The notes under the pieces are model-generated. The model made no database searches, was not told the origin of the DNA, and saw nothing but the letters and a program-made list of their open reading frames with translations. A stretch of DNA of 42,765 bases, taken from sequence record NC_041898.1; one strand, given 5' to 3'. Within the stretch, counting starts at the first letter, position 1. The number at the start of each line of letters is the position of its first letter. A program made the translations under genes and the position numbers. Origin of the DNA: Escherichia phage K1ind2. Below are positions 1 to 42,765 of the stretch, piece by piece.

Positions 1-1251
1 ATGAGTATTCAGCTATCAGCCCCTCAGGCGCTGTTCCTGAACTGCGATAACAAATACAAGGCCTATGTCGGCGGCTTCGGCAGCGGTAAGACGTTTGTAG
101 GCTGTCTGGACCTGCTTACGTTCATGCTTAAGCACCCCGGTACGCGCCTCGGCTACTTCGGCCCGACATACCCGGCTATCCGCGACATCTTCTACCCTAC
201 GTTTGAAGAGGCGGCTAACCTCCTGGGCCTCGATGTTCTGGTTAAATCTGGTGACAAAGAGGTCGTCGTTACGCGGGGCAAGACAGTAATTGGGACTGTA
301 ATCTGCCGCTCGATGGATAACCCAGGCTCTATCGTCGGCTTCAAAATCGCGGCTGCGGTCGTCGATGAGTTGGATGTACTGAGCCGCGAGAAAGCGGAAC
401 TGGCGTGGAACAAAATCGTTGCCCGTATGCGTCTGGTTATCCCTGGTGTAATTAACCACATCTCCGTTACCACGACACCGGAGGGGTTCAAGTTCGTATA
501 CGCCAAATTCAAAGAGAACCCGACGCCGAGTTACTCGATGGTCCAGGCCTCGACTCACGAGAACGCGAGATTCCTGCCGCCGGATTACATCAGCTCGCTG
601 ACAGAGACTTACCCTGCGCAGTTGATTAACGCGTATCTGAACGGCGAGTTCGTCAACCTTACTTCTGGCAGTGTCTACTACGCCTACGACCGACGAAAGC
701 ACCGCAGCAAAGAGACAATTCAACCTGGCGACACTCTGTACATCGGGCAGGACTTCAACGTTACGAAGAACGCCAGCGCCGTGTATGTGCAACGTAAAGA
801 CGGCTGGCACGCGGTGGCAGAACTGAAAGGTCTGTTTGACACGCCAGACACCGTGCGAGTAATTACTGAGAAGTGGAAGTCGCAAGGCCACCGCATCGTC
901 GTTTACCCCGACGCCAGCGGCAAGAACCGCAAAACCAACTCGGCGTCAATCTCTGATATTGCATTACTCCAGCAGGCCGGGTTCGATGTGCGGGCTAAAT
1001 CTGCAAACCCACCAGTTAAAGACCGTGTTTTAGCCGTGAATACCGCACTGGAAAAAGGTAAGCTGTGGGTTAACGACCACTTATGCCCGGAGATAGCCAA
1101 GACGCTGGAGCAACAGGCGTACGACGACAACGGAGAGCCAGCTAAAGACGGCATCATTGACCATATGGCGGATGCGCTTGGCTATCCTGTAGTTTACGAG
1201 ATGCCGGTGGTTAAACCAGTAATCAACATCCCGGTGACTTTCGCACTTTAA
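1..1251 (+). CDS. Terminase large subunit
   Basis: 416 aa ORF starting at window base 1; Walker A-like GGFGSGKT near N-terminus; followed directly by portal-sized ORF. Start may lie at or upstream of the window edge. Confidence 0.85.
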   Translation: MSIQLSAPQALFLNCDNKYKAYVGGFGSGKTFVGCLDLLTFMLKHPGTRLGYFGPTYPAIRDIFYPTFEEAANLLGLDVLVKSGDKEVVVTRGKTVIGTVICRSMDNPGSIVGFKIAAAVVDELDVLSREKAELAWNKIVARMRLVIPGVINHISVTTTPEGFKFVYAKFKENPTPSYSMVQASTHENARFLPPDYISSLTETYPAQLINAYLNGEFVNLTSGSVYYAYDRRKHRSKETIQPGDTLYIGQDFNVTKNASAVYVQRKDGWHAVAELKGLFDTPDTVRVITEKWKSQGHRIVVYPDASGKNRKTNSASISDIALLQQAGFDVRAKSANPPVKDRVLAVNTALEKGKLWVNDHLCPEIAKTLEQQAYDDNGEPAKDGIIDHMADALGYPVVYEMPVVKPVINIPVTFAL

Positions 1252-1263
1252 GAGGATTATTCA

Positions 1264-2745
1264 ATGTTAACTATGAACGGTCAGAATCAGGGTGTTAAGA
1301 CAAAACACCGGGAATGGCTGCATCACTTCGATAAATGGCAGAAGGTGCGCCACGCACTGGAGGGTGACCTTATCCGCTATCTGCGAAACGTCGGGAAGAA
1401 CGAGCCGGACCCAACTTATGCAGCCCAGCGCCAGGAAGAATACGAGAACGGCGCTATCTGCTACAATTTCACCAAGCGTACCCTGTCGGGTATGGTTGGC
1501 TCGGTAATGCGAAAAGACCCGGAGCAGATTATTCCACGTGAACTGGAATACCTGTTACGCAATGCCGATGGCTCGGGTGTCGGCCTGTGGCAGCACGCGC
1601 AGGATACGCTGATGGAGATTGACTCGGTGGGTCGTGGCGGTTTACTGGTGGATGCGCCGGAGACAGCGGCAGCGACGGCAGCCGAACAGAACGCCGGATT
1701 ATTAAACCCGGTCATCGCATTCTATACCGCAGAGAACATCATCAACTGGCGACTCACTCGCGTAGGCTCTGTTAACCGCGTTACGATGGTAGTGCTGCGT
1801 GAGGTATGGGAATATTCAGAACCTGGAGCCGAGTTTGAAACCAAGTTTGGGGAACAATACCGCGTTCTCGACTTGATTGACGGGCGCTACCGTCAGCGCA
1901 TATACCGATTCGATGCGGAAGGCGGCGCGCAAGACGAAGTAATAGAAATCTTCCCGGAACTGGGCGAACAGTTGCGCGGTAAAATCCCGTTCACGTTCAT
2001 CGGGGCCAGCAACAACGACGCGACGGTTGATGACGCGCCTTTGCTGCCGTTAGCTGAGCTTAATATCGGGCATTTTCGCAACAGCGCAGACAATGAGGAA
2101 TCTAGCTTCGTTGTAGGCCAGCCCACTCTGTTCATCGCCCCCGGTGAGAACATGAGCATGGTGCAATGGAAAGAGGCCAACCCCCACGGCGTACGTATGG
2201 GTTCACGTTCGGGCCACAATATCGGCTACGGCGGCAACGCGTTTCTGGTCCAGGCGGGAGAGAATAACCTCGCCAAACAGAACATGTTGGATAAAGAGAA
2301 TCAGGCAATCCAGATTGGTGCACAGCTTATCACGCCTACGCAGCAAATCACCGCCGAATCCGCTCGCCTGCAACGTGCTGCCGATACGTCCGTAATGACA
2401 ACCATTGCGCGTAACGTAAGCATGGCGTACACCGAAGCGTTGCGTTGGGTGGCTGCGATGCTGGGTCTACGCGAAGGAACGGAAATTGAGTTCAAGCTGA
2501 ATATGGAATTCTTCCTGCAACCAATGACCGCTCAGGACCGTGCGCAGTGGATGGCAGACATTAATGCCAGTTTACTACCGGCAACTGCTTACTACGCCGC
2601 GTTGCGTAAGGCTGGGGTAACTGACTGGACTGACGAGGAGATTACAACGGCTATTGAGGATGCACCTGCGCCGTTAGGCGCTGTTACTCAGGTAACTGGC
2701 GAGATTCCGCAGTCGGCGCAACAGCAGGATGCCACCCAGCAGTAA
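1264..2745 (+). CDS. Portal protein (putative)
   Basis: 493 aa ORF immediately downstream of terminase; size and position typical of portal; followed by hairpin terminator. Confidence 0.7.
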   Translation: MLTMNGQNQGVKTKHREWLHHFDKWQKVRHALEGDLIRYLRNVGKNEPDPTYAAQRQEEYENGAICYNFTKRTLSGMVGSVMRKDPEQIIPRELEYLLRNADGSGVGLWQHAQDTLMEIDSVGRGGLLVDAPETAAATAAEQNAGLLNPVIAFYTAENIINWRLTRVGSVNRVTMVVLREVWEYSEPGAEFETKFGEQYRVLDLIDGRYRQRIYRFDAEGGAQDEVIEIFPELGEQLRGKIPFTFIGASNNDATVDDAPLLPLAELNIGHFRNSADNEESSFVVGQPTLFIAPGENMSMVQWKEANPHGVRMGSRSGHNIGYGGNAFLVQAGENNLAKQNMLDKENQAIQIGAQLITPTQQITAESARLQRAADTSVMTTIARNVSMAYTEALRWVAAMLGLREGTEIEFKLNMEFFLQPMTAQDRAQWMADINASLLPATAYYAALRKAGVTDWTDEEITTAIEDAPAPLGAVTQVTGEIPQSAQQQDATQQ

Positions 2746-2755
2746 GTCCGCATAT

Positions 2756-2775
2756 AGCCCCGAAAGGGGCTTTCT
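2756..2775 (+). terminator. Rho-independent terminator-like hairpin
   Basis: agccccgaaaggggct stem-loop followed by T-rich tract; same hairpin sequence recurs at 4325-4345. Confidence 0.55.
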
Positions 2776-2781
2776 TATAGT

Positions 2782-3858
2782 ATGCTATTAACTTTAGCGC
2801 CACAGGGTTTATCTATGAGCTTACTTACATCGCTAATCAGCCACCAGATATGGCTGCAACGCACCGCATCCGGCGAAGTGAAAGACCTCGCGCCGTTCAT
2901 TAAGGAAATGCGGGACGAAATCAAACAGCAGGTGCTGCTATTCGGTGACGACGGGCGTAGCACCGCGCGACTGAATAAACTGTTACGCGACCTGGAAGAA
3001 GCACTGGCAGGACTTACAGGTGACTGGCGAACAAAGCTGACAGAAGACCTTAAGGAACTGGCAGCGTATGAGGCGGAGTGGAACGTAAAAACGCTGACGA
3101 CTAACGTCAACGCGGAATTTGTTACACCTACCGCCGAACAGGTGTGGGCCGCTGCCGAGTTTCAGCCCTTATCGTTAAGCGACAAACCTGTTGATTTCAC
3201 TAAGCTGATGTCAGGCTGGGGTGAAACCGAAGTCGCGCGCCTGGTAACGGGTGTTAAGATGGGCTTTGTACAAGGTCAAACCACGCGGCAGATTGTTAAG
3301 AATGTTGTTGGTGCCGGTGGGCTAACTGACATATCTGAGCGCACCGCGGCTACCGTCATCCGCACCGCGCTGTCTCACGTGTCCAACGAAGCCCGTAACG
3401 AGACGTACCGCCAGAACGACGACATCATCGAGAAGTACGAGTGGGTGTCAACGCTTGACAGCCGCACCAGTACGATTTGCAGGGTCAGAGACGGAATGAC
3501 GTGGGGAATCGGTAAAGGTCCGATGCCCCCCGCCCATCCTAACTGTCGAAGTACCACGGCCCCTGTAATCAGTTCCGAGTTCGACTTCCTCGATAAAGGC
3601 GCAAAACGCGCGGCTAAAGGCGCATACGGCGGTACTCAGGTAAGCGCGGACACCACTTATTACGAGTTCCTGAAACAACAGCCTGCATGGTTTCAGGACC
3701 AGGCGCTCGGCCCTGTTCGCGGTAAGATTTTCCGTAACAGCGGTATATCGCCGGAAGAGTTTCGCGTAATATCTGTAGATGGTTTCGGGAATCCGCTCAC
3801 GCTTAAACAGATGGCGGAACTCGATAAACGTGTTGCTGATTATCTGAAAGGGGATTAA
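2782..3858 (+). CDS. Head morphogenesis / minor head protein (putative)
   Basis: 358 aa ORF after portal, the position usually occupied by an SPP1 gp7 / Mu F-like protein; assignment by synteny only. Confidence 0.5.
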   Translation: MLLTLAPQGLSMSLLTSLISHQIWLQRTASGEVKDLAPFIKEMRDEIKQQVLLFGDDGRSTARLNKLLRDLEEALAGLTGDWRTKLTEDLKELAAYEAEWNVKTLTTNVNAEFVTPTAEQVWAAAEFQPLSLSDKPVDFTKLMSGWGETEVARLVTGVKMGFVQGQTTRQIVKNVVGAGGLTDISERTAATVIRTALSHVSNEARNETYRQNDDIIEKYEWVSTLDSRTSTICRVRDGMTWGIGKGPMPPAHPNCRSTTAPVISSEFDFLDKGAKRAAKGAYGGTQVSADTTYYEFLKQQPAWFQDQALGPVRGKIFRNSGISPEEFRVISVDGFGNPLTLKQMAELDKRVADYLKGD

Positions 3859-4319
3859 TGATGGGCTTTTTCAAAGTAACTGATGTACCGTCACGTCGCG
3901 TAGTCCAGTACGCCCGCGTGTCTGGCTCTGGTGAGAACGTGGTGTTTATTGATGATGAAAGTGTACTCGGTACACCCGAAGACGATATGCCGTTTGCAGA
4001 TAAAACCGGTATTGCGTTACCCGCGGCGGGCATGCTTTATGAAATTCCGTATCTGGCGGATGCAGGTGACGTGTATTTCTCGGTGCAACCGAAAGACACC
4101 GAGCTGGTCGACGGTAGCGCCACCATCACCGTCGAAGTTAAGGCGGGTAAAGCGCCGTGTGTACTGACCTGGTACAAAGACGGCAAGGAAGTGGTAAACG
4201 CCCCAGAAGAGGCTTTGTCTCTGACGGTTAATGCTGTCGGTGAATACTTCGTTAGAGTCACCGATGCCGATGGGGTAGAGGCCGTCAGTAAAGCGGCGAA
4301 GGTTACTAAGCCAGAATAA
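3858..4319 (+). CDS. Hypothetical structural protein with C-terminal Ig-like domain
   Basis: 153 aa; start overlaps previous stop (TAATG); C-terminal LTWYKDGKEV...GEYFVRVTDADG resembles Ig-like (Big_2-type) domains; motif also seen in ORF 7320-7670. Confidence 0.5.
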   Translation: MMGFFKVTDVPSRRVVQYARVSGSGENVVFIDDESVLGTPEDDMPFADKTGIALPAAGMLYEIPYLADAGDVYFSVQPKDTELVDGSATITVEVKAGKAPCVLTWYKDGKEVVNAPEEALSLTVNAVGEYFVRVTDADGVEAVSKAAKVTKPE

Positions 4320-4324
4320 ACTGA

Positions 4325-4345
4325 AGCCCCGAAAGGGGCTTTTTA
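4325..4345 (+). terminator. Rho-independent terminator
   Basis: gccccgaaaggggc hairpin followed by TTTTT. Confidence 0.6.
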
Positions 4346-4614
4346 GTGCCTGTGATTATTACAGTTATTCCACTCAATTGTAAATGTTGGAATAAACTAT
4401 TCGAATAGTCGACTTTTCACCAAAAATGTGCTAAGCTCCACCTGAGCTTGTGAAGTATGAACAAGCGACCGCGGCGCGGCAGGTAACGGAGCCGGACGTT
4501 AAGTCCGAGTGTAGTTACGCTGACGCGTTCGGAAGGGCCATACTCTATTGCTTGTGTAAAAAGTAACTGGTTTACTGAGATTACGCCGTTTCTATGTTTA
4601 AATGATAAGTACTA

Positions 4615-4643
4615 GCGCCCCGCTTTAAGGCGGGGCTTTACTT
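4615..4643 (+). terminator. Terminator-like hairpin upstream of spanin genes
   Basis: gcgccccgc-ttta-aggcggggc stem-loop followed by T-rich run, about 20 nt before the Rz-like RBS (aaagggggaaacATG). Confidence 0.4.
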
Positions 4644-4661
4644 ATCGAGAAAGGGGGAAAC

Positions 4662-5048
4662 ATGAATCTTAAAGCAACTGTCGTAGCGGGAGCATGTTTC
4701 ATCATCCTGACTTACGCACACGGCATCTACCAGTATCGCATCGGCTGGAACGAAGGCCGGGCCAATCTCGTTTCACAGCAACAGCAGAAAGCACAGGCTG
4801 AGTTAGCGAAGAAAACACAACGGCAGCAGCAGGATGAATCAAAGGCCGCGGCTGCTGACAGCGAAGGCAAGACGAAATCAGAGGTGATTACCCGTGAAGT
4901 CGTTAAGTACATTAAAACGCCTGGTCGCAGCGTGTGCACTTTTGACCCTGAGCGCGTGCAGCTCAAGTCCCGCGCCGTCGCAAACGCCAATTCCATCCCC
5001 GGATATGACGATGATGCAGCCGCCGTGCAAACTGGCCCCGCCAAGTAG
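4662..5048 (+). CDS. i-spanin (Rz-like)
   Basis: 128 aa; N-terminal transmembrane segment (VVAGACFIILTYAHGIY) followed by Q/K/E-rich predicted coiled coil; embedded +1-frame lipoprotein ORF - the classic Rz/Rz1 overlapped architecture. Confidence 0.7.
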   Translation: MNLKATVVAGACFIILTYAHGIYQYRIGWNEGRANLVSQQQQKAQAELAKKTQRQQQDESKAAAADSEGKTKSEVITREVVKYIKTPGRSVCTFDPERVQLKSRAVANANSIPGYDDDAAAVQTGPAK

Positions 5049-5157
5049 CGACGCCGACGAGGATTTAGCTATCGACGTTCAGAATGCCGAATGTGTACGG
5101 CAACTGAGACTGAAAGTGTTCATGTTGCAGGATTACGTGAGGAATATTCTGGAATAG
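4894..5157 (+). CDS. o-spanin (Rz1-like outer membrane lipoprotein)
   Basis: 87 aa ORF starting inside the Rz-like gene in another frame and extending past its stop; signal peptide with lipobox LTLSAC; proline-rich mature region (SPAPSQTPIPSP...MQPPC). Confidence 0.7.
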   Translation: MKSLSTLKRLVAACALLTLSACSSSPAPSQTPIPSPDMTMMQPPCKLAPPSSDADEDLAIDVQNAECVRQLRLKVFMLQDYVRNILE

Positions 5158-5239
5158 TTGCCTTGCATGTTGGAATAATTTATTCTTGACATGTAAATCC
5201 GGGTGGCCCGGATTCCAACGTCCAGGGGACATACTGACT

Positions 5240-5941
5240 ATGAATCGTTTTTTACATTATCCGTTCCAGGAAGAAGCTGGGGCAGAAGATAAAGCCGGTG
5301 GCGGTGATGCGCCGAAAATGTTCACCGCGGAAGAAGTTCAGGCGCTGATTGAGAAAGAAGTTGCCGGGCTTAAGGCCAATCAGGAAGCATTACTGGCGGA
5401 GAAGAAAGAAGCCGCCCGTAAAGCAAGAGATGCCGAAGAAGAACGGCAGCGCGCGCACCAGGAGGCGTTAAAAGCCGCTGGTAAGATGGACGAGTTCGAA
5501 AAGACGATTCGTAGCCAGTATGACCCGGTGTTAGCCGAGAAAGATGGTCGCATCTCTAAAATGGCAGAGCGCATCCTCGGTAGCGAACGTAAAGCGGTGT
5601 TAGGCTCTTTCGCAGGTGACTTTATTACCCCGGAAGCAGTGGACATTCTTGCACCGTTCGTTAAGACTGAGTTCGAAGGCGATGATGTGGTTACTAAGTT
5701 TGTCGGCGCAGATGGCAACGTAATCACGACTGACCCGGAACAGTTCCGCAAATACCTGCGCGAACACAAAGCGTTTTCGCATTTGATTAAAGCAAATGCA
5801 GCTTCCGGCGGCGGGGCTTCCGGTGGCAAAGGCGGCGGGGCCGCACCAGCGTTTAAAGACATGAGTGAAGCGGAGCGTTTAGCTCTGTATAAATCGAACC
5901 CTGCCGAATTTGAACGGCAACTTAAAGCCCTGAGGAAATAA
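5240..5941 (+). CDS. Scaffolding protein (putative)
   Basis: ORF track gives 5186-5941 with a TTG start; ATG at 5240 has a GGGGA SD-like sequence upstream and is preferred. Alpha-helical, charged, E/K/A-rich protein immediately upstream of the major capsid gene. Confidence 0.5.
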   Translation: MNRFLHYPFQEEAGAEDKAGGGDAPKMFTAEEVQALIEKEVAGLKANQEALLAEKKEAARKARDAEEERQRAHQEALKAAGKMDEFEKTIRSQYDPVLAEKDGRISKMAERILGSERKAVLGSFAGDFITPEAVDILAPFVKTEFEGDDVVTKFVGADGNVITTDPEQFRKYLREHKAFSHLIKANAASGGGASGGKGGGAAPAFKDMSEAERLALYKSNPAEFERQLKALRK

Positions 5942-5943
5942 TA

Positions 5944-6993
5944 ATGGCAATTACCACTATCGGCGATATCGTAACTGGCAACATCCCGGTCCTGGCGTCT
6001 TATATGACCGAGGACCCGGTGGAAAAAACCGCGTTCTTCCAGTCCGGTATTCTGACCCCGACTCCGTACGCCGCAGAGATTGCTCGTGGTCCGTCCAACA
6101 TCGCCAACATTCCTTTCTGGAAAGCGATTGATACTTCTATCGAGCCTAATTACTCGAACGACGTATATCAGGACATCGCTACCCCGCGTAATGTGCAAAC
6201 CGGTGAGATGATGGCCCGCGTTGCGTACCTGAACGAAGGTTTTGGCCAGGCGGACCTGACTGTCGAACTGACCAGTCAGAATCCGCTGCAATCCGTAGCG
6301 TCCCGTCTGGATAACTTCTGGCAGCGTCAGGCACAACGCCGTCTGATTGCTACCGCGCTCGGTCTGTACAACGACAACGTAGCCGCTACCGATGCTTACC
6401 ACGAGCAGAATGACATGGTAATCGACGTGTCCGCTACTCTGGGCTTCGACTCCGGCGCGTTCATCGACGCTACCCAGACTATGGGCGATGCGCTGATGGC
6501 CAACGGCGGTGAAGTGCTGGGCGCTATCGCGATGCACAGCTTCGTGTACGCTCAGGCGCGTAAGCAGCAGCTTATCGATTTCATCAAAGATGCCGACAAC
6601 AACACCATGTTTGCCACCTACCAGGGCTACCGTGTGATTGTTGACGACAGCATGACCGTAGTAGGTACTGGCTCCAGCCGTAAGTTCATCTCCATCATCT
6701 TCGGCAACGGCGCTATTGGTTATGGTGAAGGCAATCCGTCCAATCCGCTGGAATACGAGCGCGAAGCGTCCCGCGGCAACGGCGGTGGCGTCGAAACCTT
6801 GTGGACCCGTAAGACCTGGTTGCTGCATCCGCTGGGCTACAGCTTCACCAGCACAGTAATCACTGGTAACGGTACTGAAACCGTAGCCCGCTCTGCTTCC
6901 TGGCAGGACCTGGCGAACGCCTCCAACTGGAACCGCGTTGTTGACCGTAAGCATGTACCGATTGCCTTCCTGGTAACTGGTGTGGGTGCTTAA
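5944..6993 (+). CDS. Major capsid protein (putative)
   Basis: 349 aa; GAGGAAA SD before ATG; directly follows scaffold-like gene; followed by strong hairpin terminator. Confidence 0.7.
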   Translation: MAITTIGDIVTGNIPVLASYMTEDPVEKTAFFQSGILTPTPYAAEIARGPSNIANIPFWKAIDTSIEPNYSNDVYQDIATPRNVQTGEMMARVAYLNEGFGQADLTVELTSQNPLQSVASRLDNFWQRQAQRRLIATALGLYNDNVAATDAYHEQNDMVIDVSATLGFDSGAFIDATQTMGDALMANGGEVLGAIAMHSFVYAQARKQQLIDFIKDADNNTMFATYQGYRVIVDDSMTVVGTGSSRKFISIIFGNGAIGYGEGNPSNPLEYEREASRGNGGGVETLWTRKTWLLHPLGYSFTSTVITGNGTETVARSASWQDLANASNWNRVVDRKHVPIAFLVTGVGA

Positions 6994-7008
6994 GGTTAAG
7001 TTATAATC

Positions 7009-7034
7009 GAGAGGGACTTCGGTCCCTCTTTTCA
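7009..7034 (+). terminator. Rho-independent terminator after capsid gene
   Basis: gagggac-ttcg-gtccctc hairpin followed by TTTTC. Confidence 0.7.
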
Positions 7035-7052
7035 TTTACTAAGAGGTAAATT

Positions 7053-7307
7053 ATGGCTAAGACCGGAAAGGGCTTACCGCGCAGCCTTGAGAACACCGAT
7101 TTCAGCAATGTTGTGCCAGAAGCAACAGCAGAAACCGCTGGGCTGGTTAAGAAAGGCGCTGCGGTAACGAACATCGGATCACAGACCGTTACTGGCGGAG
7201 ACGCCGCTGCCGTGGCTACGTCCGCGCAGACCGCGGTTAACGCAGTAGGCACTAAATTGAACGCACTTCTGGCGCAACTCCGCGCTGCTGGCGTAATTGA
7301 ATCGTAA
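7053..7307 (+). CDS. Hypothetical protein (head-associated by position)
   Basis: 84 aa ORF with RBS-like aagaggtaaattATG; A/T/G-rich small protein. Confidence 0.4.
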   Translation: MAKTGKGLPRSLENTDFSNVVPEATAETAGLVKKGAAVTNIGSQTVTGGDAAAVATSAQTAVNAVGTKLNALLAQLRAAGVIES

Positions 7308-7319
7308 AGGAGATTTAGC

Positions 7320-7670
7320 ATGGTTGATGTAATCAAGCGTCGCACCACCGGTGTAACTGACGACGGTCCGGCTGACGGTCAACTGGAAATCGACATGGTG
7401 AACATTTCACCTGCGTCTTTTTCTACCGCGCTGGCCGCCACTACGGCAGTAACCGCCGGGCAGACTATGACCCTGACCGTAGCCGTTACTGGTGGTCTGG
7501 CCCCGTACTCCTACCAGTGGTACAAAGATAACAACGCTATCGCTGGCGCAAACGCTGCTTCTTATGCGAAGGCGTCCACTACTACCGCAGATTCAGGCAC
7601 GTATAAAGTGGTTGTTCACGATGTGTATGGTAATATTATCTCCAGCAGCACTGTAGCAACTGTGTCTTAA
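7320..7670 (+). CDS. Ig-like domain protein (possible capsid decoration)
   Basis: 116 aa; QTMTLTVAVTGGLAPYSYQWYKDNNAIAG...SGTYKVVV pattern typical of Ig-like/Big domains; followed by hairpin ggccc-ttcg-gggcc. Confidence 0.5.
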   Translation: MVDVIKRRTTGVTDDGPADGQLEIDMVNISPASFSTALAATTAVTAGQTMTLTVAVTGGLAPYSYQWYKDNNAIAGANAASYAKASTTTADSGTYKVVVHDVYGNIISSSTVATVS

Positions 7671-7706
7671 TACAACGGCCCTTCGGGGCCGTAATAAGGA
7701 AAGGTC

Positions 7707-7886
7707 ATGGCAGATAATTATGTAATCCGCGAAAAGTACACCCACGTTGATATGGTTGATGGTCAGGTGATGCCCGTGCGCGGTGTTGTAGATGCGGATG
7801 AGCTTGTGGCAACGCAACCAGATAACGAAGAAGCGCACAACAACGGCGGTGGGACTAAACGTCGTCGCCGTAAGTCTGAGGAATAA
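7707..7886 (+). CDS. Small hypothetical protein (59 aa)
   Basis: Hand-found ORF below the 60 aa track threshold; AAGGAAAGG SD before ATG 7707; fills the gap between neighbouring genes; basic C-terminus KRRRRKSEE. Confidence 0.4.
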   Translation: MADNYVIREKYTHVDMVDGQVMPVRGVVDADELVATQPDNEEAHNNGGGTKRRRRKSEE

Positions 7887-7889
7887 TTT

Positions 7890-8402
7890 ATGCCGCTAAT
7901 CGTGGAAACGGGTGAAATCGTCCCTAATGCCGACAGTTACATTAGCCTGGCTGACGCCCGCGCGTTAGCGGCTAATTATGGTCTTGAGTTACCTGTCGAC
8001 GATACCGCCGCAGAGGTGGCCCTGCGAAATGGTGCTACATACGTCGGCCTGTCTGAACCTCAGATGTGCGGTCGCCGTGTGTCAGCAGAGCAGTCGCTGG
8101 CGTACCCGCGCACAGGGGTGACTCTGAACGGCTTCCCTGTGGCGAACAATGTAATCCCTAAGCAGGTAATTCTCGCACAGGTAATCGCCGCGGTAACATA
8201 CGGCGCAGGCACAGAGGTGCGTGCCAACTCGGACGGGCGTTCAGTACAGACTGAGCGCGTAGAGGGCGCAGTAACCGTCACCTATTTCAACAACGGCAGT
8301 TCTGGCGCTACTACATCAATCACCGCAGCCGATGATGCATTGCGCCCGCTTCTTTGCGGAGGCCTTAACAATGGCTTCTCGTTTAACGTGTACCGGGGTT
8401 AA
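7890..8402 (+). CDS. Hypothetical head-tail connector region protein
   Basis: 170 aa ORF, tightly packed in the structural operon; function by position only. Confidence 0.45.
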   Translation: MPLIVETGEIVPNADSYISLADARALAANYGLELPVDDTAAEVALRNGATYVGLSEPQMCGRRVSAEQSLAYPRTGVTLNGFPVANNVIPKQVILAQVIAAVTYGAGTEVRANSDGRSVQTERVEGAVTVTYFNNGSSGATTSITAADDALRPLLCGGLNNGFSFNVYRG

Positions 8403-8404
8403 AA

Positions 8405-9019
8405 ATGGCGAAGACTAAAACAGAGATATTTACGCTAATCGGGTCTGAATTGCCGGATAACACAACCGGGCTAATCACCCCTGAGAAGTTACGCGGTGTT
8501 CTCACTCAAATGGCTGACTCGCCTATTTATGCCAACCCTGGCGTGAAAGAGGTTGAGGTGCTACGTGCGGCATCTACTGTCGTTCAGGCTCCGTCCGCGG
8601 TCGATACCGCGTTGCAACTAACCTTCGGTGCAGCGCAGGGTAGTGCCTCTGACCCTGTCATGATTAATGCCGCGGGTCTGGTAACTTTCAATACCGCGGG
8701 CAACTATGCCGTTCGCATTAAGCTACAGGCTGGGAGAACCGGAGCCAGCGGCACGTCTATCTTGTTGTCACGCATTCTGGTAAACGGCGCTCAGTACGGC
8801 TCGCCGGCAGCTACGAAACTGGTTAGCGCGGAAACTACCATCCCTATTGAATCCCGTGTAGTTATTAACCCAACCGCCGGACAAACATTTGCCGTTCAGA
8901 TTATGCGAGACAGCGCTGGGACAAACTTCGGCGGCGTATATCCGCGGGCCGCAACAGTGACCGCATGGGGTACAGCACCTTCGGCATTACTGGTTATCTC
9001 GAGACTGGAGGCCGCGTAA
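8405..9019 (+). CDS. Hypothetical structural protein
   Basis: 204 aa ORF starting 3 nt after previous stop. Confidence 0.45.
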   Translation: MAKTKTEIFTLIGSELPDNTTGLITPEKLRGVLTQMADSPIYANPGVKEVEVLRAASTVVQAPSAVDTALQLTFGAAQGSASDPVMINAAGLVTFNTAGNYAVRIKLQAGRTGASGTSILLSRILVNGAQYGSPAATKLVSAETTIPIESRVVINPTAGQTFAVQIMRDSAGTNFGGVYPRAATVTAWGTAPSALLVISRLEAA

Positions 9020-9378
9020 TGAGCACCGCCTTTAGTAAACGTATGCAGGGCGTGGGTACACGCCTGCTAGCCAAATTCGGCAGCACGGTATCTCTGGTTC
9101 GCGCTGGCTCGAAAGTGTGGGATGAAGTTCTCGGCGAATACATCTGGTCAGATGATGAAGTGCTGCCGCTGAAAGCCGTACCCGTTCCGGTTAACTCGGG
9201 CTTGGTTAACGGCACAACCATTCAGGCGGGAGACATGATTGTTAAAGCCGATTGCAGCGTCGTTCCTAAGATGGAAGACAAGGTGCAATTCGGCGGCGAG
9301 CAGTGGTCGGTAGTAGCCATTGAGAAGAAGATGGTTAACGATGACGTTGTGGCTTACTTCATTCAGGTGAGAAAATGA
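9019..9378 (+). CDS. Hypothetical head-tail joining protein
   Basis: ORF track 8965-9378; in-frame ATG at 9019 with GGAGG SD and TAATG overlap with upstream stop is preferred (119 aa). Confidence 0.45.
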   Translation: MSTAFSKRMQGVGTRLLAKFGSTVSLVRAGSKVWDEVLGEYIWSDDEVLPLKAVPVPVNSGLVNGTTIQAGDMIVKADCSVVPKMEDKVQFGGEQWSVVAIEKKMVNDDVVAYFIQVRK

Positions 9379-9770
9379 GTTTCGCGCTCGATGTCTCTAA
9401 GTTCGTGGAAAAGGCGAAGAAGAACCCTGAGAAGGTGATGCGTCAGGTGTCTATCAAGCTGTTTTCCGCTATCATAAAGGCGAGTCCGGTAGACACGGGC
9501 CGCTTTCGTATGAACTGGATGGCATCTGGCGGTACTCCTGCTTCCGGGATTACGGACGCTACGGATAAATCAGGAAACACAGCAACCGGAAACGCTACGA
9601 GTTTCGTGCTGAAAGCCGCTGACTGGCATGAGTTCACGCTGACAAATAATCTGCCGTATGCGCAACGGCTGGAGTATGGTTGGTCGCAACAGGCGCCAGC
9701 CGGGGTTGTCAGGACTAATGTGTCTCGCTTCCAGCAACTCATTAACGAAGAAGCCAACAAGGTGAAATGA
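9375..9770 (+). CDS. Hypothetical neck / tail completion protein
   Basis: 131 aa; ATGA overlap with upstream gene; position between capsid and major tail genes. Confidence 0.45.
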   Translation: MSFALDVSKFVEKAKKNPEKVMRQVSIKLFSAIIKASPVDTGRFRMNWMASGGTPASGITDATDKSGNTATGNATSFVLKAADWHEFTLTNNLPYAQRLEYGWSQQAPAGVVRTNVSRFQQLINEEANKVK

Positions 9771-10183
9771 TGGGCTACTTTGAGGACTTAACAAAAGCGT
9801 TCGATGTTCCGCTGGTAGCCTTCGGAACCGCCAACGGCATCAAGGTCGCGCTTGAAAACATCGACGCGCCGACGTCAACCGATACGCCATATCTGGCAAG
9901 TTACATGTTACTTGCGGATACGGAACAGGCGGATTTGTTCTTCACGGAACAACGCGCCGGTGTTTATCAGGTAGACATTAACTACGCATCGGTGAAAGGT
10001 AGCGCGCCAATCAATAAAATGGCAGACTTACTTAACACGGCGTTTAAAGCAGGTAAGTCATTTTCACGTAACGACATCTGCGCCGAGGTTCAATCGGTTA
10101 GCCTGGGGCCGCTGATTGTAGAAAACGGATGGGCCAAACGACCATTGTCAATTAACTTTATTGCATTCACCAAGAGGCTGTGA
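9767..10183 (+). CDS. Hypothetical tail terminator-like protein
   Basis: 138 aa; ATGA overlaps on both sides; lies immediately upstream of the major tail gene. Confidence 0.45.
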   Translation: MMGYFEDLTKAFDVPLVAFGTANGIKVALENIDAPTSTDTPYLASYMLLADTEQADLFFTEQRAGVYQVDINYASVKGSAPINKMADLLNTAFKAGKSFSRNDICAEVQSVSLGPLIVENGWAKRPLSINFIAFTKRL

Positions 10184-11352
10184 ATATGGCTACAACTCCT
10201 TTTAAGGGCGCGAATACCGCGCAATTCTATGTGGCGGAAGTCACCCCGGGCGTAACACCGACTAACCCGGTCTGGTCACCGTTGCGTAACACTGGCGGTG
10301 TTCCTGCTATCACCCGCGACACGCTGACCTCCAACGAACTGGACGGCAGCCGTGAAACTACATCCATCCGCACCGGTAACAAACAGGTTAGCGGTGAATA
10401 CGCGATCGAGCTTAGCTCGAAAAGCCAGGATGACTGGCTGGCTGGTGCTTTAGGCTCTACGTGGCAATCCGGTGTTTCCCTGTCCAGTCTGTCGATTACC
10501 GTCGCACCCGCAGGCAAGACGTTCACACGCGCTACCGGCAGTTTTATCACTGACGGAGTTGGGGTAGGCGACCTGATTGCATTTACCGATTTAACAGGCG
10601 ATAACGCAAAACCATTTATTGTTACTGCAGTAACGGCTACGGTTGTTACTGGTGCGGGCATCCAACACACCCTGACCACCGAGACAAAAACTAGTAAGGC
10701 TAAAACCGGCGACACGCTGGAAACCGGTAACACGTGTAAGACGTTCTCTATCCTTACCTGGTACAAAGGCCAGTGCGGCGGTACTGACGCGTACACGTTA
10801 ACCAAAGGCGTGGAAGTTTCTGGTTTTACCATCGAACAGGCTGTTAACGCGATGGTAACTGGCAGCTTCCCATTCATCGGTCGCAGTCAGGAGATTCTCA
10901 CTACGCCGCCGACCGGTTCCAACTTCTCATCTGTTACTTTTGGTGATGAGCCGTTCTCTTCGGTTGACGTTTCCGTGTTCGATGGCTCTACGCCGTTGCG
11001 TTGTGATAGCCTTACCATCACCAACGACAACAGCGCGTCCGCACAGTTCGAACTCGGCAACACTAACGTAGCGTTTGTGGAGCGTAGCCGAGCAGCTAAC
11101 ACCTTCTCCATCTCCGGTAAGCTGTACGACATGGCGATGATTCAGAAGTTTATCAACGAGCAGCAGGTGGAGATTAACTCTATTCTGGCGGGGGTAAACG
11201 GGGCTATGTCTTTCAGTTTGAAACGTGCAGAACTTACGGCGGTTACACCTGAGATTGGAGGACCTGAGTCAATCACTCAGTCTATTGAAGGCCAGGCTAC
11301 TGGCAACCAGTACCAGTCGTCTATTGTTATTCAGCGTATCACATACGCATAA
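10180..11352 (+). CDS. Major tail protein (putative)
   Basis: 390 aa; last large gene before the chaperone/tape-measure block; followed by a strong bidirectional terminator. Confidence 0.6.
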   Translation: MNMATTPFKGANTAQFYVAEVTPGVTPTNPVWSPLRNTGGVPAITRDTLTSNELDGSRETTSIRTGNKQVSGEYAIELSSKSQDDWLAGALGSTWQSGVSLSSLSITVAPAGKTFTRATGSFITDGVGVGDLIAFTDLTGDNAKPFIVTAVTATVVTGAGIQHTLTTETKTSKAKTGDTLETGNTCKTFSILTWYKGQCGGTDAYTLTKGVEVSGFTIEQAVNAMVTGSFPFIGRSQEILTTPPTGSNFSSVTFGDEPFSSVDVSVFDGSTPLRCDSLTITNDNSASAQFELGNTNVAFVERSRAANTFSISGKLYDMAMIQKFINEQQVEINSILAGVNGAMSFSLKRAELTAVTPEIGGPESITQSIEGQATGNQYQSSIVIQRITYA

Positions 11353-11357
11353 AACTA

Positions 11358-11380
11358 AGGCCCCGTTTGGGGCCTTTTTC
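11358..11380. terminator. Bidirectional terminator between convergent transcription units
   Basis: aaggcccc-gtttg-gggcctt hairpin with T-run on plus strand; lies between the plus-strand major tail gene and the minus-strand kinase gene; near-identical element at 24008-24031. Confidence 0.65.
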
Positions 11381-11935
11381 TTACAAACCTAATCTTAAAG
11401 CAATGCCTATAGCGTTCGATTTAACGTAACCCGGTATGATGTAGGTGTCATAATCTTTTACACCATCAATATCGTACAGGTAACCGCGGCTGTCCCCTTC
11501 AAACGTATGGCCGTCTCTGTGCAAGCGGACGATTCTCACATCATGCCCTGCGGCAACGATAGGGGCTACTTCGCTGGCGAACCCGCCATCAGACACCACA
11601 AAAACTTCGTCGCCGTCGGGCAAGTTTCCGGAAAGATACTTACCGAAATAATCATCACCGAATACCGGTTTAATGAATTGCTCGGAAATGGCAATCATGA
11701 ACTGACGCCGAGACAACCCGTTAAGGAAACCCTCTGGCTTTTCTTTCCGCGCCCGGTCGTCGTAGCCGTCGAGAAACTCGCGGTAAGCATCCTGGCCTAA
11801 CGCAGCCATAGCAATATTGAACATCGGATTCTTGAAACTGGCGACACCCTTCGCAAAGCCCATTTCTACCAGCGCCCTAGCAAGTGTGTCTTTCCCGCAG
11901 CCCGCAGGACCATTAAGAATAATTACCTTAGCCAT
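11381..11935 (-). CDS. P-loop kinase (dNMP kinase / polynucleotide kinase-like)
   Basis: 184 aa; Walker A GPAGCGKDT at residues 9-17; small nucleotide-kinase size; start overlaps stop of upstream HAD gene (TAATG). Confidence 0.6.
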   Translation of the reverse strand: MAKVIILNGPAGCGKDTLARALVEMGFAKGVASFKNPMFNIAMAALGQDAYREFLDGYDDRARKEKPEGFLNGLSRRQFMIAISEQFIKPVFGDDYFGKYLSGNLPDGDEVFVVSDGGFASEVAPIVAAGHDVRIVRLHRDGHTFEGDSRGYLYDIDGVKDYDTYIIPGYVKSNAIGIALRLGL

Positions 11936-12420
11936 TATTTATCACTCCCATGTGGTTTTAAGTGTGTAGAGTTCCCGTTACAGTCGTATTCAGTAACTGC
12001 GTGAGTGGTTATGCCGAGTTCGCGGAAATGCTTTATTACCGCTGGAGAGTCGTCGAATGCACACAAGATTCTCTCCGGCCCAATAGCACGCAACACCTCT
12101 TCTTTAATTACGATGTCTTTTCTGTTGTCGTGTTTGCTGCGCATGATTAACTGATAAAATTCGACGCGGTGGCGCTGCAACCACATTCTGGTTTCTTTTT
12201 CCGCGTCATCACTACGGCCTGTTAAGATAATAACGGCATAGCGACGATTAAGGGCGTTACACAGTTCGATGTTATCTTTAATGGGTGCATCGTCTTTGCA
12301 CGCCATGTTAAATGGTTTCCACGCCCAGGTTTCGCCGTAGTTATCTTTCGGCAGCAGGTGTAAACGATGAGTACCATCTGCCAATGTCCCGTCTAAATCG
12401 AAAATCACAATATCTTTCAT
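11935..12420 (-). CDS. HAD-superfamily phosphatase (PNK-type 3'-phosphatase-like)
   Basis: 161 aa; N-terminal DxDGT motif (IVIFDLDGTLADG), later ILTGRS and FDDS motifs in the order expected for HAD phosphatases; resembles my recollection of the T4 Pnk phosphatase domain. Confidence 0.7.
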   Translation of the reverse strand: MKDIVIFDLDGTLADGTHRLHLLPKDNYGETWAWKPFNMACKDDAPIKDNIELCNALNRRYAVIILTGRSDDAEKETRMWLQRHRVEFYQLIMRSKHDNRKDIVIKEEVLRAIGPERILCAFDDSPAVIKHFRELGITTHAVTEYDCNGNSTHLKPHGSDK

Positions 12421-13547
12421 CCAAGCATCTCCGGTGAAATAGTTAAACGTGCGACCTCGCCATATTCGGCGCTATAAGTAATTACGTTTGCACTGCGGCC
12501 CGACATCCATCCGCCGCGCGAGGCGTAGGCGTCTTTAGCCGCCAGGGTGCGGTGTTGTTCAACAATCATGTTACGGCTTTCTACAATCTTCTGATGGTGC
12601 AGGTGTCCTATATGGGCGTAGCTGTAAACACTCTCGCCGAACGCTTTGCGGAACTTGGCGATCATAACCGGTTCGATAGCATCGAAGCGTGCTTTATGGC
12701 CGTGGTGAAAGAACAGCGTAGTTTTGCCGTGTTGCACCATCTTGTAAACATCCGGCGACGTATCGACGAACACACGCGGCTCATTGTCGTACAGCGTACT
12801 AAACATCTCAGCTAACCAAATCATTCCGCTTTCGTCGTGGTTACCTTGCACAATAAGCAAGCGAACATTTTTATGCTTAACAAGGGCCATATCAACGACA
12901 CGGCGGACCATACGAATCATGTAGCGGACCAGTTTCTGATAGCGCGTGTCCGCATCGAGAACATGACCACTTGCCGGTGTAACGGCGTCCAGGCTATCGA
13001 AGTGCGCAAGGTCGCCGAGCAGATTAATAACTCCTGTTCCTGCATCCGGCGCTTTCTTAAACGCGGCATCGAACCAACGAGAGAACAGGTCTTCCGCGAT
13101 TTTCATATCCCAGTCGTCGCCGCTCTCGTCAGCCCATGCCAGCATACCGAGGTGAAAATCAGATACCGTGTAAAGATTGAGTAGCTTGCCGTCGCGTTTG
13201 GCGCGTGCTGCTTTAACAGGGGCGACTGGCGTAATCTCTGATTTCATTCCTTCGATTACGGCTTTCATCAACTCGACCTGACGTTCAGCATCGGTGTCTG
13301 TCTTAACCCATTGCAACTTAGTGTTGCCGAACTCGTCCACCAGCGACGACGTTCCTTTAATCTTGTAGCCGTCCGGCACAAGGTGACTAACGTCGCGCCC
13401 GTGGCCTACGCCTTTCTTAGCCAGCTTCGCTTTACGGATACGGATAACGCGGTCAGAGATGCCGTATTTACGAGCTATATCGATATTCTTCATCCCGGCG
13501 TTCAATTCTTCCTGCAACTGTTCGTCGGTTATTTTCTTCTGGGCCAT
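12417..13547 (-). CDS. Calcineurin-like metallophosphoesterase (SbcD/Mre11-like motifs) with N-terminal HTH-like domain
   Basis: 376 aa; N-terminal about 45 aa HTH-like (NIDIARKYGISDRVIRIR); metallophosphoesterase motifs in canonical order: SDFHLG, GDLAHFD, GNHDE, HHGH, GHLHH. No SbcC/Rad50-like partner in window. Confidence 0.7.
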   Translation of the reverse strand: MAQKKITDEQLQEELNAGMKNIDIARKYGISDRVIRIRKAKLAKKGVGHGRDVSHLVPDGYKIKGTSSLVDEFGNTKLQWVKTDTDAERQVELMKAVIEGMKSEITPVAPVKAARAKRDGKLLNLYTVSDFHLGMLAWADESGDDWDMKIAEDLFSRWFDAAFKKAPDAGTGVINLLGDLAHFDSLDAVTPASGHVLDADTRYQKLVRYMIRMVRRVVDMALVKHKNVRLLIVQGNHDESGMIWLAEMFSTLYDNEPRVFVDTSPDVYKMVQHGKTTLFFHHGHKARFDAIEPVMIAKFRKAFGESVYSYAHIGHLHHQKIVESRNMIVEQHRTLAAKDAYASRGGWMSGRSANVITYSAEYGEVARLTISPEMLG

Positions 13548-13585
13548 ACTTACTTCCTCGTGTTTAGGATTTGTCCTATACTAGC

Positions 13586-13777
13586 TCACTTCTCGTTAAC
13601 ATTCGAGTTGCACGCCCAGATTAAAATAAAGACCCACGGCAGCAGCGCCCAGCCAAGAAACAGATTAGCCATGAATATCGCTAACTTCGCTTTATGGTTA
13701 CGGAAGTACGCAACCAGGAAAGGCGCAAAATAAACGAGAAGTGCAAACAGAATTAAGGAAACTGGTAAACTTGACAT
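13586..13777 (-). CDS. Small inner-membrane protein (superinfection-immunity Imm-like)
   Basis: ORF track 13586-13792; second ATG (13777) has GGAGGG SD and is preferred (63 aa). Two predicted TM helices; YFAPFLVAYFRNHKAKLAIFMANLFLGWALLPW resembles the Imm_superinfect family signature as I recall it. Confidence 0.55.
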   Translation of the reverse strand: MSSLPVSLILFALLVYFAPFLVAYFRNHKAKLAIFMANLFLGWALLPWVFILIWACNSNVNEK

Positions 13778-13807
13778 TTTAAATCCCTCCATTGTTGGTG
13801 TAAGTGA

Positions 13808-13836
13808 ATAGTACCCTATTATATTGGGGTGTGCAA
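13808..13836 (-). promoter_or_regulatory. Sigma70-type promoter (TTGCAC-N17-TACTAT) driving the minus-strand island
   Basis: Minus-strand TTGCAC (plus 13831-13836), 17-nt spacer, TACTAT (plus 13808-13813); 35 of 37 nt identical to the plus-strand promoter at 36087-36123. Confidence 0.6.
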
Positions 13837-13944
13837 GTAATGTGATAGAATAATTTTGCGCCTAGTGTCGCACACGAAAAGCGGGTGGTTCCCGTCTGGC
13901 GCATTTATCGTTAACCTGTAACCTCTTAACCAAAGGATTAAAGA

Positions 13945-14361
13945 ATGAAACTTTCTGATTTTTATTTCGAAGAGAAAGCACTGGCGGGCAAGAAGATGCC
14001 GATTCTCCTGCCGAATGGCGAAGACTCCGGTGAGTGGCTTAACGTTGTAAATCCAGATGCGGATGCCGCCGTTAAAGCGGGGCGTGCTTTCATTATTGCG
14101 TACCGCCGCGGGCTGGCACGTTTTGAAGAACTGGAAAAAGCTGCCAAAGACTCTGGTGATTATACTGAATATAACCTGGCGGTTAACGAACTGGCAGAAG
14201 ACCTCAACCGGCAACTTGCGGCAGAAGTAGTAAACGGCTGGAGCTTTGACGAGCCTTTCTCTAAGGAAGCGTTTAGCAAATTGCTCGACCAATTCAAGGC
14301 ATTAGGTACACAGGTGGCGGCGTTCCATAACGCCGAGCGTAAAGCATTACAGGAAAAGTAG
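13945..14361 (+). CDS. Tail assembly chaperone (G-like)
   Basis: 138 aa acidic protein immediately upstream of the tape measure gene; overlapping -1 frame ORF downstream. Confidence 0.6.
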   Translation: MKLSDFYFEEKALAGKKMPILLPNGEDSGEWLNVVNPDADAAVKAGRAFIIAYRRGLARFEELEKAAKDSGDYTEYNLAVNELAEDLNRQLAAEVVNGWSFDEPFSKEAFSKLLDQFKALGTQVAAFHNAERKALQEK

Positions 14362-14726
14362 ACGCGCTGTACAGGTTCGCCACCTACGAGTTTGTGGATA
14401 AGCATAAAATCAGAGAGTTTGATTCTATCGCCGACGGACACGAACAGGCGCTTATCGCGATGGGTGTAATCGATAAGAAAAAACGTGCAGCGCGACGGGG
14501 TGGGCCAGAATGCCCGCCCCTTTTTATATCCACCTTTGAGACGTATTGCGACATTAAGTTTACGCGACACGTGCGCGAGGACGCTGTAGTATTGTTTGCA
14601 AGAGAATCTGTTACGTGGCAAGACCTGAAAGCCTATCTCGATGTTACGCAAAAACAGCTTAGCCTGTTCGAGATAGACATTATCATGGGCTTAGAAGCAA
14701 TCTTTGAAGGTAGAAATCATGGCTGA
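14343..14726 (+). CDS. Tail assembly chaperone -1 frameshift extension (GT-like)
   Basis: The -1 frame opens at 14343 (after TAA at 14340-14342) and overlaps the last 6 codons of the G-like ORF; candidate slip at GGAAAAG (14352-14358) just before the G stop; extension ends at 14726, overlapping the tape measure start. Confidence 0.5.
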   Translation, partial: SITGKVDALYRFATYEFVDKHKIREFDSIADGHEQALIAMGVIDKKKRAARRGGPECPPLFISTFETYCDIKFTRHVREDAVVLFARESVTWQDLKAYLDVTQKQLSLFEIDIIMGLEAIFEGRNHG

Positions 14727-16992
14727 TACCGCTAGCTTGATAGTACGAGTATCATCGACCGGCGTCGATAAAACCACATCACAACTGAACGGGCTTACCA
14801 AGGCGGCGGGGGCCGCCGCCGCCGCCGTTGTCAGTCTGGAAACCGCTAAGCAGGTGTTCAGCGCGCTGGTGGATTCCCAGCGAAACTTCGATAAGCTGAA
14901 CTCCGGCCTCATCACGATGACCGGGAGCGCCGAGAACGCGGCTAAGGCTTTCAGCGTACTGCAACAGTTCGCAAAAGAGACCCCGTACGGTCTCAATCAG
15001 GCGGTAGAGGGGTTTACCAAGCTCGTTGCGCTCGGTCTGAACCCCAGCAAAGAGGCGTTAATCTCCTACGGCAACACCGCGGCGGCTATGGGTAAAGACC
15101 TTAATCAGATGATTGAGGCAGTTGCCGACGCCAGTACATTTGAATTTGAGCGCTTAAAAGAGTTCGGCATCAAGTCGTCGCAACAGGCAGATACAGTTTC
15201 GTTCACGTTCCGCGGTGTAACGACCACGGTTAAGAAGAACTCCGAAGAGATTCAGAAATACCTCCTGAATATCGGCAACACCGATTTTGCCGGGGCGATG
15301 GAGACGCGCTCTAAGACGCTAGACGGCCAGTTATCGAGCCTCGCCGACTCCTTCGACGGTCTTGTTCTTGCGGTGGCGCAGTCTGGTTTTGGCGACGCCG
15401 TAGGTGAGCAAGCGGCCACAGCGGAAGACGCTATCACGGCGCTTACCGACGCCATCGCGTCTAATGAGATAGCCGCCACGCTCCAGGATTGGGTGGCGCT
15501 GTTCAATGAGTCATTCAAGTTTATTTCCGACGCCTTGAATGACCTGGCATTCGATACCGAGGACAAATCCGTTGATATGTCTGACTCGCTGGGGACTATA
15601 CCGGATGCCATCCGTGAGTGGTTGCCGGACATCCAGCAGACATTTCACGAGGTTATTGCGTGGTTCCAGCGCATCGACGATTACGCTGTAGCGTTAGGGC
15701 AGACCCTTGCCGACGTGTTTGACCCGAGCAAAACGGCGGCGCTAACATTTAAAAACCTGACCGCAGAGGCCGACGCCGCGTACGCCGCTAGCATAAAACG
15801 CGCAGAGGCAGAATCACAGGCCATTACCAACAGGTCTAAGCAGCGTAAGAAAGAAATTGAGGAACAGCGCAAGCAGTACGACGAGCGCAAGAAGCAAGAA
15901 ATTGACTTAGCCAGTCTTGTTAATAAAAAGGGCGGAACTGGCGGGGCAGGAAACACCGACGATAAAGCGGCAAAAGCCGCCGCCAAGAAAGCAGAACAAT
16001 TGCGGAATCAGGCGCAGGATTACCTCGACACTTTGGCTCGCCAGAACAACGATGAGTTAAAGGCTATCGACGCGCAGGAACAGCAGAAACTGGCTAAGGC
16101 AAAAGAGTTCTACAGCCAGGGCGCGCTGTCGCTGAAAGAATACGAACAGGCTAAAACAGCTATCGTCCTCGAAGCCGGGCAAAAACGGCAAGATGAACTG
16201 GATAAACGCCAGAAAGAAGCCCAGGAAAAGCAGCAGAAAGGCGACGACTTCATGGCTCAGATTATGGGCCAGAATGCCACTGAGCTTGAGCTTCTAGACA
16301 TCCAGGAACAGCAGAAACTGGCGGTCGCGGATAAGTACCGTGAGCAGGGGCTTATTAGTGAGACGCAGTATCAGGCCGCGCTTAACGCCATCAACGAGCA
16401 ATACGCAACCAAACGTGCCGATGCAACGGCAACGGCCTTTGGTAACATGGCCTCAAACATCGGGTCTGCGTTGGGTGAGGCTTCTGGCGCGTACAAGGCA
16501 TTCGCTATCGTACAGGCCACTATAGCCACGTACACCGCAGCTATTGAGGCGTACAAGTCAACGGCGGCTATCCCTGTAGTTGGCCCGTTCCTGGCCCCTG
16601 TAGCCGCTGCCGCTGCCGTTGGTGCAGGTATGGCGCAGGTTTCCGCTATCCGGTCCGCGCGTGAACAGGGTGGACAGTTATCCGCAGGGCAGGCTTCCAC
16701 CATCGCAGAACGCGGTAAACCAGAAGTTATTATGCCAGCTGGCGCATCTCGTGTTCGCACCGCGCAGCAGATGAAAGAGATTATGGGACAAAACGGGTCT
16801 TCTTCCGGCCCGTCTAATGTTACTATCGTAAACAACACGAGTTCTCAAATCGGCAACGTATCTACTGAGCAAGATGATGAAGGCCGTCTGCGTATCATCA
16901 TAGAAGAGCAAGTTGCTGCATCTTTGCAGAACAGCAACAGTAAGATTAGCAAGGCCCGCAAAGCCACAAGAAATGCGCCGGGGTTTAAATAA
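14719..16992 (+). CDS. Tail tape measure protein
   Basis: ORF track 14704-16992 (TTG); ATG 14719 preferred. About 760 aa, A/Q/E/K-rich and alpha-helical, located after the chaperone pair. Confidence 0.8.
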   Translation: MADTASLIVRVSSTGVDKTTSQLNGLTKAAGAAAAAVVSLETAKQVFSALVDSQRNFDKLNSGLITMTGSAENAAKAFSVLQQFAKETPYGLNQAVEGFTKLVALGLNPSKEALISYGNTAAAMGKDLNQMIEAVADASTFEFERLKEFGIKSSQQADTVSFTFRGVTTTVKKNSEEIQKYLLNIGNTDFAGAMETRSKTLDGQLSSLADSFDGLVLAVAQSGFGDAVGEQAATAEDAITALTDAIASNEIAATLQDWVALFNESFKFISDALNDLAFDTEDKSVDMSDSLGTIPDAIREWLPDIQQTFHEVIAWFQRIDDYAVALGQTLADVFDPSKTAALTFKNLTAEADAAYAASIKRAEAESQAITNRSKQRKKEIEEQRKQYDERKKQEIDLASLVNKKGGTGGAGNTDDKAAKAAAKKAEQLRNQAQDYLDTLARQNNDELKAIDAQEQQKLAKAKEFYSQGALSLKEYEQAKTAIVLEAGQKRQDELDKRQKEAQEKQQKGDDFMAQIMGQNATELELLDIQEQQKLAVADKYREQGLISETQYQAALNAINEQYATKRADATATAFGNMASNIGSALGEASGAYKAFAIVQATIATYTAAIEAYKSTAAIPVVGPFLAPVAAAAAVGAGMAQVSAIRSAREQGGQLSAGQASTIAERGKPEVIMPAGASRVRTAQQMKEIMGQNGSSSGPSNVTIVNNTSSQIGNVSTEQDDEGRLRIIIEEQVAASLQNSNSKISKARKATRNAPGFK

Positions 16993-18392
16993 TGAGCGAC
17001 TTATATTTCCCACGTAGCCTTAAGCCAATTGTATCGAAAGGCTACTCAATGACCAGACGTAACAACGTCTGGAGTGTAGATTTAGCCGGTGGCGGGGTGC
17101 GTCAGGGACGTGACACGTATTACGACGTGTTCCATGTTAGCGTAACCCTGATTACATCCGCAATGGGGCGACAGGCGTTTCTGTCGTTCCTTGAGAAAGT
17201 CGACGGTGGTGCGTCAAGTTTCTGGATGGCACACGACTTTGGCATGGGTATCGAGGATTATCAGGTAACCATTACGTCCACCATCGCCGAGTCCACAGAA
17301 GACGGCATTAACTGGACGATTACTTTCACGGCAACCGCCGAGAAATCACCGTTCCAGGACCTTGAGAACCAGTGCCTGATTAACAATCTTCCGGATTTGT
17401 ACGGCTGTTACGGGGATTGTCTGGGTAGTTTCCTGAAAATATACGCGAACTACGAGACGACGTTCCCGCGCATCTGGAGCAATGAAGGGCCTGCAGGATA
17501 CCCGCCGATTAACCTTCTGGCGTCGACTCTTGATAGCCGCATTGTGTATGACGGGCCGCAGGTTTATTACATCAACCGAAACGGCAATCTTGTGCAATCA
17601 GCCGCAAATGAATGGCCCCTTACGTTTATTGACGGGGTTGCTGTCGGGCGTGTGCCACCGGAGGTATCAGTAACTAACAGATTCCTATATTCAAGCAATT
17701 TCTCTTCGTCAAACTGGAACAAAGGTTTGGTGAGTGTATCAGTATCCGAAACAGGTGTTTTAACAGCCGCAGGCACGTACGACGTAACTGCTACCGCCAC
17801 AAGCGGTAACCACCTAATAAACCAGACTGTAGATGTTAGCGTTGGTGTTGGAGACATGGTTACTTTTAGTTTCTTCGCAAAAGCAAACGGATACAATTTC
17901 ATACGGATGTACGTGCGAGAACTTCCTACAGCATTAGGCTCAGCAGTTGTGGATTTGCGGGATGGTAGCATTTATTCCGGCCCAGGCGGTACAGATGTAA
18001 CCGACGTAGGCGGAGGGTGGTTCCGGATATCGGAGACAATCACCGCAACAGAAGATAAAACAATGAGCATACGGATGGACGCATGGATATATTCAGACGG
18101 AGTTACCGGGACCTTTGCGGGGGATGGCGTTTCAGGGATTAAATTATCCGCGGCTACCGTAGAGGTAAACCAAAATACAACATCCCCGGTAATAACCGAT
18201 GCCGTTGTTGCCACCCGCACGACAGCATCCGCGAAAGTAACCATGAACGGTGCAACAAGCATCGACATTACCTATTCAGACAGCTCTGTGGTAAACGTCC
18301 CGGCAGTTAATGGTTACGCTACCATCCCGCAAGCGGATTCTGCGTGGGGTAGTAAATACATCAATCGTATTGATTTTAATGTGGACGGTTAA
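16992..18392 (+). CDS. Minor tail protein (distal tail protein-like, putative)
   Basis: 466 aa ORF whose start overlaps the tape-measure stop; position equivalent to lambda M / Dit. Confidence 0.5.
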   Translation: MSDLYFPRSLKPIVSKGYSMTRRNNVWSVDLAGGGVRQGRDTYYDVFHVSVTLITSAMGRQAFLSFLEKVDGGASSFWMAHDFGMGIEDYQVTITSTIAESTEDGINWTITFTATAEKSPFQDLENQCLINNLPDLYGCYGDCLGSFLKIYANYETTFPRIWSNEGPAGYPPINLLASTLDSRIVYDGPQVYYINRNGNLVQSAANEWPLTFIDGVAVGRVPPEVSVTNRFLYSSNFSSSNWNKGLVSVSVSETGVLTAAGTYDVTATATSGNHLINQTVDVSVGVGDMVTFSFFAKANGYNFIRMYVRELPTALGSAVVDLRDGSIYSGPGGTDVTDVGGGWFRISETITATEDKTMSIRMDAWIYSDGVTGTFAGDGVSGIKLSAATVEVNQNTTSPVITDAVVATRTTASAKVTMNGATSIDITYSDSSVVNVPAVNGYATIPQADSAWGSKYINRIDFNVDG

Positions 18393-18395
18393 CTT

Positions 18396-18911
18396 ATGAG
18401 CCAAGAATCAGTAGAAGCAGCCTATCGCCGTAAGCTGGCCTCAAATCCCGACGGCGAGATGGACTACATCACGTTGCAAATCAGCCACCCGTTGCTGTCA
18501 AAGACGTATTATCTTGTGCGCGGGCTGCAGGAACTTACAGCAACACTGGAGACCGGCGAAACAATCACGTTCGAACCCACCCCGATGGAGGCGTCGGGGG
18601 CCGCTAACAACAGTGATATGGACCAGACGACGACGTTTACTCTACCGGATATTCTCAATCAACTGGACGATGAGATGGATAAAATCCCGATGAGCAATAC
18701 CGAGTTGCCGAAATTTGTCTTCCGCCGTTACGTCAGCACCGACCTGTCTTACCCGGCTGACGGCCCGGTCGTGTACGAGTTGCAGGCCATTAACCAGGAG
18801 AAGGGAGAGTTTTCTGCGGACGTCGGTACACCTATGCTGAACCAACGAAGCACTGGTATACTGATGACACCTAAAGAGATACCGTTATTACGCGGCCTGT
18901 TGACCACATGA
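18396..18911 (+). CDS. Minor tail protein (putative)
   Basis: 171 aa ORF in the post-tape-measure tail tip cluster. Confidence 0.45.
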   Translation: MSQESVEAAYRRKLASNPDGEMDYITLQISHPLLSKTYYLVRGLQELTATLETGETITFEPTPMEASGAANNSDMDQTTTFTLPDILNQLDDEMDKIPMSNTELPKFVFRRYVSTDLSYPADGPVVYELQAINQEKGEFSADVGTPMLNQRSTGILMTPKEIPLLRGLLTT

Positions 18912-19273
18912 ATATTAACGACTACACGGGCATACCTTACGACTTTCGCAAACGCAATTGCTGGCATCACGTGCGCATTGTCCGCGCGGATGCAGGGTTA
19001 GAAACCCCTGCGTTCGACGTTACAAGCCCTACGGCAATTAACGAAGCGTTTGACGAAGGCCACCGTGACACGAAGGGGCTTACAAAAATTGATAAGCCTG
19101 AAAACTTCTGCGCGGTGCTTATGGGTTATCGCCGCGGGGGTCGTATCGTGTGGCATGCGGGAGTTTACTTCGACGGGATGGTGAGTCATTGCGAGCTTGC
19201 ATCCCGCCAGGTACGGCTTGACAGGCTGGCGGACCTCAGAGACACGTACACGGAGATTGAATTTTGGCGATAA
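18908..19273 (+). CDS. Tail assembly protein (lambda K-like, putative)
   Basis: 121 aa; conserved Cys/His (NCWHHV...H) compatible with an NlpC/P60-type fold; position upstream of the J-like gene. Confidence 0.45.
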   Translation: MNINDYTGIPYDFRKRNCWHHVRIVRADAGLETPAFDVTSPTAINEAFDEGHRDTKGLTKIDKPENFCAVLMGYRRGGRIVWHAGVYFDGMVSHCELASRQVRLDRLADLRDTYTEIEFWR

Positions 19274-21819
19274 TCCTGCACTACTCGCGAAACGCTGATG
19301 GCGCTTTCGACCGTACAAAACACGTCGGGATGCCGATGGAGTTTGTTGTTAGCCGTATTCCGGACGGCGTGCCGGTGCGCGTCTACCTCGGCGAGATTGG
19401 CGATGATACTGATGTAACCGACGACTTCGATGCGCTTAAAGACGAAGACGCCGTGTACCACATTATTGAGGGAGCTGGTAGCGGGGCGCTTGGCGCCGTT
19501 AGTAAGGTGTTTGGTTTTATCCTTAAGCCAATCGCTAAGTTGTTCGGCCTGAACATGTCTGCAAACGCCAACTACACGGCGACTAATAACCAGACAACAT
19601 CGCCAAATAACAGCCTTACCGACCGCTCAAACAAGCCGCGTCCTTACGAGCGCTCTTATGACATCTGCGGGACTGTACAGACAATCCCTAACGACCTTAT
19701 GCAGACGTATAAGGCGTTCAACTCCACGGGTGCTTTGCTGGAGTATTCGTATTATGACGCTGGGCGCGGGCATCTGCATATCGAGGCTGATGGCGTCACA
19801 GAGGGCGACACCCTGATAAGCGACATCACAGGTTCCTCTGTTGCCATATACGCGCCGTATACGTCACCGAACAACACCACATCTCCGCAACTACAAATCG
19901 GCGACATCATTGACCAGAAACTCTATGTGACATACTCCAACGACGACGTTGACGGTATTGTACTAAAAGCGCCAAACGACATTGGGGCCAACCCAAGCGC
20001 TGATGGTACCGCAAAACGTATTTCAAACACCGGCTACATCTATGACCCGTCAGGGGACTCTGCTTTTTCTGAGTTTCTTAGCGTCGGTGATGTGGCAGTG
20101 CTGAGCAACTTTGACGTTGCTGATGTCACTAACCTGAACGGCTCGTTTGAGGTTTTATACGTCGACGACTTCGAAGTAAGATTAGCGGTAAACGGTGCGT
20201 CTAACTGGGCGGCGTTGACCAGCGGGCAGACGTACACGTTAACAGAGCGTTCAGATACGTTTATGGGCCCGAGCAACACCTATGACGTATCCCTTACCGA
20301 CTGGTATTACATGGTGCGCGGAGAAGTTGACCGAGTACTTGCTAACGTTGCCGGGCAGAACGGCCTCTACAAATACGACGGCGGCTATAATCGCACCAGC
20401 GTAACGGTAGAACTCCAGTACCAGATGATTGACTCTCGGCGCAACCCATTGAGCGATATTTACACAGTACAGGCTACAATTACCGGTAATAGCACGGATT
20501 ACGTCGGTACGTCTATCTACGGGCAATTGCCTACTGCATCGCGTTTCCGCGCCCGTATGCGCCGTATAACGAATTTTGATAAGGACTACAACGGTACAGT
20601 AAGCGACGAGATAACCTTCATCAACCTGTACGGGCAGTCGCTGGACACAACCCCACACTACGGCAACCGAACTACCGTGCATTGCGCACGTAAACAGACG
20701 CCGCGTGCCGCCAGTATCGACAACCCAGAACTGCGCATGATTGCGACCGAGATGTGCTACAAATATCTGGGTAATGGGGTATTCGACCCAGTAATGACGC
20801 CTAATACACAGGCGGTGCAGTCGCTAATCAGACTGGCGCGTGACCCGGCGGTTGGTAATCTGGAGCTGACAACGGCAAACATGGACAAGTTACTCGCCGT
20901 GCAGGAAGAGATTGAATCTTATTTTGGCAGCGAATTAGCCGGGCAATTCTGCTACACGTTCGACGACTACGACACCACGATGCAGGACATCGTTCAGACT
21001 ATAGCGGAAGCCGTGTTCTGTACTGCGTACCGTAAAGGCGCGGATATCATGCTGCGATTCGACCGTCCGGTTGCGGGGCCTGAAATGGTGTTCACCCACC
21101 GCAGCAAAACTACCGGTACAGAGAAATGGACCCGCACGTTCAACGATTCGACAACCTACGATAGCCTGTCGTTCTCGTACATCGACCCGGATACTAATGT
21201 ACAGGAAACGATTTATATCCCGGAAGAACTCGGCGCAAATACTGAGGAATACGAATCTAAGGGCGTGCGCAATTATCAGCAAGCGTACTGGCTGGCGTGG
21301 CGTCGCTACCAGCGCAATGCGTTAAGTAAAGTTGTCGTAGAGTTCGAAGCTACCGAAGAGGGGGCACTAGCTACACCGGGCGGCGTAATCAGTGTCGTTA
21401 AAGGCTCGCGTATCGCCCCGCAGGATGGCTATGTTGTTGCCGTTAATGGGCTTACGCTGACGCTGTCGCAGCCTGTTACGTTTACCGCGGGCGATGACCA
21501 CTCCATCATCCTCAAGAAGCGCGACGGCTCTGTACAGAGTATCTCTGTGGTCGAAGGAAGCCACGACCGCGAGGTGATTATGCTATCGGCGCCGGAGGAA
21601 GCAATCTACACGGGGAATAGCGCGCTAAAAACTGAGTTTTCATTCGGCAACGAAGCAAGGCATAATGCACAGAAGATAGTTGTTTCTTCAATCGACCCTG
21701 GCGACGACCGCACGGTCAAGATTACTGGCTACAACTATGACGACGGATTCTACAAATACGACGGCGTCGCGCCATACGGCAGCGGTTTCTCCGACGGATT
21801 CAGCAATGGTTTTAATTAA
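19264..21819 (+). CDS. Tail tip / central tail fiber protein (host specificity J-like, putative)
   Basis: 851 aa ORF (track start is TTG at 19264; ATG at 19330 is an alternative); largest tail gene after the tape measure. Confidence 0.55.
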   Translation: MAIILHYSRNADGAFDRTKHVGMPMEFVVSRIPDGVPVRVYLGEIGDDTDVTDDFDALKDEDAVYHIIEGAGSGALGAVSKVFGFILKPIAKLFGLNMSANANYTATNNQTTSPNNSLTDRSNKPRPYERSYDICGTVQTIPNDLMQTYKAFNSTGALLEYSYYDAGRGHLHIEADGVTEGDTLISDITGSSVAIYAPYTSPNNTTSPQLQIGDIIDQKLYVTYSNDDVDGIVLKAPNDIGANPSADGTAKRISNTGYIYDPSGDSAFSEFLSVGDVAVLSNFDVADVTNLNGSFEVLYVDDFEVRLAVNGASNWAALTSGQTYTLTERSDTFMGPSNTYDVSLTDWYYMVRGEVDRVLANVAGQNGLYKYDGGYNRTSVTVELQYQMIDSRRNPLSDIYTVQATITGNSTDYVGTSIYGQLPTASRFRARMRRITNFDKDYNGTVSDEITFINLYGQSLDTTPHYGNRTTVHCARKQTPRAASIDNPELRMIATEMCYKYLGNGVFDPVMTPNTQAVQSLIRLARDPAVGNLELTTANMDKLLAVQEEIESYFGSELAGQFCYTFDDYDTTMQDIVQTIAEAVFCTAYRKGADIMLRFDRPVAGPEMVFTHRSKTTGTEKWTRTFNDSTTYDSLSFSYIDPDTNVQETIYIPEELGANTEEYESKGVRNYQQAYWLAWRRYQRNALSKVVVEFEATEEGALATPGGVISVVKGSRIAPQDGYVVAVNGLTLTLSQPVTFTAGDDHSIILKKRDGSVQSISVVEGSHDREVIMLSAPEEAIYTGNSALKTEFSFGNEARHNAQKIVVSSIDPGDDRTVKITGYNYDDGFYKYDGVAPYGSGFSDGFSNGFN

Positions 21820-21831
21820 AGAGGACTCTAT

Positions 21832-23997
21832 ATGTCAAGCGGATGCGGTGACGTTTTAAGCCTGGCGGATTTACAGACCGCCAAGAAACACCAGATTTTC
21901 GAAGCTGAGGTTATTACCGGTAAATCCGGCGGGGTTGTTGGTGGTGCCGATATTGATTACGCGACCAATCAGGTTACAGGGCAGACGCAGAAGACACTCC
22001 CTGCGGTTCTTAAAAGCATTGGTTTTGCCGTGGCTGATTTTAATTTCGATTCTGGAGGTACTCTTGCATCTGGGGACGAGAACAAGATAGTACTCTGGCC
22101 GTTGCCGGGGGGCGATGGTCAGTACTACTCCTGGACTGGTGCGTATCCTAAGATTGTTCCCGCATCCTCGTCCCCGACAACAGGATGGAAACTTATAGAC
22201 GGCTCTGCATTACGAATCGACCTGTCAGAATTTAGTGGGGCTTCTCTGGTTGGGTACTCTTACGACGGTAGCCTAAGCACCACAAAAAGAACGGTTGCTG
22301 ATAAATTAGATGATATGGTCAGCCTGTGGGATTTTCATTGTGACTCATCCGGGGATGTAATTCAGCCTGGGGTTAGCGTTGACAGTCGTCAGTATCTGCA
22401 AGCAGCTATAGACTACCTTAACGCAAACGGCGGTGGCACACTACATATACCGGAAGGTACATGGTATCTGAATAGCGTTAGCACAGGACCTGTATCGGGT
22501 CATAGTGGCCTAATACAATTGAAAAGCAATGTAAGTATTAAGCTAGACGGTACTATTAAAGTAGGGTCTGCTTTGGCCTCCTCGTCATTTCAGGTGTTTG
22601 TAGGATTTGATAATGGCGACCCCGCAAGCTCCGGTAATCTCAATAATTGCCATATTTACGGCAACGGTACGATAGACTTTGGTGGTTATGACTTTGGGGC
22701 GACATCACAGTTACGCAACGGTATCGCTTTTGGTCGCAGCTACAACTGCTCAGTAACCGGTATTACTTTCCAGAACGGTGATGTTACTTGGGGTGTTACC
22801 CTTGGCTGGAATGGGTATGGGTCTGATTGCAAGGTATCTAACTGTAAGTTTATTAATTTGATACAGAGTGCTAACAACGCGGACCACAGTACCGTATATG
22901 TTAACTGTCCTTTCAGTGGTGTAGATAACTGCATATTCCGTGCGGTGAGTTCAAGGGCGCAAGTTATAGCGTGTTCAGTGGAGCTACACCAACATGATAC
23001 CTGGTACAGAGATTCAATTATCTCCGGATACACACGCGGCTGTTATGTGGCTCTGCATGGGGCAGAATCCGCAGGAGCGGGTACATACCTGTACAATGCT
23101 GTTGTGTCAGGGGTAATTGGTGATATTTCCGGGCAAGCAGTAATTTTAGCCGCGGGTCCGGATTCAACAGCCACCACCCACATTAACGGTGTGTCTATCG
23201 AGAACTGTAGATTTACCGCCGGTAGTCAGGCGGGTATGTGCAGCTTCATAGACTTCTTCCAAGATAGTAACTCGAACTCTAGCCAGTACCTCATTAACCA
23301 TGTAACGGTTAAAGGGTGCAGCTTCATTGTAGACCGTAGCCGGTCTCTGTCTGCGGCAATAACCTTAAACGGTAGTATCCAGGGCATTATTTTTCAGAAT
23401 AATTTCTTTGATGTTAAGCAGGCAATGGTGTCGGAACTGCCTGATGGTCGTACCGTACAATTGAAGAGGTTCAACTGGGATAGCAGTAACATCATTGGCG
23501 ACGATAATACCGGAACCCGTACCGCATTAAATCTGTTTGAGACTCTTCGCGTTTCGAGCATGACAAGATGTAATATAAGTATTCGTATGCGGCATCCAAG
23601 TTCGGAACTGTATAGCTTCATGTATTTCAGGCCGAATGCTACAACATTCAGCGACTGTACCTTTGAGGTATTGCCATATAATTGGTCTTGCACATCCGGT
23701 AATCCTATATTTTTTGACAGTACAGGCGCCCCGGCGTCTGGAATGCGCGTCAGGTTTCCTAAACAAATTTCGTTCACATTGTCAGCCGGGAGTAACGCCC
23801 AACGTGCAACGGGTGGTTCTTCGTACTCTTGGGTGGCCCGGGCGGACGCTCTTGACCGTCGCGGTATTTCTGGACAATTTGATGCCCCTTCATCGTATGC
23901 GGGATCGAGTAACGGGCAGTTGGTAGGTCTAGGCTGGCAGCTTGACGGCGTACAACATACGTATGACCATAACGTTCTTTTGCAAAGTTTTACCTGA
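21832..23997 (+). CDS. Tailspike / receptor-binding depolymerase with parallel beta-helix
   Basis: 721 aa; repeated beta-helix rung signatures (NCHIYGNGTIDFGG, NCSVTGITFQNG, NCKFINL, NCIFRAV, NCRFTAG, GCSFIVD), as in pectate-lyase-like phage depolymerases; last gene of the structural operon. Confidence 0.7.
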   Translation: MSSGCGDVLSLADLQTAKKHQIFEAEVITGKSGGVVGGADIDYATNQVTGQTQKTLPAVLKSIGFAVADFNFDSGGTLASGDENKIVLWPLPGGDGQYYSWTGAYPKIVPASSSPTTGWKLIDGSALRIDLSEFSGASLVGYSYDGSLSTTKRTVADKLDDMVSLWDFHCDSSGDVIQPGVSVDSRQYLQAAIDYLNANGGGTLHIPEGTWYLNSVSTGPVSGHSGLIQLKSNVSIKLDGTIKVGSALASSSFQVFVGFDNGDPASSGNLNNCHIYGNGTIDFGGYDFGATSQLRNGIAFGRSYNCSVTGITFQNGDVTWGVTLGWNGYGSDCKVSNCKFINLIQSANNADHSTVYVNCPFSGVDNCIFRAVSSRAQVIACSVELHQHDTWYRDSIISGYTRGCYVALHGAESAGAGTYLYNAVVSGVIGDISGQAVILAAGPDSTATTHINGVSIENCRFTAGSQAGMCSFIDFFQDSNSNSSQYLINHVTVKGCSFIVDRSRSLSAAITLNGSIQGIIFQNNFFDVKQAMVSELPDGRTVQLKRFNWDSSNIIGDDNTGTRTALNLFETLRVSSMTRCNISIRMRHPSSELYSFMYFRPNATTFSDCTFEVLPYNWSCTSGNPIFFDSTGAPASGMRVRFPKQISFTLSAGSNAQRATGGSSYSWVARADALDRRGISGQFDAPSSYAGSSNGQLVGLGWQLDGVQHTYDHNVLLQSFT

Positions 23998-24007
23998 CAA
24001 ATAAAAC

Positions 24008-24031
24008 TAAGGCCCCAAACGGGGCCTTTTC
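24008..24031. terminator. Bidirectional terminator between tailspike and minus-strand replication module
   Basis: aaggcccc-aaacg-gggcctt hairpin with flanking T-runs; near copy of the terminator at 11358-11380. Confidence 0.65.
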
Positions 24032-24032
24032 T

Positions 24033-24170
24033 CTACTCTTCTGATAACTTCTCCAGTACAAACGCCAGTTGCGCATTAGCAGCGTCTCTTTGCTGCCGTA
24101 GTCGTAGAACCTCTTCCTCGAGTTCCTTGATACGTTTTTGCAATGCTGGAATGGGGGCTATGATGTTCAT
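24033..24170 (-). CDS. Small hypothetical coiled-coil protein (45 aa)
   Basis: Hand-found ORF below the track threshold; ATG overlaps stop of upstream ORF (ATGA); heptad-like ELEEEVLRLRQQ sequence. Confidence 0.3.
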   Translation of the reverse strand: MNIIAPIPALQKRIKELEEEVLRLRQQRDAANAQLAFVLEKLSEE

Positions 24171-24352
24171 TTCTTACCTTCGCTTTTCTTGAAACTGCGC
24201 TTTATATCCGGCAGCGTGTAGCACCGTGATTTTTCGTATTTACCGTCCGAGCTTACCAAAACAAAGCTGTTGCCGTCTTTTGATATGTACTCGATGGCGA
24301 AAATATTAAATGAATGTACGCTGTATATTTCATCGCCAACATTAAGTTTCAT
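24167..24352 (-). CDS. Hypothetical protein
   Basis: 61 aa; ATGA overlap with helicase stop. Confidence 0.4.
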   Translation of the reverse strand: MKLNVGDEIYSVHSFNIFAIEYISKDGNSFVLVSSDGKYEKSRCYTLPDIKRSFKKSEGKK

Positions 24353-25773
24353 TTCTTACCTCGTCTCTTCATGTAATTAAGCAATTCTTCCTGGACCGAT
24401 TTTTTCTCGTCGGTGCGCGCGGCAACAACCTCGTCCAGCGTGTCTTTAGCAACGATGTGATACAGGAACACCGGTCGCTCGTGCCCCGCCTGTTTCTGGC
24501 GGACCGGGCCTATTCGCTCGACAACCTGCAAATAGTGTTCAAGATTCCAGCCTTGCGAAATAAACGCCAGATGATGCCCGCCGTCCTGTAAATTCAAACC
24601 ATGCCCGGCTGACGCAGGATGCACGCATAAGATTTCGATTTCCCCGCGGTTCCACGCTTCCATCTGCTTATTGCCCTTAGCGCCTTTGGCGAACGCCTGT
24701 GCTTGTGGGAATCGCTTAAGGATACGCTCCAGTTCGTGCTTAAACTGATAGGCTACCAGTAACGGTGCGCCCTGTAACTCCTCAACAATGGACTCAAGCG
24801 CATCCAGTTTCGTATCGTGCACTTTCTCCCAGTCTTTCGTTGCTTCGCCGTCTGGCCCGGATACATACACGGCACCGGATGCAATCTGCAGGCACTTCGA
24901 CGTCTTCGCAGCAGCGTTAGCCGCTTCAACTTCCCCGCTCTCCAGTTCCGCGAATAACTTTTCCTCCATATCGATGTACGCCTGACGCGCCTTCTTCGGC
25001 AGGTCGATTTCAACCGGTACAATAATCGGCGCTTCGCAACCAAACCACTCGGCGGCGTCAATCGTGAGACTAATGTCTTTCATCTTCTGATGAATCTCAT
25101 TATCCGCACCCGGTCGTGCGTGATACTCCCGCGCCATCGCGGATTTCCCTTTCTGTACCGAGTTAAACCAGCGGTCTGTGAATGCCGTGTACGAAGAACC
25201 AAGGCGCTCGCCAGCGTCGATAAACCAGTTCTGCCCCCACAAGTCCTTGAGGCCGTTCGGCGACGGTGTGCCTGTCAGGTTAATGAAACGCTTAACCTTT
25301 CCGAACGCCACTTTGCTTAGCGCCTTAGCCCGTTTGCTTCCTCCAGAACGGCTACGGAAAGATTTCAGCTTCGTGCTCTCATCAGCAACGATAACCGTAA
25401 AAGGCCAGTCGTCTTTGCCGTAGTAGTCAATCAGCCACTCGATAACTTCGTAGTTTGTGCACACCACGTTAGCATCTGACTCCAGCGCCGCGATACGGCG
25501 CTTCTCTGAACCGGTTGCGTCTACGACACTCAGACAGGGGAAGTTCCAACGTGCCTGTTCCGCGGGCCACGTACCTGACGCAACACGTAAAGGAGCCAGA
25601 ATTAACACTCGGTCGTCGTCATTAAGTTGCCCATTACGGAACAGTCGATTGAGAACCCACAACGTTGACCCCGACTTACCGCTGCCCATGCTCGCCCAGA
25701 TATTGCAGCGATGGTGCCGCAGCATGAACGAAGTCATGAGCTTCTGGTATTCGCGCCTTTGAAACTTACTCAT
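24349..25773 (-). CDS. SNF2-family (superfamily 2) DNA helicase
   Basis: 474 aa; Walker A ASMGSGKSGST; DEST-type Walker B (VIVADESTKLK); C-terminal helicase domain motifs. Confidence 0.8.
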   Translation of the reverse strand: MSKFQRREYQKLMTSFMLRHHRCNIWASMGSGKSGSTLWVLNRLFRNGQLNDDDRVLILAPLRVASGTWPAEQARWNFPCLSVVDATGSEKRRIAALESDANVVCTNYEVIEWLIDYYGKDDWPFTVIVADESTKLKSFRSRSGGSKRAKALSKVAFGKVKRFINLTGTPSPNGLKDLWGQNWFIDAGERLGSSYTAFTDRWFNSVQKGKSAMAREYHARPGADNEIHQKMKDISLTIDAAEWFGCEAPIIVPVEIDLPKKARQAYIDMEEKLFAELESGEVEAANAAAKTSKCLQIASGAVYVSGPDGEATKDWEKVHDTKLDALESIVEELQGAPLLVAYQFKHELERILKRFPQAQAFAKGAKGNKQMEAWNRGEIEILCVHPASAGHGLNLQDGGHHLAFISQGWNLEHYLQVVERIGPVRQKQAGHERPVFLYHIVAKDTLDEVVAARTDEKKSVQEELLNYMKRRGKK

Positions 25774-26695
25774 TTACCGCCCCCATGAATGCCTTTATAA
25801 ATTCAGCGGCTACTTGCGGGACGATGGCATTGCCATAACCGCGCAATCGTCCCACTCTGGCGGGTATCCCATTAGCCAGCGGGAATGTGCCGGGTTCAAC
25901 TGGCCTGAATTTTCCATCACGGCATCCGAGCCAGTCAGTATCTGACCAGAAGCCGTGATGCGGATTGGTTGTGTTATTTTCAGACCCTGCTCCGTCGAGT
26001 AGTCCAGCCTGTCGAATGTCCTGTCCTTCCCGTCCTTGCGAATCACTGTCTCTCCGCTCCCCCTGTAGTCGTTCGCTGTCGGTGTAGGCCAAGCCGCCAT
26101 CGCAGCGGCCCATCCCAGTTTGTTCGGTTTCGTCCTGCCGTCTGTGCTGCGCATGTTCACGTCGTTTGTTATCAGTGATACCGCCGGTGTGGGCCAGTCT
26201 GTGAGCGCCGAAGAACAGTCTGTCGCGTTTGTGCGGTGCGCCGACGCTACAAGCTGGGAGTACGGCAAACCCGACGGCGTAGTCTTCTCCTTCCAGGTGA
26301 GTTTGTAAATCGCACATCCACGATTTTGCAATTGCTGGCGCAACCTGCTCCCCAAAGAGGACTGGAGGTCGGCACTCGCTGATAAGGTCGAGGAACACAG
26401 GTGCGAGGTGTCTCGGGTCGAACTGTCCGAGTTGCTTTCCCGCCGCGCTAAACGGTTGGCAAGGCGGGCTTCCCGTCCAGAGAGGCGCATCTTCCGGAAC
26501 TCCCGCAAGTCTGAGCGCGAGAGGCCAGCCGCCGATACCCGCGAAAAAATGACACTGGGTGAACCCGTCAAGGTCTTCTGGCTTAACTTCGGTAATGCTT
26601 CTTTCATCTACAACTCCAAAAGGTATGTGACCCTGTTTTATCAACTCACGCAGCCACGCGGCTGCGCCTTTATCCCATTCATTGTAATAGTTCAT
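25766..26695 (-). CDS. DNA cytosine-C5 methyltransferase-like protein (frame anomaly in middle)
   Basis: 309 aa; motif I FAGIGG, motif IV GSPPCQPFSAAGK, ENV-like FGEQV, motif VIII APHKRDRLFFG, C-terminal motif X GNAIVPQVAA. Central 100 aa are low-complexity, while an overlapping same-strand ORF (25810-26607) reads a protein-like segment ending in a motif IX-like LNPAHSRWLMGYP. Confidence 0.65.
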   Translation of the reverse strand: MNYYNEWDKGAAAWLRELIKQGHIPFGVVDERSITEVKPEDLDGFTQCHFFAGIGGWPLALRLAGVPEDAPLWTGSPPCQPFSAAGKQLGQFDPRHLAPVFLDLISECRPPVLFGEQVAPAIAKSWMCDLQTHLEGEDYAVGFAVLPACSVGAPHKRDRLFFGAHRLAHTGGITDNKRREHAQHRRQDETEQTGMGRCDGGLAYTDSERLQGERRDSDSQGREGQDIRQAGLLDGAGSENNTTNPHHGFWSDTDWLGCRDGKFRPVEPGTFPLANGIPARVGRLRGYGNAIVPQVAAEFIKAFMGAVNE

Positions 26696-26883
26696 TTCGC
26701 CACCAGAACTAACTCTTTACGCCCGAACGCCGTAACGTTACCGGTTACATCTTCGATAACCAGTTTACCGTTCGACTCGACGAACACCGTATCAACGGCA
26801 ACAGGTTGACGTGTCTTAACGTTGAAAATCATGTCACCCGGTACGATGTCACGTGCTGGTTTGCGGTCATATTCGTGTTTCAT
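26692..26883 (-). CDS. Hypothetical protein
   Basis: 63 aa; first gene downstream of minus-strand promoter copy at 26917-26945. Confidence 0.4.
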   Translation of the reverse strand: MKHEYDRKPARDIVPGDMIFNVKTRQPVAVDTVFVESNGKLVIEDVTGNVTAFGRKELVLVAK

Positions 26884-26913
26884 TTCTCAATTCCTTATAT
26901 TGTTGGTGTAGGA

Positions 26914-27198
26914 CTAACTATAATAGCTAGCTATTAGGTCGTCAACCTGTTTAAACGAACCAACGACAAAAACATTCGCACCACGTTTACGCATCCGCTC
27001 ATGTTCCCGTAGCTGGTGCGGGTCTGGCTTCGTGTTCTCGTCTTTCTTAACCTCGACGAACCAGACTATGCCGCCGGGGAGAATTACCAGCAGGTCTGGG
27101 GCGCCGGAACGCCCCTCGTAGGAGAGTTTGCGAACGAGGCCGCCAAGGGCCTCGAATCGGTCTTTTGCGTATTTCTGTACGCGGCCCTCTTTAGTCAT
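26914..27198 (-). CDS. VRR-NUC domain nuclease (PD-(D/E)xK)
   Basis: ORF track 26914-27213; ATG at 27198 (ATGA overlap with upstream small ORF) preferred. Motif GAPDLLVILPGGIVWFVEVKK matches the D...E-x-K core of VRR-NUC proteins. Confidence 0.6.
   Translation of the reverse strand: MTKEGRVQKYAKDRFEALGGLVRKLSYEGRSGAPDLLVILPGGIVWFVEVKKDENTKPDPHQLREHERMRKRGANVFVVGSFKQVDDLIASYYS
26917..26945 (-). promoter_or_regulatory. Sigma70-type promoter (TTGACG-N17-TATAGT), copy 1 of 3
   Basis: Minus-strand -35 TTGACG (plus 26940-26945), 17-nt spacer, -10 TATAGT (plus 26917-26922); about 31-bp element conserved with 30471-30499 and 32569-32597. Confidence 0.6.
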
Positions 27199-27347
27199 GA
27201 GCGTAGATCCCAAGTAAGGAAAGCCCCTCCTAGAACGGCGACACCGACAAACTTAAAGAACAGGCCGTAACAGAACATCGCGGCTATTCCCGCACCGAGT
27301 AACAGCGCGAGCATGGTTACTATCGTCCAAAATACAAACATTGTCAT
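27195..27347 (-). CDS. Small membrane peptide (50 aa)
   Basis: Hand-found; hydrophobic (FVFWTIVTMLALLLGAGIAAMFCYGLFF); ATGA overlaps at both ends. Confidence 0.3.
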   Translation of the reverse strand: MTMFVFWTIVTMLALLLGAGIAAMFCYGLFFKFVGVAVLGGAFLTWDLRS

Positions 27348-27433
27348 AACACGCACCCCTCCCGTTTTGTATGCTCAATACCGCAGCGCGGGCAGATTCG
27401 GCAGTCTTCTTCATAGAACCAGTAAATTTTCAT
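27344..27433 (-). CDS. Small Cys-rich peptide (29 aa)
   Basis: Hand-found; DCRICPRCG...EGC; ATGA overlaps on both sides. Very short, so weak. Confidence 0.2.
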   Translation of the reverse strand: MKIYWFYEEDCRICPRCGIEHTKREGCVL

Positions 27434-27561
27434 TCCAGCACCCACAGATAAATTGCAACTAACATACACAATACGGCGACCATCATGCCGTATTGCCCCT
27501 CATGACAGTAGACACCCGCGGCGAATCCCGCCAGTACCGCGATAATCAGTTTACTTAGCAT
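27430..27561 (-). CDS. Small membrane peptide (43 aa)
   Basis: Hand-found; hydrophobic; ATG overlaps the 3' end of the DNA polymerase gene. Confidence 0.3.
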   Translation of the reverse strand: MLSKLIIAVLAGFAAGVYCHEGQYGMMVAVLCMLVAIYLWVLE

Positions 27562-29731
27562 AACGCTTCATCTCCGCACCTTCTGCTACAAGAGGGAACC
27601 CCTCAGCCCATTCCGGTAATTCGCACATCAACCGCTCAAGCTCTGCAACATTGTATTCTGGTAAATCTGGTGTCTCGCAGATAATCTCATCGTGTACGTG
27701 AAGCACAATCGGATAGCCGTTTGCTTCTACGTTAAGCAGCGCATTAGCCAACAAATCACGGCACAGCGCCTGAGTGCAGTTTTCCACGAGTTTACCGGAA
27801 TATGTGTACTGGAAGCCCCACTGCCGTGTTAACTGGTTTTCGCCCTGGTACTTGATGCGGACGTTAGTGGACACCTTCCCGTCTTCGTCTGTCTCTTTCG
27901 ACACGCTTAACCCGACACCTGGATAAGACATAACGCGGCCCGACGGCAACGTCATGCGCAACCACCAACCGGCGACTTTGTTGCCGTTGTTATCTGTCTC
28001 TACGTTACGCGAAAACTTAACGCCGCGAGGCCCTGCAGTGAACTCTTTACCTGGATTGCGGATAGCTGCCATAGCTGCGTCTTCAATATCCCGCCAGAAA
28101 GCTACTGTTTCAGGGTGAGACTCCCGCCACATACGCTTGATGGCGTCGCATGTACGCCACACTTTCTTGTCCAGAATATATGATGGTCGGTCATCTTTTT
28201 CACCGGGACGTGGCGGTCTCTTGGCTTCCTGAATACGCGCCCACTCATACCCACGCGCGGTAGCGGCCCAGATGTGGTCGGGGAAAGTCCCGTCCATTGT
28301 TTTTGCCATATCAACAAGGTCAAGGCCGAGGTTCTTGGCGAACTGTACGAATGCGCCGACACCACCCGCGTAGCCAAGTCCCAGTTCGCATGCCTTACCA
28401 ATCTGGCGTAAGTCTTTACGTTCTTTCTTAATGTAATCCGGCTCCATACCGAACATCTTACCCGCGGTTACGCAGTAAATATCCAGTCCGGCACGGAACG
28501 TATCTAGCGCGGTTTCTTCCCCCGCCAGCCACGCAAGCCCGCGGCCTTCGACGTTAGAGTAATCGGCAACGACAAACTTATGTCCGGCTTCCGGGATAAT
28601 GCAGCTGCGAACCGTAGATGCCGTTAGCTTGGCTACATCAAAACGGCGATGTGCTCGGCCCTTAAGTAATGCTGAAATACCTTTATCCAGTTCATCATCG
28701 TGATAGTACCCACGCGCCAGGTTCTGCGGCTGGAAGCCTTTACCCGCAAATCGTAACGTACGTTTAGCTCCACCATACTGGATGCAACCGCGACGGCGGT
28801 CGTCAGACGAGCGGCCTAACAGCAGCGGGTTATATTTCGTTGACGCAGTGGATGCCGCCCCGAGGCGCATTTCTATAATCGTGCGGGCGTCGTCCGGTAA
28901 ATCATCGTCAGCAAGCAGGTCGTTAAGCGTAGACTTCTGCGCGTTGTGGATGCGATGCGCAGGCGCCAGTTCACGCAGAATCGGCAGGAAGTCCTTACCT
29001 GTAAGCGAGCCGCCGTATTTACGTTGGGCTTCTTCCTGTAACTGTGCCTTGTGTTTCTCCACAGCTTCAATTGCGGCTTCCGCCAGCGCAACGTCGACCT
29101 TAAACCCGCGGTCGTTAATTAACTGGTCCAGTTCCAGTACACGGTCTTCGAACTCGGAGTTACCCCAACGCGGCAACTTATGGAACACTTCACGCATCGC
29201 GGTGATGTCGCTAACGGCGTACTTGATGAACAGCGCCCACTCATCCGGGTGCGTTTCAGCAGTGTAGCGGCGAATTTTGTAGTTCTTCGGCGTCGGTTTA
29301 GAGAAACGCTGAATAAGCGCTTTGCCTCGTTTGTCTTTCGCGTTGTCTGCAGACACGCCAAGCACTTCGCACAATGCGTCGAGTGAACCCGGCAGCGCGT
29401 GACGAAACGCCCAAATCATCGTATCAATGGTGTTGCTTACGGGAATATCAAAACCCCAGCAGTGCTTCATGATGAGTCTGTCGAACATTGAGCCGTTGTG
29501 CCACACCATCTTAATACGGCTGTTTGGTTTCACCAGACGGCGTAACGCGCGGTGCAAATCCCCCGGCATGTCGCTGCCGTCGGTGCAGTCCCATACCTGT
29601 ACATGCTCGTCGTCAAAAGCATATGTGCAGATAAGCACTTCGGTGGTTGGGTGTTCGGCGTAAGCGTAGGAACCAACTTTCTTCAAATCGGCTTCGGAGA
29701 ATGTTTCAAAGTCTAAGAACAGGTAACTCAT
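27551..29731 (-). CDS. DNA polymerase I-type (family A) with N-terminal 3'-5' exonuclease domain
   Basis: 726 aa; N-terminal LFLDFETFS exonuclease motif; C-terminal family A motif C (VLHVHDEIICE). Confidence 0.9.
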   Translation of the reverse strand: MSYLFLDFETFSEADLKKVGSYAYAEHPTTEVLICTYAFDDEHVQVWDCTDGSDMPGDLHRALRRLVKPNSRIKMVWHNGSMFDRLIMKHCWGFDIPVSNTIDTMIWAFRHALPGSLDALCEVLGVSADNAKDKRGKALIQRFSKPTPKNYKIRRYTAETHPDEWALFIKYAVSDITAMREVFHKLPRWGNSEFEDRVLELDQLINDRGFKVDVALAEAAIEAVEKHKAQLQEEAQRKYGGSLTGKDFLPILRELAPAHRIHNAQKSTLNDLLADDDLPDDARTIIEMRLGAASTASTKYNPLLLGRSSDDRRRGCIQYGGAKRTLRFAGKGFQPQNLARGYYHDDELDKGISALLKGRAHRRFDVAKLTASTVRSCIIPEAGHKFVVADYSNVEGRGLAWLAGEETALDTFRAGLDIYCVTAGKMFGMEPDYIKKERKDLRQIGKACELGLGYAGGVGAFVQFAKNLGLDLVDMAKTMDGTFPDHIWAATARGYEWARIQEAKRPPRPGEKDDRPSYILDKKVWRTCDAIKRMWRESHPETVAFWRDIEDAAMAAIRNPGKEFTAGPRGVKFSRNVETDNNGNKVAGWWLRMTLPSGRVMSYPGVGLSVSKETDEDGKVSTNVRIKYQGENQLTRQWGFQYTYSGKLVENCTQALCRDLLANALLNVEANGYPIVLHVHDEIICETPDLPEYNVAELERLMCELPEWAEGFPLVAEGAEMKRYAK

Positions 29732-29744
29732 TATTTTCGACCCT

Positions 29745-29771
29745 TAGTAAAAAGGCCCAATGAAGGGCCTT
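29745..29771 (-). terminator. Terminator/attenuator hairpin between SSB-like gene and polymerase gene
   Basis: Minus-strand reading aaggcccttcattgggcctt followed by TTTTT. Confidence 0.5.
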
Positions 29772-29790
29772 AGTTAAATTGATTCAGATA

Positions 29791-30417
29791 TTAACGGCGA
29801 CGACGTTCGCGGCGCGGTGCTTCATCCTCTTCATCGTCTTCAAGGTCATCGACGCTTGCGGCTACTTTAGAACCGCCAAACGCTTTACCTTCACCAACGT
29901 ATTTAATAGCCAGCAGGTTAACGCCGAGGACTTTGTATTTCTGGCTGAACCAGATTTCAACGCTTACGTTAGCGACGCAGCCGCTGTAAACCTGTTCACC
30001 TTCAATCTGTTCGCCGTCTACATTGAAGTCCTGTTCTACCTGAGTCTCGCCTTTTTTAGAGGTTACAATCAGTGGCTGTTTCTGTGCCTTCGCCTTGAAG
30101 TAGAAGCCTTCCGGGAAGTCTTCAAACGGATTGTCGCGCTCGGCAATGTCTTTAATCGCACATTTATCCATGTGCTTACCTTCGCCGTAGTTTGACTTCA
30201 TCCACTTCTCAGCGGCAGCTGCGCCCAACGCTTCTTCAACCACAGCGTAAACGGTGTCGTAGAGCGCGTCGATTTGTGCGTGGTCAGACGGCAGGATGAT
30301 AGTCGCGCTGTACTGGCCTTTAGTGATTGAGCCATCATCGTTTTCACGGTCTTTTTCGCGTTCGAATACGTTAACCCATGCAGTGTTTACTTTACGCAGA
30401 TTCAGTTTAATACCCAT
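29791..30417 (-). CDS. Single-stranded DNA-binding protein (T7 gp2.5 / DUF2815-like, putative)
   Basis: 208 aa; acidic C-terminal tail (DDLEDDEEDEA) then basic end; position next to polymerase and Cas4-like nuclease. Confidence 0.5.
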   Translation of the reverse strand: MGIKLNLRKVNTAWVNVFEREKDRENDDGSITKGQYSATIILPSDHAQIDALYDTVYAVVEEALGAAAAEKWMKSNYGEGKHMDKCAIKDIAERDNPFEDFPEGFYFKAKAQKQPLIVTSKKGETQVEQDFNVDGEQIEGEQVYSGCVANVSVEIWFSQKYKVLGVNLLAIKYVGEGKAFGGSKVAASVDDLEDDEEDEAPRRERRRR

Positions 30418-30470
30418 CGTGATTTCTCGCTTTTCAGTTTACTCCGGGAACTGCCCGGCCAGTGATTAGA

Positions 30471-30499
30471 ACTATAATAGCTAACTATTCAGGTGTCAA
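30471..30499 (-). promoter_or_regulatory. Sigma70-type promoter (TTGACA-N17-TATAGT), copy 2 of 3
   Basis: Minus-strand -35 TTGACA (plus 30494-30499), 17-nt spacer, -10 TATAGT (plus 30471-30476). Confidence 0.6.
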
Positions 30500-30503
30500 C
30501 ACT

Positions 30504-31769
30504 TTATTCCAAATCTTCTTCACTAACCTGATTCCACTCAGGACGTTTGTCGTCTGCCGTTGCGACACATGGTGCGCCTGGCTTACGGGTAATAAACGGC
30601 TCAAGCGCTGCCATCTCATCCGCAGAAAGAACTTTTGCTGCCTCCGTAGGGGACATCAATACCTCTTTTTTGAGAATGTCGCCGTGTGACACTTCAATCG
30701 CATCGGCATCTTTCCACGCACGATTACCCGGGCGGCCTTCTACCAGTTTGTACCCTGGCACTTTCTTACCTGAATGCAATGTGGCGGACATCGCTTTCTC
30801 AACCTTGTCGATGTGCTGGCGCAACAGCGGCAACTTCTCATACTCAACTACGAGTTGCTCCGTCGTCAGTTCCAGCACAAAGTCGTCTTCAAGTTCTTCC
30901 GCCAGTACAGAATTAACCGTCTTTGTACGCGCGGCACACTGTTCAGAGAACCGGCACCACTGGCAACCATCGACCGACGGTTTAAAGTCCGACGCTTTCA
31001 GGTTCTTCTTTCCACGGAAATAAGCATCAAGCGCTAACAGTGCCCGTTTCTGTGCGAACTTAGCGAACAGTTCCAGACCTTCGACCGAGATGTCCCACTC
31101 TGACGCACCCCCCGCGTACGGCTGGAAGATGACCAGGCGCACTACTGTGATGTTATAACGTCTCTTGAGTCGGCGATAAACACCGAGAGCGTAAAGCATA
31201 AGCTGCTTGTTTTCTTTCGCTTCAACACGATGCCGTCCAGTTTTAAGGTCGCCAATAATGAGCATGTGCTCGTCGGTGTTCGCCAGTTCCTGAACGGCAA
31301 CAATGTCGGCGGTTCCGAATGTCTCAACGCCTTCGTAGCCTGGATGCAATACCTCAGTAAGATTGACACGCATCTCGAGTTTGGCGTAAGTCGCTACATC
31401 GATAACAGCTTTGCAGTGGTCGGTGTACTTGCGCACCTGCTCAATCATGTCAGCCGTAATCAGTACCGCGCCTTTCATCGGGCTGCTTAGCGCCTTAATC
31501 TGGCCTTTACCCTCATCCAGCACGTAAGCACCTACTTCGCGCTCTAACGGCAACGCAGTGCCTTTGATGTACTGGTTTAAGTGCATCTCAGCTATGGTGT
31601 GCATAGCCGTCCCTAATACGGCGGCTTTACCTGACGTGTTAGGAATATCTTTTTCACAGGCCAGTGATGCACTGCACGCCAGCCACTTTTTAGCACCAGA
31701 CGGCGACAGTAAGGCGTGCACATCGTTATTGCCGCCGCGTTCCTTTAAAATCATACCCTGCTCTCCCAC
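30504..31769 (-). CDS. PD-(D/E)xK nuclease with Cas4-like cysteine cluster (DUF2800-like exonuclease)
   Basis: 421 aa; GTADIVAV and IIGDLKTG (D...D-x-K core), QLMLYAL (QxxxY), C-terminal CQWCRFSEQC plus an N-terminal Cys, as in Cas4/RecB-family nucleases. Confidence 0.7.
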   Translation of the reverse strand: MGEQGMILKERGGNNDVHALLSPSGAKKWLACSASLACEKDIPNTSGKAAVLGTAMHTIAEMHLNQYIKGTALPLEREVGAYVLDEGKGQIKALSSPMKGAVLITADMIEQVRKYTDHCKAVIDVATYAKLEMRVNLTEVLHPGYEGVETFGTADIVAVQELANTDEHMLIIGDLKTGRHRVEAKENKQLMLYALGVYRRLKRRYNITVVRLVIFQPYAGGASEWDISVEGLELFAKFAQKRALLALDAYFRGKKNLKASDFKPSVDGCQWCRFSEQCAARTKTVNSVLAEELEDDFVLELTTEQLVVEYEKLPLLRQHIDKVEKAMSATLHSGKKVPGYKLVEGRPGNRAWKDADAIEVSHGDILKKEVLMSPTEAAKVLSADEMAALEPFITRKPGAPCVATADDKRPEWNQVSEEDLE

Positions 31770-32023
31770 TGGTCAATTAAATGTCGTGTCTGGTGATGGC
31801 AATGCATGACCCACCCGTACATCGACTCGAAGACATAAAAGTCAGGTTTGGCGAAAGTCGTGCGCTTAATCTGCGACACGTGACGGCCTATATCTTTAGG
31901 CCGTGGTACTTTTCCTAAGTACGCCATCTCTTCCATCTGGTGCGAGCCAGACGGCGCACGTAACAGCCATAGCGCCTCTGTGTTATCCCGCCGGTCAACG
32001 GCGCGGTATAGTTGGTAAATCAT
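31751..32023 (-). CDS. Hypothetical protein
   Basis: 90 aa; overlaps start of nuclease gene by 19 nt; contains CHHQTRH. Confidence 0.4.
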   Translation of the reverse strand: MIYQLYRAVDRRDNTEALWLLRAPSGSHQMEEMAYLGKVPRPKDIGRHVSQIKRTTFAKPDFYVFESMYGWVMHCHHQTRHLIDQWESRV

Positions 32024-32066
32024 AATCCCGACCCTCGGTTAAAGCGGCCCGAAGGCCGCGGGATAG

Positions 32067-32537
32067 TTATTCTTCTTCGAAATACTTGTTCTTGATTGCT
32101 GTCAGGCGCTCCAGATACTCAGCCAGGTCTTCGTCTTTAATCGCTGCAATCTTCATCTTCTTTCCGGTAAACTCTTCCAGCAGTTCGTCAGAATCGTCGC
32201 ACGCGGCATCGCTTGGGCCTTCGTTAATCGCATCGTCGATAGCCTGAATCTGGTCGCGCAGAGACTGGTAATCGACTTCTTCTTTCTCTTCTTCCGGCTC
32301 TGGCGTTGGCTCCTCTACTTTAGCTTTACGCGGCTTGCGCTTCGGCTTCTCTTCTTCTGCTGGTTTAGTGTCAATGGTGTCTTCACCTTCTACCGGGATT
32401 TCTTTCGTTACTTCTTTCACAACAGTAGGCTCTATTGTTGCAGTTTTGGCAACGACAACTTGTTTCGCACTGTTCGCAGCAATCAGTTCATGTGCAACTA
32501 CGAAACGTTCCAGTAATACTAAGAATTTCTCTAACAT
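32067..32537 (-). CDS. Hypothetical acidic early protein
   Basis: 156 aa; GAGGAG SD before ATG; highly acidic/lysine-rich middle; first gene downstream of promoter copy 3. Confidence 0.45.
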   Translation of the reverse strand: MLEKFLVLLERFVVAHELIAANSAKQVVVAKTATIEPTVVKEVTKEIPVEGEDTIDTKPAEEEKPKRKPRKAKVEEPTPEPEEEKEEVDYQSLRDQIQAIDDAINEGPSDAACDDSDELLEEFTGKKMKIAAIKDEDLAEYLERLTAIKNKYFEEE

Positions 32538-32568
32538 TATTTATTCTCCTCTCGTTTGGTATGGTCTA

Positions 32569-32597
32569 ACTATAATAGCGAACTATTCACTTGTCAA
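32569..32597 (-). promoter_or_regulatory. Sigma70-type promoter (TTGACA-N17-TATAGT), copy 3 of 3
   Basis: Minus-strand -35 TTGACA (plus 32592-32597), 17-nt spacer, -10 TATAGT (plus 32569-32574). Confidence 0.6.
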
Positions 32598-32661
32598 CGG
32601 GCTTTTCTAAAATAATTAATATGGTACTATTCACATATCAACTGACTAAGGAGTAATTGAC

Positions 32662-32877
32662 ATGCAACCATCTGAACTAGGCATCCGTGTAGAACAGCGC
32701 CGTAAAGAACTCGGTATTTCCCAGCGCAGTCTGGCTGTCCTGGCCGGCGTTTCCCAGGGTGCAATTAACCAGCTTGCACTCGGGGTAACGCGGGACGTCC
32801 GCCCAGCAACACTGTTTAAACTGGCGGAAGTGCTAGAGGTAGATGCCAAGTGGCTGGCGTTCGGTGAAGGGGCTTAA
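32662..32877 (+). CDS. XRE-family helix-turn-helix transcriptional regulator (Cro/CI-like)
   Basis: 71 aa; HTH signature LGISQRSLAVLAGVSQGAINQLALG; AAGGAG SD 8 nt before ATG; lone plus-strand gene inside the minus-strand module, divergent from promoter copy 3. Confidence 0.75.
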   Translation: MQPSELGIRVEQRRKELGISQRSLAVLAGVSQGAINQLALGVTRDVRPATLFKLAEVLEVDAKWLAFGEGA

Positions 32878-32894
32878 CGCCCCTTTCTTTTTAC

Positions 32895-35162
32895 CTATTC
32901 CAAATCTTCCTCGGTCACTGTAAGCATTTCATTCGGTTCGTATATTGTCTTCGGAATCTTGTTGTCCGTTATTCGGGTATTCAATCTGTAACGGCCCGGG
33001 ATTATCTGATTGTTTTCGTCCGTACCAGGTACAAGATACCCCGCCTCAACCATTTTCTTAATCTTTCCGCGTTCTATGGCTTCTTTGGAGTTGAACGCCT
33101 TCGCGTTGGGGTCAGACTGTGCGAGCTTATTTGCCGCGGCTACCGTGATACCTTCGTTGCCGTTGTAGGTTCCTTCCGCCAGTTCAAACGCCGCCAGTAT
33201 CGTGGCTTCCGAACTGTTGACGGCGTTCTCCATGGTTCTACGTACGTTTTCTTTACCTTCCTTAGTCAGTCCTTCTTCCCGCTCTTTCTCCTCGTCGGTC
33301 TTGAACGGTTCGAAGCCCCACGGCATAAGCACAAGCGCTTTGTGCGGCTCAGGCAGGTCGAGGTTAACGGTTGTGCCGTATTCCTCTGTGCTACCGAGGA
33401 ACTCAACCGCGCGGTATTCTTTCGGTGGCGGGGCTTCGCGGAACTGTACCGACTCAAGCACCATACCAACCGTCTTCTGTTGCGGCCCATGCTTAAATTT
33501 AGAGTGGTATACATTTATCTGACGGTCTGTCGCGCGTTCGATTGTCAGCTCCACATCGACGCCAGCGTACAGCGCACCACTACCTCGGGCTTTCTTTCCG
33601 CCCTTCGGTGTATGGTGTACAACGCCTACCGCAGCTTTAGTCGCGTCACGTACTTCTTTCAGGATGGCGATAACCTTACCCATGCCGATTGCCGTTGATG
33701 AACTGTTCTCGTCGAACTTATCAATCGTCAGGGCTAGCGTCTGGTTGAGGGTGTCGAACGCAACCATGCCGATGGGTTCGTCACCCGCAGTTTCACGCAT
33801 CAACTTAATCAGGCTTTTCAGTTTTCCGACTTCGCCCATGTCGATGACATGTACATAATCTTTACCTTCCTCGCTATACTTAGCTGCGAGCGCATCGATA
33901 CGGGTGCGTGTAGCTGCGCCGCCCTCACCGTCGATATAAAAATGGTGGCAACGCTGCGTATCTGCCCCCGCAAACCGGTATCCGGCGGCGCTCAGGTACA
34001 TCATCCCCAGCGTATAGAACGATTTGTACGTGCCGGATTCCCCGACAATATCCCAGATACAATCTGACGGCATGTACCCTTCAACGACGAAATCCGCCTT
34101 TACCGGTTCCGGTAACTCGTCATCCTCTGAGTCCTCATCATCTTCCAGGTCGTCGAGGCTGCATGAAACAGATTCACGTGCACCCCATCCGATGGCCTCT
34201 GCGACTTCACTGAACGGCAGCCCCGTCGCATCGCACGCATACTTCCACACCTCTTTCGGTGACATGCCTTCGGTCGCCGTAATGTCAGTGTCGTGAATCA
34301 TGGTTACGTTCGGCGCCTCATATCCCTCTCGCGGGAAGCACAGCAGGAAGTCATCCGGGCGCGGCGTCGGGTCGCTGTAGTTTTCTGCGTGTTCTGGCGT
34401 AGCTGGCATCTTAAGGCCTCGTGGCGTCATGATACCGCCATACTCGAACGCCAGTGCCTCGAACGCGTCGGTAAACGCGGTGCGCAGTTCTTCCGGTATC
34501 TGGTAATCCGATGCGCTGCTAACGTCAACGGCGGGGATGCCTTCCAGTAACTCGTCCGGGTCAATCAGGTCGTTGCGGCGTGACCAGATAACGGTAGAGC
34601 CAACCGGAGGCAGGTACATCGGTTGCGAAAGAGTGAACCCGCTGCGGTCAGCACCCATGCTTTTGAAGAAGTGTTCCAGCAATCCATGGCGAACACGGAT
34701 GATGTCACCACCTTCGACCGGACGGGCCAGCGGCATGACGACGCGAAAGCGCGGGGACTCGTCGGTATGTGATGCCGTGGTATAGATACACAGGCCCCGG
34801 CGGCTGCGTTTAACTAAGCGCACCGCTTCCTGATACTCTTCTGGTGTTGCGCTGTCGAAGTCCAGATACGCCAGCGACGATTTGCTTACAGACGCGTCAC
34901 AGCGATAGAAAAAGCCTTTACGCGCTTGCTTAAAGTCGGCGGTTTCCGGGTCTTTTACAGTGCTGTGCGTCGAGTCGCACGCGGCGGTGATATAACCGGG
35001 CGCGGTCTTCGGGTTAATTCCGTCACGGACAGCATCGAGTGGCTGGATTAACTCTTTCAGGTCGTCCAGTGTTGCCGTGTGTGTGGTTCTGACGTTTATA
35101 TCCTTTTTCTCAGCCCGCGCGTTGCGACGCGACCACGAGTAGGATAAAATTACATCGGACAT
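32895..35162 (-). CDS. Primase-polymerase / helicase fusion protein (AEP-like N-terminus, RecA-like ATPase C-terminus)
   Basis: 755 aa; N-terminal LAYLDFDSA (DxD) and TASHTDE consistent with an AEP/prim-pol domain; central Walker A GESGTYKS and Walker B-like VAFDTL. Confidence 0.65.
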   Translation of the reverse strand: MSDVILSYSWSRRNARAEKKDINVRTTHTATLDDLKELIQPLDAVRDGINPKTAPGYITAACDSTHSTVKDPETADFKQARKGFFYRCDASVSKSSLAYLDFDSATPEEYQEAVRLVKRSRRGLCIYTTASHTDESPRFRVVMPLARPVEGGDIIRVRHGLLEHFFKSMGADRSGFTLSQPMYLPPVGSTVIWSRRNDLIDPDELLEGIPAVDVSSASDYQIPEELRTAFTDAFEALAFEYGGIMTPRGLKMPATPEHAENYSDPTPRPDDFLLCFPREGYEAPNVTMIHDTDITATEGMSPKEVWKYACDATGLPFSEVAEAIGWGARESVSCSLDDLEDDEDSEDDELPEPVKADFVVEGYMPSDCIWDIVGESGTYKSFYTLGMMYLSAAGYRFAGADTQRCHHFYIDGEGGAATRTRIDALAAKYSEEGKDYVHVIDMGEVGKLKSLIKLMRETAGDEPIGMVAFDTLNQTLALTIDKFDENSSSTAIGMGKVIAILKEVRDATKAAVGVVHHTPKGGKKARGSGALYAGVDVELTIERATDRQINVYHSKFKHGPQQKTVGMVLESVQFREAPPPKEYRAVEFLGSTEEYGTTVNLDLPEPHKALVLMPWGFEPFKTDEEKEREEGLTKEGKENVRRTMENAVNSSEATILAAFELAEGTYNGNEGITVAAANKLAQSDPNAKAFNSKEAIERGKIKKMVEAGYLVPGTDENNQIIPGRYRLNTRITDNKIPKTIYEPNEMLTVTEEDLE

Positions 35163-35220
35163 GTTATATTTCCTTCAGCAAGTAATTTGGCCTCGGCGTT
35201 CACCGCGTCGGGGCTTTCTT

Positions 35221-35496
35221 TTATTCCAGGTCGCGGGAGATATTACCCTCGGGCACCAACACTTTTCCAATACTTCTCGCTTTCTCTGTAATAGGCGTCG
35301 CTCTTGTTGCCCGATAAAACTTTCCTTTATTAAGAATCTCACCATGTCGCTCGAGCACATCTAAAGCATGTTTGATCGGGTTTACACCGTAATTATCCAA
35401 CCGGTATCTCCGAAGCCCGTCTACCGTAAAAGCGCCGTTCGCTTCGGTCAGTCTGCGTGCACACATTAATATGTGTTTCTGGAATTTAGTTAGCAT
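35221..35496 (-). CDS. Hypothetical protein
   Basis: ORF track 35221-35541; internal ATG at 35496 with GGAGAA SD preferred (91 aa). Confidence 0.4.
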   Translation of the reverse strand: MLTKFQKHILMCARRLTEANGAFTVDGLRRYRLDNYGVNPIKHALDVLERHGEILNKGKFYRATRATPITEKARSIGKVLVPEGNISRDLE

Positions 35497-35665
35497 CTTT
35501 AACGTTCTCCTTAATCCACGCCTCCACAGTAGCGCGGTCAAAGGTACCTGGCTGACGGTAGCCGTTGATAACGCGGCAACACTCCGGGAACTTTCCTGAC
35601 CGAAGCCAGCGATTAAGAGTCATAGGGGAAACCCCGATTAAGTCTGCTACTTCTTTCTGTGTCAT
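35486..35665 (-). CDS. Small HTH DNA-binding protein (AlpA/excisionase-like)
   Basis: ORF track 35486-35695; ATG at 35665 with GAGAGGG SD preferred. TQKEVADLIGVSPMTLNRWLRSGKFPE is a typical AlpA/MerR-type HTH. Confidence 0.6.
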   Translation of the reverse strand: MTQKEVADLIGVSPMTLNRWLRSGKFPECCRVINGYRQPGTFDRATVEAWIKENVKDAN

Positions 35666-35736
35666 TTTACACGCCCTCTCTATCAAGTGAAACAACTATA
35701 ACACCTACAATAGACAAACACAACCTATTGACAAAA

Positions 35737-35765
35737 TAAAATGTAGCTGTAAAATCAACGTATCG
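35737..35765 (+). promoter_or_regulatory. Candidate sigma70 promoter (TTGACA-N16-TAAAAT) in long intergenic region
   Basis: TTGACA at 35737-35742, 16-nt spacer, TAAAAT; about 380 nt upstream of the first plus-strand early gene. Confidence 0.4.
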
Positions 35766-36086
35766 AATGGCTTTAGTTAAGAATTACTTAGAAACAATAT
35801 TCTTAAGTCTCGGGTACTTAAAGCCCCGCCATAAAGCGGGGCGCTAAATAGTACTCTTGGTAACGTTAGTATCTAAGTTTCCTCAAAGTAACAGCAAGTG
35901 GCAAGAAAGCCCCCGTCTATTTAAATTTTACCCTCCTTCATAAGACACTGATAATTAAAAGTTTCTATAGTTGCCGTAAACGTGGAAGAGAGTACTTCAC
36001 TTCGCTGGGGTGGGCTAACGCCCACCCACTGCGTTGCGTACTCTTTTAAGAAACGAAAGAATCACAACGGCAACGTAACTATTCTC

Positions 36087-36115
36087 TTGCACACCCCAAC
36101 ATAATAGGATACTAT
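36087..36115 (+). promoter_or_regulatory. Sigma70-type early promoter (TTGCAC-N17-TACTAT)
   Basis: -35 TTGCAC 36087-36092, 17-nt spacer, -10 TACTAT 36110-36115; about 35 nt upstream of ATG 36150; near-identical copies at 13808-13836 (minus) and 37387-37415. Confidence 0.65.
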
Positions 36116-36149
36116 TCACTTATCGAGACGAGACAGAGGAGTGAGGGTT

Positions 36150-36347
36150 ATGTTTAAGAATGGTCAGTTGGTTAAATACTCCGACGATAAACACGGCATA
36201 ATTGAATTAAAATCTGCTTTATTTCCAGGAAAGTACGTAGTTACCGTGCAAAATGTGAGAGGAGTAAATTCACAAATATACGTAGCAGAGGAGAACTTAA
36301 AACTCATCGGCAACAATTTTAAATTTAAAGGGGGGAGGGTGAAGTGA
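36150..36347 (+). CDS. Hypothetical early protein
   Basis: ORF track 36141-36347 (GTG); ATG 36150 with GGAGTGAGGG SD preferred (65 aa). Confidence 0.45.
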   Translation: MFKNGQLVKYSDDKHGIIELKSALFPGKYVVTVQNVRGVNSQIYVAEENLKLIGNNFKFKGGRVK

Positions 36348-36547
36348 TGGAAGAATTATTTGAAGAACTGAAACATCATGATTTCGAGGAAATATATTTC
36401 GTAGCTGAACGCTACGAGGTGCATCTGGCGGACGGTATAACGGTTATTACATCTACCAGCGAGCGAATGTTAAATAGCTTACGAGCAATACGAACGGCAT
36501 CGAATCATGATGCTTGTGCCGACGACGCTGAGGGAGGTTGCCGTTAA
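36344..36547 (+). CDS. Hypothetical early protein
   Basis: 67 aa; ATGA overlap with upstream gene; acidic. Confidence 0.45.
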   Translation: MMEELFEELKHHDFEEIYFVAERYEVHLADGITVITSTSERMLNSLRAIRTASNHDACADDAEGGCR

Positions 36548-36726
36548 TGCGAATCCGTATAACTGACCGCAGGCTTGTCCGTATAACTGACCGCAGGCTT
36601 ATAGATTTCGGTATCTCGGTAGGTGATGTTTTTCCGGCGTTCAGCATCAACCATTATGGTTTTATGATTGAGTACAAAGGGTCGTTATTGTTCGTGTATC
36701 GGGATGAATGTGAGGTTCTGGTATGA
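36547..36726 (+). CDS. Hypothetical early protein containing an in-frame 8-codon tandem duplication
   Basis: ORF track 36538-36726 (TTG); ATG 36547 with GAGGGAGG SD preferred (59 aa); encodes RITDRRLVRITDRRLI from the 24-bp DNA tandem repeat. Confidence 0.4.
   Translation: MRIRITDRRLVRITDRRLIDFGISVGDVFPAFSINHYGFMIEYKGSLLFVYRDECEVLV
36554..36601. repeat. 24-bp tandem direct repeat, 2 copies
   Basis: tccgtataactgaccgcaggcttg followed by tccgtataactgaccgcaggctta (47 of 48 positions identical). Confidence 0.9.
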
Positions 36727-36872
36727 GAGAAGCATTTGAACGGTGGGCTGTGGTCGAGGGTCTGCCGGTTAACAAGGGTTCAAAGAAAGAGTACCTGAAC
36801 GTTAAGACGCGTCTCGCGTGGCGGGCGTGGAAAGCTGGTGTGCAATCCTTGATTGAAAGAGGTGTGAGGTAT
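36723..36872 (+). CDS. Small hypothetical protein (49 aa)
   Basis: Hand-found; start overlaps upstream stop, stop overlaps downstream ATG; W/R-rich basic protein. Confidence 0.35.
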
Positions 36873-37071
36873 GGGTGAGTGGATTAAGTGTAGTGAGATG
36901 CTGCCAGGTAATGGGTATACGGATAAAGAGTTCCTGGTGTATGAAACGTTAAATAACGCAGTTCAGCACGATTATTACATAGTTCCTGATGACGGGAGAA
37001 AGCCTTTCTGGAATCACTACGATAAGTACGTGACGCACTGGATGCCGTTACCCGAGCCGCCAGAAGTGTGA
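36871..37071 (+). CDS. DUF551-like protein
   Basis: 66 aa; WIKCSEMLP...VTHWMPLPEPPE matches the conserved pattern of phage DUF551 proteins as I recall it. Confidence 0.55.
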   Translation: MGEWIKCSEMLPGNGYTDKEFLVYETLNNAVQHDYYIVPDDGRKPFWNHYDKYVTHWMPLPEPPEV

Positions 37072-37205
37072 TGTTCAATAGTTTGGGATTTTACTGAGTG
37101 ACTTACGCTGCTACACCGCAGCGTACAACTTTAACTTAGTGTCGTCAAAAGGCGACACTTTCATCAAACGCAACAATCGAAGCGACTATTGCAGGAGATG
37201 CAACA

Positions 37206-37379
37206 ATGATTACTAAAGAACAGGCTGAACGACTAATAACGTTAATCGACACGATGATTGACGTAAAAACCGATTTAGCAACGGCAACAGAGGAATCCGC
37301 TACCTGGTCGCTTGAAGAAAGAGAAGCAGAAGCGGAAAGGGAGTTACTGGCATTCATCGACTCCATAACACACCAATAA
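37206..37379 (+). CDS. Small hypothetical acidic protein (57 aa)
   Basis: Hand-found; AGGAG SD 9 nt before ATG; preceded by two stem-loops (37110-37170). Confidence 0.35.
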   Translation: MITKEQAERLITLIDTMIDVKTDLATATEESATWSLEEREAEAERELLAFIDSITHQ

Positions 37380-37386
37380 AATTTAC

Positions 37387-37415
37387 TTGCACACTAAGAT
37401 AGAATAGGCTACTAT
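37387..37415 (+). promoter_or_regulatory. Sigma70-type early promoter (TTGCAC-N17-TACTAT)
   Basis: -35 TTGCAC 37387-37392, 17-nt spacer, -10 TACTAT 37410-37415; same family as 36087-36115. Confidence 0.6.
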
Positions 37416-37445
37416 TCATTTACACAAGCGAGAGGAGAGACAGAG

Positions 37446-37580
37446 ATGGGCTGGTACGGTAGCTGGACTTTAGGCGAACTGGTAGACGCTTACGAAATAA
37501 TTAGTAGCACTTCGGTGTGTGACGGCGACACTAAATCGCTGCTAGTCGTGGTGGATGCGAAAAGGGGTGAAGCTGATGAG
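37446..37580 (+). CDS. Small hypothetical protein (44 aa)
   Basis: Hand-found; AGGAGAGA SD upstream; first ORF after promoter; overlaps next gene start. Confidence 0.3.
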
Positions 37581-38121
37581 TAACAAAAACGAAATATTCG
37601 AGTACCTGATCGACCAGCTACGGCAGCAGGTAAATAACAGCCGGAGCGAAGACCTGGCGCATGAGGTGCAGTCACTTAAGAATCAGTTACGTGATGCGTC
37701 GGCGCAGATTAAGGAGTTGCGGGAAGACAACATTAAGAAATCTGAGCACATATCGCACCTGACAGGGCAAGTTAAGGAGTTGCGTCTGGCATTGGCCGAG
37801 GCTACTGGTGACGTGGAGGCATACAAACTTATCCGCAAAGGTGCGTACGGTTCGGAGCAATCTGGTTGCCGAAAAGAAGATACGCAGGAATGTGACCACA
37901 ATTGGATTATCGCTCCAGGATTGTTTATTGCCGAAGGCCACAAGGACAACGTGCCCGGTAGCCTGTTTTGCTGCGAATGCGGCAAGCGTGAGTGGGACGG
38001 ACTTGAGTATGGGGCGACAGCCTGTACACAGGAGTGCAAACACAGTTTCTATTATGTAATAACAGATGGCTCCGCGCCGTTCGGTACGAAAGTATGTAAA
38101 ACGTGTGGGGAATACTTCTGA
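37576..38121 (+). CDS. Hypothetical protein with N-terminal coiled coil and C-terminal Cys-rich (zinc-binding-like) region
   Basis: ORF track 37555-38121; ATG 37576 with AAAAGGGG SD preferred. Heptad-rich N-terminus; C-terminus has multiple CxxC pairs (CCECGK, CKTCGEYF). Confidence 0.5.
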   Translation: MSNKNEIFEYLIDQLRQQVNNSRSEDLAHEVQSLKNQLRDASAQIKELREDNIKKSEHISHLTGQVKELRLALAEATGDVEAYKLIRKGAYGSEQSGCRKEDTQECDHNWIIAPGLFIAEGHKDNVPGSLFCCECGKREWDGLEYGATACTQECKHSFYYVITDGSAPFGTKVCKTCGEYF

Positions 38122-38324
38122 TGACCAGCATCTTATTTATCTGGGTACTGTCGGCGGGCCAGATGCAACTAGCGGCATCGGAAACGTTTTATTCGATGGA
38201 GGCGTGCCAGTCAGCGGCACGCGCCGCAGAGAACGCGCACTTTCTGTTTCAGGGTGACAAGCCCAACGATTCAGAGGTACGCGCTATCTGCTCACCTAAG
38301 CGACTTGGTAAACAGGAGAAATAA
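38121..38324 (+). CDS. Small secreted/membrane protein (putative)
   Basis: ORF track 38103-38324; ATG 38121 overlapping upstream stop preferred (67 aa). N-terminal hydrophobic signal-like segment MTSILFIWVLSAG. Confidence 0.4.
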   Translation: MTSILFIWVLSAGQMQLAASETFYSMEACQSAARAAENAHFLFQGDKPNDSEVRAICSPKRLGKQEK

Positions 38325-38617
38325 TGTCGTTAGCAACTGACATCCTGAAACGAAGCGGCCTTGCGCCGCTGTCGCCGAGAGCGAATACGCGTATACACAA
38401 GCGCCGCCGTAATGCACTGTACCCCGAGATTCAGGCCAGACGCAAAGCGGTCCGCGCCTGTGGATTCCAGAACGGGAAGGCTGTGAATCTCGGTGAGTTT
38501 AAAACACAGGAACGCGCAGCAATCGCTAATCGGCTATTTAATTACTGGAAATCGTTGGGATACGATGATATTCCGACGAAACCGCAGAGACGCCAATACA
38601 TCTGGAGACATAAATAA
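38324..38617 (+). CDS. Hypothetical basic protein
   Basis: 97 aa; R/K-rich; overlaps upstream stop. Confidence 0.45.
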   Translation: MSLATDILKRSGLAPLSPRANTRIHKRRRNALYPEIQARRKAVRACGFQNGKAVNLGEFKTQERAAIANRLFNYWKSLGYDDIPTKPQRRQYIWRHK

Positions 38618-38692
38618 ACAACTATTAGGATAATTCCTACCCGTGGTATCCTCCAGTTACTGCATACTTAATACGCACCTGGAGGATTCATC

Positions 38693-39001
38693 TTGGATAA
38701 ATTTACTGAAACAGTGACGGGGTGGCTTCTCGCTGCCGCACTGGTCGGTGGATTGGTCGGGCTAAGACAACATAAAAAGTCTATATCCGGGCCGATTGAC
38801 GGACTGGTATTTCTTCTCACCGGCTTCGCGTGTGCTATTTTCGGTGCACCTCTTGCCGCTCAATGGTTCGGTATTACCGGTGAGCGCGAGATAGCTGGCC
38901 TCGGATTCATCATTGCCATTCTCTGGATGCCTATCTATTCCCGCCTTTCTGGCATCGTATCGGGCAGCGATATTGCCCGCCCAGGAGGACCGCATGACTG
39001 A
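38693..39001 (+). CDS. Holin (putative, three transmembrane segments)
   Basis: 102 aa; TTG start 6 nt after a GGAGGA SD; three hydrophobic segments and charged C-terminus; located two genes upstream of the endolysin. Confidence 0.5.
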   Translation: MDKFTETVTGWLLAAALVGGLVGLRQHKKSISGPIDGLVFLLTGFACAIFGAPLAAQWFGITGEREIAGLGFIIAILWMPIYSRLSGIVSGSDIARPGGPHD

Positions 39002-39266
39002 GCTATTCTGGTTTGTCGTAATGCTGGCAATGGGCGCTTCGTCCCTGTTCAACGTGTATAATGAACGCGTGGACGACGGGCTGTTCGGGCGTGTTCTCTA
39101 TATCCTGACTGCTATCGTCTGTGCCGCCGGATGTATTCACCTGTTACAGGGCAGCATGTCGCCTACGCTGCCTGAGACATTAATCACATTAGTCGCGCTG
39201 CGCCAGATTCGCCAGGCGTGGCTGTCATACGGAGGGCATAAGCGTGTCTCGAAATATTTCAGATAA
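38994..39266 (+). CDS. Second small membrane protein of lysis cassette (holin/antiholin-like)
   Basis: ORF track 38913-39266; ATG 38994 with AGGAGG SD preferred (90 aa); two hydrophobic segments; overlaps endolysin start. Confidence 0.45.
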   Translation: MTELFWFVVMLAMGASSLFNVYNERVDDGLFGRVLYILTAIVCAAGCIHLLQGSMSPTLPETLITLVALRQIRQAWLSYGGHKRVSKYFR

Positions 39267-39729
39267 TGGATTGCATTTCTGTGCCGCGTTCGAGGGATTC
39301 CGCGGAACTGCGTATCGCGCTACGCCGAACGAGAAGTACCTGACTATTGGTTATGGTCACTACGGGCCAGACGTAACACCAGGTAAGACCATCACGCCAG
39401 GGCAAGGCCTCCTGTTACTGAATCGTGATATGGCTAAGGCTGTAGCTGCGGTTGACGCAGCAGCACACCACTCCCTGACACAGGCGCAGTTTGATGCAGT
39501 GTGCGACCTGGTCTATAACGCAGGTGCTGGCGTGATTGCGTCTACTACGGGCACAGGCAAGGCACTGCGTTCTGGTGATACTGCAACACTGCGGGCTAAG
39601 CTGGCGCTGTTCATCAACCAGAACGGCAAACCACTACTTGGCCTGCGTCGCCGTACAGCCGGGCGTCTGGCGCTGTTCGACGGTAAACCGTGGCAAGAGG
39701 CTGAGGCTATTGGGAGGGCTGTTAAATGA
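39244..39729 (+). CDS. Endolysin, lysozyme-like (glycoside hydrolase family 24-type)
   Basis: 161 aa; N-terminal FEGFRGTAY...TIGYGH resembles the catalytic Glu/Asp/Thr region of T4 E / lambda R-type lysozymes. Confidence 0.75.
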   Translation: MSRNISDNGLHFCAAFEGFRGTAYRATPNEKYLTIGYGHYGPDVTPGKTITPGQGLLLLNRDMAKAVAAVDAAAHHSLTQAQFDAVCDLVYNAGAGVIASTTGTGKALRSGDTATLRAKLALFINQNGKPLLGLRRRTAGRLALFDGKPWQEAEAIGRAVK

Positions 39730-39856
39730 TGGACGAATACGAAGGCGTTTAGTAAACTTATCCATACGCTGCTTGTGCTTGCATACTAAGCCCCGGTAAA
39801 CCCGAAGCAGCAGCCCAAGCGGTGGAGACTGCGTAGGGTTCAGGGGCTTATGACCG

Positions 39857-39888
39857 AAACCCGGACCGCGAATCCGGGTTTTATTTTA
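39857..39888 (+). terminator. Rho-independent terminator
   Basis: aaacccgg-accgcgaat-ccgggttt hairpin followed by TATTTT. Confidence 0.65.
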
Positions 39889-39962
39889 CCAATTGACACC
39901 TGAGACTAATCCGACGATACTTAAATCACCTCCTGTTCCATCCCTCTGCTCTCCAGTTTTAT

Positions 39963-39994
39963 CCCGGCCCTGACCCAGCCGGGATTTTTTTTAT
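39963..39994 (+). terminator. Rho-independent terminator
   Basis: cccggc-cctgaccca-gccggg hairpin followed by a run of 8 T. Confidence 0.7.
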
Positions 39995-40014
39995 CTGTTT
40001 TCTGTAATGACTAG

Positions 40015-40043
40015 TTGACTATTACCTTAGACCCTATTATATT
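40015..40043 (+). promoter_or_regulatory. Candidate sigma70 promoter (TTGACT-N17-TATATT)
   Basis: TTGACT 40015-40020, 17-nt spacer, TATATT 40038-40043; about 35 nt upstream of ATG 40077. Confidence 0.5.
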
Positions 40044-40076
40044 TACTCCATCGACAACGAGAACGGAGTAGAGAAG

Positions 40077-40154
40077 ATGAGTAACTTTCATAATGAGCAT
40101 GTGATGCAGTTCTACCGCAATAATCTGAAAGCTAAAGGGGTGTTTGGAAAATGA
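40077..40154 (+). CDS. Small hypothetical protein (25 aa)
   Basis: Hand-found; GGAG SD; stop overlaps next ATG (ATGA). Very short. Confidence 0.25.
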
Positions 40155-40300
40155 AAATCACAGACATCGAAGCATTCAAAGACGCACAACTGATGGCACG
40201 CATCGCCGTTAGTAACCTGAGCAACAGCATTCCAGCGGACGCGTTCTGGTTCGCTGCGATGCAGACACTTAAAGCAGCTTACGCAGGAGAGAAGAAATGA
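40151..40300 (+). CDS. Small hypothetical protein (49 aa)
   Basis: Hand-found; ATGA overlaps at both ends. Confidence 0.35.
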
Positions 40301-40455
40301 GCGAGTCAGAAGGAAATATCACGACACCATCCGCCGGGAAGAAAGTCAACCGCACCCCGTTCCCGACACGAGAGGAACTGATGAAACGTAACAGTTTCCC
40401 TGGGCCGGACAAGAACAAGTATCTTAATCGCATGTGGGGAGAGCGTAAAGAATGA
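40297..40455 (+). CDS. Small hypothetical protein (52 aa)
   Basis: Hand-found; AGGAGAG SD upstream; ATGA overlaps. Confidence 0.35.
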   Translation: MSESEGNITTPSAGKKVNRTPFPTREELMKRNSFPGPDKNKYLNRMWGERKE

Positions 40456-40697
40456 CTGACCGCGAATACGAAAAGATGATGGTTGAGGCCGTTAACGGCG
40501 GCGCAGACATTAGCCATGTGATGCACGTCCTGAATACTAAAATCGCTGTAGCTGAGCAAATGGTTGAGTCGCTTTATGAGACGCGCCGTGAACTGATTAA
40601 CCGCTTCAACCTGAACAAGTGCGAACATGAGTTCGACTACAATCCGAAGGATATGTGCGGGCAGTGTATTAAATGCGGGGTACAGCGTCATGCCTAA
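40452..40697 (+). CDS. Small protein with C-terminal zinc-ribbon-like motif
   Basis: 81 aa; C-terminal CEHEF...CGQCIKCG; paralogous in architecture to the next gene. Confidence 0.5.
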   Translation: MTDREYEKMMVEAVNGGADISHVMHVLNTKIAVAEQMVESLYETRRELINRFNLNKCEHEFDYNPKDMCGQCIKCGVQRHA

Positions 40698-40938
40698 AAT
40701 CACAATCGCATCGCTCGAGCGCCGTATTCTGGTGCTTGAGTCGGAGAAACAGACGCTAGGCTGGCAACTGTCGATTAACGGTGAGTACCAGTTAGCCGCA
40801 TTTAAGGTTCTTCTCATGTTGTTGAGAGGAGAAGAGGAAAAGATGAACGCCTGCGAGCATGATTACCGCCTGCATTTAGTTGATGGGGTGCATCGAGTCA
40901 CATGCTTAAAATGCGGTAAAGCGTATGGAGTCGCCTAA
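40690..40938 (+). CDS. Small protein with C-terminal zinc-ribbon-like motif (paralog of previous)
   Basis: ORF track 40627-40938; ATG 40690 overlapping upstream stop preferred (82 aa); C-terminal CEHDY...CLKCG. Confidence 0.45.
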   Translation: MPKITIASLERRILVLESEKQTLGWQLSINGEYQLAAFKVLLMLLRGEEEKMNACEHDYRLHLVDGVHRVTCLKCGKAYGVA

Positions 40939-41107
40939 ACCAGTAGTAATTGATGGTGTCCTGTGGAAACCCTACTCGGTTAACCATATCGACGCCGACG
41001 GGAAGAAGTTTAGTTTCTACATTTTTGCAATTAGCCGTGAGCACGCCGCCTGTGTGGTCGACGATATACGAGAAACGGCGTGGCTCGGTGATGAGATAGT
41101 GGGGTGA
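40925..41107 (+). CDS. Hypothetical protein
   Basis: 60 aa ORF overlapping upstream gene end. Confidence 0.4.
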   Translation: MESPKPVVIDGVLWKPYSVNHIDADGKKFSFYIFAISREHAACVVDDIRETAWLGDEIVG

Positions 41108-41111
41108 GAGT

Positions 41112-41342
41112 ATGTTTCACGAACTGAAGATATTACCTGATCATTTTGAGCCTGTTATGGCGGGAATCAAGCTGGCGGAACTTCGATTAAACGACCGCGA
41201 CTTTAAGGAATATGACACTCTGTGCCTGCGAGAATACGAAAACGGTGGGTACACAGGCCGTATCGTTTACCGCCGCATCATTCATGTTGCGGACGTAGGG
41301 GCTTACCTACCAGGGTACGTGCTATTAAGTATGGAGGGTTGA
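41112..41342 (+). CDS. ASCH/PUA-like small protein (DUF3850-like)
   Basis: 76 aa; HELKILPDHFEPVMAGIKLAELRLNDRDFKEYDTLCLREY matches the conserved N-terminal pattern of DUF3850/ASCH-like phage proteins as I recall it. Confidence 0.5.
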   Translation: MFHELKILPDHFEPVMAGIKLAELRLNDRDFKEYDTLCLREYENGGYTGRIVYRRIIHVADVGAYLPGYVLLSMEG

Positions 41343-41344
41343 GT

Positions 41345-41437
41345 ATGAGTCTTGAGGTGGTTATTGGCCTTGTCGCAGCAGGTTATTTTATCGGCGTATT
41401 GATTGGGTTTATGTGGGGTAGAGACAGTGTTCAGTGA
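41345..41437 (+). CDS. Small hydrophobic peptide (30 aa)
   Basis: Hand-found; GGAGGG SD before ATG; single hydrophobic helix (VVIGLVAAGYFIGVLIGFMW). Confidence 0.3.
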   Translation: MSLEVVIGLVAAGYFIGVLIGFMWGRDSVQ

Positions 41438-41597
41438 CATTAATGCGGCAATCGAAGAAGCAATCTGGCGTCGCTACAACGGTGAGCAACAACGGCACTT
41501 CTGCCTGGTGCAACGCGGAAACATGATTGCTGTGGTACAGGACCGTGATAATAAATATCCGAATGCGATGTGGACAACGAGGAATTTCTTAGGATGA
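41403..41597 (+). CDS. Hypothetical protein
   Basis: 64 aa by track (TTG start); true start may be the GTG at 41427. Confidence 0.35.
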   Translation: MGLCGVETVFSDINAAIEEAIWRRYNGEQQRHFCLVQRGNMIAVVQDRDNKYPNAMWTTRNFLG

Positions 41598-41830
41598 TTA
41601 CCAGCATTCCGAACCTGATTAAAGAATTTGGCACGATGGCGGAGACATGCCGACAAACCGGCATCAACGAAATGACGATTGCGAAGTACAGCAAAGACGT
41701 CGATTGTGAACGCCATGTAATTTATAACAATCGTCTGATGACGCACGTTAAGACAAGCCCGGTGTTATTCACGCGCCGGGGTATTACTAAAACAGAGCAA
41801 CGTATTGCTAAAGAGGAGAGTGGGGAATGA
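41570..41830 (+). CDS. Hypothetical protein (possible HTH)
   Basis: 86 aa (alternative ATG at 41594); basic C-terminus. Confidence 0.4.
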   Translation: MDNEEFLRMITSIPNLIKEFGTMAETCRQTGINEMTIAKYSKDVDCERHVIYNNRLMTHVKTSPVLFTRRGITKTEQRIAKEESGE

Positions 41831-41985
41831 TTAGTATTCTGGAGTTCATCGACAACCAAGTTTGGTACGAGCCAGAGTTAAATAAGTATTCAGTTAATGG
41901 GAAAATATTTCGGCGCAAAGGCCAGGCAGAGCGTTACGCAGCTAAACTATACCGCCAGCTTGTCAAGGATGGTTTCTTCAAATGA
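41827..41985 (+). CDS. Small hypothetical protein (52 aa)
   Basis: Hand-found; ATGA overlap with upstream stop. Confidence 0.35.
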   Translation: MISILEFIDNQVWYEPELNKYSVNGKIFRRKGQAERYAAKLYRQLVKDGFFK

Positions 41986-42012
41986 GACTACTAATCATCC
42001 CTAACGCCTGGG

Positions 42013-42056
42013 CCATTCCCGTAGCTAACGACCATTCCCGTAGCTAACGACCATTA
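42013..42056. repeat. 19-bp tandem direct repeat (2 full copies plus partial third)
   Basis: ccattcccgtagctaacga at 42013-42031 and 42032-42050, then ccattacgg. Confidence 0.9.
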
Positions 42057-42105
42057 CGGCGGCGACGGTAAAATAGCACCACGCCACGGCCTATACAACT
42101 GATAC

Positions 42106-42129
42106 AAGCCCTCTACCGAGGGCTTTTCT
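42106..42129 (+). terminator. Rho-independent terminator
   Basis: gccctc-tacc-gagggc hairpin followed by TTTTCT. Confidence 0.65.
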
Positions 42130-42223
42130 GTACATCCCGCCCAATCCCCTTATATAATCCCTTTAGACGCGTAGGGCGCGTCTGATGCGCTCTGATGGTC
42201 AGACGCATATGCAAGGGGATTCT

Positions 42224-42765
42224 ATGAAGCTGAAACTCAAGCAGCCATCGCCAGAGGTGGTGCAAGCTGCACATGAAGAAGCTGTTAGCGCAAACCGCCG
42301 CCGTAAACGACCGCGCGGTAAACAGAGCCTTTATCAATCGTCCCGTAATTCCGCAGCGTTGTGGGACCCGGACTATTGCGACGCGTTAATCGAGTTCTTC
42401 GACCGCACGTCATGGGAACTGGTGCCTACATCTAAGGGTGACGAACGCCCGCTGATTCAGGATAAACCGCCGTCACTGGCCCGCTTTGCCTTACACATCG
42501 GCGTCACTATCCCTATTATTAAGCTATGGCTGCGTGAGATTCCAGCATTCGCAGAAGCCTGGGAGACCGCACAGGCACTGGAAGAGGCATACTTCACTGA
42601 GACGGGGGCCGCGGGCATCTCGGCTACATTTGCTGCCGCTAAGCTGGGCCTCGGCAAAGAGAAACCAGTTGAATCTACTGAAGAGACAGCACCAACTGAG
42701 ATTGTATTCACCGTAGCGGAGCCAGTAGGTAAAATCGTTACCACGAACATGGGTGAGGTAGAGGA
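42224..42765 (+). CDS. Terminase small subunit (putative; 3' end truncated by window)
   Basis: Hand-found ORF open from ATG 42224 (GGGGA SD) to the window end (180 codons, no stop); basic N-terminus then LARFALHIGVTIPIIKLWL; sits where a small subunit gene is expected if the genome is circularly permuted. Confidence 0.55.
   Translation, partial: MKLKLKQPSPEVVQAAHEEAVSANRRRKRPRGKQSLYQSSRNSAALWDPDYCDALIEFFDRTSWELVPTSKGDERPLIQDKPPSLARFALHIGVTIPIIKLWLREIPAFAEAWETAQALEEAYFTETGAAGISATFAAAKLGLGKEKPVESTEETAPTEIVFTVAEPVGKIVTTNMGEVE

Follow-up and report, generated by a model that had tools for sequence, protein, structure and literature searches.

The region examined here lies in the genome of Escherichia phage K1ind2 (NC_041898.1), the whole 42,765 nt of which are referred to below as the window. 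It is a gap of 124 bp (nt 32538–32661) flanked by the leftward ORF34 and the rightward gene xre, so that the layout in the preliminary description (an acidic leftward gene, a gap, and a rightward helix-turn-helix (HTH) gene) holds at the same coordinates. The ORF34 product has a pI of 4.5, with 41 D/E against 23 K/R residues.

Two promoters, proposed earlier to lie back to back in this gap, do so, and their −35 regions are 4 bp apart. Of all sigma-70 matches in the right half of the window, the leftward one (copy 3) is in the top three. On the other side, the sequence TACTATTCA is found at nt 32625–32633, and its TACTAT is preceded by TGg, forming the extended −10 of the xre promoter. Promoter assignments here and below are predictions made from consensus matches and spacing to start codons. 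The features of this region, and the related sites found elsewhere in the window, are listed in Table 1.

Table 1. Genes, predicted promoters and operator-like sites in the window. Classes A, B and C refer to the position of the dyad AATAG-N4-CTATT relative to the promoter hexamers.
Feature	Position (nt)	Strand	Description
Weak candidate site TATAGTATGCTATT	2776–2789	+	1 mismatch; post-terminator, before head-morphogenesis gene
Perfect 14 bp palindrome ACTATTCGAATAGT	4396–4409	unstranded	Half-sites everted
Class C promoter-like sequence, TCGACT-17-TAAGCT	4404–4437	+	TGn extended −10; 1-mismatch dyad AATAGTCGACTTTT (4404–4417) over −35
Class B promoter, TTGCAC-17-TACTAT	13807–13836	-	Exact dyad (13807–13820) over −10
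Class A promoter, TTGACG-17-TATAGT	26917–26945	-	Exact dyad AATAGCTAGCTATT (26922–26935)
Class A promoter, TTGACA-17-TATAGT	30471–30499	-	Exact dyad (30476–30489); upstream of DUF2815 and DNA polymerase genes
ORF34	32067–32537	-	Acidic 156-aa protein of unknown function; PHROG 3127; first gene read from copy 3
Class A promoter (leftward copy 3), TTGACA-17-TATAGT	32569–32597	-	Promoter scan, 11/12
Exact operator-like dyad AATAGCGAACTATT	32574–32587		Fills spacer of copy 3
Operator-like site AATATGGTACTATT	32618–32631	+	1 mismatch; on xre promoter
xre promoter	−10 TACTAT, 32625–32630; TG, 32622–32623	+	Extended −10; good −35 absent
xre	32662–32877	+	71-aa single-domain Cro/CI-type HTH protein; proposed operator-binding repressor
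Intrinsic terminator	32866–32886	+	Overlaps xre stop codon; 8 bp stem with 5 GC pairs, then CTTTTT
Second small HTH gene	35486–35668	-	60-aa HTH_17 protein, excisionase/MerR-like; Pfam HTH_17, E 4.9e-9; PHROG 66
Solitary half-site ACTATTC	36078–36084	+	Just upstream of −35 of the 36087 promoter
Class B promoter, TTGCAC-17-TACTAT	36087–36116	+	Exact dyad (36103–36116) over −10
Class B promoter	37387–37416	+	Exact dyad AATAGGCTACTATT (37403–37416)
Weak candidate site AATAAACAACTATT	38613–38626	+	1 mismatch; in spacer of weak promoter-like match before holin genes
Class C promoter, TTGACT-17-TATATT	40010–40043	+	1-mismatch dyad ACTAGTTGACTATT (40010–40023) over −35

The XRE Protein and Its Gene

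XRE matches the Pfam family HTH_3 with 48.7 bits (cut-off 23; E 7.9e-13) over residues 11–65, and falls under transcription regulation in PHROGs. Its best sequence match in the PDB is the Cro protein of phage 434 (E 4.5e-7, residues 6–68). The two proteins are both 71 aa long and share 41% identity over 63 residues, with a 2-residue insertion in the loop between helices 3 and 4 of XRE. A low-confidence single-sequence AF2 model (mean pLDDT 62) places helices at residues 5–17, 21–27, 32–39, 48–58 and 62–66. A homologue with 39% identity is found in the lambdoid Enterobacter phage CobraSix, where it takes the place of cro, with a CI-like repressor on one side and cII on the other.

Because of the terminator at its stop codon, xre forms a transcription unit of one gene, which converges with the helicase-primase gene. 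This orientation is found in both Kagunavirus and Jerseyvirus, and it distinguishes xre from lambdoid cro genes, as do its monocistronic state, its own terminator and the lack of a divergent CI gene. XRE also matches HipB and HigA weakly in the PDB, through the common HTH alone. A role as the antitoxin of a HipB/HigA-like toxin-antitoxin pair was rejected, as xre is directly followed by its own terminator and the next gene is the convergent helicase-primase gene. Contrary to the initial view of xre as a lone HTH gene, a second small HTH gene (HTH_17) is present (Table 1).

A 14 bp Dyad Recurs at Predicted Promoters

The heptamer ACTATTC had been put forward as the repeating unit. It or the variant named with it, GCTATTAG, is indeed present in all three leftward promoter copies (26917–26945, 30471–30499 and 32569–32597). 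Comparison with shuffled sequence, which had been suggested as a check, gave 10 occurrences in the window against 4.08 ± 2.06 expected, with 1 of 100 shuffles reaching 10; this excess is modest and, taken alone, weak. The heptamer was dropped as the unit, being the right arm of a 14 bp dyad, AATAG-N4-CTATT. The half-sites pair as GAATAG or TAATAG with CTATTC, and not as ACTATTC with GAATAGT, the pairing first supposed. The window has six exact copies of the dyad (0.01 expected), and allowing up to one mismatch raises the count to 11 (0.89 expected). No other palindrome of the form 5-N(0–8)-5 is as frequent there.

Nine of these 11 dyads overlap the hexamers of sigma-70-type promoters, and they do so in three registers. 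In class A, the dyad lies in the spacer beside the −10 (about −25 to −12) of the three leftward promoters of the replication block, one of which (26917–26945) sits within the last VRR-NUC codons and upstream of the methylase and helicase genes. In class B, it lies over the −10 (about −19 to −6) of three promoters serving small early genes and the superinfection-immunity/nuclease operon, and the dyad of xre likewise lies over the −10. The promoter at 13807–13836 is upstream of superinfection-immunity, phosphoesterase and kinase genes (nt 13586–13792 match Pfam Imm_superinfect), and that at 36087–36116 stands at the front of the small early genes of the rightward block. The class B consensus was drawn from 37 distinct sequences. 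The solitary half-site beside the 36087 promoter is kept in K1G and has one change (ACTATTT) in fPoEco01.

The class C dyads are degenerate and lie over the −35 (about −40 to −27) of two post-terminator promoters that precede late-region genes. The first of these, at 40010, follows the lysis-cassette terminator; its site is conserved in 22 distinct Kagunavirus sequences and reads AATAGTTGACTAGT in Jerseyvirus SE2. The other, at 4404–4437, lies upstream of a leader of ~190 nt, then the spanin, scaffold and capsid genes; scans of the whole window and of the leader (4300–4700) gave no match in Rfam. The weak candidate at 2776–2789 is present in fPoEco01 and not in K1G. Across the promoters the dyad occurs in both orientations relative to the −35/−10 hexamers, and this, together with the three registers, indicates an element in its own right and not a by-product of one duplicated promoter.

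The motif has already been published, mislabelled as promoters for a phage RNA polymerase. Promoters PP1–PP7 of the Kagunavirus fBC-Eco01 and the seven PHIRE promoters of Golestan (vB_EcoS-Golestan) are the same repeat at orthologous places; the fBC-Eco01 paper calls them 'phage RNAP promoters' with the consensus tgAATAGTa-ccTATTat-T, and the xre promoter site corresponds to its PP5 (Table S2). Neither of these PHIRE-based genome papers mentions that the repeat is a symmetric dyad, that it is embedded in sigma-70 promoters or that it might be linked to an HTH protein. Seven listed copies in each genome are what the assignment to a phage-encoded polymerase has in its favour, but PHIRE detects repeated 20-mers only, the symmetric dyad is embedded in sigma-70 −35/−10 pairs with 17 bp spacing, and an RNA polymerase gene is absent from the annotation of K1ind3, K1G and fPoEco01. 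That assignment is extremely improbable, and the motif so labelled is given a new interpretation here.

Conservation of the Dyad and of XRE

The dyad recurs at orthologous places across 37 Kagunavirus loci. Every related Kagunavirus locus has an exact or 1-mismatch copy ~88 bp upstream of xre, and the AATATGGTACTATT site on the xre promoter hardly varies among 34 distinct intergenic sequences from Kagunavirus. Among 56 distinct class A promoters, conservation of the dyad arms is at least 90%, against ~50% for the four bases at the centre, and the stretch between the −35 and the dyad varies too. The spacer of a sigma-70 promoter is normally free of sequence constraint. Near-invariant arms around a variable centre are the pattern that a protein footprint would leave.

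The same data bear on the possibility that the dyad has no dedicated binder and just travelled with a handful of strong sigma-70 promoter cassettes, copied and pasted both inside these phages and from one to another. Entire cassettes are plainly reused, as in the three nearly identical class A copies and in an extra class B copy that comes with an inserted gene in fPoEco01, and flanking bases of class B such as CACCCCAA are conserved too. Against it, the dyad is the sole element common to classes A, B and C despite the three registers and both orientations, the conservation within class A spacers is confined to the arms, and the symmetry is kept, with variants at the symmetric positions 2 and 13. 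Cassette spread is accordingly judged improbable.

The gene xre is present in every Guernseyvirinae genome examined, and is the only recognisable gene for a sequence-specific DNA-binding protein common to all the Guernseyvirinae lineages examined. In Kagunavirus and in Pantoea phage AH01, an exact dyad adjoins xre and a 1-mismatch dyad lies on its −10. Co-variation of the XRE recognition helix and the half-site was followed through 69 further loci and seven full genomes. Divergent XRE proteins go with altered or missing dyads: AH01 has AATAC, TS6 has TATTAC..CTAATA and the VLCpiS11a group has none. The half-site AATAG is common to three clades that differ in helix 3 (QGAINQ, QSLITH and QGMLNH), and AH01, with QGGIGH, has AATAC; helices 2 and 3 each begin with a Gln that does not vary among any of the aligned XRE orthologues. 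With one AATAG arm going with three different helices, the co-variation is suggestive at most.

This imperfect match between helix 3 and half-site is one point for a different binder, in which case the dyad would be a real operator read by the HTH_17 protein, or by a conserved small protein of unknown function, and XRE would regulate something else. HTH_17 has a genuine DNA-binding fold, and between K1ind3 and Jerseyvirus SE2, whose genera both have AATAG, it is 70% conserved as against 51% for XRE. Several conserved small ORFs without assigned function could also be unrecognised DNA binders, and in Serratia phage Tsm2 no good dyad stands beside xre: a 3-mismatch version is found there, and the good dyads are elsewhere in the genome. 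On the other hand, the complete genomes of Tsm2, AH01 and TS6 yielded no HTH_17 homologue, and the first two keep dyads all the same (exact AATAG in Tsm2, AATAC-N4-GTATT in AH01). The gene xre adjoins one operator-like site and has another on its own promoter, and 14 bp dyads of 5+4+5 form are the hallmark of the 434 Cro family, of which XRE is a member, while HTH_17 proteins (excisionase/AlpA-type) are not known to recognise such dyads. A phage-encoded binder other than XRE is therefore considered rather unlikely.

A host DNA-binding protein of E. coli, Salmonella or Serratia might likewise recognise the dyad, as AATAG is common to phages of three enterobacterial genera among which XRE identity is only 42–51%. 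Variant half-sites are found, however, in Pantoea phage AH01 and in Salmonella phage TS6, and the latter shares its host genus with the Jerseyviruses. We know of no enterobacterial regulator with the site AATAG-N4-CTATT. Sequence or spacing sets the dyad apart from the ARG box and from FNR and CRP sites, which were rejected as explanations of it. Recognition by a host protein is very improbable.

XRE as a Putative Cro-Type Repressor

The operators of phage 434 are 14 bp long; contacts are made to the outer 5+5 bases, and the inner four vary (PMC1636474). The dyads assigned here to XRE share this two-fold symmetry and 5+4+5 anatomy, and in both systems the operators overlap elements of sigma-70 promoters, which are predicted promoters in the present case. 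The half-site differs, being AATAG here and ACAA(G) in 434. The arrangement differs as well: single operators are scattered over about ten promoters in three registers, and the CI repressor, tripartite OR/OL arrays, integrase and lysogeny decision of 434 are missing. The N-terminal domain of P22 C2 is a weaker PDB match to XRE (E about 0.006). P22 operators are 18 bp long, with contacted arms that end in ..AAG and, across four uncontacted bases, resume with CTT..; their arms are longer than those of the dyad and of another sequence, and XRE is much closer to 434 Cro.

The preferred reading, given a probability of roughly 0.55, is that XRE is a Cro-type repressor, a dimer of which binds the dyads and shuts down host-type promoters without any lysogeny switch. 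The dyad, its enrichment, its pattern of conservation and its placement on promoter consensus elements are observed, as are the homology of XRE to 434 Cro and the joint occurrence of xre and the dyad; we infer that XRE is the protein that binds the dyad, that its binding represses, and in what order and when the sites would be filled. An XRE dimer would sit on the 14 bp operators AATAG-N4-CTATT, contacting the 5 bp arms and not the 4 bp centre, as in phage 434, and these operators would overlap core elements of promoters read by host RNA polymerase (sigma-70). Its gene would be driven by the extended −10 promoter described above, which points away from copy 3, and the transcript would end at the xre terminator. 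Rising XRE would block RNA polymerase first at the perfect operators, lowering early and middle transcription, and would fill its own 1-mismatch operator later, giving negative autoregulation of xre. In lambdoid phages, Cro damps early transcription during the lytic phase as the protein accumulates; the role of XRE would be that of Cro in lambdoid lytic growth, minus the CI partner and the lysogeny decision.

The initial suggestion of a dimeric regulator, possibly XRE, acting on half-sites in the promoters thus survives in part: the dyad and the kinship with 434 Cro speak for it, and the supposed heptamer pairing and the palindrome at 4396 do not. The accompanying view that this is not a lysogeny switch stands, as neither an integrase nor a CI-size repressor is found in the annotation of the relatives K1ind3, K1G and fPoEco01.

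Whether the protein on the dyad, XRE or another, would repress or activate is weighed from the promoters themselves. It could be an activator or dual regulator: an activator of late genes at the class C sites, or, at the other classes, a factor of the sigma-appropriation or MerR-like kind. Each of the two class C sites comes just past a terminator and before late-region genes, and help from a factor is conceivable for the imperfect class B hexamers (TTGCAC/TACTAT) and the weak class C −10 (TAAGCT). Class A promoters, by contrast, are near-consensus (11/12) with an optimal 17 bp spacer and would need no activator. MerR-type activation requires spacers of 19–20 bp, longer than the 17 bp (18 bp in a few variants) found in class A. 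RNA polymerase would be excluded by a dimer centred at about −12, −18 or −33, which covers the −10 or the −35. Activation is thus regarded as unlikely.

Phages of the genera Kagunavirus and Jerseyvirus have been isolated widely and proposed for therapy against E. coli and Salmonella. No transcriptome, promoter-mapping or repressor studies were found in the Guernseyvirinae, Kagunavirus and Jerseyvirus literature, which yielded only papers of the genome-announcement type and PHIRE motif lists. The present model offers a testable wiring diagram of one 71-aa protein, one 14 bp site and about ten promoters, and strong sigma-70 promoters with a putative matched repressor might serve as a compact regulatory part. 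The arrangement is most likely a shut-off circuit in the style of Cro, a textbook mechanism, here in a strictly lytic group (K1ind3-like Kagunavirus); it would reuse the Cro logic of 434 and lambda without the lysogeny half and leave general principles unchanged.

A further and unlikely extension is that XRE and its dyads form an immunity-like system without CI in strictly lytic phages, with XRE made in an infected cell also silencing the early and replication promoters of superinfecting relatives that share its operator. If so, virulent Guernseyvirinae would fall into transcription-level 'homoimmunity groups' according to their operator variant: AATAG for Kagunavirus, Jerseyvirus and Tsm2, AATAC for AH01, and other forms for TS6 and the VLCpiS11a group. 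Such a system would bear on the mutual interference of phages in therapeutic cocktails, and would imply that the subfamily descends from a temperate, 434-like ancestor of which only the Cro arm was kept.

Other Arrangements of the Half-Sites

The promoter of the HTH_17 gene carries AATAG-N11-CTATT (nt 35707–35734); it was left out of the operator set, its spacing being wrong for one dimer.

The perfect palindrome ACTATTCGAATAGT is present at nt 4396–4409, as the preliminary description states. Three perfect 14 bp palindromes occur in the window against 2.6 expected, so a perfect palindrome as such is not rare. It consists of CTATT followed by AATAG with 2 bp between them, the opposite order to that of the promoter dyads. 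With its arms everted in this way, one Cro-type dimer would not be able to read it like the promoter sites, and the left partner that would be needed (4388–4392, TGGAA) is mismatched; the palindrome was rejected as an equivalent operator. Of the two arms, only the right one belongs to an operator-like site, forming the left half of the dyad at 4404–4417. The palindrome is missing at the orthologous position of SE2, and the 32-mer around it is found exactly in 29 viral contigs.

A repeated dyad in predicted sigma-70 promoters

The heptamer ACTATTC occurs 10 times in the window against 4.08 ± 2.06 expected, a count reached by 1 of 100 shuffles, so that its reported recurrence is genuine but modest when checked against shuffled sequence. 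Alignment of its occurrences showed ACTATTC to be the right arm of a 14 bp inverted repeat, AATAG-N4-CTATT (the dyad, with 5 bp arms and a four-base centre), which is the commonest of all 5-N(0-8)-5 palindromes in the window. Six exact dyads are present (0.01 expected), and 11 with no more than one mismatch (0.89 expected). All are intergenic except the site at 26922, which lies within the final codons of a VRR-NUC gene, upstream of the next operon.

Candidate operators, promoters and neighbouring features of the window
Feature	Position	Strand or direction	Description
Class A exact dyads	26922, 30476, 32574	leftward	TTGACA-N4-AATAGnnnnCTATT-ATAGT
Class B exact dyads	13807	leftward	TTGCAC-N10-AATAGnnTACTATT
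	36103, 37403	rightward	as above
Class C one-mismatch dyads	4404, 40010		-35 hexamer (T[TC]GACT) begins at dyad position 6; dyad span ~-40 to -27; promoter downstream of a terminator
One-mismatch dyad	32618		on xre promoter
One-mismatch dyads	38613, 2776		weaker candidates
ORF34 (acidic protein)	32067-32537	leftward	156 aa, pI 4.5
ORF34-xre gap	32538-32661		124 bp
Leftward promoter	32597..32569	-	TTGACA-17-TATAGT; sigma-70 match 11/12
Sister copies of leftward promoter	30499..30471, 26945..26917	-	
xre promoter element	32625-32633	+	TACTATTCA; TACTAT preceded by TGg (extended -10)
xre	32662-32877	rightward	71 aa; Pfam HTH_3, E 7.9e-13
Intrinsic terminator	32866-32886		overlaps xre stop codon
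HTH_17 gene	35486-35668	-	60 aa, excisionase/MerR-like
Perfect 14 bp palindrome	4396-4409		ACTATTCGAATAGT
Parts of 4320-4661	4324-4341		terminator
	4409-4437		promoter-like site
			~190-nt leader
	4617-4636		strong terminator

Relative to predicted -35 and -10 hexamers, nine of the dyads fall into three registers. In class A, the dyad (span ~-25 to -12) occupies the spacer, up to and including a final T that is also the first -10 base, while in class B the right arm contains the -10 sequence TACTAT (dyad span ~-19 to -6). The xre promoter belongs to class B, but lacks the -35, has a TGn extension and carries a G to T change at arm position 5. In class C the dyad overlaps the -35. In all three registers, a core promoter element would lie beneath the bound dimer. 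Activation in the manner of MerR is disfavoured by the class A spacer, whose 17 bp are the optimal length. The presence of the dyad in three registers and both orientations indicates that it is not a by-product of the duplication of a single promoter.

Exact dyads were found at orthologous positions in nearly all of 37 Kagunavirus loci retrieved with the XRE protein, e.g., some 88 bp ahead of xre, with constant arms and a variable centre (CTAA, CGAA, TTCG, TCCG, GGAT, GGCT and others). Conservation across 56 distinct class A promoters is at least 90% in each arm, about 50% at the four positions of the centre and 40-70% from the -35 to the dyad; 37 distinct class B promoters show the same pattern, except where the -10 dictates the base. 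Natural variation affects positions 2 and 13, which are symmetric, and produces ACTAG and CTAGT; the class C site reads ACTAG-TTGA-CTATT in Kagunavirus but AATAG-TTGA-CTAGT in Jerseyvirus SE2. This is the footprint to be expected of a two-fold symmetric protein dimer.

The related phage fPoEco01 carries an additional class B promoter and operator at 5591-5604, identical to the copy at window 13807. It fronts the minus-strand gp07, a gene inserted between the decoration and spanin genes, which suggests that the promoter-operator cassette moves with inserted genes.

The xre locus

The preliminary description placed a divergent promoter region beside a lone XRE HTH gene. Two promoters and a Pfam HTH_3 gene were indeed found at 32538-32877, but the gene is not alone, as a second small HTH gene (HTH_17) is present. 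In the right half of the window, the leftward promoter and its sister copies belong to the top-scoring sigma-70 matches. The TACTAT of the xre promoter is 31 nt upstream of the xre ATG, with AAGGAG as ribosome-binding site, and the terminator over the stop codon makes xre a one-gene unit. The centres of the two predicted operators in the ORF34-xre gap are 44 bp, or about four helical turns, apart, and their cooperative occupancy is therefore possible.

In phages AH01, Tsm2 and VLCpiS11a, xre is co-directional with the helicase-primase gene and is the first gene of that operon. Kagunavirus and Jerseyvirus instead have an inverted helicase-primase gene that converges on xre (window 32662-35162). 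No terminator was met between the two genes on the leftward path in Kagunavirus or Jerseyvirus, so leftward helicase-primase transcription would pass xre antisense.

The candidate DNA-binding protein

The earlier proposal of a dimeric regulator, possibly XRE, gains support from the dyad symmetry, homology to 434 Cro and the co-occurrence of xre, and the putative dyad-binding protein is probably XRE. The closest relative of known structure is phage 434 Cro (E 4.5e-7, residues 6-68; 41% identity, 71 aa each), with weaker matches to 434 repressor and the N-terminal domain of P22 C2. A single-sequence AF2 model has five helices, at low confidence (pLDDT 62). The lambdoid phage CobraSix carries an XRE homologue in the cro position, beside CI-like and cII genes. 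The opening glutamines of helices 2 and 3 are invariant in six divergent XRE orthologues; in 434, the outermost adenine is read by the helix-3 glutamine. The 434 operators are 14 bp long, with the outer 5+5 bases contacted and the inner four uncontacted and variable (PMC1636474), and the predicted XRE operators share exactly this 5+4+5 anatomy. Judged by sequence, the XRE/dyad system is predicted to work like 434 Cro and its operators, agreeing with that family in both protein and operator anatomy. Unlike the 434 system, CI and lysogeny-switch features were not found here. As stated previously for integrase and a CI-size repressor, neither these nor an RNA polymerase occur among the annotated genes of K1ind3, K1G and fPoEco01, and Kagunavirus genome papers call phages of the genus lytic.

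The gene of the rival candidate, HTH_17, heads the leftward operon to which helicase-primase belongs. A tblastn search located homologues of HTH_17 in Kagunavirus and Jerseyvirus only; the complete genomes of Serratia phage Tsm2 and Pantoea phage AH01 gave no hit. Orthologous promoters of classes A and B nevertheless carry exact AATAG dyads in Tsm2, and in AH01 the AATAC-N4-GTATT dyad has five exact copies and, on the xre promoter, one with a single mismatch. The xre gene was found in every lineage examined, and no other of the universally conserved non-structural genes is recognisable as coding for a sequence-specific DNA-binding protein. The absence of HTH_17 from these dyad-bearing phages and the presence of xre in all lineages favour XRE, although the Tsm2 promoter adjoining xre has only a dyad with three mismatches. 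Helix 3 of XRE reads QGAINQ in Kagunavirus, QSLITH in Jerseyvirus and QGMLNH in Tsm2 (all with AATAG dyads), QGGIGH in AH01 (AATAC), QSAISH in TS6 (TATTAC-N4-CTAATA-like) and QSALSF in the VLCpiS11a group (no such dyad), a pattern compatible with, though not proof of, XRE as the specificity factor.

A promoter-like site of the HTH_17 gene (TTGTCA-16-TATTGT, 35707-35734, minus strand) also holds AATAG and CTATT, overlapping the -35 and -10. The gap is 11 bp rather than 4, the wrong spacing for one Cro-type dimer, and the occurrence may be due to chance.

In the proposed circuit, XRE would be produced from its own extended -10 promoter and, as a dimer on the dyads, would exclude RNA polymerase. 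Perfect operators would be filled first, i.e., those of three replication-block promoters (serving ORF34 and exonuclease; DUF2815 and DNA polymerase; methylase and helicase), of small early genes, and of the superinfection-immunity/nuclease operon. The one-mismatch sites (xre promoter and two class C promoters) would be filled later, a sequence of occupancy that would result in negative autoregulation and turn transcription down by degrees.

Related genomes and previous annotation

Positions 30000-36000 match Escherichia phage K1ind3 (GU196281; Kagunavirus, Guernseyvirinae) at 100% identity, while positions 1-3845 show only 90%, and the window has no counterpart of the 696-bp HNH-endonuclease gene ORF4 of that phage (comparison covering ~3858-4320). 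At full length, the window is a close mosaic relative. The gene layout of its first part (1-3845, ~3858-4320) agrees with K1G.

The paper on Kagunavirus fBC-Eco01 lists seven copies of the element (consensus tgAATAGTa-ccTATTat-T; the xre-promoter copy is PP5) as "phage RNAP promoters", and the Golestan paper gives seven PHIRE promoters; the dyad, the sigma-70 setting and the HTH protein go unmentioned in both. The "phage RNAP" label was rejected, as these phages have no annotated RNA polymerase gene. GenBank names for XRE vary ("transcriptional repressor", "DicA", hypothetical), and literature searches found no published binding or expression study of the XRE/dyad system.

The 4396 palindrome and non-coding regions

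The palindrome at 4396 is present as described, one of three perfect 14 bp palindromes in the window (2.6 expected), but its supposed half-site equivalence with the promoter copies did not hold. Its arms (CTATTC|GAATAG) are the operator arrangement reversed, so the same dimer cannot read it as it reads the dyad. Only the right arm enters an operator-like site (4404-4417), over the -35 of a predicted promoter ahead of the spanin, scaffold and capsid genes. The surrounding 32-mer (GGAATAAACTATTCGAATAGTnGACTTTTCAC) is exact in 29 viral contigs and in K1G and fPoEco01, a conservation beyond chance; at the orthologous place in SE2 the palindrome is missing. The exact Kagunavirus 32-mer occurs on one contig whose XRE is of Jerseyvirus type (IMGVR_UViG_2595698663_000001, 42665 bp), suggesting that the late-promoter region has been exchanged between the two genera.

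The ~340-bp non-coding region 4320-4661, from the head-decoration gene to the spanin gene, includes a leader without a match in Rfam, parts of which are conserved in Jerseyvirus SE2, Pantoea phage AH01 and TS6. Its layout, a promoter and then a short terminated RNA before late genes, is like that of lambda PR'-6S RNA-tR', and on this analogy a role as antitermination or small-RNA unit is possible. The 445-bp non-coding region 35696-36140 has a near-consensus rightward promoter (TTGACA-16-TAAAAT, 35728-35755) and two GC-rich hairpins (~35822-35846, ~36005-36029), followed by the class B promoter at 36087; it is possibly another short-transcript unit, or else an origin region.

Follow-up and report, generated by a model that had tools for sequence, protein, structure and literature searches.

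Escherichia phage K1ind2 is a Kagunavirus of the K1ind group. The window analyzed here is the 42,765-nt sequence of record NC_041898.1. Between two divergent gene blocks lies a noncoding gap of 484 nt (35666 to 36149) that is blank in GenBank. An earlier sequence-only reading had reported a noncoding stretch of about 450 bp at 35696 to 36149; the stretch is there, and its true limits are wider. The gap is bounded on the left by a minus-strand HTH gene with its ATG at 35665, the first gene of the leftward replication operon, and on the right by the first rightward early open reading frame (ORF), at 36150. In phage K1ind3 the gap region is 100% identical. The HTH gene is absent from the K1ind3 GenBank annotation and is annotated in EC3-1, Ent2, and LSPA1. 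An HTH-domain gene, K1B4_008, was among the four early genes in an RNA-seq study of phage K1B4, and we liken it to the K1ind2 gene by the HTH domain alone (PMC12645636). That study is the sole Kagunavirus RNA-seq paper that we found, and it gives gene-level counts only (PMC12645636). The features of the gap, and of a related unit before the late genes, are collected in Table 1.

Table 1. Features of the K1ind2 early gap and of the late paralogous unit
Feature	Position	Strand	Sequence and details	Basis or remark
HTH_17 DNA-binding protein gene	35486-35665	-	59 aa	ORF list; Pfam HTH_17 E = 3e-9; phrog_66
P_L	35695-35723	-	-35 TTGTGT (35723-35718), 17-nt spacer, -10 TATAGT (35700-35695)	Predicted HTH-gene promoter
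P_R'	35728-35755	+	TTGACA-16-TAAAAT	Near-consensus sigma70 site, back-to-back with P_L
Type-1 exchangeable cassette	35756-35914	+	Variable 5' domain of presumed P_R' transcript	Alignment
AT-rich inverted repeat	35777-35784 / 35799-35806		TTAAGAAT / ATTCTTAA	Chance-level folding
Compound hairpin	35812-35856	+	Outer stem GGGTACT/AGTACTC (35812-35818 / 35850-35856)	Folding
Compound hairpin, inner stem	35823-35842	+	GCCCCGC-CATAAA-GCGGGGC (arms 35823-35829, 35836-35842)	Folding
Linker	35915-35981	+	Islands common to all cassette types	Cross-type alignment
Linker islands	35915-35926; 35941-35952; 35970-35980	+	GTCTATTTAAAT; TAAGACACTGAT; GTTGCCGTAAA	Conserved across types
Candidate second promoters	within 35915-35981	+ or -	TTTACC-17-GATAAT (+) or TTATCA-18-TAAAAT (-)	9/12 each
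Long irregular hairpin, variant A	35986-36047	+	Lower stem GAGTAC/GTACTC, end UCUUUU
Long hairpin, upper stem	36007-36027	+	GGGGTGGGC-TAAC-GCCCACCC (arms 36008-36015 / 36020-36027)
Anchor block	36051-36085	+	AAACGAAAGAATCACAACGGCAACGTAACTATTCTC, 35 nt	Directly upstream of P1
P1	36087-36149	+	-35 TTGCAC (36087-36092), 17-nt spacer, -10 TACTAT (36110-36115)
P1 palindrome	36103-36116		AATAG-GATA-CTATT	Overlaps -10
P1 shared 5'UTR		+	ACTTATCGAGA..., SD GAGGAG 36136-36141, ATG 36150	First early gene
Late unit promoter	4409-4437	+	TCGACT-17-TAAGCT	Sequence
Late structured RNA	4438-4550	+	Type-2 family	Covariance model R1, 118 bits
Late hairpin	4606-4645	+	GCCCCGC-TTTAAG-GCGGGGC + TTTACTTATC, after linker	Terminator-like by scan (4617-4636)

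We compared the gap with 32 distinct related gaps. As the sequence-only reading had held, there is no plausible ORF: every ORF inside 35666 to 36149 lacks a Shine-Dalgarno sequence, and none is conserved across the 32 related gaps. The sole ATG ORF (35767 to 35847, 26 aa) was rejected as a hidden small gene, as relatives lack its start codon or have it elsewhere; that of K1H is 3 nt past the -10 hexamer. No tRNA or tmRNA genes were found. Rfam 15 at the gathering threshold gave zero matches in the whole 42,765-nt genome, and at relaxed E-values the best subthreshold matches in the gap had E > 2. The late unit (4409 to 4645) and two Jerseyvirus loci gave nothing credible at relaxed E-values. 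A host or prophage source of the gap was rejected after zero matches in 5,426 complete E. coli genomes. We also rejected a mimic of the host type I-E or I-F CRISPR repeat (an RNA anti-CRISPR), for which local alignments scored about as shuffled sequences did (smallest p about 0.04 in 24 tests). LSPA1 shows a weak match to CRISPR-DR56, below threshold. The heptamer TCTATTG was discarded as an enriched binding motif, with 6 sites against 8 expected. Our literature search on the transcripts, origin, or noncoding RNA of the gap yielded promoter predictions and the one gene-level RNA-seq study only.

The left part of the gap holds two back-to-back sigma70 sites. The rightward one, P_R', departs from the consensus in a single position of 12, has a 16-nt spacer, and is predicted to start transcription at about 35762. 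The sequence-only reading had described the same TTGACA-N16-TAAAAT promoter at 35737 to 35765; the promoter exists, and its actual position is 35728 to 35755, about 9 nt further left. Only three sites in the whole 42.8-kb sequence score at least 11 of 12, where 0.42 would be expected by chance, and three or more such sites appeared in 1.5% of first-order Markov resamplings of the whole sequence. In all 32 relatives, which span four unrelated cassette types, the top plus-strand site is a near-consensus promoter in the left part of the gap, and the P_R' hexamers are invariant among type-1 relatives. The leftward site, P_L, is similarly constant. It is the top minus-strand sigma70 site in 31 of the 32 related gaps (second in L041), its -10 element is TATAGT or TATACT throughout the set, unrelated sequence variants included, and its distance to the HTH ATG is 29 to 43 nt in 30 of 32. 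P_L also shares TTATAGTT with other leftward promoters.

At the right end of the gap, the early promoter that had been noticed at 36087 was confirmed as a repeated element. P1 (TTGCAC-17-TACTAT) carries an exact TTGCACAC-N-AATAGGnTACTATTCA motif at 36087 to 36118, followed by a shared ACTTATCG leader before the gene. The 32-nt motif recurs at 13836 to 13805 (minus strand) and at 37387 to 37418, which makes three copies in the genome and zero in 100 shuffles. It is found at 53 IMG/VR loci, before at least seven different genes. The AATAG-N4-CTATT palindrome of P1 is common to the promoters at 32597, 30499, and 26945; neither P_R' nor P_L contains it in full. AATAGGnTACTATTCA is the reverse complement of tgAATAGTa-ccTATTat-T, the PHIRE "phage promoter" consensus reported for fBC-Eco01 (PMC9825357). 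Repeated PHIRE-predicted phage promoters have been described in the Kagunavirus genomes of fBC-Eco01 (PMC9825357) and Golestan (PMC7203180) and, like P1, they occur several times per genome before gene blocks. These papers offer prediction only, and one of them assigns the promoter to a phage RNA polymerase (PMC9825357, PMC7203180); we saw no RNA polymerase gene among the K1ind2 ORFs examined. They describe neither the upstream noncoding unit, nor the palindrome common to leftward promoters, nor the anchor block. No other part of the gap is as well conserved as this block: its identity is 92 to 97% across the range from Kagunavirus to Salmonella Jerseyvirus, over which all other gap sequence is exchanged. 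It is absent from the other P1-type copies.

Two stable hairpins and one doubtful repeat lie between P_R' and P1. The GC hairpin seen earlier at 35822 to 35844 proved to be the inner stem of a compound hairpin, which folds at -24 kcal/mol on the plus strand (z = -4.1) and at -22.1 kcal/mol on the minus strand (z = -3.4). A G-U pair in its outer stem on the plus strand is an A-C mismatch on the minus strand, and relatives vary at loop positions only. Its 28-nt core (35819 to 35846) is an inverted copy of the late-leader hairpin at 4613 to 4640, matching positions 4640 to 4613 at 27 of 28 nt. For the late hairpin of many other phages the agreement with the core is complete (28 of 28), in inverted orientation in most of the records listed. 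The second hairpin of the sequence-only reading (36010 to 36029) likewise stands, with its arms slightly shifted (Table 1), as the top of a longer irregular structure at 35986 to 36047 that folds at -34.1 kcal/mol (z = -5.6). The GC-rich 9-bp stem at 36007 to 36027 contributes -16.7 kcal/mol on its own. There is no U-tract directly after this stem. The tail, ACUGCGUUGC, has 3 U residues in 10 nt, the terminator scan does not list the hairpin, and the UCUUUU run follows the extended lower stem only. This form of the hairpin, variant A, may therefore stop a transcript, pause it, or merely decorate it. The inverted repeat ttaagaat/attcttaa fared less well: it is present (35777 to 35806), but its folding (-4.3 kcal/mol, z = -0.34) is equaled by 66 of 200 shuffles. 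It is mismatched (TTCAGAAT) in EC3-1, LM02P1, K1H, and L064, four of the five closest relatives, and is probably not a functional element.

Comparison across the 32 relatives showed that the layout and length of the gap are kept while its interior is replaced by at least four unrelated cassettes. Gap length stays within 397 to 434 nt in 30 of 32 despite this replacement. The K1ind2 cassette, type 1, was found only in K1ind3, K1G, K1H, LM02P1, EC3-1, and two IMG/VR contigs; other phages have unrelated cassettes in the same slot. Within type 1, a core of about 120 nt (approximately 35781 to 35900), with a CU-rich UUUCCUC at 35878 to 35884, is nearly invariant and the flanks diverge by about 6 to 10%. 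Variable positions either lie in loops or disrupt the AT-rich repeat and a GGC/GCC mini-hairpin. The linker islands recur with every cassette type. Both candidate promoters in the linker have invariant hexamers and a variable spacer among type-1 relatives and are not conserved outside type 1. The terminal hairpin occurs in three variants in relatives: A, B (GGGCAGGC..GCCTGCCC plus TTTAGTT), and C (GGTGCC..GGCACC). Variants B and C have the GC stem and U-rich tail of an intrinsic terminator, and these U-rich tails are found on the plus strand only. The Jerseyvirus Ent2 has a compensatory change in the terminal hairpin (GGGCAGGT..ACCTGCCC), and the substitutions that relatives carry in the long hairpin's lower stem are partly compensatory and partly disruptive. 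Cassettes and terminal hairpins are reassorted, in the combinations 1+A, 2+A, 2+C, 3+A, 3+B, and 5+B.

Covariation of the hairpins, a check that the sequence-only reading had proposed, gave a split answer: it is present in the type-2 and type-3 sister cassettes, whereas the type-1 sequences, about seven and near-identical, are too few for such a test of structure or strand. In type 2, pair 38:98 is CG in 13, AU in 9, and UA in 7 sequences, and pair 48:87 is UA in 11, AU in 10, and GC in 9. The tested helices are paired in all cells, against 35 to 41% when the partners are slid, and invariant G-U pairs would be C-A on the opposite strand. In type 3, pair 47:100 is GC in 5, AU in 3, and UA in 2, and pair 45:102 includes G-U. 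These patterns of covariation and G-U pairing fit type-2 and type-3 cassettes that are plus-strand RNAs.

The type-2 cassette is, by its sequence, a paralogue of a second unit in the same genome, at 4409 to 4645. A covariance model built here from type 2 (R1, a 5' hairpin plus a long-range helix) matches only 4438 to 4550 in K1ind2, and with filters off it finds nothing in the gap, so that type 1 was rejected as a type-2 homologue. Type 1 is by this comparison a positional analogue, and not a detectable homologue, of the type-2 RNA. Homology between type 1 and the late unit beyond the 28-nt hairpin was also rejected, as local alignments in both orientations were no better than those of shuffles. 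By eye, the late unit contains a looser resemblance to the linker, for which local alignment gave nothing above chance. The late unit is 94 to 99% identical in 178 phage records, Salmonella phages included, and its hairpin covaries in L002 (GCCCTGC/GCAGGGC). The predicted hairpins at 35986 to 36047 and 4606 to 4645 each have two stems with an internal loop between them. The spanin gene begins downstream of the late unit, with its ATG at 4662. Because the late hairpin ends so near this start codon, at 25 nt, that no room is left for a promoter, and because a strong terminator lies upstream at 4324 to 4341, the late RNA must be a read-through leader.

The sequence-only reading had proposed that the gap marks a replication origin, a regulatory hub, or a small RNA locus. 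The hub is well supported by the sequence, with three promoters of which two are kept in all relatives. That the P_R' stretch yields a noncoding leader or small RNA in K1ind2 is plausible on indirect grounds, and an origin is disfavored. As an overall explanation, we give about even chances to an early control hub in which the P_R' RNA acts mainly as a leader in cis. In this scenario, host RNA polymerase would start at P_L and P_R'. P_L would drive the HTH regulator and the helicase-primase operon leftward, and P_R' would fire rightward into about 290 nt of structured noncoding sequence made up of the exchangeable cassette, the partly conserved linker, and the long hairpin. The structures of this RNA would most likely set how much transcription passes the hairpin, or direct RNA processing there, and P_R' transcription would then join the P1-driven transcription of the rightward early genes. 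P_R' and P_L, which do not have the full palindrome, may form an unregulated immediate-early pair, and the palindrome may be what a phage regulator recognizes at P1 and at the leftward replication promoters. Since the terminal hairpin has no canonical U-tract, a discrete small RNA is no more likely than a read-through leader. The late paralogue of the type-2 cassette, as a read-through RNA, also favors a leader. Several observations speak against this scenario: compared with its twin at 4617 to 4636, the GC hairpin points leftward as a terminator; the 289-nt stretch as a whole gives a somewhat better fold for the minus strand (z = -4.0 versus -3.0); variant A has no U-tract next to its GC stem; some changes in the lower stem of the long hairpin are disruptive; and P1 alone could express the early genes, with no obvious need for P_R'.

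The same promoter could instead make a separate small RNA, about 285 nt long and acting in trans, that ends at the long hairpin and has host or phage targets, which we consider rather unlikely. Such an RNA would have a strong promoter of its own, read-through would be unnecessary with P1 downstream, and hypervariable, exchangeable cassettes are expected in an arms race. Hairpin variants B and C would terminate it in relatives, but variant A would not obviously do so in K1ind2. In one form of this idea, the RNA carries an antisense copy that pairs with the late-leader hairpin, to which the 28-nt core is complementary in its own genome and, perfectly, in other phages; this match is limited to the rare type-1 cassette and may be a duplicated terminator. 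The RNA also has no Rfam match, and its targets are hypothetical. It is very improbable, in our view, that the slot between P_R' and P1 holds exchangeable regulatory RNAs that time the infection, with the early RNA of K1ind2 switching on the late genes in trans. The P_R' RNA would then be antisense to the hairpin that closes the leader before the spanin and capsid genes, would touch it loop to loop, and would open it. The slot of most relatives holds a second copy of the late leader, which could titrate a factor acting on that leader. A leftward small RNA of about 100 nt, starting near 35918 from the minus-strand linker promoter (35954 to 35925), convergent with P_R' and stopping at the GC hairpin, is also improbable. 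The GC hairpin (35846 to 35819, tail UUUAAGU) is terminator-oriented on the minus strand when compared with its twin, which the scan scores as a terminator, and the minus-strand RNA of 106 nt (-40 kcal/mol, z = -4.2) is predicted to form three hairpins, with one structure dominant. The candidate promoter, at 9/12, comes close to P_L, and its hexamers are invariant in type-1 relatives. However, no other cassette type conserves it, EC3-1, K1H, and L041 have changes that break the first of the predicted hairpins, the tail has only three U residues, the outer stem of the GC hairpin is mismatched when read on this strand, and the sister cassettes are RNAs of the plus strand.

Equally, there is little to recommend the view that only the three promoters matter and that the P_R'-P1 interval is a tolerated spacer with recombination debris and a stray terminator copy. 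Close relatives do differ by complete replacement of the interior, one of the hairpins simply duplicates another locus in inverted form, and the AT-rich repeat is at chance level. Against this, the length is constrained, all variants retain a stable hairpin and a strong promoter in corresponding positions, the sister cassettes covary, and the type-1 core has stayed nearly invariant between diverged flanks. We regard it as highly unlikely that the gap is or contains a replication origin, perhaps primed or activated by the P_R' transcript. The gap adjoins the helicase-primase operon and has the lowest GC content of its neighborhood (29 to 39% at 35650 to 35950), and a promoter followed by a structured RNA resembles transcript-activated origins, of which those of ColE1, T4, and T7 are examples. 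Yet the AT-rich part is accounted for by two promoters. The gap has no iterons and no tandem repeat, its two-copy repeats of 8 to 18 nt are at chance level, and 35666 to 36149 contains zero DnaA boxes, with the genome-wide count at chance expectation. Perfect repeats do occur outside the gap, at 36554 to 36600 and 42013 to 42055. Cumulative GC skew, which the sequence-only reading had suggested as a check, does reach its minimum at about 34000 to 36000; the switch coincides exactly with the gene-strand switch, and the minimum is therefore uninformative about an origin. A copy of the leader RNA that precedes late genes can occupy the slot, which suits a role in transcription better than one in replication.

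The hub with a leader RNA has parallels in known systems. The early region of phage T7 has the tandem host promoters A1 to A3, followed by the RNase III site R0.3 before gene 0.3. As in T7, the K1ind2 early operon opens with several hundred bases that contain no gene and with sigma70 promoters in tandem, and a long irregular hairpin, interrupted by an internal loop, comes shortly ahead of the first ribosome-binding site. Unlike T7, the K1ind2 region is divergent, with a leftward promoter, its interior is exchangeable between relatives, and there is no sequence similarity; an RNase III site in its hairpin is putative, by shape only. Phage lambda has the pR'-6S RNA-tR' unit with Q antitermination, and phage HK022 has cis-acting put RNAs. 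Here too, a strong constitutive promoter and about 200 nt of structured noncoding RNA precede a terminator-like hairpin and then genes. The late copy lies before lysis and capsid genes, as pR' does, and many relatives have two related copies per genome. In contrast to lambda and HK022, we found no Q-like or N-like protein and recognized no qut, nut, or put sequence, and in contrast to lambda, the early copy is followed by the promoter P1 and variant A is not a canonical terminator. By analogy of layout only, a processive antitermination leader would fit, with the late paralogue's gene having no promoter of its own. Lambdoid phages also have mosaic immunity and early-control regions. The K1ind2 gap resembles these in its conserved layout and length and in the exchange of unrelated modules at short conserved junctions, but the exchanged modules are noncoding RNA cassettes rather than repressor-operator sets, and Kagunaviruses are virulent.

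Phage therapy work against E. coli and Salmonella has widely isolated Kagunaviruses and Jerseyviruses, whose transcription program is unmapped. The map presented here offers likely immediate-early promoters, a swappable noncoding unit, and a candidate palindromic operator at six or more promoters. It also draws attention to a late leader RNA that is highly conserved across E. coli and Salmonella phages, lies before the lysis and capsid genes, and has no Rfam entry. Should read-through or timing be under the control of these RNAs, they would constitute a compact, RNA-based form of temporal control in virulent siphoviruses and may also provide a handle for engineering such phages.

The sequence-only reading described a noncoding region of about 450 bp (35696-36149). 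We found that this gap is noncoding, but that it extends from 35666 to 36149 (484 nt), between the minus-strand HTH gene and the first rightward early ORF. As claimed, it contains no plausible ORF: none has a ribosome-binding site and none is conserved. The rightward sigma70 promoter TTGACA-16-TAAAAT (P_R') exists but sits at 35728-35755, about 9 nt left of the position first assigned. Only three sites in the 42.8-kb window match 11 of 12 consensus positions (0.42 expected), and all three are intergenic. The AT-rich inverted repeat (35777-35806) is present, but it folds no better than shuffles (z = -0.34) and is mismatched in 4/5 close relatives. The GC hairpin (35823-35842) is highly stable (z = -4.1) and is enclosed by an outer stem (35812-35856). 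The second hairpin (36008-36027) forms the top of an irregular hairpin of 62 nt (35986-36047; z = -5.6). The promoter at 36087 (P1; TTGCAC-17-TACTAT) has a 32-nt motif with two further copies in the window and none in shuffled sequence. The earlier observation was therefore largely right; its coordinates needed correction, and of the four structures one does not exceed chance.

Positions of genes, promoters, repeats and the late unit in the window, and of an extra stretch in two Jerseyviruses
Feature	Position	Strand	Remark
755-aa helicase-primase	left of gap	minus	
91-aa protein	left of gap, with helicase-primase and HTH_17 genes	minus	
59-aa HTH_17 protein	35486..35665	minus	unannotated in K1ind3 GenBank record
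String of small overlapping ORFs	start 36150, right of gap	plus	
Promoters TTGACA-17-TATAGT with palindrome	32569-32597, 30471-30499, 26917-26945	minus	near consensus
Other palindrome sites	36103-36116, 13806-13819, 37403-37416		
Perfect tandem repeat, 24 nt x 2.0	36554-36600		TCCGTATAACTGACCGCAGGCTTG; close to start of small early ORF
Perfect tandem repeat, 19 nt x 2.3	42013-42055		CCATTCCCGTAGCTAACGA
Late unit	4320-4661, chiefly 4409-4645	plus	promoter, structured RNA of about 115 nt (supported by covariation), linker, terminator-like hairpin
Extra GC-rich stretch, Ent2 (L055)	1565-2040		
Extra GC-rich stretch, LSPA1 (L056)	1040-1530		

Over the 1.1 kb around the gap, identity is 100% to Escherichia phage K1ind3 (GU196281; Kagunavirus, Guernseyvirinae), 99% to K1G and 95% to K1H. 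The late unit, a paralogue of an exchangeable cassette that relatives carry in the gap, is closest to K1ind1 (99.6%), with K1ind3 at only 95.7%. Since its gap matches K1ind3 exactly and its late unit matches K1ind1 best, the genome is a mosaic within the K1ind group and belongs to a phage of that group other than K1ind3; no record in the phage collection is identical to the window. Several of the small rightward ORFs match phage protein families of unknown function. The K1ind3 record annotates none of these approximately 10 small, mostly overlapping early ORFs (36150-38120, about 2 kb), several of which match PHROG or Pfam families (DUF551, DUF7438). The two tandem repeats could be iterons or other binding arrays.

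We compared 32 distinct gap versions, collected by two IMG/VR pattern scans and from GenBank records. In 30 of them, 397 to 434 nt separate the HTH start codon from a conserved 21-nt anchor that immediately precedes P1; the other two hold one additional small gene. The interior is a mosaic with at least four unrelated left cassettes. The type-1 cassette of this phage (35756-35914) was found only in K1ind3, K1G, K1H, LM02P1, EC3-1 and two metagenomic contigs. The terminal hairpin has three different forms that reassort freely with the cassettes. All versions have, as their top-scoring sigma70 site on the plus strand, a near-consensus promoter toward the left (for example TTGACA-17-TAAGKT, TTGACT-17-TAAGCT after an extended -10 TG, or TTGAAA-18-TATAAT). 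A TATAGT or TATACT promoter is the best minus-strand site in 31 versions and second best in one, and lies 29 to 43 nt upstream of the HTH gene except in the two versions with the extra gene. Both promoters are kept at equivalent places across mosaic interiors, and therefore the function of the gap is conserved where its sequence is not, which bears out the proposed regulatory hub. Strong sequence conservation is confined to the right end, where the anchor block, P1 and the 5'UTR of P1 are common even to Salmonella Jerseyviruses.

Two side features were seen in relatives. In several Kagunaviruses (L009 and its relatives), the variant-C terminal hairpin is immediately preceded by a (CTCA)n microsatellite, whose copy number varies from about 4 to 7 units. 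In Jerseyviruses, the gap reaches about 1 kb because a P1-like promoter and a second such promoter are separated by an additional GC-rich stretch of some 450 nt. In Ent2 and LSPA1 this stretch has no plus-strand ORF of >=30 aa and no Rfam match; it folds with z = -4.1, is conserved with indels between the two, and has lost the promoter ahead of it in LSPA1. It is a candidate large noncoding RNA.

The type-2 cassette RNA also occurs in this genome, in the late unit (4438-4550, 118 bits), and many relatives carry two copies of it, one in the late unit and one in the early gap. The late RNA has no Rfam entry. It is preceded by a similar sigma70-like promoter (TCGACT-17-TAAGCT) and followed by a linker and the hairpin GCCCCGC-TTTAAG-GCGGGGC-TTTACTTATC, with 25 nt between the end of this hairpin and the start codon of a spanin-like gene. 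From sequence alone, this gene looks like an i-spanin (N-terminal hydrophobic segment, coiled-coil region) and an embedded ORF resembles an o-spanin in having a lipobox-like motif; capsid genes appear to lie downstream. A strong terminator lies just upstream (4324-4341). Therefore, the late RNA must be the leader of the spanin-like operon, and transcription must pass the hairpin. The 262-nt unit is 94 to 99% identical in 178 records, all Guernseyvirinae, Salmonella phages included (Escherichia, Salmonella, Raoultella and Shigella hosts). In another phage, a C-G pair of the hairpin is replaced by U-A, a compensatory change.

The sister cassettes carry the evidence for an RNA. RNAalifold and direct pair counting gave a 5' hairpin and a long-range helix in type 2. 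All cells are paired, versus 35 to 41% with partners slid; one pair shows three pair types, and further pairs covary in a 30-sequence alignment. There are also invariant G-U pairs, which the opposite strand would have as C-A. Type 3 has nested helices enclosing a hypervariable hairpin whose base covaries (GC 5, AU 3, UA 2; G-U in Ent2). The terminal hairpin differs completely among variants, with a compensatory change in Ent2, and its tails are U-rich on the plus strand only. Taken together, these features argue for a transcript running rightward from the conserved promoter.

In type-1 relatives, a 120-nt core is almost invariant and the GC hairpin changes only in its loop. The core of the GC hairpin (35819-35846) repeats the late hairpin in inverted form, matching the one in this genome at 27/28 and that of many other phages at 28/28; the cassette and the late unit have nothing else in common. 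Read rightward, the GC hairpin would be an antisense copy of the late hairpin. Read leftward, it could be the terminator of an RNA of about 100 nt driven by a promoter at 35954-35925, which scores 9/12 against consensus; this RNA folds well (z = -4.2). However, that promoter is missing from other cassette types, relatives have changes that disrupt the first hairpin of the RNA, and the GC hairpin has an outer stem that favors the plus strand (G-U versus A-C on the minus strand). The plus strand also has CU-rich stretches, UUUCCUC (35878-35884) and ACCCUCCUUC (35930-35939), that resemble the 16S rRNA 3' end (anti-Shine-Dalgarno), and type-3 cassettes have UUUCCUUCCUU at a comparable place. If the region is transcribed rightward, these stretches might mask ribosome-binding sites.

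The palindrome AATAG-GATA-CTATT overlaps the P1 -10 and also occurs in the spacer of three near-consensus leftward promoters of the replication block, flanked by their -35 and -10. At least six promoters, on both strands, have the palindrome (as the 14-bp AATAG-N4-CTATT) overlapping their spacer or -10, and it resembles a common operator site for a phage regulator. The motif is that of the PHIRE-predicted phage promoters in genome papers (PMC9825357; PMC7203180). P_R' lacks it and P_L, the leftward promoter of the HTH gene, has only a partial one, which suggests that P_L and P_R' may be an immediate-early pair and that promoters with the palindrome may be targets of a phage protein, for which the early HTH protein would be an obvious candidate.

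A replication origin had also been proposed. The cumulative GC-skew minimum does fall at the gap, but it coincides with the coding-strand change and is confounded as an origin sign. The gap (35666-36149) has no iterons, tandem repeats or DnaA boxes, leaving an origin unsupported, and its AT-rich stretch is the promoter pair P_L/P_R'. The slot can also be occupied by a copy of a late-gene leader, which favors a transcriptional role. Of the suggested small RNA locus, an RNA is plausible, and covariation in the sister cassettes fits a rightward one; rather than a discrete small RNA, it is more likely a leader. We found no earlier description in the literature of this modular RNA interior with its exchangeable parts, or of its connection to a highly conserved late leader. 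The gap itself is of a familiar kind, that of phage early control regions that include a noncoding leader.

Follow-up and report, generated by a model that had tools for sequence, protein, structure and literature searches.

A palindrome within at least seven predicted promoters of Escherichia phage K1ind2 is a candidate operator for a Cro-like protein

Introduction

Phage 434 Cro is a single-domain XRE-type helix-turn-helix (HTH) protein of 71 amino acids which binds 14-bp palindromes, and its operators OR1-OR3 (ACAA-N6-TTGT) overlap the promoters PR and PRM. The immunity I region of phage P22 (Pant/Pmnt) is governed by Arc and Mnt, small ribbon-helix-helix repressors that serve one locus and whose dyad operators overlap, or fall between, the -35 and -10 elements of divergent promoters. 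Lambdoid morons are units of promoter, gene and terminator that sit in late operons, and their autonomous promoter is expressed from the prophage.

The stretch of DNA analysed here (the window) covers 42,765 nt of Escherichia phage K1ind2 (NC_041898.1). It resembles phage 434 in having a single-domain XRE-type HTH protein of 71 aa, 14-bp dyads whose half-sites are spaced by about one helical turn, for which binding is predicted from the sequence, and operator-like sites that lie over sigma-70 elements and beside the gene of the regulator itself. It differs from 434 in that the half-site is AATAG and not ACAA, the similarity of the two proteins being modest (E 4.5e-7), and in that at least seven promoters spread over about 24 kb carry the sites, with no single tripartite operator. 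Neither a CI partner nor an integrase or a bistable switch was found among the annotations of the relatives of K1ind2, unlike in 434. The likeness to P22 Arc/Mnt lies in a divergent pair formed by the promoter at 32597 and the promoter of the cro-like gene (P_cro), whereas the set of sites is genome-wide and the protein is of the HTH type. As in morons, a four-gene island of K1ind2 has its own predicted promoter (P_imm) and terminator; the island runs against the surrounding tail genes, its distal cargo varies, and in relatives the same cassette also stands at a sliding-clamp gene of the head operon. In contrast to morons, the slot of the island is filled in all four lineages compared and P_imm would belong to the phage's own regulon.

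The sequence motif itself was already known. Searches with PHIRE reported it as tgAATAGTa-ccTATTat-T in fBC-Eco01 (PMC9825357) and as TAATAGTACCCTATTATGTT in Salmonella phage SGP-C (PMC8790156). The dyad, its position in sigma-70 promoters and a link to a Cro-like protein are unmentioned in both reports, and one of the papers credits the motif to a phage RNA polymerase, which these phages do not encode. New in the present analysis are the dyad, its predicted placement in sigma-70 promoters and the candidate Cro-like binder. Phages of the Kagunavirus and Jerseyvirus groups have been isolated widely for use in therapy and biocontrol and are coming into use as small chassis in phage engineering (PMC11990801). 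Searches of the literature found no study of their transcription programme and no transcription start, transcriptome, binding or expression data for Guernseyvirinae phages.

Results

Genome placement and gene order

Bases 30000-42765 of the window showed 99.7% identity to Escherichia phage K1ind3 (GU196281) across the whole segment, and over 400 records of Kagunaviruses and Jerseyviruses gave lesser matches. Based on the K1ind3 match and on these weaker matches, the genome of K1ind2 is placed by sequence comparison as that of a siphovirus of the subfamily Guernseyvirinae, genus Kagunavirus and species K1ind2. The gene blocks, predicted promoters, palindromes and proteins discussed below are as in Table 1.

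Table 1. Gene blocks, predicted promoters, putative operator palindromes and selected proteins of K1ind2.
Feature	Position	Strand	Basis or remark
Terminase, head and tail-tube genes	1-11352	+	Gene order
Four-gene block (island)	13792-11381	-	Gene order
Tail genes	13945-23997	+	Gene order
Replication genes	32537-24033	-	Gene order
Lone small gene	32662-32877	+	Gene order
Helicase-primase operon	35695-32895	-	Gene order
Small genes, lysis genes and small terminase	36141 to end	+	Gene order
Class-B promoter P36087, TTGCAC (36087-36092)-N17-TACTAT (36110-36115)-TCACTTA	36087-36122	+	Conserved in 206 phage records
Putative operator palindrome AATAGGATACTATT, over -10 of P36087	36103-36116		Palindrome search
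Class-B promoter P_imm, heads minus-strand island in tail operon	13801-13836	-	34/36 to P36087
Palindrome AATAGTACCCTATT (plus-strand reading), over -10 of P_imm	13807-13820		Palindrome search
Class-B promoter P37387, TTGCAC-N17-TACTAT, upstream of ATG 37446	37387-37422	+	28/36 to P36087
Palindrome AATAGGCTACTATT within P37387	37403-37416		Palindrome search
P_cro, copy upstream of cro-like gene, no recognisable -35	32616-32639	+	-10 TACTAT 32625-32630
One-mismatch palindrome AATATGGTACTATT in P_cro	32618-32631		Palindrome search
Class-A promoter TTGACA-N17-TATAGT, heads operon from ATG 32537	32569-32597	-	11/12 to consensus
Palindrome AATAGCGAACTATT in spacer of 32597 promoter	32574-32587		Palindrome search
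Class-A promoter TTGACA-N17-TATAGT	30471-30499	-	Heads operon of SSB-like gene (30417-29791) and DNA polymerase gene
Palindrome AATAGCTAACTATT in spacer of 30499 promoter	30476-30489		Orthologous footprint
Class-A promoter TTGACG-N17-TATAGT, heads methylase/helicase operon	26917-26945	-	Sequence geometry
Perfect 16-bp palindrome TAATAGCTAGCTATTA in spacer of 26945 promoter	26921-26936		Palindrome search
71-aa Cro-like HTH_3 (XRE family) protein, candidate palindrome binder	32662-32877	+	HTH_3, E 7.9e-13
HTH_17 small DNA-binding protein, first gene of helicase-primase operon	35486-35665	-	Pfam
Superinfection-immunity protein	13777-13586	-	Island driven by P_imm
Metallophosphoesterase	13547-12417	-	Island
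PNKP-type HAD phosphatase	12420-11935	-	Island
Kinase-like P-loop protein	11935-11381	-	Island

Near-identical class-B copies

A sequence-only reading of the window had described an early promoter of 37 bp, present three times, one copy of which drives the island in the tail operon. Comparison of the window with itself showed the 36-nt string TTGCACACCCCAACATAATAGGATACTATTCACTTA at 36087-36122 on the plus strand and its reverse complement at 13801-13836 with two mismatches (34/36), while 100 dinucleotide-preserving shuffles produced no match as a second copy of the 36-mer. The repeat finder gave 35 of 37 identical positions for 36086-36122 against 13801-13837; the repeat and the figure of 35/37 therefore stood, and the coordinates first assigned to it were one base off. 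A looser third copy, also part of that reading, was recovered at 37387-37422 (28/36 identical to the 36087 copy), as was a partial copy without a good -35 at approximately 32602-32637 (21/36), where CTTTTC occupies the -35 place and TACTATTCAC is kept. The TACTATT part of this last copy, P_cro, is kept in Jerseyviruses. All copies had been placed close upstream of the first genes of operons. In all of them a gap of 30-34 nt separates the end of the -10 from an ATG with a Shine-Dalgarno sequence in front of it, and P36087 stands at the head of a run of small plus-strand genes whose first start codon is ATG 36150, but the placement does not hold for P37387. The latter is an internal promoter and not an isolated operon start because ORF 37206-37379 precedes it with no terminator between. 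The module is conserved in related phages, its extended 38-nt form being present in 206 related phage records and, among the matches listed, at two to three places per genome in Kagunaviruses and at one in Jerseyviruses.

The hexamers of the class-B copies matched the consensus at 7 of 12 positions with the key TTG and TA...T positions present. The suggestion that the copies are promoters found support on sequence grounds in the TTG of the -35, the 17-bp spacer, the TAnnAT -10 and the Shine-Dalgarno sequence with ATG 30-34 nt downstream. A generic sigma-70 scan detected the three class-A promoters described below and none of the three class-B copies (7/12 to consensus), so the call of class B as promoters rests on geometry and conservation. 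P_imm also has an alternative -10, TATAAT, 10 nt upstream. A role of the element at the RNA level was considered and dropped, since an Rfam scan of the whole genome produced no match and the predicted start sites are downstream of the element.

Class-A promoters and the shared palindrome

Three further minus-strand promoters (26945, 30499 and 32597) had in common with the module a 24-nt core, ATAATAG-N4-CTATTCA..TC. The repeat finder grouped 36101-36124 with 26920, 30474, 32572 and 32616 (families D1 and D2), and the common part of the group was the dyad AATAG-N4-CTATT. Of the 12 hexamer positions of these class-A promoters, 10-11 agreed with the consensus, and the promoter at 32597(-) diverges from the cro-like gene. 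Neither the three class-A promoters nor the palindromic nature of the core had been part of the first reading.

A search of the K1ind2 genome for AATAGNNNNCTATT with at most one mismatch returned 11 sites (six exact and five with one mismatch) against 0.89 expected, and 0 of 100 shuffles reached 11. AATAG-N4-CTATT was the commonest palindrome of the form 5 + gap + 5 in the K1ind2 genome and likewise in two Jerseyviruses. Overall, at least seven promoters of two architectures contain the one dyad, over the -10 in class B and in the spacer in class A. The -10 of all seven ends 30-53 nt before a Shine-Dalgarno-preceded ATG in the right orientation, and the spacer is 17 bp in all except P_cro, which has no -35. 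Within the head and tail region no exact dyad was found besides the P_imm site, and a search of 35666-35740, where the promoter of the helicase-primase operon would lie, found no dyad. Co-regulation of the copies, which had been argued from their near identity, thus received stronger sequence support than was first offered, as a conserved operator-like palindrome is shared with four other promoters. That these promoters are expressed early is plausible.

Conservation of the sites in relatives

Orthologous promoters of K1ind3, fFiEco03, Schulenburg and the Jerseyvirus Shelanagig had the same sites, which differed in N4 and flanks. Motif enrichment was observed in Shelanagig (9 sites against 1.3 expected) and in phiEap-2 (10 against 1.2 expected). 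A logo built from motif-selected sites was dropped as evidence, since selection on the half-sites makes their conservation circular, and gene-anchored alignments were used instead. The 110 nt upstream of the start of the SSB-like gene were aligned for 42 unique Kagunavirus and Jerseyvirus sequences, independently of the motif. The mean column entropy was 0.05 for the -35, 0.72 for the 4-nt linker, 0.09 for the left half-site, 0.92 for the central N4, 0.03 for the right half-site, 0.17 for the rest of the -10 and 1.02 for the upstream sequence. The half-sites thus equalled the -35 and -10 in invariance, unlike the variable linker and central 4 nt, and the close kinship of the sampled genomes may be the source of part of this conservation. 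Sigma-70 does not read the sequence of the spacer; two invariant 5-nt blocks in a spacer, one helical turn apart, are on this alignment the signature of a dimeric DNA-binding protein. Gene-anchored alignments of class B gave no footprint, as divergent orthologues of the small genes downstream were too few. Among orthologues of the SSB promoter, the -35 and -10 were kept in most clades and the spacer dyad was clade-specific. The Cornellvirus sites were asymmetric and degenerate (AATAC-N4-CTAAT).

The Cro-like protein and its homologues

Pfam scans of 20 selected small ORFs from the early region and the island revealed two DNA-binding proteins (Table 1). The closest solved relative of the protein at 32662-32877 was phage 434 Cro, also of 71 aa (E 4.5e-7, residues 6-68, full length). 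The cro-like gene appears monocistronic, with a terminator-like hairpin at 32866-32886, and two dyads (32574-32587 and 32618-32631) lie within 90 nt upstream of its ATG at 32662. The divergent gene (32537-32067) had no Pfam match.

A total of 80 IMG/VR loci around homologues of the Cro-like protein were retrieved. Homologues in other clades had palindromes of their own at -46 to -125 of cro, and loci with other Cro variants showed other palindromes both beside cro and elsewhere in the same locus. These were TTAGC-N2-GCTAA in L071 and L079 (five sites, one at -105 relative to cro), AATAC-N4-GTATT in L056 (-120, -55, +2912 and +6998), GTATA-N6-TATAC in L083 (-125, -74 and +662) and TGTAG-N4-CTACA in L087 (-123, +279 and +308). 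The architecture of -35, 17-bp spacer and -10 was as in K1ind2 in L071, L079, L056 and L083, while L087 was compared by positions only. GGCACC-N-GGTGCC repeats in L068 were rejected as operators because they are terminator stems. Overall, a change of Cro was accompanied by a change of palindrome in four or five clades. The covariation is not one-to-one. Cro of Kagunaviruses shares only 52% identity with that of Jerseyviruses, and their presumed recognition helices read SQGAINQ and SQSLITH, respectively, although the core palindrome is common to both genera.

The tail-operon island and copying of the cassette

The island ends at a bidirectional terminator (11357-11376) and occupies a slot between the major tail (tail-tube) gene and the tail chaperone gene. 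The sequence-only reading had also proposed that the island was acquired through its promoter. This was not supported, as the minus-strand slot was filled in four of the four Guernseyvirinae lineages compared. The metallophosphoesterase core is shared with Jerseyviruses and only the distal kinase/phosphatase cargo varies, the full island being present in 47 of 220 matching records. Since both the slot and the core of imm and phosphoesterase are of ancestral origin, the island was probably not brought in by the promoter. Upstream of the slot, a promoter-like -35 and a palindrome-type site were present in the Jerseyvirus and phiEap-2 genomes examined, and no such site was found there in the Cornellvirus genome.

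The Jerseyvirus island promoter has its dyad 7 nt from the -35 rather than 10, with unrelated flanks, and the single Jerseyvirus copy of the extended module is the counterpart of P36087 in Shelanagig. In fFiEco03 and Schulenburg, the two relatives examined over their full length, a third copy stands before a sliding-clamp gene which lies within the head operon on the opposite strand. From the two to three copies in Kagunaviruses against one in Jerseyviruses and the extra copy at the sliding clamp, we infer that the cassette was copied within the Kagunaviruses onto accessory units of the opposite strand. The 34/36 identity of P36087 and P_imm exceeds what an operator and two hexamers would need and would reflect such copying of a promoter-operator cassette in the Kagunavirus lineage. 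Further to this, it is possible, although doubtful, that a portable cassette spread within Kagunaviruses from an ancestral P36087 to the heads of opposite-strand accessory units in the late operons (the imm/phosphoesterase/PNK island and, in relatives, the sliding-clamp gene), so that newly placed cargo would join a genome-wide 434-Cro-like regulon in which Cro is purely a factor for early/middle shut-off, with no CI or lysogeny.

Discussion

The 36-nt element is probably a host sigma-70 promoter with an embedded 14-bp operator, AATAG-N4-CTATT, for the Cro-like repressor. Host RNA polymerase would fire all these promoters after infection, and the 71-aa 434-Cro-like protein encoded at 32662-32877 would build up. 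Its dimer, seated on palindromes whose half-sites lie one helical turn apart, would then block RNA polymerase, and the early and replication operons would be turned down together with the cro-like gene itself. The class-A promoters head the replication and recombination operons, and the cro-like gene has a weak predicted class-B promoter of its own. By the mechanics of promoters, a dimer that covers approximately -26 to -13 in class A and -19 to -6 in class B would exclude RNA polymerase, and the sign of regulation is on balance expected to be repression. Class-A promoters need no activator since their hexamers are near consensus. Promoters activated by a MerR-type protein were excluded, as these need spacers of 19-20 bp and the spacers here are 17 bp. 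The most likely function would be a coordinated shut-down of early and replication genes with negative autoregulation.

The operator could be real and be bound by another protein, either the HTH_17 protein, a further phage protein or a host regulator, with repression or activation as the effect; we regard this as unlikely, with a chance large enough to be taken seriously. HTH_17 was weighed as the binder for its phyletic co-occurrence, being present in all full Kagunavirus and Jerseyvirus genomes examined with the exact motif, while tblastn and profile searches did not detect it in Cornellvirus, L056, L071 and other clades without the exact motif. The promoter region of HTH_17 also has no palindrome, as expected for an upstream regulator. 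With respect to host regulators, the 5-4-5 layout of the motif is presumably that of the TrpR operator (ACTAG-N4-CTAGT), and we take TTAGC-N2-GCTAA of the L071 clade to equal the SlyA consensus; both were counted in favour of a binder other than Cro. Against it, a profile search at E ≤1 of the whole genome of phiEap-2 showed no HTH_17 homologue, and its 10 motif-like sites are nevertheless retained at the same promoter positions, at cro, SSB, the island and other promoters. Similarly, the HTH_17 segment of one Kagunavirus locus (L036) was replaced by unrelated ORFs and all its motif sites were unchanged. HTH_17 was downgraded on these two cases, which among the sequences examined were the only ones to break the link between HTH_17 and the motif. 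The replacement segment in L036 encodes other, uncharacterised proteins. A host factor would leave unexplained why the palindrome changes between phage clades on similar hosts, and a MerR-type activator is again at odds with the 17-bp spacers. Because phiEap-2 and L036 keep the motif without HTH_17, the dyad was assigned to the Cro-like protein, which is likely, though by no means surely, its binder.

Plain promoters multiplied by duplication, with a dyad that arises incidentally from A/T-rich, -10-like hexamers on the two strands, would agree with several observations: hexamers of the TATAAT-like and TATAGT kind run into the palindrome at its ends, the paralogy of the three class-B copies is clear outside it too and the extended module was multiplied in Kagunaviruses only. 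This is rather improbable, given that the class-A half-sites in the spacer are hexamer-like in their invariance while linker and central 4 nt vary, that the dyad lies 4, 7 or 10 nt from the -35 depending on promoter and genus and that other clades keep the -35 and -10 and swap the palindrome. Binding by the Cro-like protein might instead activate the weak class-B promoters, as a switch for middle genes and not a shut-off. The weak class-B hexamers (7/12) and the absence of a -35 from the cro promoter speak for activation; a dimer over the -10 of class B or filling the spacer of class A occludes RNA polymerase by established mechanics, the class-A promoters at 10-11/12 to consensus need no activator and none of the sites has its centre near -41.5 or -61.5, which makes activation very improbable. 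As for the PHIRE label of a promoter for a phage-encoded RNA polymerase, fBC-Eco01 was reported with seven such promoters of the consensus quoted above (PMC9825357). The annotations of six related genomes list no RNA polymerase or sigma factor, Pfam scans of selected K1ind2 proteins show none, the dyad sits in -35/-10 pairs of the sigma-70 type and PHIRE outputs repeated motifs of any kind. The label is almost certainly wrong and, as no such polymerase is annotated in the relatives, untenable.

The circuit proposed for K1ind2 would be a familiar one of a Cro-type repressor with promoter-embedded operators, and unusual only in its dispersal over the genome without a CI partner. If true, one protein of 71 aa and one 14-bp site would control nearly all non-structural operons of these phages. 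They would provide a simple handle to time or silence genes in engineered phages and a clean rule for promoter annotation across several hundred genomes, and the published attribution of the motif to a phage RNA polymerase would be corrected. For phage biology at large this would be an expected type of circuit and no new principle, and its value would lie in annotation and engineering.

A second palindrome and a promoter-like element before the terminase genes

The palindrome GAATA-N3-TATTC (GAATAAnTTATTC) had five matches in the window at ≤1 mismatch against 0.9 expected. Its copies flanked the spanin genes, the scaffold and capsid genes lay directly downstream of it, and phiEap-2 and the Cornellvirus Shemara carried it in the equivalent position. 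The copy at 5173 was abutted by a TTGACA hexamer with a poor -10, which places the palindrome centre at approximately -41, an arrangement typical of an activator-dependent late promoter. The coordinates of these sites and of the other features are listed in the table below.

For the promoter-like element upstream of the block that leads up to the terminase genes, the -35 was overlapped by a one-mismatch dyad, ACTAGTTGACTATT, and this arrangement was conserved in Kagunaviruses and Jerseyviruses. The dyad may be a weak site for the regulator of AATAG-N4-CTATT, the 14-bp palindrome considered as the putative operator of the 434-Cro-like protein, on a late or packaging promoter. It also resembles the TrpR operator.

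Coordinates of promoters, palindromes, hairpins, repeats and sliding-clamp genes
Feature	Genome	Position	Strand	Remarks
GAATA-N3-TATTC	Window	4390-4402, 5173-5185
GAATA-N3-TATTC	L006	11501, 11874, 12637, 12670
GAATA-N3-TATTC	L007	7650, 8315
Promoter-like TTGACT-N17-TATATT	Window	40010-40043		Directly 3' of a terminator
Near-consensus promoter TTGACA-N16-TAAAAT	Window	35728-35755	Plus	No obvious gene
Terminator-like hairpin, 28 nt	Window	4613-4640, 35819-35846		Inverted copies, 96% complementary; repeat finder
Long GC-rich hairpin then T-run, GAGAGTAC..GGGTGGGC-taac-GCCCACCC..GTACTCTTTT	Window	35985-36050		Just upstream of P36087 (class-B promoter)
Bidirectional terminators, near-identical, ATAAAACTAAGGCCCC-N4-GGGGCCTTTT	Window	4315-4344, 11349-11378, 24001-24030
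Conserved 5'-UTR hairpin CCGGG-CAGUU-CCCGG	Window	30441-30464	Minus (transcript)	SSB-like gene; directly downstream of P30499 (class-A promoter)
Exact 23-nt tandem duplication TCCGTATAACTGACCGCAGGCTT	Window	36554-36600		1 base between copies; within small early ORFs; repeat finder
Sliding-clamp gene	L002	4348-4869		Promoter at ~4896-4930
Sliding-clamp gene	L003	5636-6157		Promoter at ~6184

Hairpins and terminators

The near-consensus plus-strand promoter preceded both the right-hand copy of the 28-nt hairpin and the long GC-rich hairpin. The members of the bidirectional terminator family were found where the direction of transcription switches in the window. In the 5'-UTR of the SSB-like gene, pairing of the hairpin was kept in other clades by two-sided changes (CUCGG/CCGAG, CCCGG/CCGGG and CCUGG/CCAGG), and the hairpin may act on the SSB-like gene either as its translational operator or as a stability element.

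Comparison with related phages

In some Kagunaviruses, a DNA polymerase III sliding-clamp gene was located on the opposite strand within the head operon; in L002 and L003 the class-B cassette (the promoter module TTGCAC-N17-TACTAT with a dyad over the -10) was present in a third copy at the head of this gene. The window has no such gene, and K1ind3 carries a different insertion of 696 bp at the same spot. The clade-specific promoter palindrome of L071 and L079, two IMG/VR loci with a Cro homologue, was TTAGC-N2-GCTAA, which equals the site consensus (TTAGCAAGCTAA) of SlyA, a host regulator of the MarR family. The match may be a coincidence or a sign of host factor use by some relatives.

The Jerseyvirus SGP-C was described as temperate and possibly episomal, based partly on the same Cro-like and HTH_17 (second small DNA-binding protein) genes (PMC8790156). 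Since neither integrase nor CI is listed in the annotations of the related genomes compared, the claim that SGP-C is temperate deserves scrutiny.

Follow-up and report, generated by a model that had tools for sequence, protein, structure and literature searches.

Introduction

Translation of transposase from read-through transcripts of IS10 and IS50 is reportedly inhibited by fold-back of the RNA, work credited to Davis, Simons and Kleckner in 1985 and to Schulz and Reznikoff in 1991. In these elements the ribosome-binding site (RBS) is said to be complementary to sequence immediately 5' of the element's transcription start, and only RNAs initiated outside the element are masked. The pac sites of characterised phages, namely SPP1, P22 and Sf6, lie in or adjoining terS, the gene for the small terminase. 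Secondary structure at the 5' end is an established stabiliser of mRNA, and the stabilisers in the 5' UTRs of ompA and papA need no particular loop (PMC3997798). In HK022, putL forms two stem-loops that start no more than 3 nt from the 5' end of the transcript (PMC9378689).

Here we compare with these systems a locus of Escherichia phage K1ind2. The window, i.e., the whole stretch of 42,765 nucleotides that was analysed, is an entire K1ind-like Kagunavirus genome whose record was opened at the terL ATG. Positions 41986-42223 are the intergenic space 5' of terS, and about 440 public phage records contain DNA similar to this region. The gene itself runs across the window junction, and its stop codon TGA, at window positions 2-4, overlaps the terL ATG.

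42224-42765, + strand: terS, small terminase (phrog_3064 'terminase', E 4.7e-73)

A first-pass annotation had listed five features in this space (a tandem repeat, a terminator, a TATAAT hexamer and two inverted repeats), all of which are present in the sequence, some of them shifted by 1-2 nt. We read the region, with moderate confidence, as a terminator, a sigma-70 promoter and a structured leader that together make up a compact, conserved module at the head of the packaging/structural operon, adjoined by an unrelated strain-specific mutation.

Tandem Duplication in a Small Gene

The features upstream of the terminator are as follows.

41982-42102, + strand: footprint of an ancestral 33-codon gene (phrog_32259; PHROG match over the full length, E 7.8e-18)
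41982-42047, + strand: truncated small ORF of 21 codons, MRLLIIPNAWAIPVANDHSRS followed by a stop, a frameshifted form of the 33-codon gene
42013-42050, + strand: 19-bp tandem duplication, two exact copies; the unit continues 5 nt further (CCATT)

The repeat described in the first-pass annotation is present, with two units of CCATTCCCGTAGCTAACGA (42013-42031 and 42032-42050) followed by 5 nt of another (TRF: 42013-42055, period 19, 2.3 copies, 100%), but it is not a terminase-binding array. No further match to the 19-mer exists in the window, even when 3 mismatches are allowed (0.00 chance matches expected). It is present as a single copy in an intact ORF, MRLLIIPNAWAI.VANDHYGGDGKRAPRHGLYN, in 32 fetched relatives, and the only other carrier of the duplication junction among 50,697 phage records is K1ind3, which is 97% identical to the window over the 1366 nt compared. 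Without the 19-bp insertion, the 33-codon gene would stop at the TGA at 42100-42102, immediately 5' of the terminator; the truncated ORF begins with an ATG that overlaps, as ATGA, the stop codon of the ORF before it. The 33-codon ORF has a coding signature, with 14/12/27 variable sites by codon position and the other frames closed, and tblastn finds the small gene in 361 phage records, T1-like phages included. We conclude that the 19-bp repeat arose recently by tandem duplication and frameshifts a conserved 33-codon gene. This gene is the last of the upstream rightward operon, and the duplication would play no part in packaging or transcription. The idea that the small ORF travels together with the leader was rejected, as T1-like phages carry the ORF among other small genes, distant from terS.

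Terminator and Promoter Upstream of terS

Three further elements separate the small gene from the leader.

42106-42133, + strand: intrinsic terminator of the upstream rightward operon (stem 42106-42113 / 42118-42125, loop TACC, T-tract TTTTCTGT)
42129-42134, + strand: -35-like hexamer TGTACA, overlapping the terminator T-tract (4/6 match to TTGACA)
42153-42158, + strand: -10 hexamer TATAAT (TATAAT or TACAAT in every lineage examined)

The terminator reads AAGCCCTC-tacc-GAGGGCTT at 42106-42125, followed by the T-tract, and has the make-up of an intrinsic terminator, i.e., an 8-bp stem, a 4-nt loop and the U-tract UUUUCUGU. It is positioned after the last + strand ORF of the operon and folds with -14 kcal/mol (z = -4.7), a value that none of 200 shuffles equalled. 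The terminator keeps its position in all lineages, and its stem shows compensatory changes between them (CCCTC/GAGGG, CCCGC/GCGGG, CCTGCC/GGTGGG), so that structure is kept and sequence is not. Together with the fold, these changes bear out the terminator proposed earlier, which a simple scanner missed by carrying the stem on into the T run. The hairpin and its T-tract would end the upstream operon.

The perfect TATAAT had been placed at 42151-42156 and described as isolated. The hexamer is present, but at 42153-42158, since 42151-42156 reads TATATA, and it is not fully isolated, as TGTACA lies 18 nt upstream. This TGTACA-18-TATAAT arrangement scored 10/12 in a promoter scan and has sigma-70 hexamers at sigma-70 spacing (16-18 nt). 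The TGTACA hexamer is conserved in Kaguna- and Jerseyvirus, whose spacers differ in sequence and are both 18 nt long. In other Guernseyvirinae it is replaced by TTGCNN at 17 nt; most relatives have an ordinary -35 (TTGCCT, TTGCCA or TTGCTA) 17 nt from TATAAT, and Dhillonvirus has an extended -10, TGnTATAAT. Across genera, the -10, the -35-like hexamer and the distance between them have been kept and the intervening sequence has diverged, which strengthens the promoter reading. Nothing that we found supports the proposal that the promoter is activator-dependent, given the ordinary -35 of most relatives and the extended -10 of Dhillonvirus. There is no conserved upstream site, because the sequence 5' of the terminator is a mosaic whose boundary coincides exactly with the terminator start.

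Guernseyvirinae and Dhillonvirus retain one layout from 42106 onward, with a terminator, a fused sigma-70 promoter and two adjacent hairpins. Conservation of terminator, promoter and leader extends over Kaguna-, Jersey- and Cornellvirus, phiEap-2, phages of Hafnia, Pantoea, Klebsiella and Serratia, and Dhillonvirus. Host RNA polymerase would start at about A42165, from a promoter whose -35 is embedded in the end of the terminator. Further copies of this promoter class (TAYAATCC) do not occur above chance in the genome. The published transcriptome of Kagunavirus K1B4 is without start-site resolution or usable per-gene detail (PMC12645636).

Twin Hairpins in the Leader RNA

Both inverted repeats of the first-pass annotation are present, each 1 nt off its earlier coordinates: AGACGCG-taggg-CGCGTCT, and the imperfect ATGCG(C)TCTGA-tgg-TCAGACGCAT.

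42165-42183, + strand: leader hairpin 1, arms 42165-42172 / 42176-42183, triloop AGG at 42173-42175; starts at the predicted +1
42185-42208, + strand: leader hairpin 2, 42185-42189 and 42191-42195 paired with 42199-42208; one bulged C at 42190; triloop TGG at 42196-42198

The two hairpins jointly fold with -22.1 kcal/mol (z = -3.2), and independent folding returned identical twin hairpins in 17 of 18 variants. Among 24 distinct sequences, 96.7% of cells were paired, compared with 80.6% in shuffles. Both sides had changed in 11 of the 18 pairs, and all five covariation measures were reached in 0/500 shuffles, although the relatedness of the sequences, and the use of alignments that the covariance model had fitted to the structure, inflate these counts somewhat. 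Control alignments slid out of register gave 15-55% paired cells. The hairpin alignment contains 38 G·U cells versus 14 non-pairs, which fits a + strand RNA and not a DNA palindrome. As judged by comparison of sequences, the twin hairpins are an RNA structure and a conserved motif.

While the stems drift, the triloops are conserved (NGG in hairpin 1 and UGG in hairpin 2, the latter in 23/24) and the loop-to-loop distance is kept at 17-18 nt. A covariance model built without loci L070, L160-L165 and L146 finds them with E values of 1e-2 to 3e-14, solely upstream of terS, and gives no matches on loci without the motif. More distant relatives of TerS (30-35% identity, L082-L093) do not have the motif upstream. 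The window contains one copy and no others above chance. A search of Rfam returned no covariance-model match, only two chance-level hits on the minus strand (E 0.5-2.8), and the motif is uncatalogued.

In lineages examined by eye, the first base of hairpin 1 lies 5-8 nt past the -10, and its placement at the 5' end of the transcript follows from a predicted start site. The new transcript would open directly with two adjacent hairpins, with the terS Shine-Dalgarno (SD) sequence and AUG single-stranded. RppH and 5'-end-dependent RNase E should act poorly on such a leader RNA, which has no unpaired 5' nucleotides. As in the ompA and papA stabilisers (PMC3997798), a hairpin with 0-2 unpaired 5' nucleotides would lie at the predicted start in every lineage examined. 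Unlike in those stabilisers, the NGG/UGG triloops and the fixed spacing of two hairpins are maintained, suggesting an additional specific function. A generic 5' stabiliser or spacer would leave this conservation unexplained, which points to a specific partner.

Several other functions were considered and rejected. An attenuator-like alternative pairing between 42178-42185 and 42199-42206 is not kept in Jerseyvirus, in which the compensating change lies in hairpin 2 itself. Inspection by eye led us to dismiss lambda boxA/boxB, CsrA sites with GGA, a CUGAUGA core of the hammerhead type and a uORF that would begin with the AUG at the tip of hairpin 2, as none of them is conserved across lineages.

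Candidate Partners of the Conserved Loops

The hairpins may be the site for a trans-acting protein that reads the NGG/UGG loops and sets the timing or level of terminase synthesis, possibly a phage N-like antiterminator, a translational repressor (perhaps TerS, regulating itself) or a host RNA-binding protein. We consider this unlikely, although conserved loops on covarying stems are a classic sign that a protein recognises the loops specifically, a dimer would fit two similar loops a set distance apart, and many small upstream ORFs of no assigned function could encode the factor. No candidate protein was identified, and the loops have neither the GGA of CsrA sites nor a boxB GNRA-like pentaloop. 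Dhillonvirus and Guernseyvirinae have few proteins in common (PMC10783031), and a phage-encoded partner would have to be sought among those that are conserved, such as TerS.

Less probable still, the twin hairpins may be a put-like cis-acting RNA that binds its own RNA polymerase and renders it resistant to pausing and termination, allowing it to read the ~24-kb late operon without a phage protein. The position and architecture match those of HK022 putL: an adjacent stem-loop pair just after a sigma-70 promoter, heading a long terminator-containing operon (PMC9378689). Conserved loops in a fixed geometry demand a conserved partner, and host RNA polymerase is common to all these phages. Intergenic, terminator-like + strand hairpins occur in the late operon at 2756, 4617, 7009, 11357 and 14497, none of them followed by an obvious promoter, and a curated Kagunavirus genome is without an annotated Q/N-like antiterminator or late activator. 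Guernseyvirinae and Dhillonvirus are not known to have a Q or N protein, and in this respect too the locus resembles HK022 put, for which a dedicated antiterminator protein is likewise not known. The sequence AGACG...CGCGUCU is common to Kagunavirus hairpin 1 and putL. Against this, the element is ~44 nt long and consists of simple hairpins, compared with ~70 nt for put, with its triplex, bulged platform and non-canonical pairs; it is present in one copy per genome, and its activity is putative. In addition, put, which promotes terminator read-through by way of the zinc-binding domain in the beta' subunit of RNA polymerase, needs no strict placement at +1, as putR lies ~270 nt downstream of the start. 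Scored with our covariance model (R1), putL reaches 4.6 bits (E = 3.6, not significant), and sequence similarity reached p ~0.01 in only 1 of 14 comparisons, being absent for putR and for other lineages; membership of the put family was rejected, as the similarity is not significant. If the leader does act on RNA polymerase, which the analogy makes conceivable but improbable, it would be a new class of protein-independent antiterminator that modifies the polymerase, analogous to put and unrelated to it in sequence, providing read-through in the 24-kb structural operon of virulent siphoviruses of Guernseyvirinae and Dhillonvirus.

Packaging and Genome Ends

The repeat and the palindromes had also been proposed to be a pac-like, terminase-binding region, where the small terminase would bind one or both as DNA and start headful packaging. 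Relatives do package in this manner: PhageTerm and restriction data indicate headful packaging in Jerseyvirus K47 (PMC10783031), the Dhillonvirus Opt-212 packages by headful (PMC9022532), and the Kagunavirus fBC-Eco01 has no fixed termini (PMC9825357). Like SPP1 pacL and the pac sites of P22 and Sf6, the region adjoins terS at its 5' end and belongs to a phage with headful packaging; unlike them, it has no conserved sequence repeats, and what is conserved is RNA pairing and not DNA sequence. The repeat is a private duplication, confined to two isolates and lying within a gene, and the 'palindromes' behave as RNA hairpins. The sequences of their stems are not conserved, and pairing is kept through G·U, which would be mismatches in duplex DNA. 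Stems that vary with compensation and G·U around conserved loops are the opposite of a sequence-specific DNA site. The profile of TerS is weakly similar to Sf6 gp1 (E 0.003), whose pac is reportedly located inside the gene. The literature on Kaguna-, Jersey- and Dhillonvirus yielded no mapped pac site, and its reports of headful packaging or of no termini are given without a position. Altogether, comparative sequence evidence gives a pac site in this region no support and leaves it very improbable.

We also considered whether public records that start or end in this region mark physical genome ends. The ends fall at the equivalents of 42105, 42139, ~42158, 42185, ~42214 and 42224, and each is explained by convention, such as the RBS, the terS ATG or the in-frame upstream ATG at 42185 that gives the longest ORF. 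Four Dhillonvirus records start at TATAAT, yet Dhillonvirus is reported to be headful.

A longer TerS from the ATG at 42185 was rejected. Here phiEap-2 and its close relatives (L055 versus L078-L080) differ by a 1-nt indel, and in the Dhillonvirus arrangement this ATG is out of frame, so that the segment is non-coding. Many records place the terS start at this ATG inside hairpin 2, which is probably wrong and can be corrected.

A Predicted Helix Between the Promoter and the terS Ribosome-Binding Region

Two segments on either side of the twin hairpins can pair to form a closing helix, P1.

42143-42165, + strand: two overlapping anti-SD copies, AATCCCCTTA at 42143-42152 and AATCCCTTTA at 42156-42165, which flank or overlap the -10; 5' strand of P1
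42208-42226, + strand: terS ribosome-binding region, with SD GGGGA at 42215-42219 and ATG at 42224-42226; 3' strand of P1

The 5' strand of P1 exists only in RNAs initiated upstream. In the minimum free energy structure of modelled read-through RNA, the -10/discriminator segment pairs with the SD/AUG in most lineages. Cognate duplexes were more stable than non-cognate ones across 11 lineages (-9.7 versus -7.1 kcal/mol, p = 1.4e-4; further p values were 4e-5 and, with the discriminator alone, 7e-4). By this comparison, the -10/discriminator segment and the Shine-Dalgarno region of terS have evolved together. In RNA modelled from the predicted start, the SD is unpaired, and its mean predicted accessibility is 0.61 in promoter-initiated RNA versus 0.39 in read-through RNA. 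Composition-matched shuffles of the 5' part also reduce SD accessibility, to 0.48 compared with the observed 0.39, so the effect of P1 is moderate, and it is absent in 3 of the 11 lineages (Dhillon L070, L081 and Pantoea AH01).

The model suggests that RNAs leaking through the terminator would carry the -10/discriminator, close P1 around the hairpins and mask the terS SD/AUG. Such read-through RNAs would translate terS poorly, and terL too, which is coupled to it via the ATGA overlap. Promoter-initiated RNAs, in turn, would leave the terS start free behind a protected 5' end. This arrangement resembles the fold-back described for IS10 and IS50, in that sequence just upstream of the start is complementary to the RBS and only outside-initiated RNAs are predicted to be masked; here the pairing co-evolves over 11 lineages. 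Unlike in IS10 and IS50, the promoter itself supplies the anti-SD in its -10/discriminator segment, the conserved twin-hairpin motif connects the two strands, the predicted effect is moderate, and what would be guarded are phage terminase genes behind a terminator and not a transposase at the end of an element.

Alternatively, P1 and the stacked hairpins could form an RNase III processing site, likened to those of the lambda N leader and T7 early mRNAs, where cutting of read-through or long precursor RNAs would yield a mature, translatable terS 5' end. P1 co-evolves, and in some variants it is a continuous 14-bp helix (UAUAUAAUCCCUUU/AAGGGGAUUAUAUG in L001) that, stacked on a hairpin, could approach the length required by RNase III. 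However, P1 is short or interrupted in many lineages and the conserved promoter already supplies the 5' end, and we regard processing at this site as highly unlikely.

Discussion

The tandem repeat, a tempting 'pac site', can be removed as a misleading feature, since it is a duplication that disrupts a gene. Beside it lies an uncatalogued RNA motif with strong covariation support, which heads the packaging/structural operon across Guernseyvirinae and Dhillonvirus, groups that find wide use in phage therapy and synthetic biology. If the partner of the loops were RNA polymerase, the motif would add only a second family to the put-like RNAs. If the fold-back model holds true, the -10/discriminator of the promoter would double as an anti-Shine-Dalgarno strand, such that terminase would be made only from the correct transcript, and this may represent a reusable principle of insulation.

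Results

A terminator, promoter and leader module precedes terS

The window starts at the ATG of terL, the large terminase gene, and the small terminase gene, terS, occupies its last 542 nt plus its first four bases, 'atga'. As terS spans the junction and the start coincides with the terL ATG, the window is a complete, circularly permuted genome opened at terL by convention. Over the 1366 nt surrounding this region the match to K1ind3 is 97%, and roughly 150 further genomes of Kagunavirus and Jerseyvirus match at 80-95%. Nucleotides 41986-42223 form the gap that separates terS (42224 onward) from the last ORF annotated upstream (41827-41985), and all the features listed there by the first-pass annotation, including the terminator and both inverted repeats, could be found in the sequence.

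Features of the region upstream of terS
42013-42050, 19-bp repeat, two exact copies, then 5 nt of a third unit
42106-42125, terminator hairpin, followed by TTTTCTGT; z = -4.7
18 nt upstream of TATAAT, -35-like TGTACA, 4/6 match
42153-42158, -10 TATAAT, perfect match
42165-42183, inverted repeat 1 (hairpin 1)
42185-42208, inverted repeat 2 (hairpin 2), one bulged base

The region from 42106 to terS is a conserved terminator/promoter/leader module, and its leader forms an uncatalogued RNA motif that covariation strongly supports; Rfam 15 contains no family matching it. The first-pass reading was half right: promoter and terminator stand, whereas there is no evidence for a pac site and the repeat is a mutation in a gene.

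The 19-bp repeat is almost certainly a recent mutation

We aligned terS upstream regions from 50 IMG/VR loci and several GenBank records. The 19-mer CCATTCCCGTAGCTAACGA, described as 2.5 tandem copies, is present twice exactly, but its third unit is only 5 nt long, and it has no other occurrence in the window. The ATG at 41982 shares bases with the stop codon before it (ATGA), and in 32 relatives the equivalent ATG opens a 33-codon ORF, MRLLIIPNAWAI(A/P)VANDHYGGDGKRAPRHGLYN, which stops a few bases short of the terminator and contains a single copy of the 19-mer in all 32. Among 27 distinct sequences, variable sites by codon position number 14/12/27, synonymous codon differences exceed non-synonymous ones by about 2:1 and both alternative frames are closed throughout (27/27), which argues that the ORF evolves as a gene. 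Along its entire length it matches phrog_32259 (E 7.8e-18), and tblastn located the gene in 361 phage records, including T1-like Drexlerviridae, where it does not adjoin terS. The duplication frameshifts the window's ORF to give a 21-residue product, and its junction was found in K1ind3 only among 50,697 phage records. Since the relatives are single-copy with an intact gene and the junction is confined to K1ind3, the repeat, almost certainly a duplication in a gene, is a recent mutation and not a functional array. The gene is evidently dispensable in K1ind2/3-type phages.

The phrog_32259 gene lies at 41982-42102 in the window and at 1501-1599 in locus L096, with 64-76% identity between Guernseyvirinae and T1-like Drexlerviridae; the N-terminal half of its 33-aa product is hydrophobic and the C-terminal half carries a conserved DHYGGDGKRAPRHG. 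Seventeen records with the label Campylobacter phage contain it as well. Another perfect tandem duplication (24 bp x 2.0, TCCGTATAACTGACCGCAGGCTTG) is located at 36554-36600, in the interval that separates the leftward replication genes from the rightward small-gene operon.

The likely promoter is of the sigma-70 type

In many relatives the upstream sequence is wholly different, and similarity sets in precisely where the terminator stem begins. All groups examined share one layout between the terminator and terS (Kaguna-, Jersey- and Cornellvirus; phiEap-2; the Hafnia TS33, Pantoea AH01, Klebsiella VLCpiS11a/37P2 and Serratia Tsm2 phages; one unassigned IMG/VR lineage; and Dhillonvirus, whose TerS is only ~34% identical). 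The stem shows compensatory changes (CCCTC/GAGGG, CCCGC/GCGGG, CCTGCC/GGTGGG), and a terminator is very likely. The -10 is TATAAT or TACAAT in all groups examined, with a -35 of TGTACA 18 nt away in Kaguna- and Jerseyvirus; most other Guernseyvirinae have TTGCCT, TTGCCA or TTGCTA at a spacing of 17 nt, while Dhillonvirus has an extended -10, TGnTATAAT. Because hexamers and spacing are conserved while the spacer sequence varies freely between lineages, the element reads as a standard sigma-70 promoter joined directly to the terminator before it, and we consider a promoter likely here. The -10, first placed 2 nt away and thought to be isolated, is a perfect hexamer with a partial -35 partner. 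The signature of an ordinary sigma-70 promoter was recovered where an activator-dependent late promoter had been proposed, and nothing was found that requires an activator.

The palindrome AATAGT-N4-CTATT occurs five times in the window against 0.04 expected, and two of the copies lie across the -10 (TATAGT) of strong early promoters, the strongest of consensus type.

Palindrome sites and overlapping promoters
13807-13820, AATAGT-N4-CTATT
30476-30489, AATAGT-N4-CTATT
32574-32587, AATAGT-N4-CTATT
36103-36116, AATAGT-N4-CTATT
37403-37416, AATAGT-N4-CTATT
30471-30499, TTGACA-17-TATAGT promoter
32569-32597, TTGACA-17-TATAGT promoter

The motif may well be an operator at which a repressor of early promoters acts. 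No copy lies at the terS promoter, whose regulation therefore differs from that of the early promoters. The 'phage RNAP promoter' consensus published for fBC-Eco01, tgAATAGTa-ccTATTat (PMC9825357), probably represents this palindrome under a wrong label.

A distant TerS relative (34% identity), locus L083 (IMG/VR contig 3300045988_119589), shows a different design ~60-120 nt upstream of terS, namely TTATAAT, a G+C-rich hairpin with a T-run (GCGGATCGAAAGAGCCGCTTTTTT) and then terS, a promoter-then-terminator order reminiscent of lambda PR'-tR'.

The inverted repeats covary as RNA hairpins

Single-sequence folding gave the same two adjacent hairpins with 3-nt loops in 17 of 18 variants. With a covariance model trained on Kaguna- and Jerseyvirus sequences, one copy is found in the window (81 bits), and a second model recovers lineages outside its training set (loci L070, L160-L165 and L146; E 1e-2 to 3e-14), every match being on the + strand immediately upstream of terS, with none in distant TerS loci, a T1-like locus or HK022. 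In 24 distinct sequences, which are related and were aligned by covariance model (caveats lessened because variants folded independently and untrained lineages were recovered), standard pairs fill 96.7% of cells versus 80.6% in shuffles and 11 of 18 pairs change on both sides (52 cells); 0/500 shuffles reach any of five measures. Slid partner columns, used as a control, gave 15-55% pairing, and an earlier sequence set had 98.7% paired cells. Hairpin 1 arms include AGACGCG/CGCGTCT, AGATGGC/GCCGTCT, AGGTGG/CCACCT, GTGGCCC/GGGCCGC and GGGGCGGGCC/GGTCCGCCTC. Most deviations are G·U, with 38 such cells versus 14 non-pairs; a G·U on the + strand is an A·C mismatch on the opposite strand and a mismatch in duplex DNA. 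The loop of hairpin 1 is AGG, GGG or UGG (AGA once), that of hairpin 2 is UGG in 23/24, and the two loops are always 17-18 nt apart. Stems that vary while their loops are conserved are the reverse of the pattern of a sequence-specific DNA-binding site, and it is highly likely that the twin hairpins are an RNA structure.

For the pac-like, terminase-binding region that had also been suggested we found nothing in the sequence, the repeat being a private duplication in a gene and the palindromes apparent RNA hairpins. According to published analyses, Kagunavirus fBC-Eco01 has no defined termini (PMC9825357), Jerseyvirus K47 shows P1-like headful packaging with a circular restriction map (PMC10783031) and Dhillonvirus Opt-212 packages by headful (PMC9022532); the first packaging cut is mapped in none of the three studies. 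Record ends that fall in 41986-42223 are conventions. There is weak similarity between the TerS profile and Sf6 gp1 (E 0.003), and the Sf6 pac lies inside its gene. A pac site here is unsupported by the sequence.

The transcript is predicted to open with hairpin 1

Hairpin 1 begins 5-8 nt past the -10 in the lineages examined. As the seventh base after TATAAT in the window, A42165, is the first paired base of hairpin 1, the promoter's transcript is predicted to begin with this hairpin, with zero 5' overhang, followed by one nucleotide, hairpin 2 and then the unpaired terS Shine-Dalgarno (SD) and AUG. Terminal 5' structure hinders RppH and 5'-end-dependent RNase E (PMC3997798), and we suggest tentatively that 5'-end protection may be the hairpins' main role.

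An in-frame ATG at 42185, inside hairpin 2 and 39 nt upstream of the SD-preceded terS ATG, was ruled out as the terS start, because a 1-nt indel among close phiEap-2 relatives and the out-of-frame arrangement in Dhillonvirus indicate that the intervening stretch is non-coding. Many annotations or record starts use its equivalent (e.g., loci L028, L036, L045, L047 and L048, NC_021775 gp31, Bas74_0001), and records opening terS there are probably mis-annotated.

Discussion

The conserved NGG/UGG loops are not accounted for by the promoter, by 5'-end protection or by the fold-back masking discussed below. We compared the leader with the putL and putR sequences of phage HK022, whose put is a cis-acting antiterminator RNA. 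HK022 putL comprises two stem-loops from +3 of a sigma-70 transcript (PMC9378689); the Kagunavirus leader would likewise be two stem-loops at the start of such a transcript, and AGACG...CGCGUCU is common to Kagunavirus hairpin 1 and putL. Because the putL alignment reaches p ~0.01 in one of 14 comparisons, with no such similarity for putR or for other lineages, and the covariance model scores putL at 4.6 bits, the resemblance is best described as an architectural analogy and not as family membership. The analogy is attractive, since the late/structural operon holds terminator-like hairpins and the annotation of a curated Kagunavirus genome includes no antiterminator.

Intergenic terminator-like hairpins in the late/structural operon
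2756-2771, + strand
4617-4636, + strand
7009-7030, + strand
11357-11376, + strand
14497-14520, + strand

These strong hairpins lie after the portal gene, after the major head gene and elsewhere, and no obvious promoters come next; the one at 11357 is bidirectional, as is another at 24009-24028. In the Jersey, phiEap-2 and Cornell lineages (e.g., loci L042, L055, L060), the left arm of hairpin 2 is TATGAT (~+27 to +32), a 5/6 -10-like sequence that might make the polymerase pause close to the promoter in a sigma-dependent manner, as has been proposed for putL; it is not universal, Kagunavirus having TCTGAT and Dhillonvirus GCCGAT.

Direct repeats AATCCCCTTA (42143-42152) and AATCCCTTTA (42156-42165) flank the -10, and both are complementary to the SD region AAGGGGATT. 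When a hypothetical read-through RNA starting upstream of the -10 was folded, the -10/discriminator paired with the terS SD/AUG in most lineages, forming a closing helix around the twin hairpins that is a continuous 14 bp in some Kagunavirus variants. The partners are lineage-specific (AATCCC/GGGATT, CAATCC/GGATTG, AATCTCCT/AGGAGATT, AATCCT/AGGATT, GAACC/GGTTC, TATAATCCCAT/ATGGGGGTTATA). In an alignment-free test of 11 lineages, each promoter segment forms more stable pairing with the cognate SD region than with those from the remaining lineages (-9.7 versus -7.1 kcal/mol, p = 1.4e-4; p = 4e-5 for the final 3 nt of the -10 together with the next 8 nt, p = 7e-4 with only the 8 nt after the -10), and the co-evolution is real. 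Mean ensemble SD/AUG accessibility is 0.61 in promoter-initiated versus 0.39 in read-through RNA, and 0.48 with a shuffled 5' part, with no effect in 3/11 lineages; the predicted effect of the closing helix is moderate.

Fold-back inhibition shields the transposase of IS10 and IS50 from outside transcription. The terS leader would follow a matching logic, in which RNAs leaking through the terminator carry the anti-SD strand and those initiated at the local promoter are without it. We regard fold-back masking of terS in read-through RNA as an evenly balanced proposition; as terL is coupled to terS through their ATGA overlap, such masking would reach both terminase subunits.
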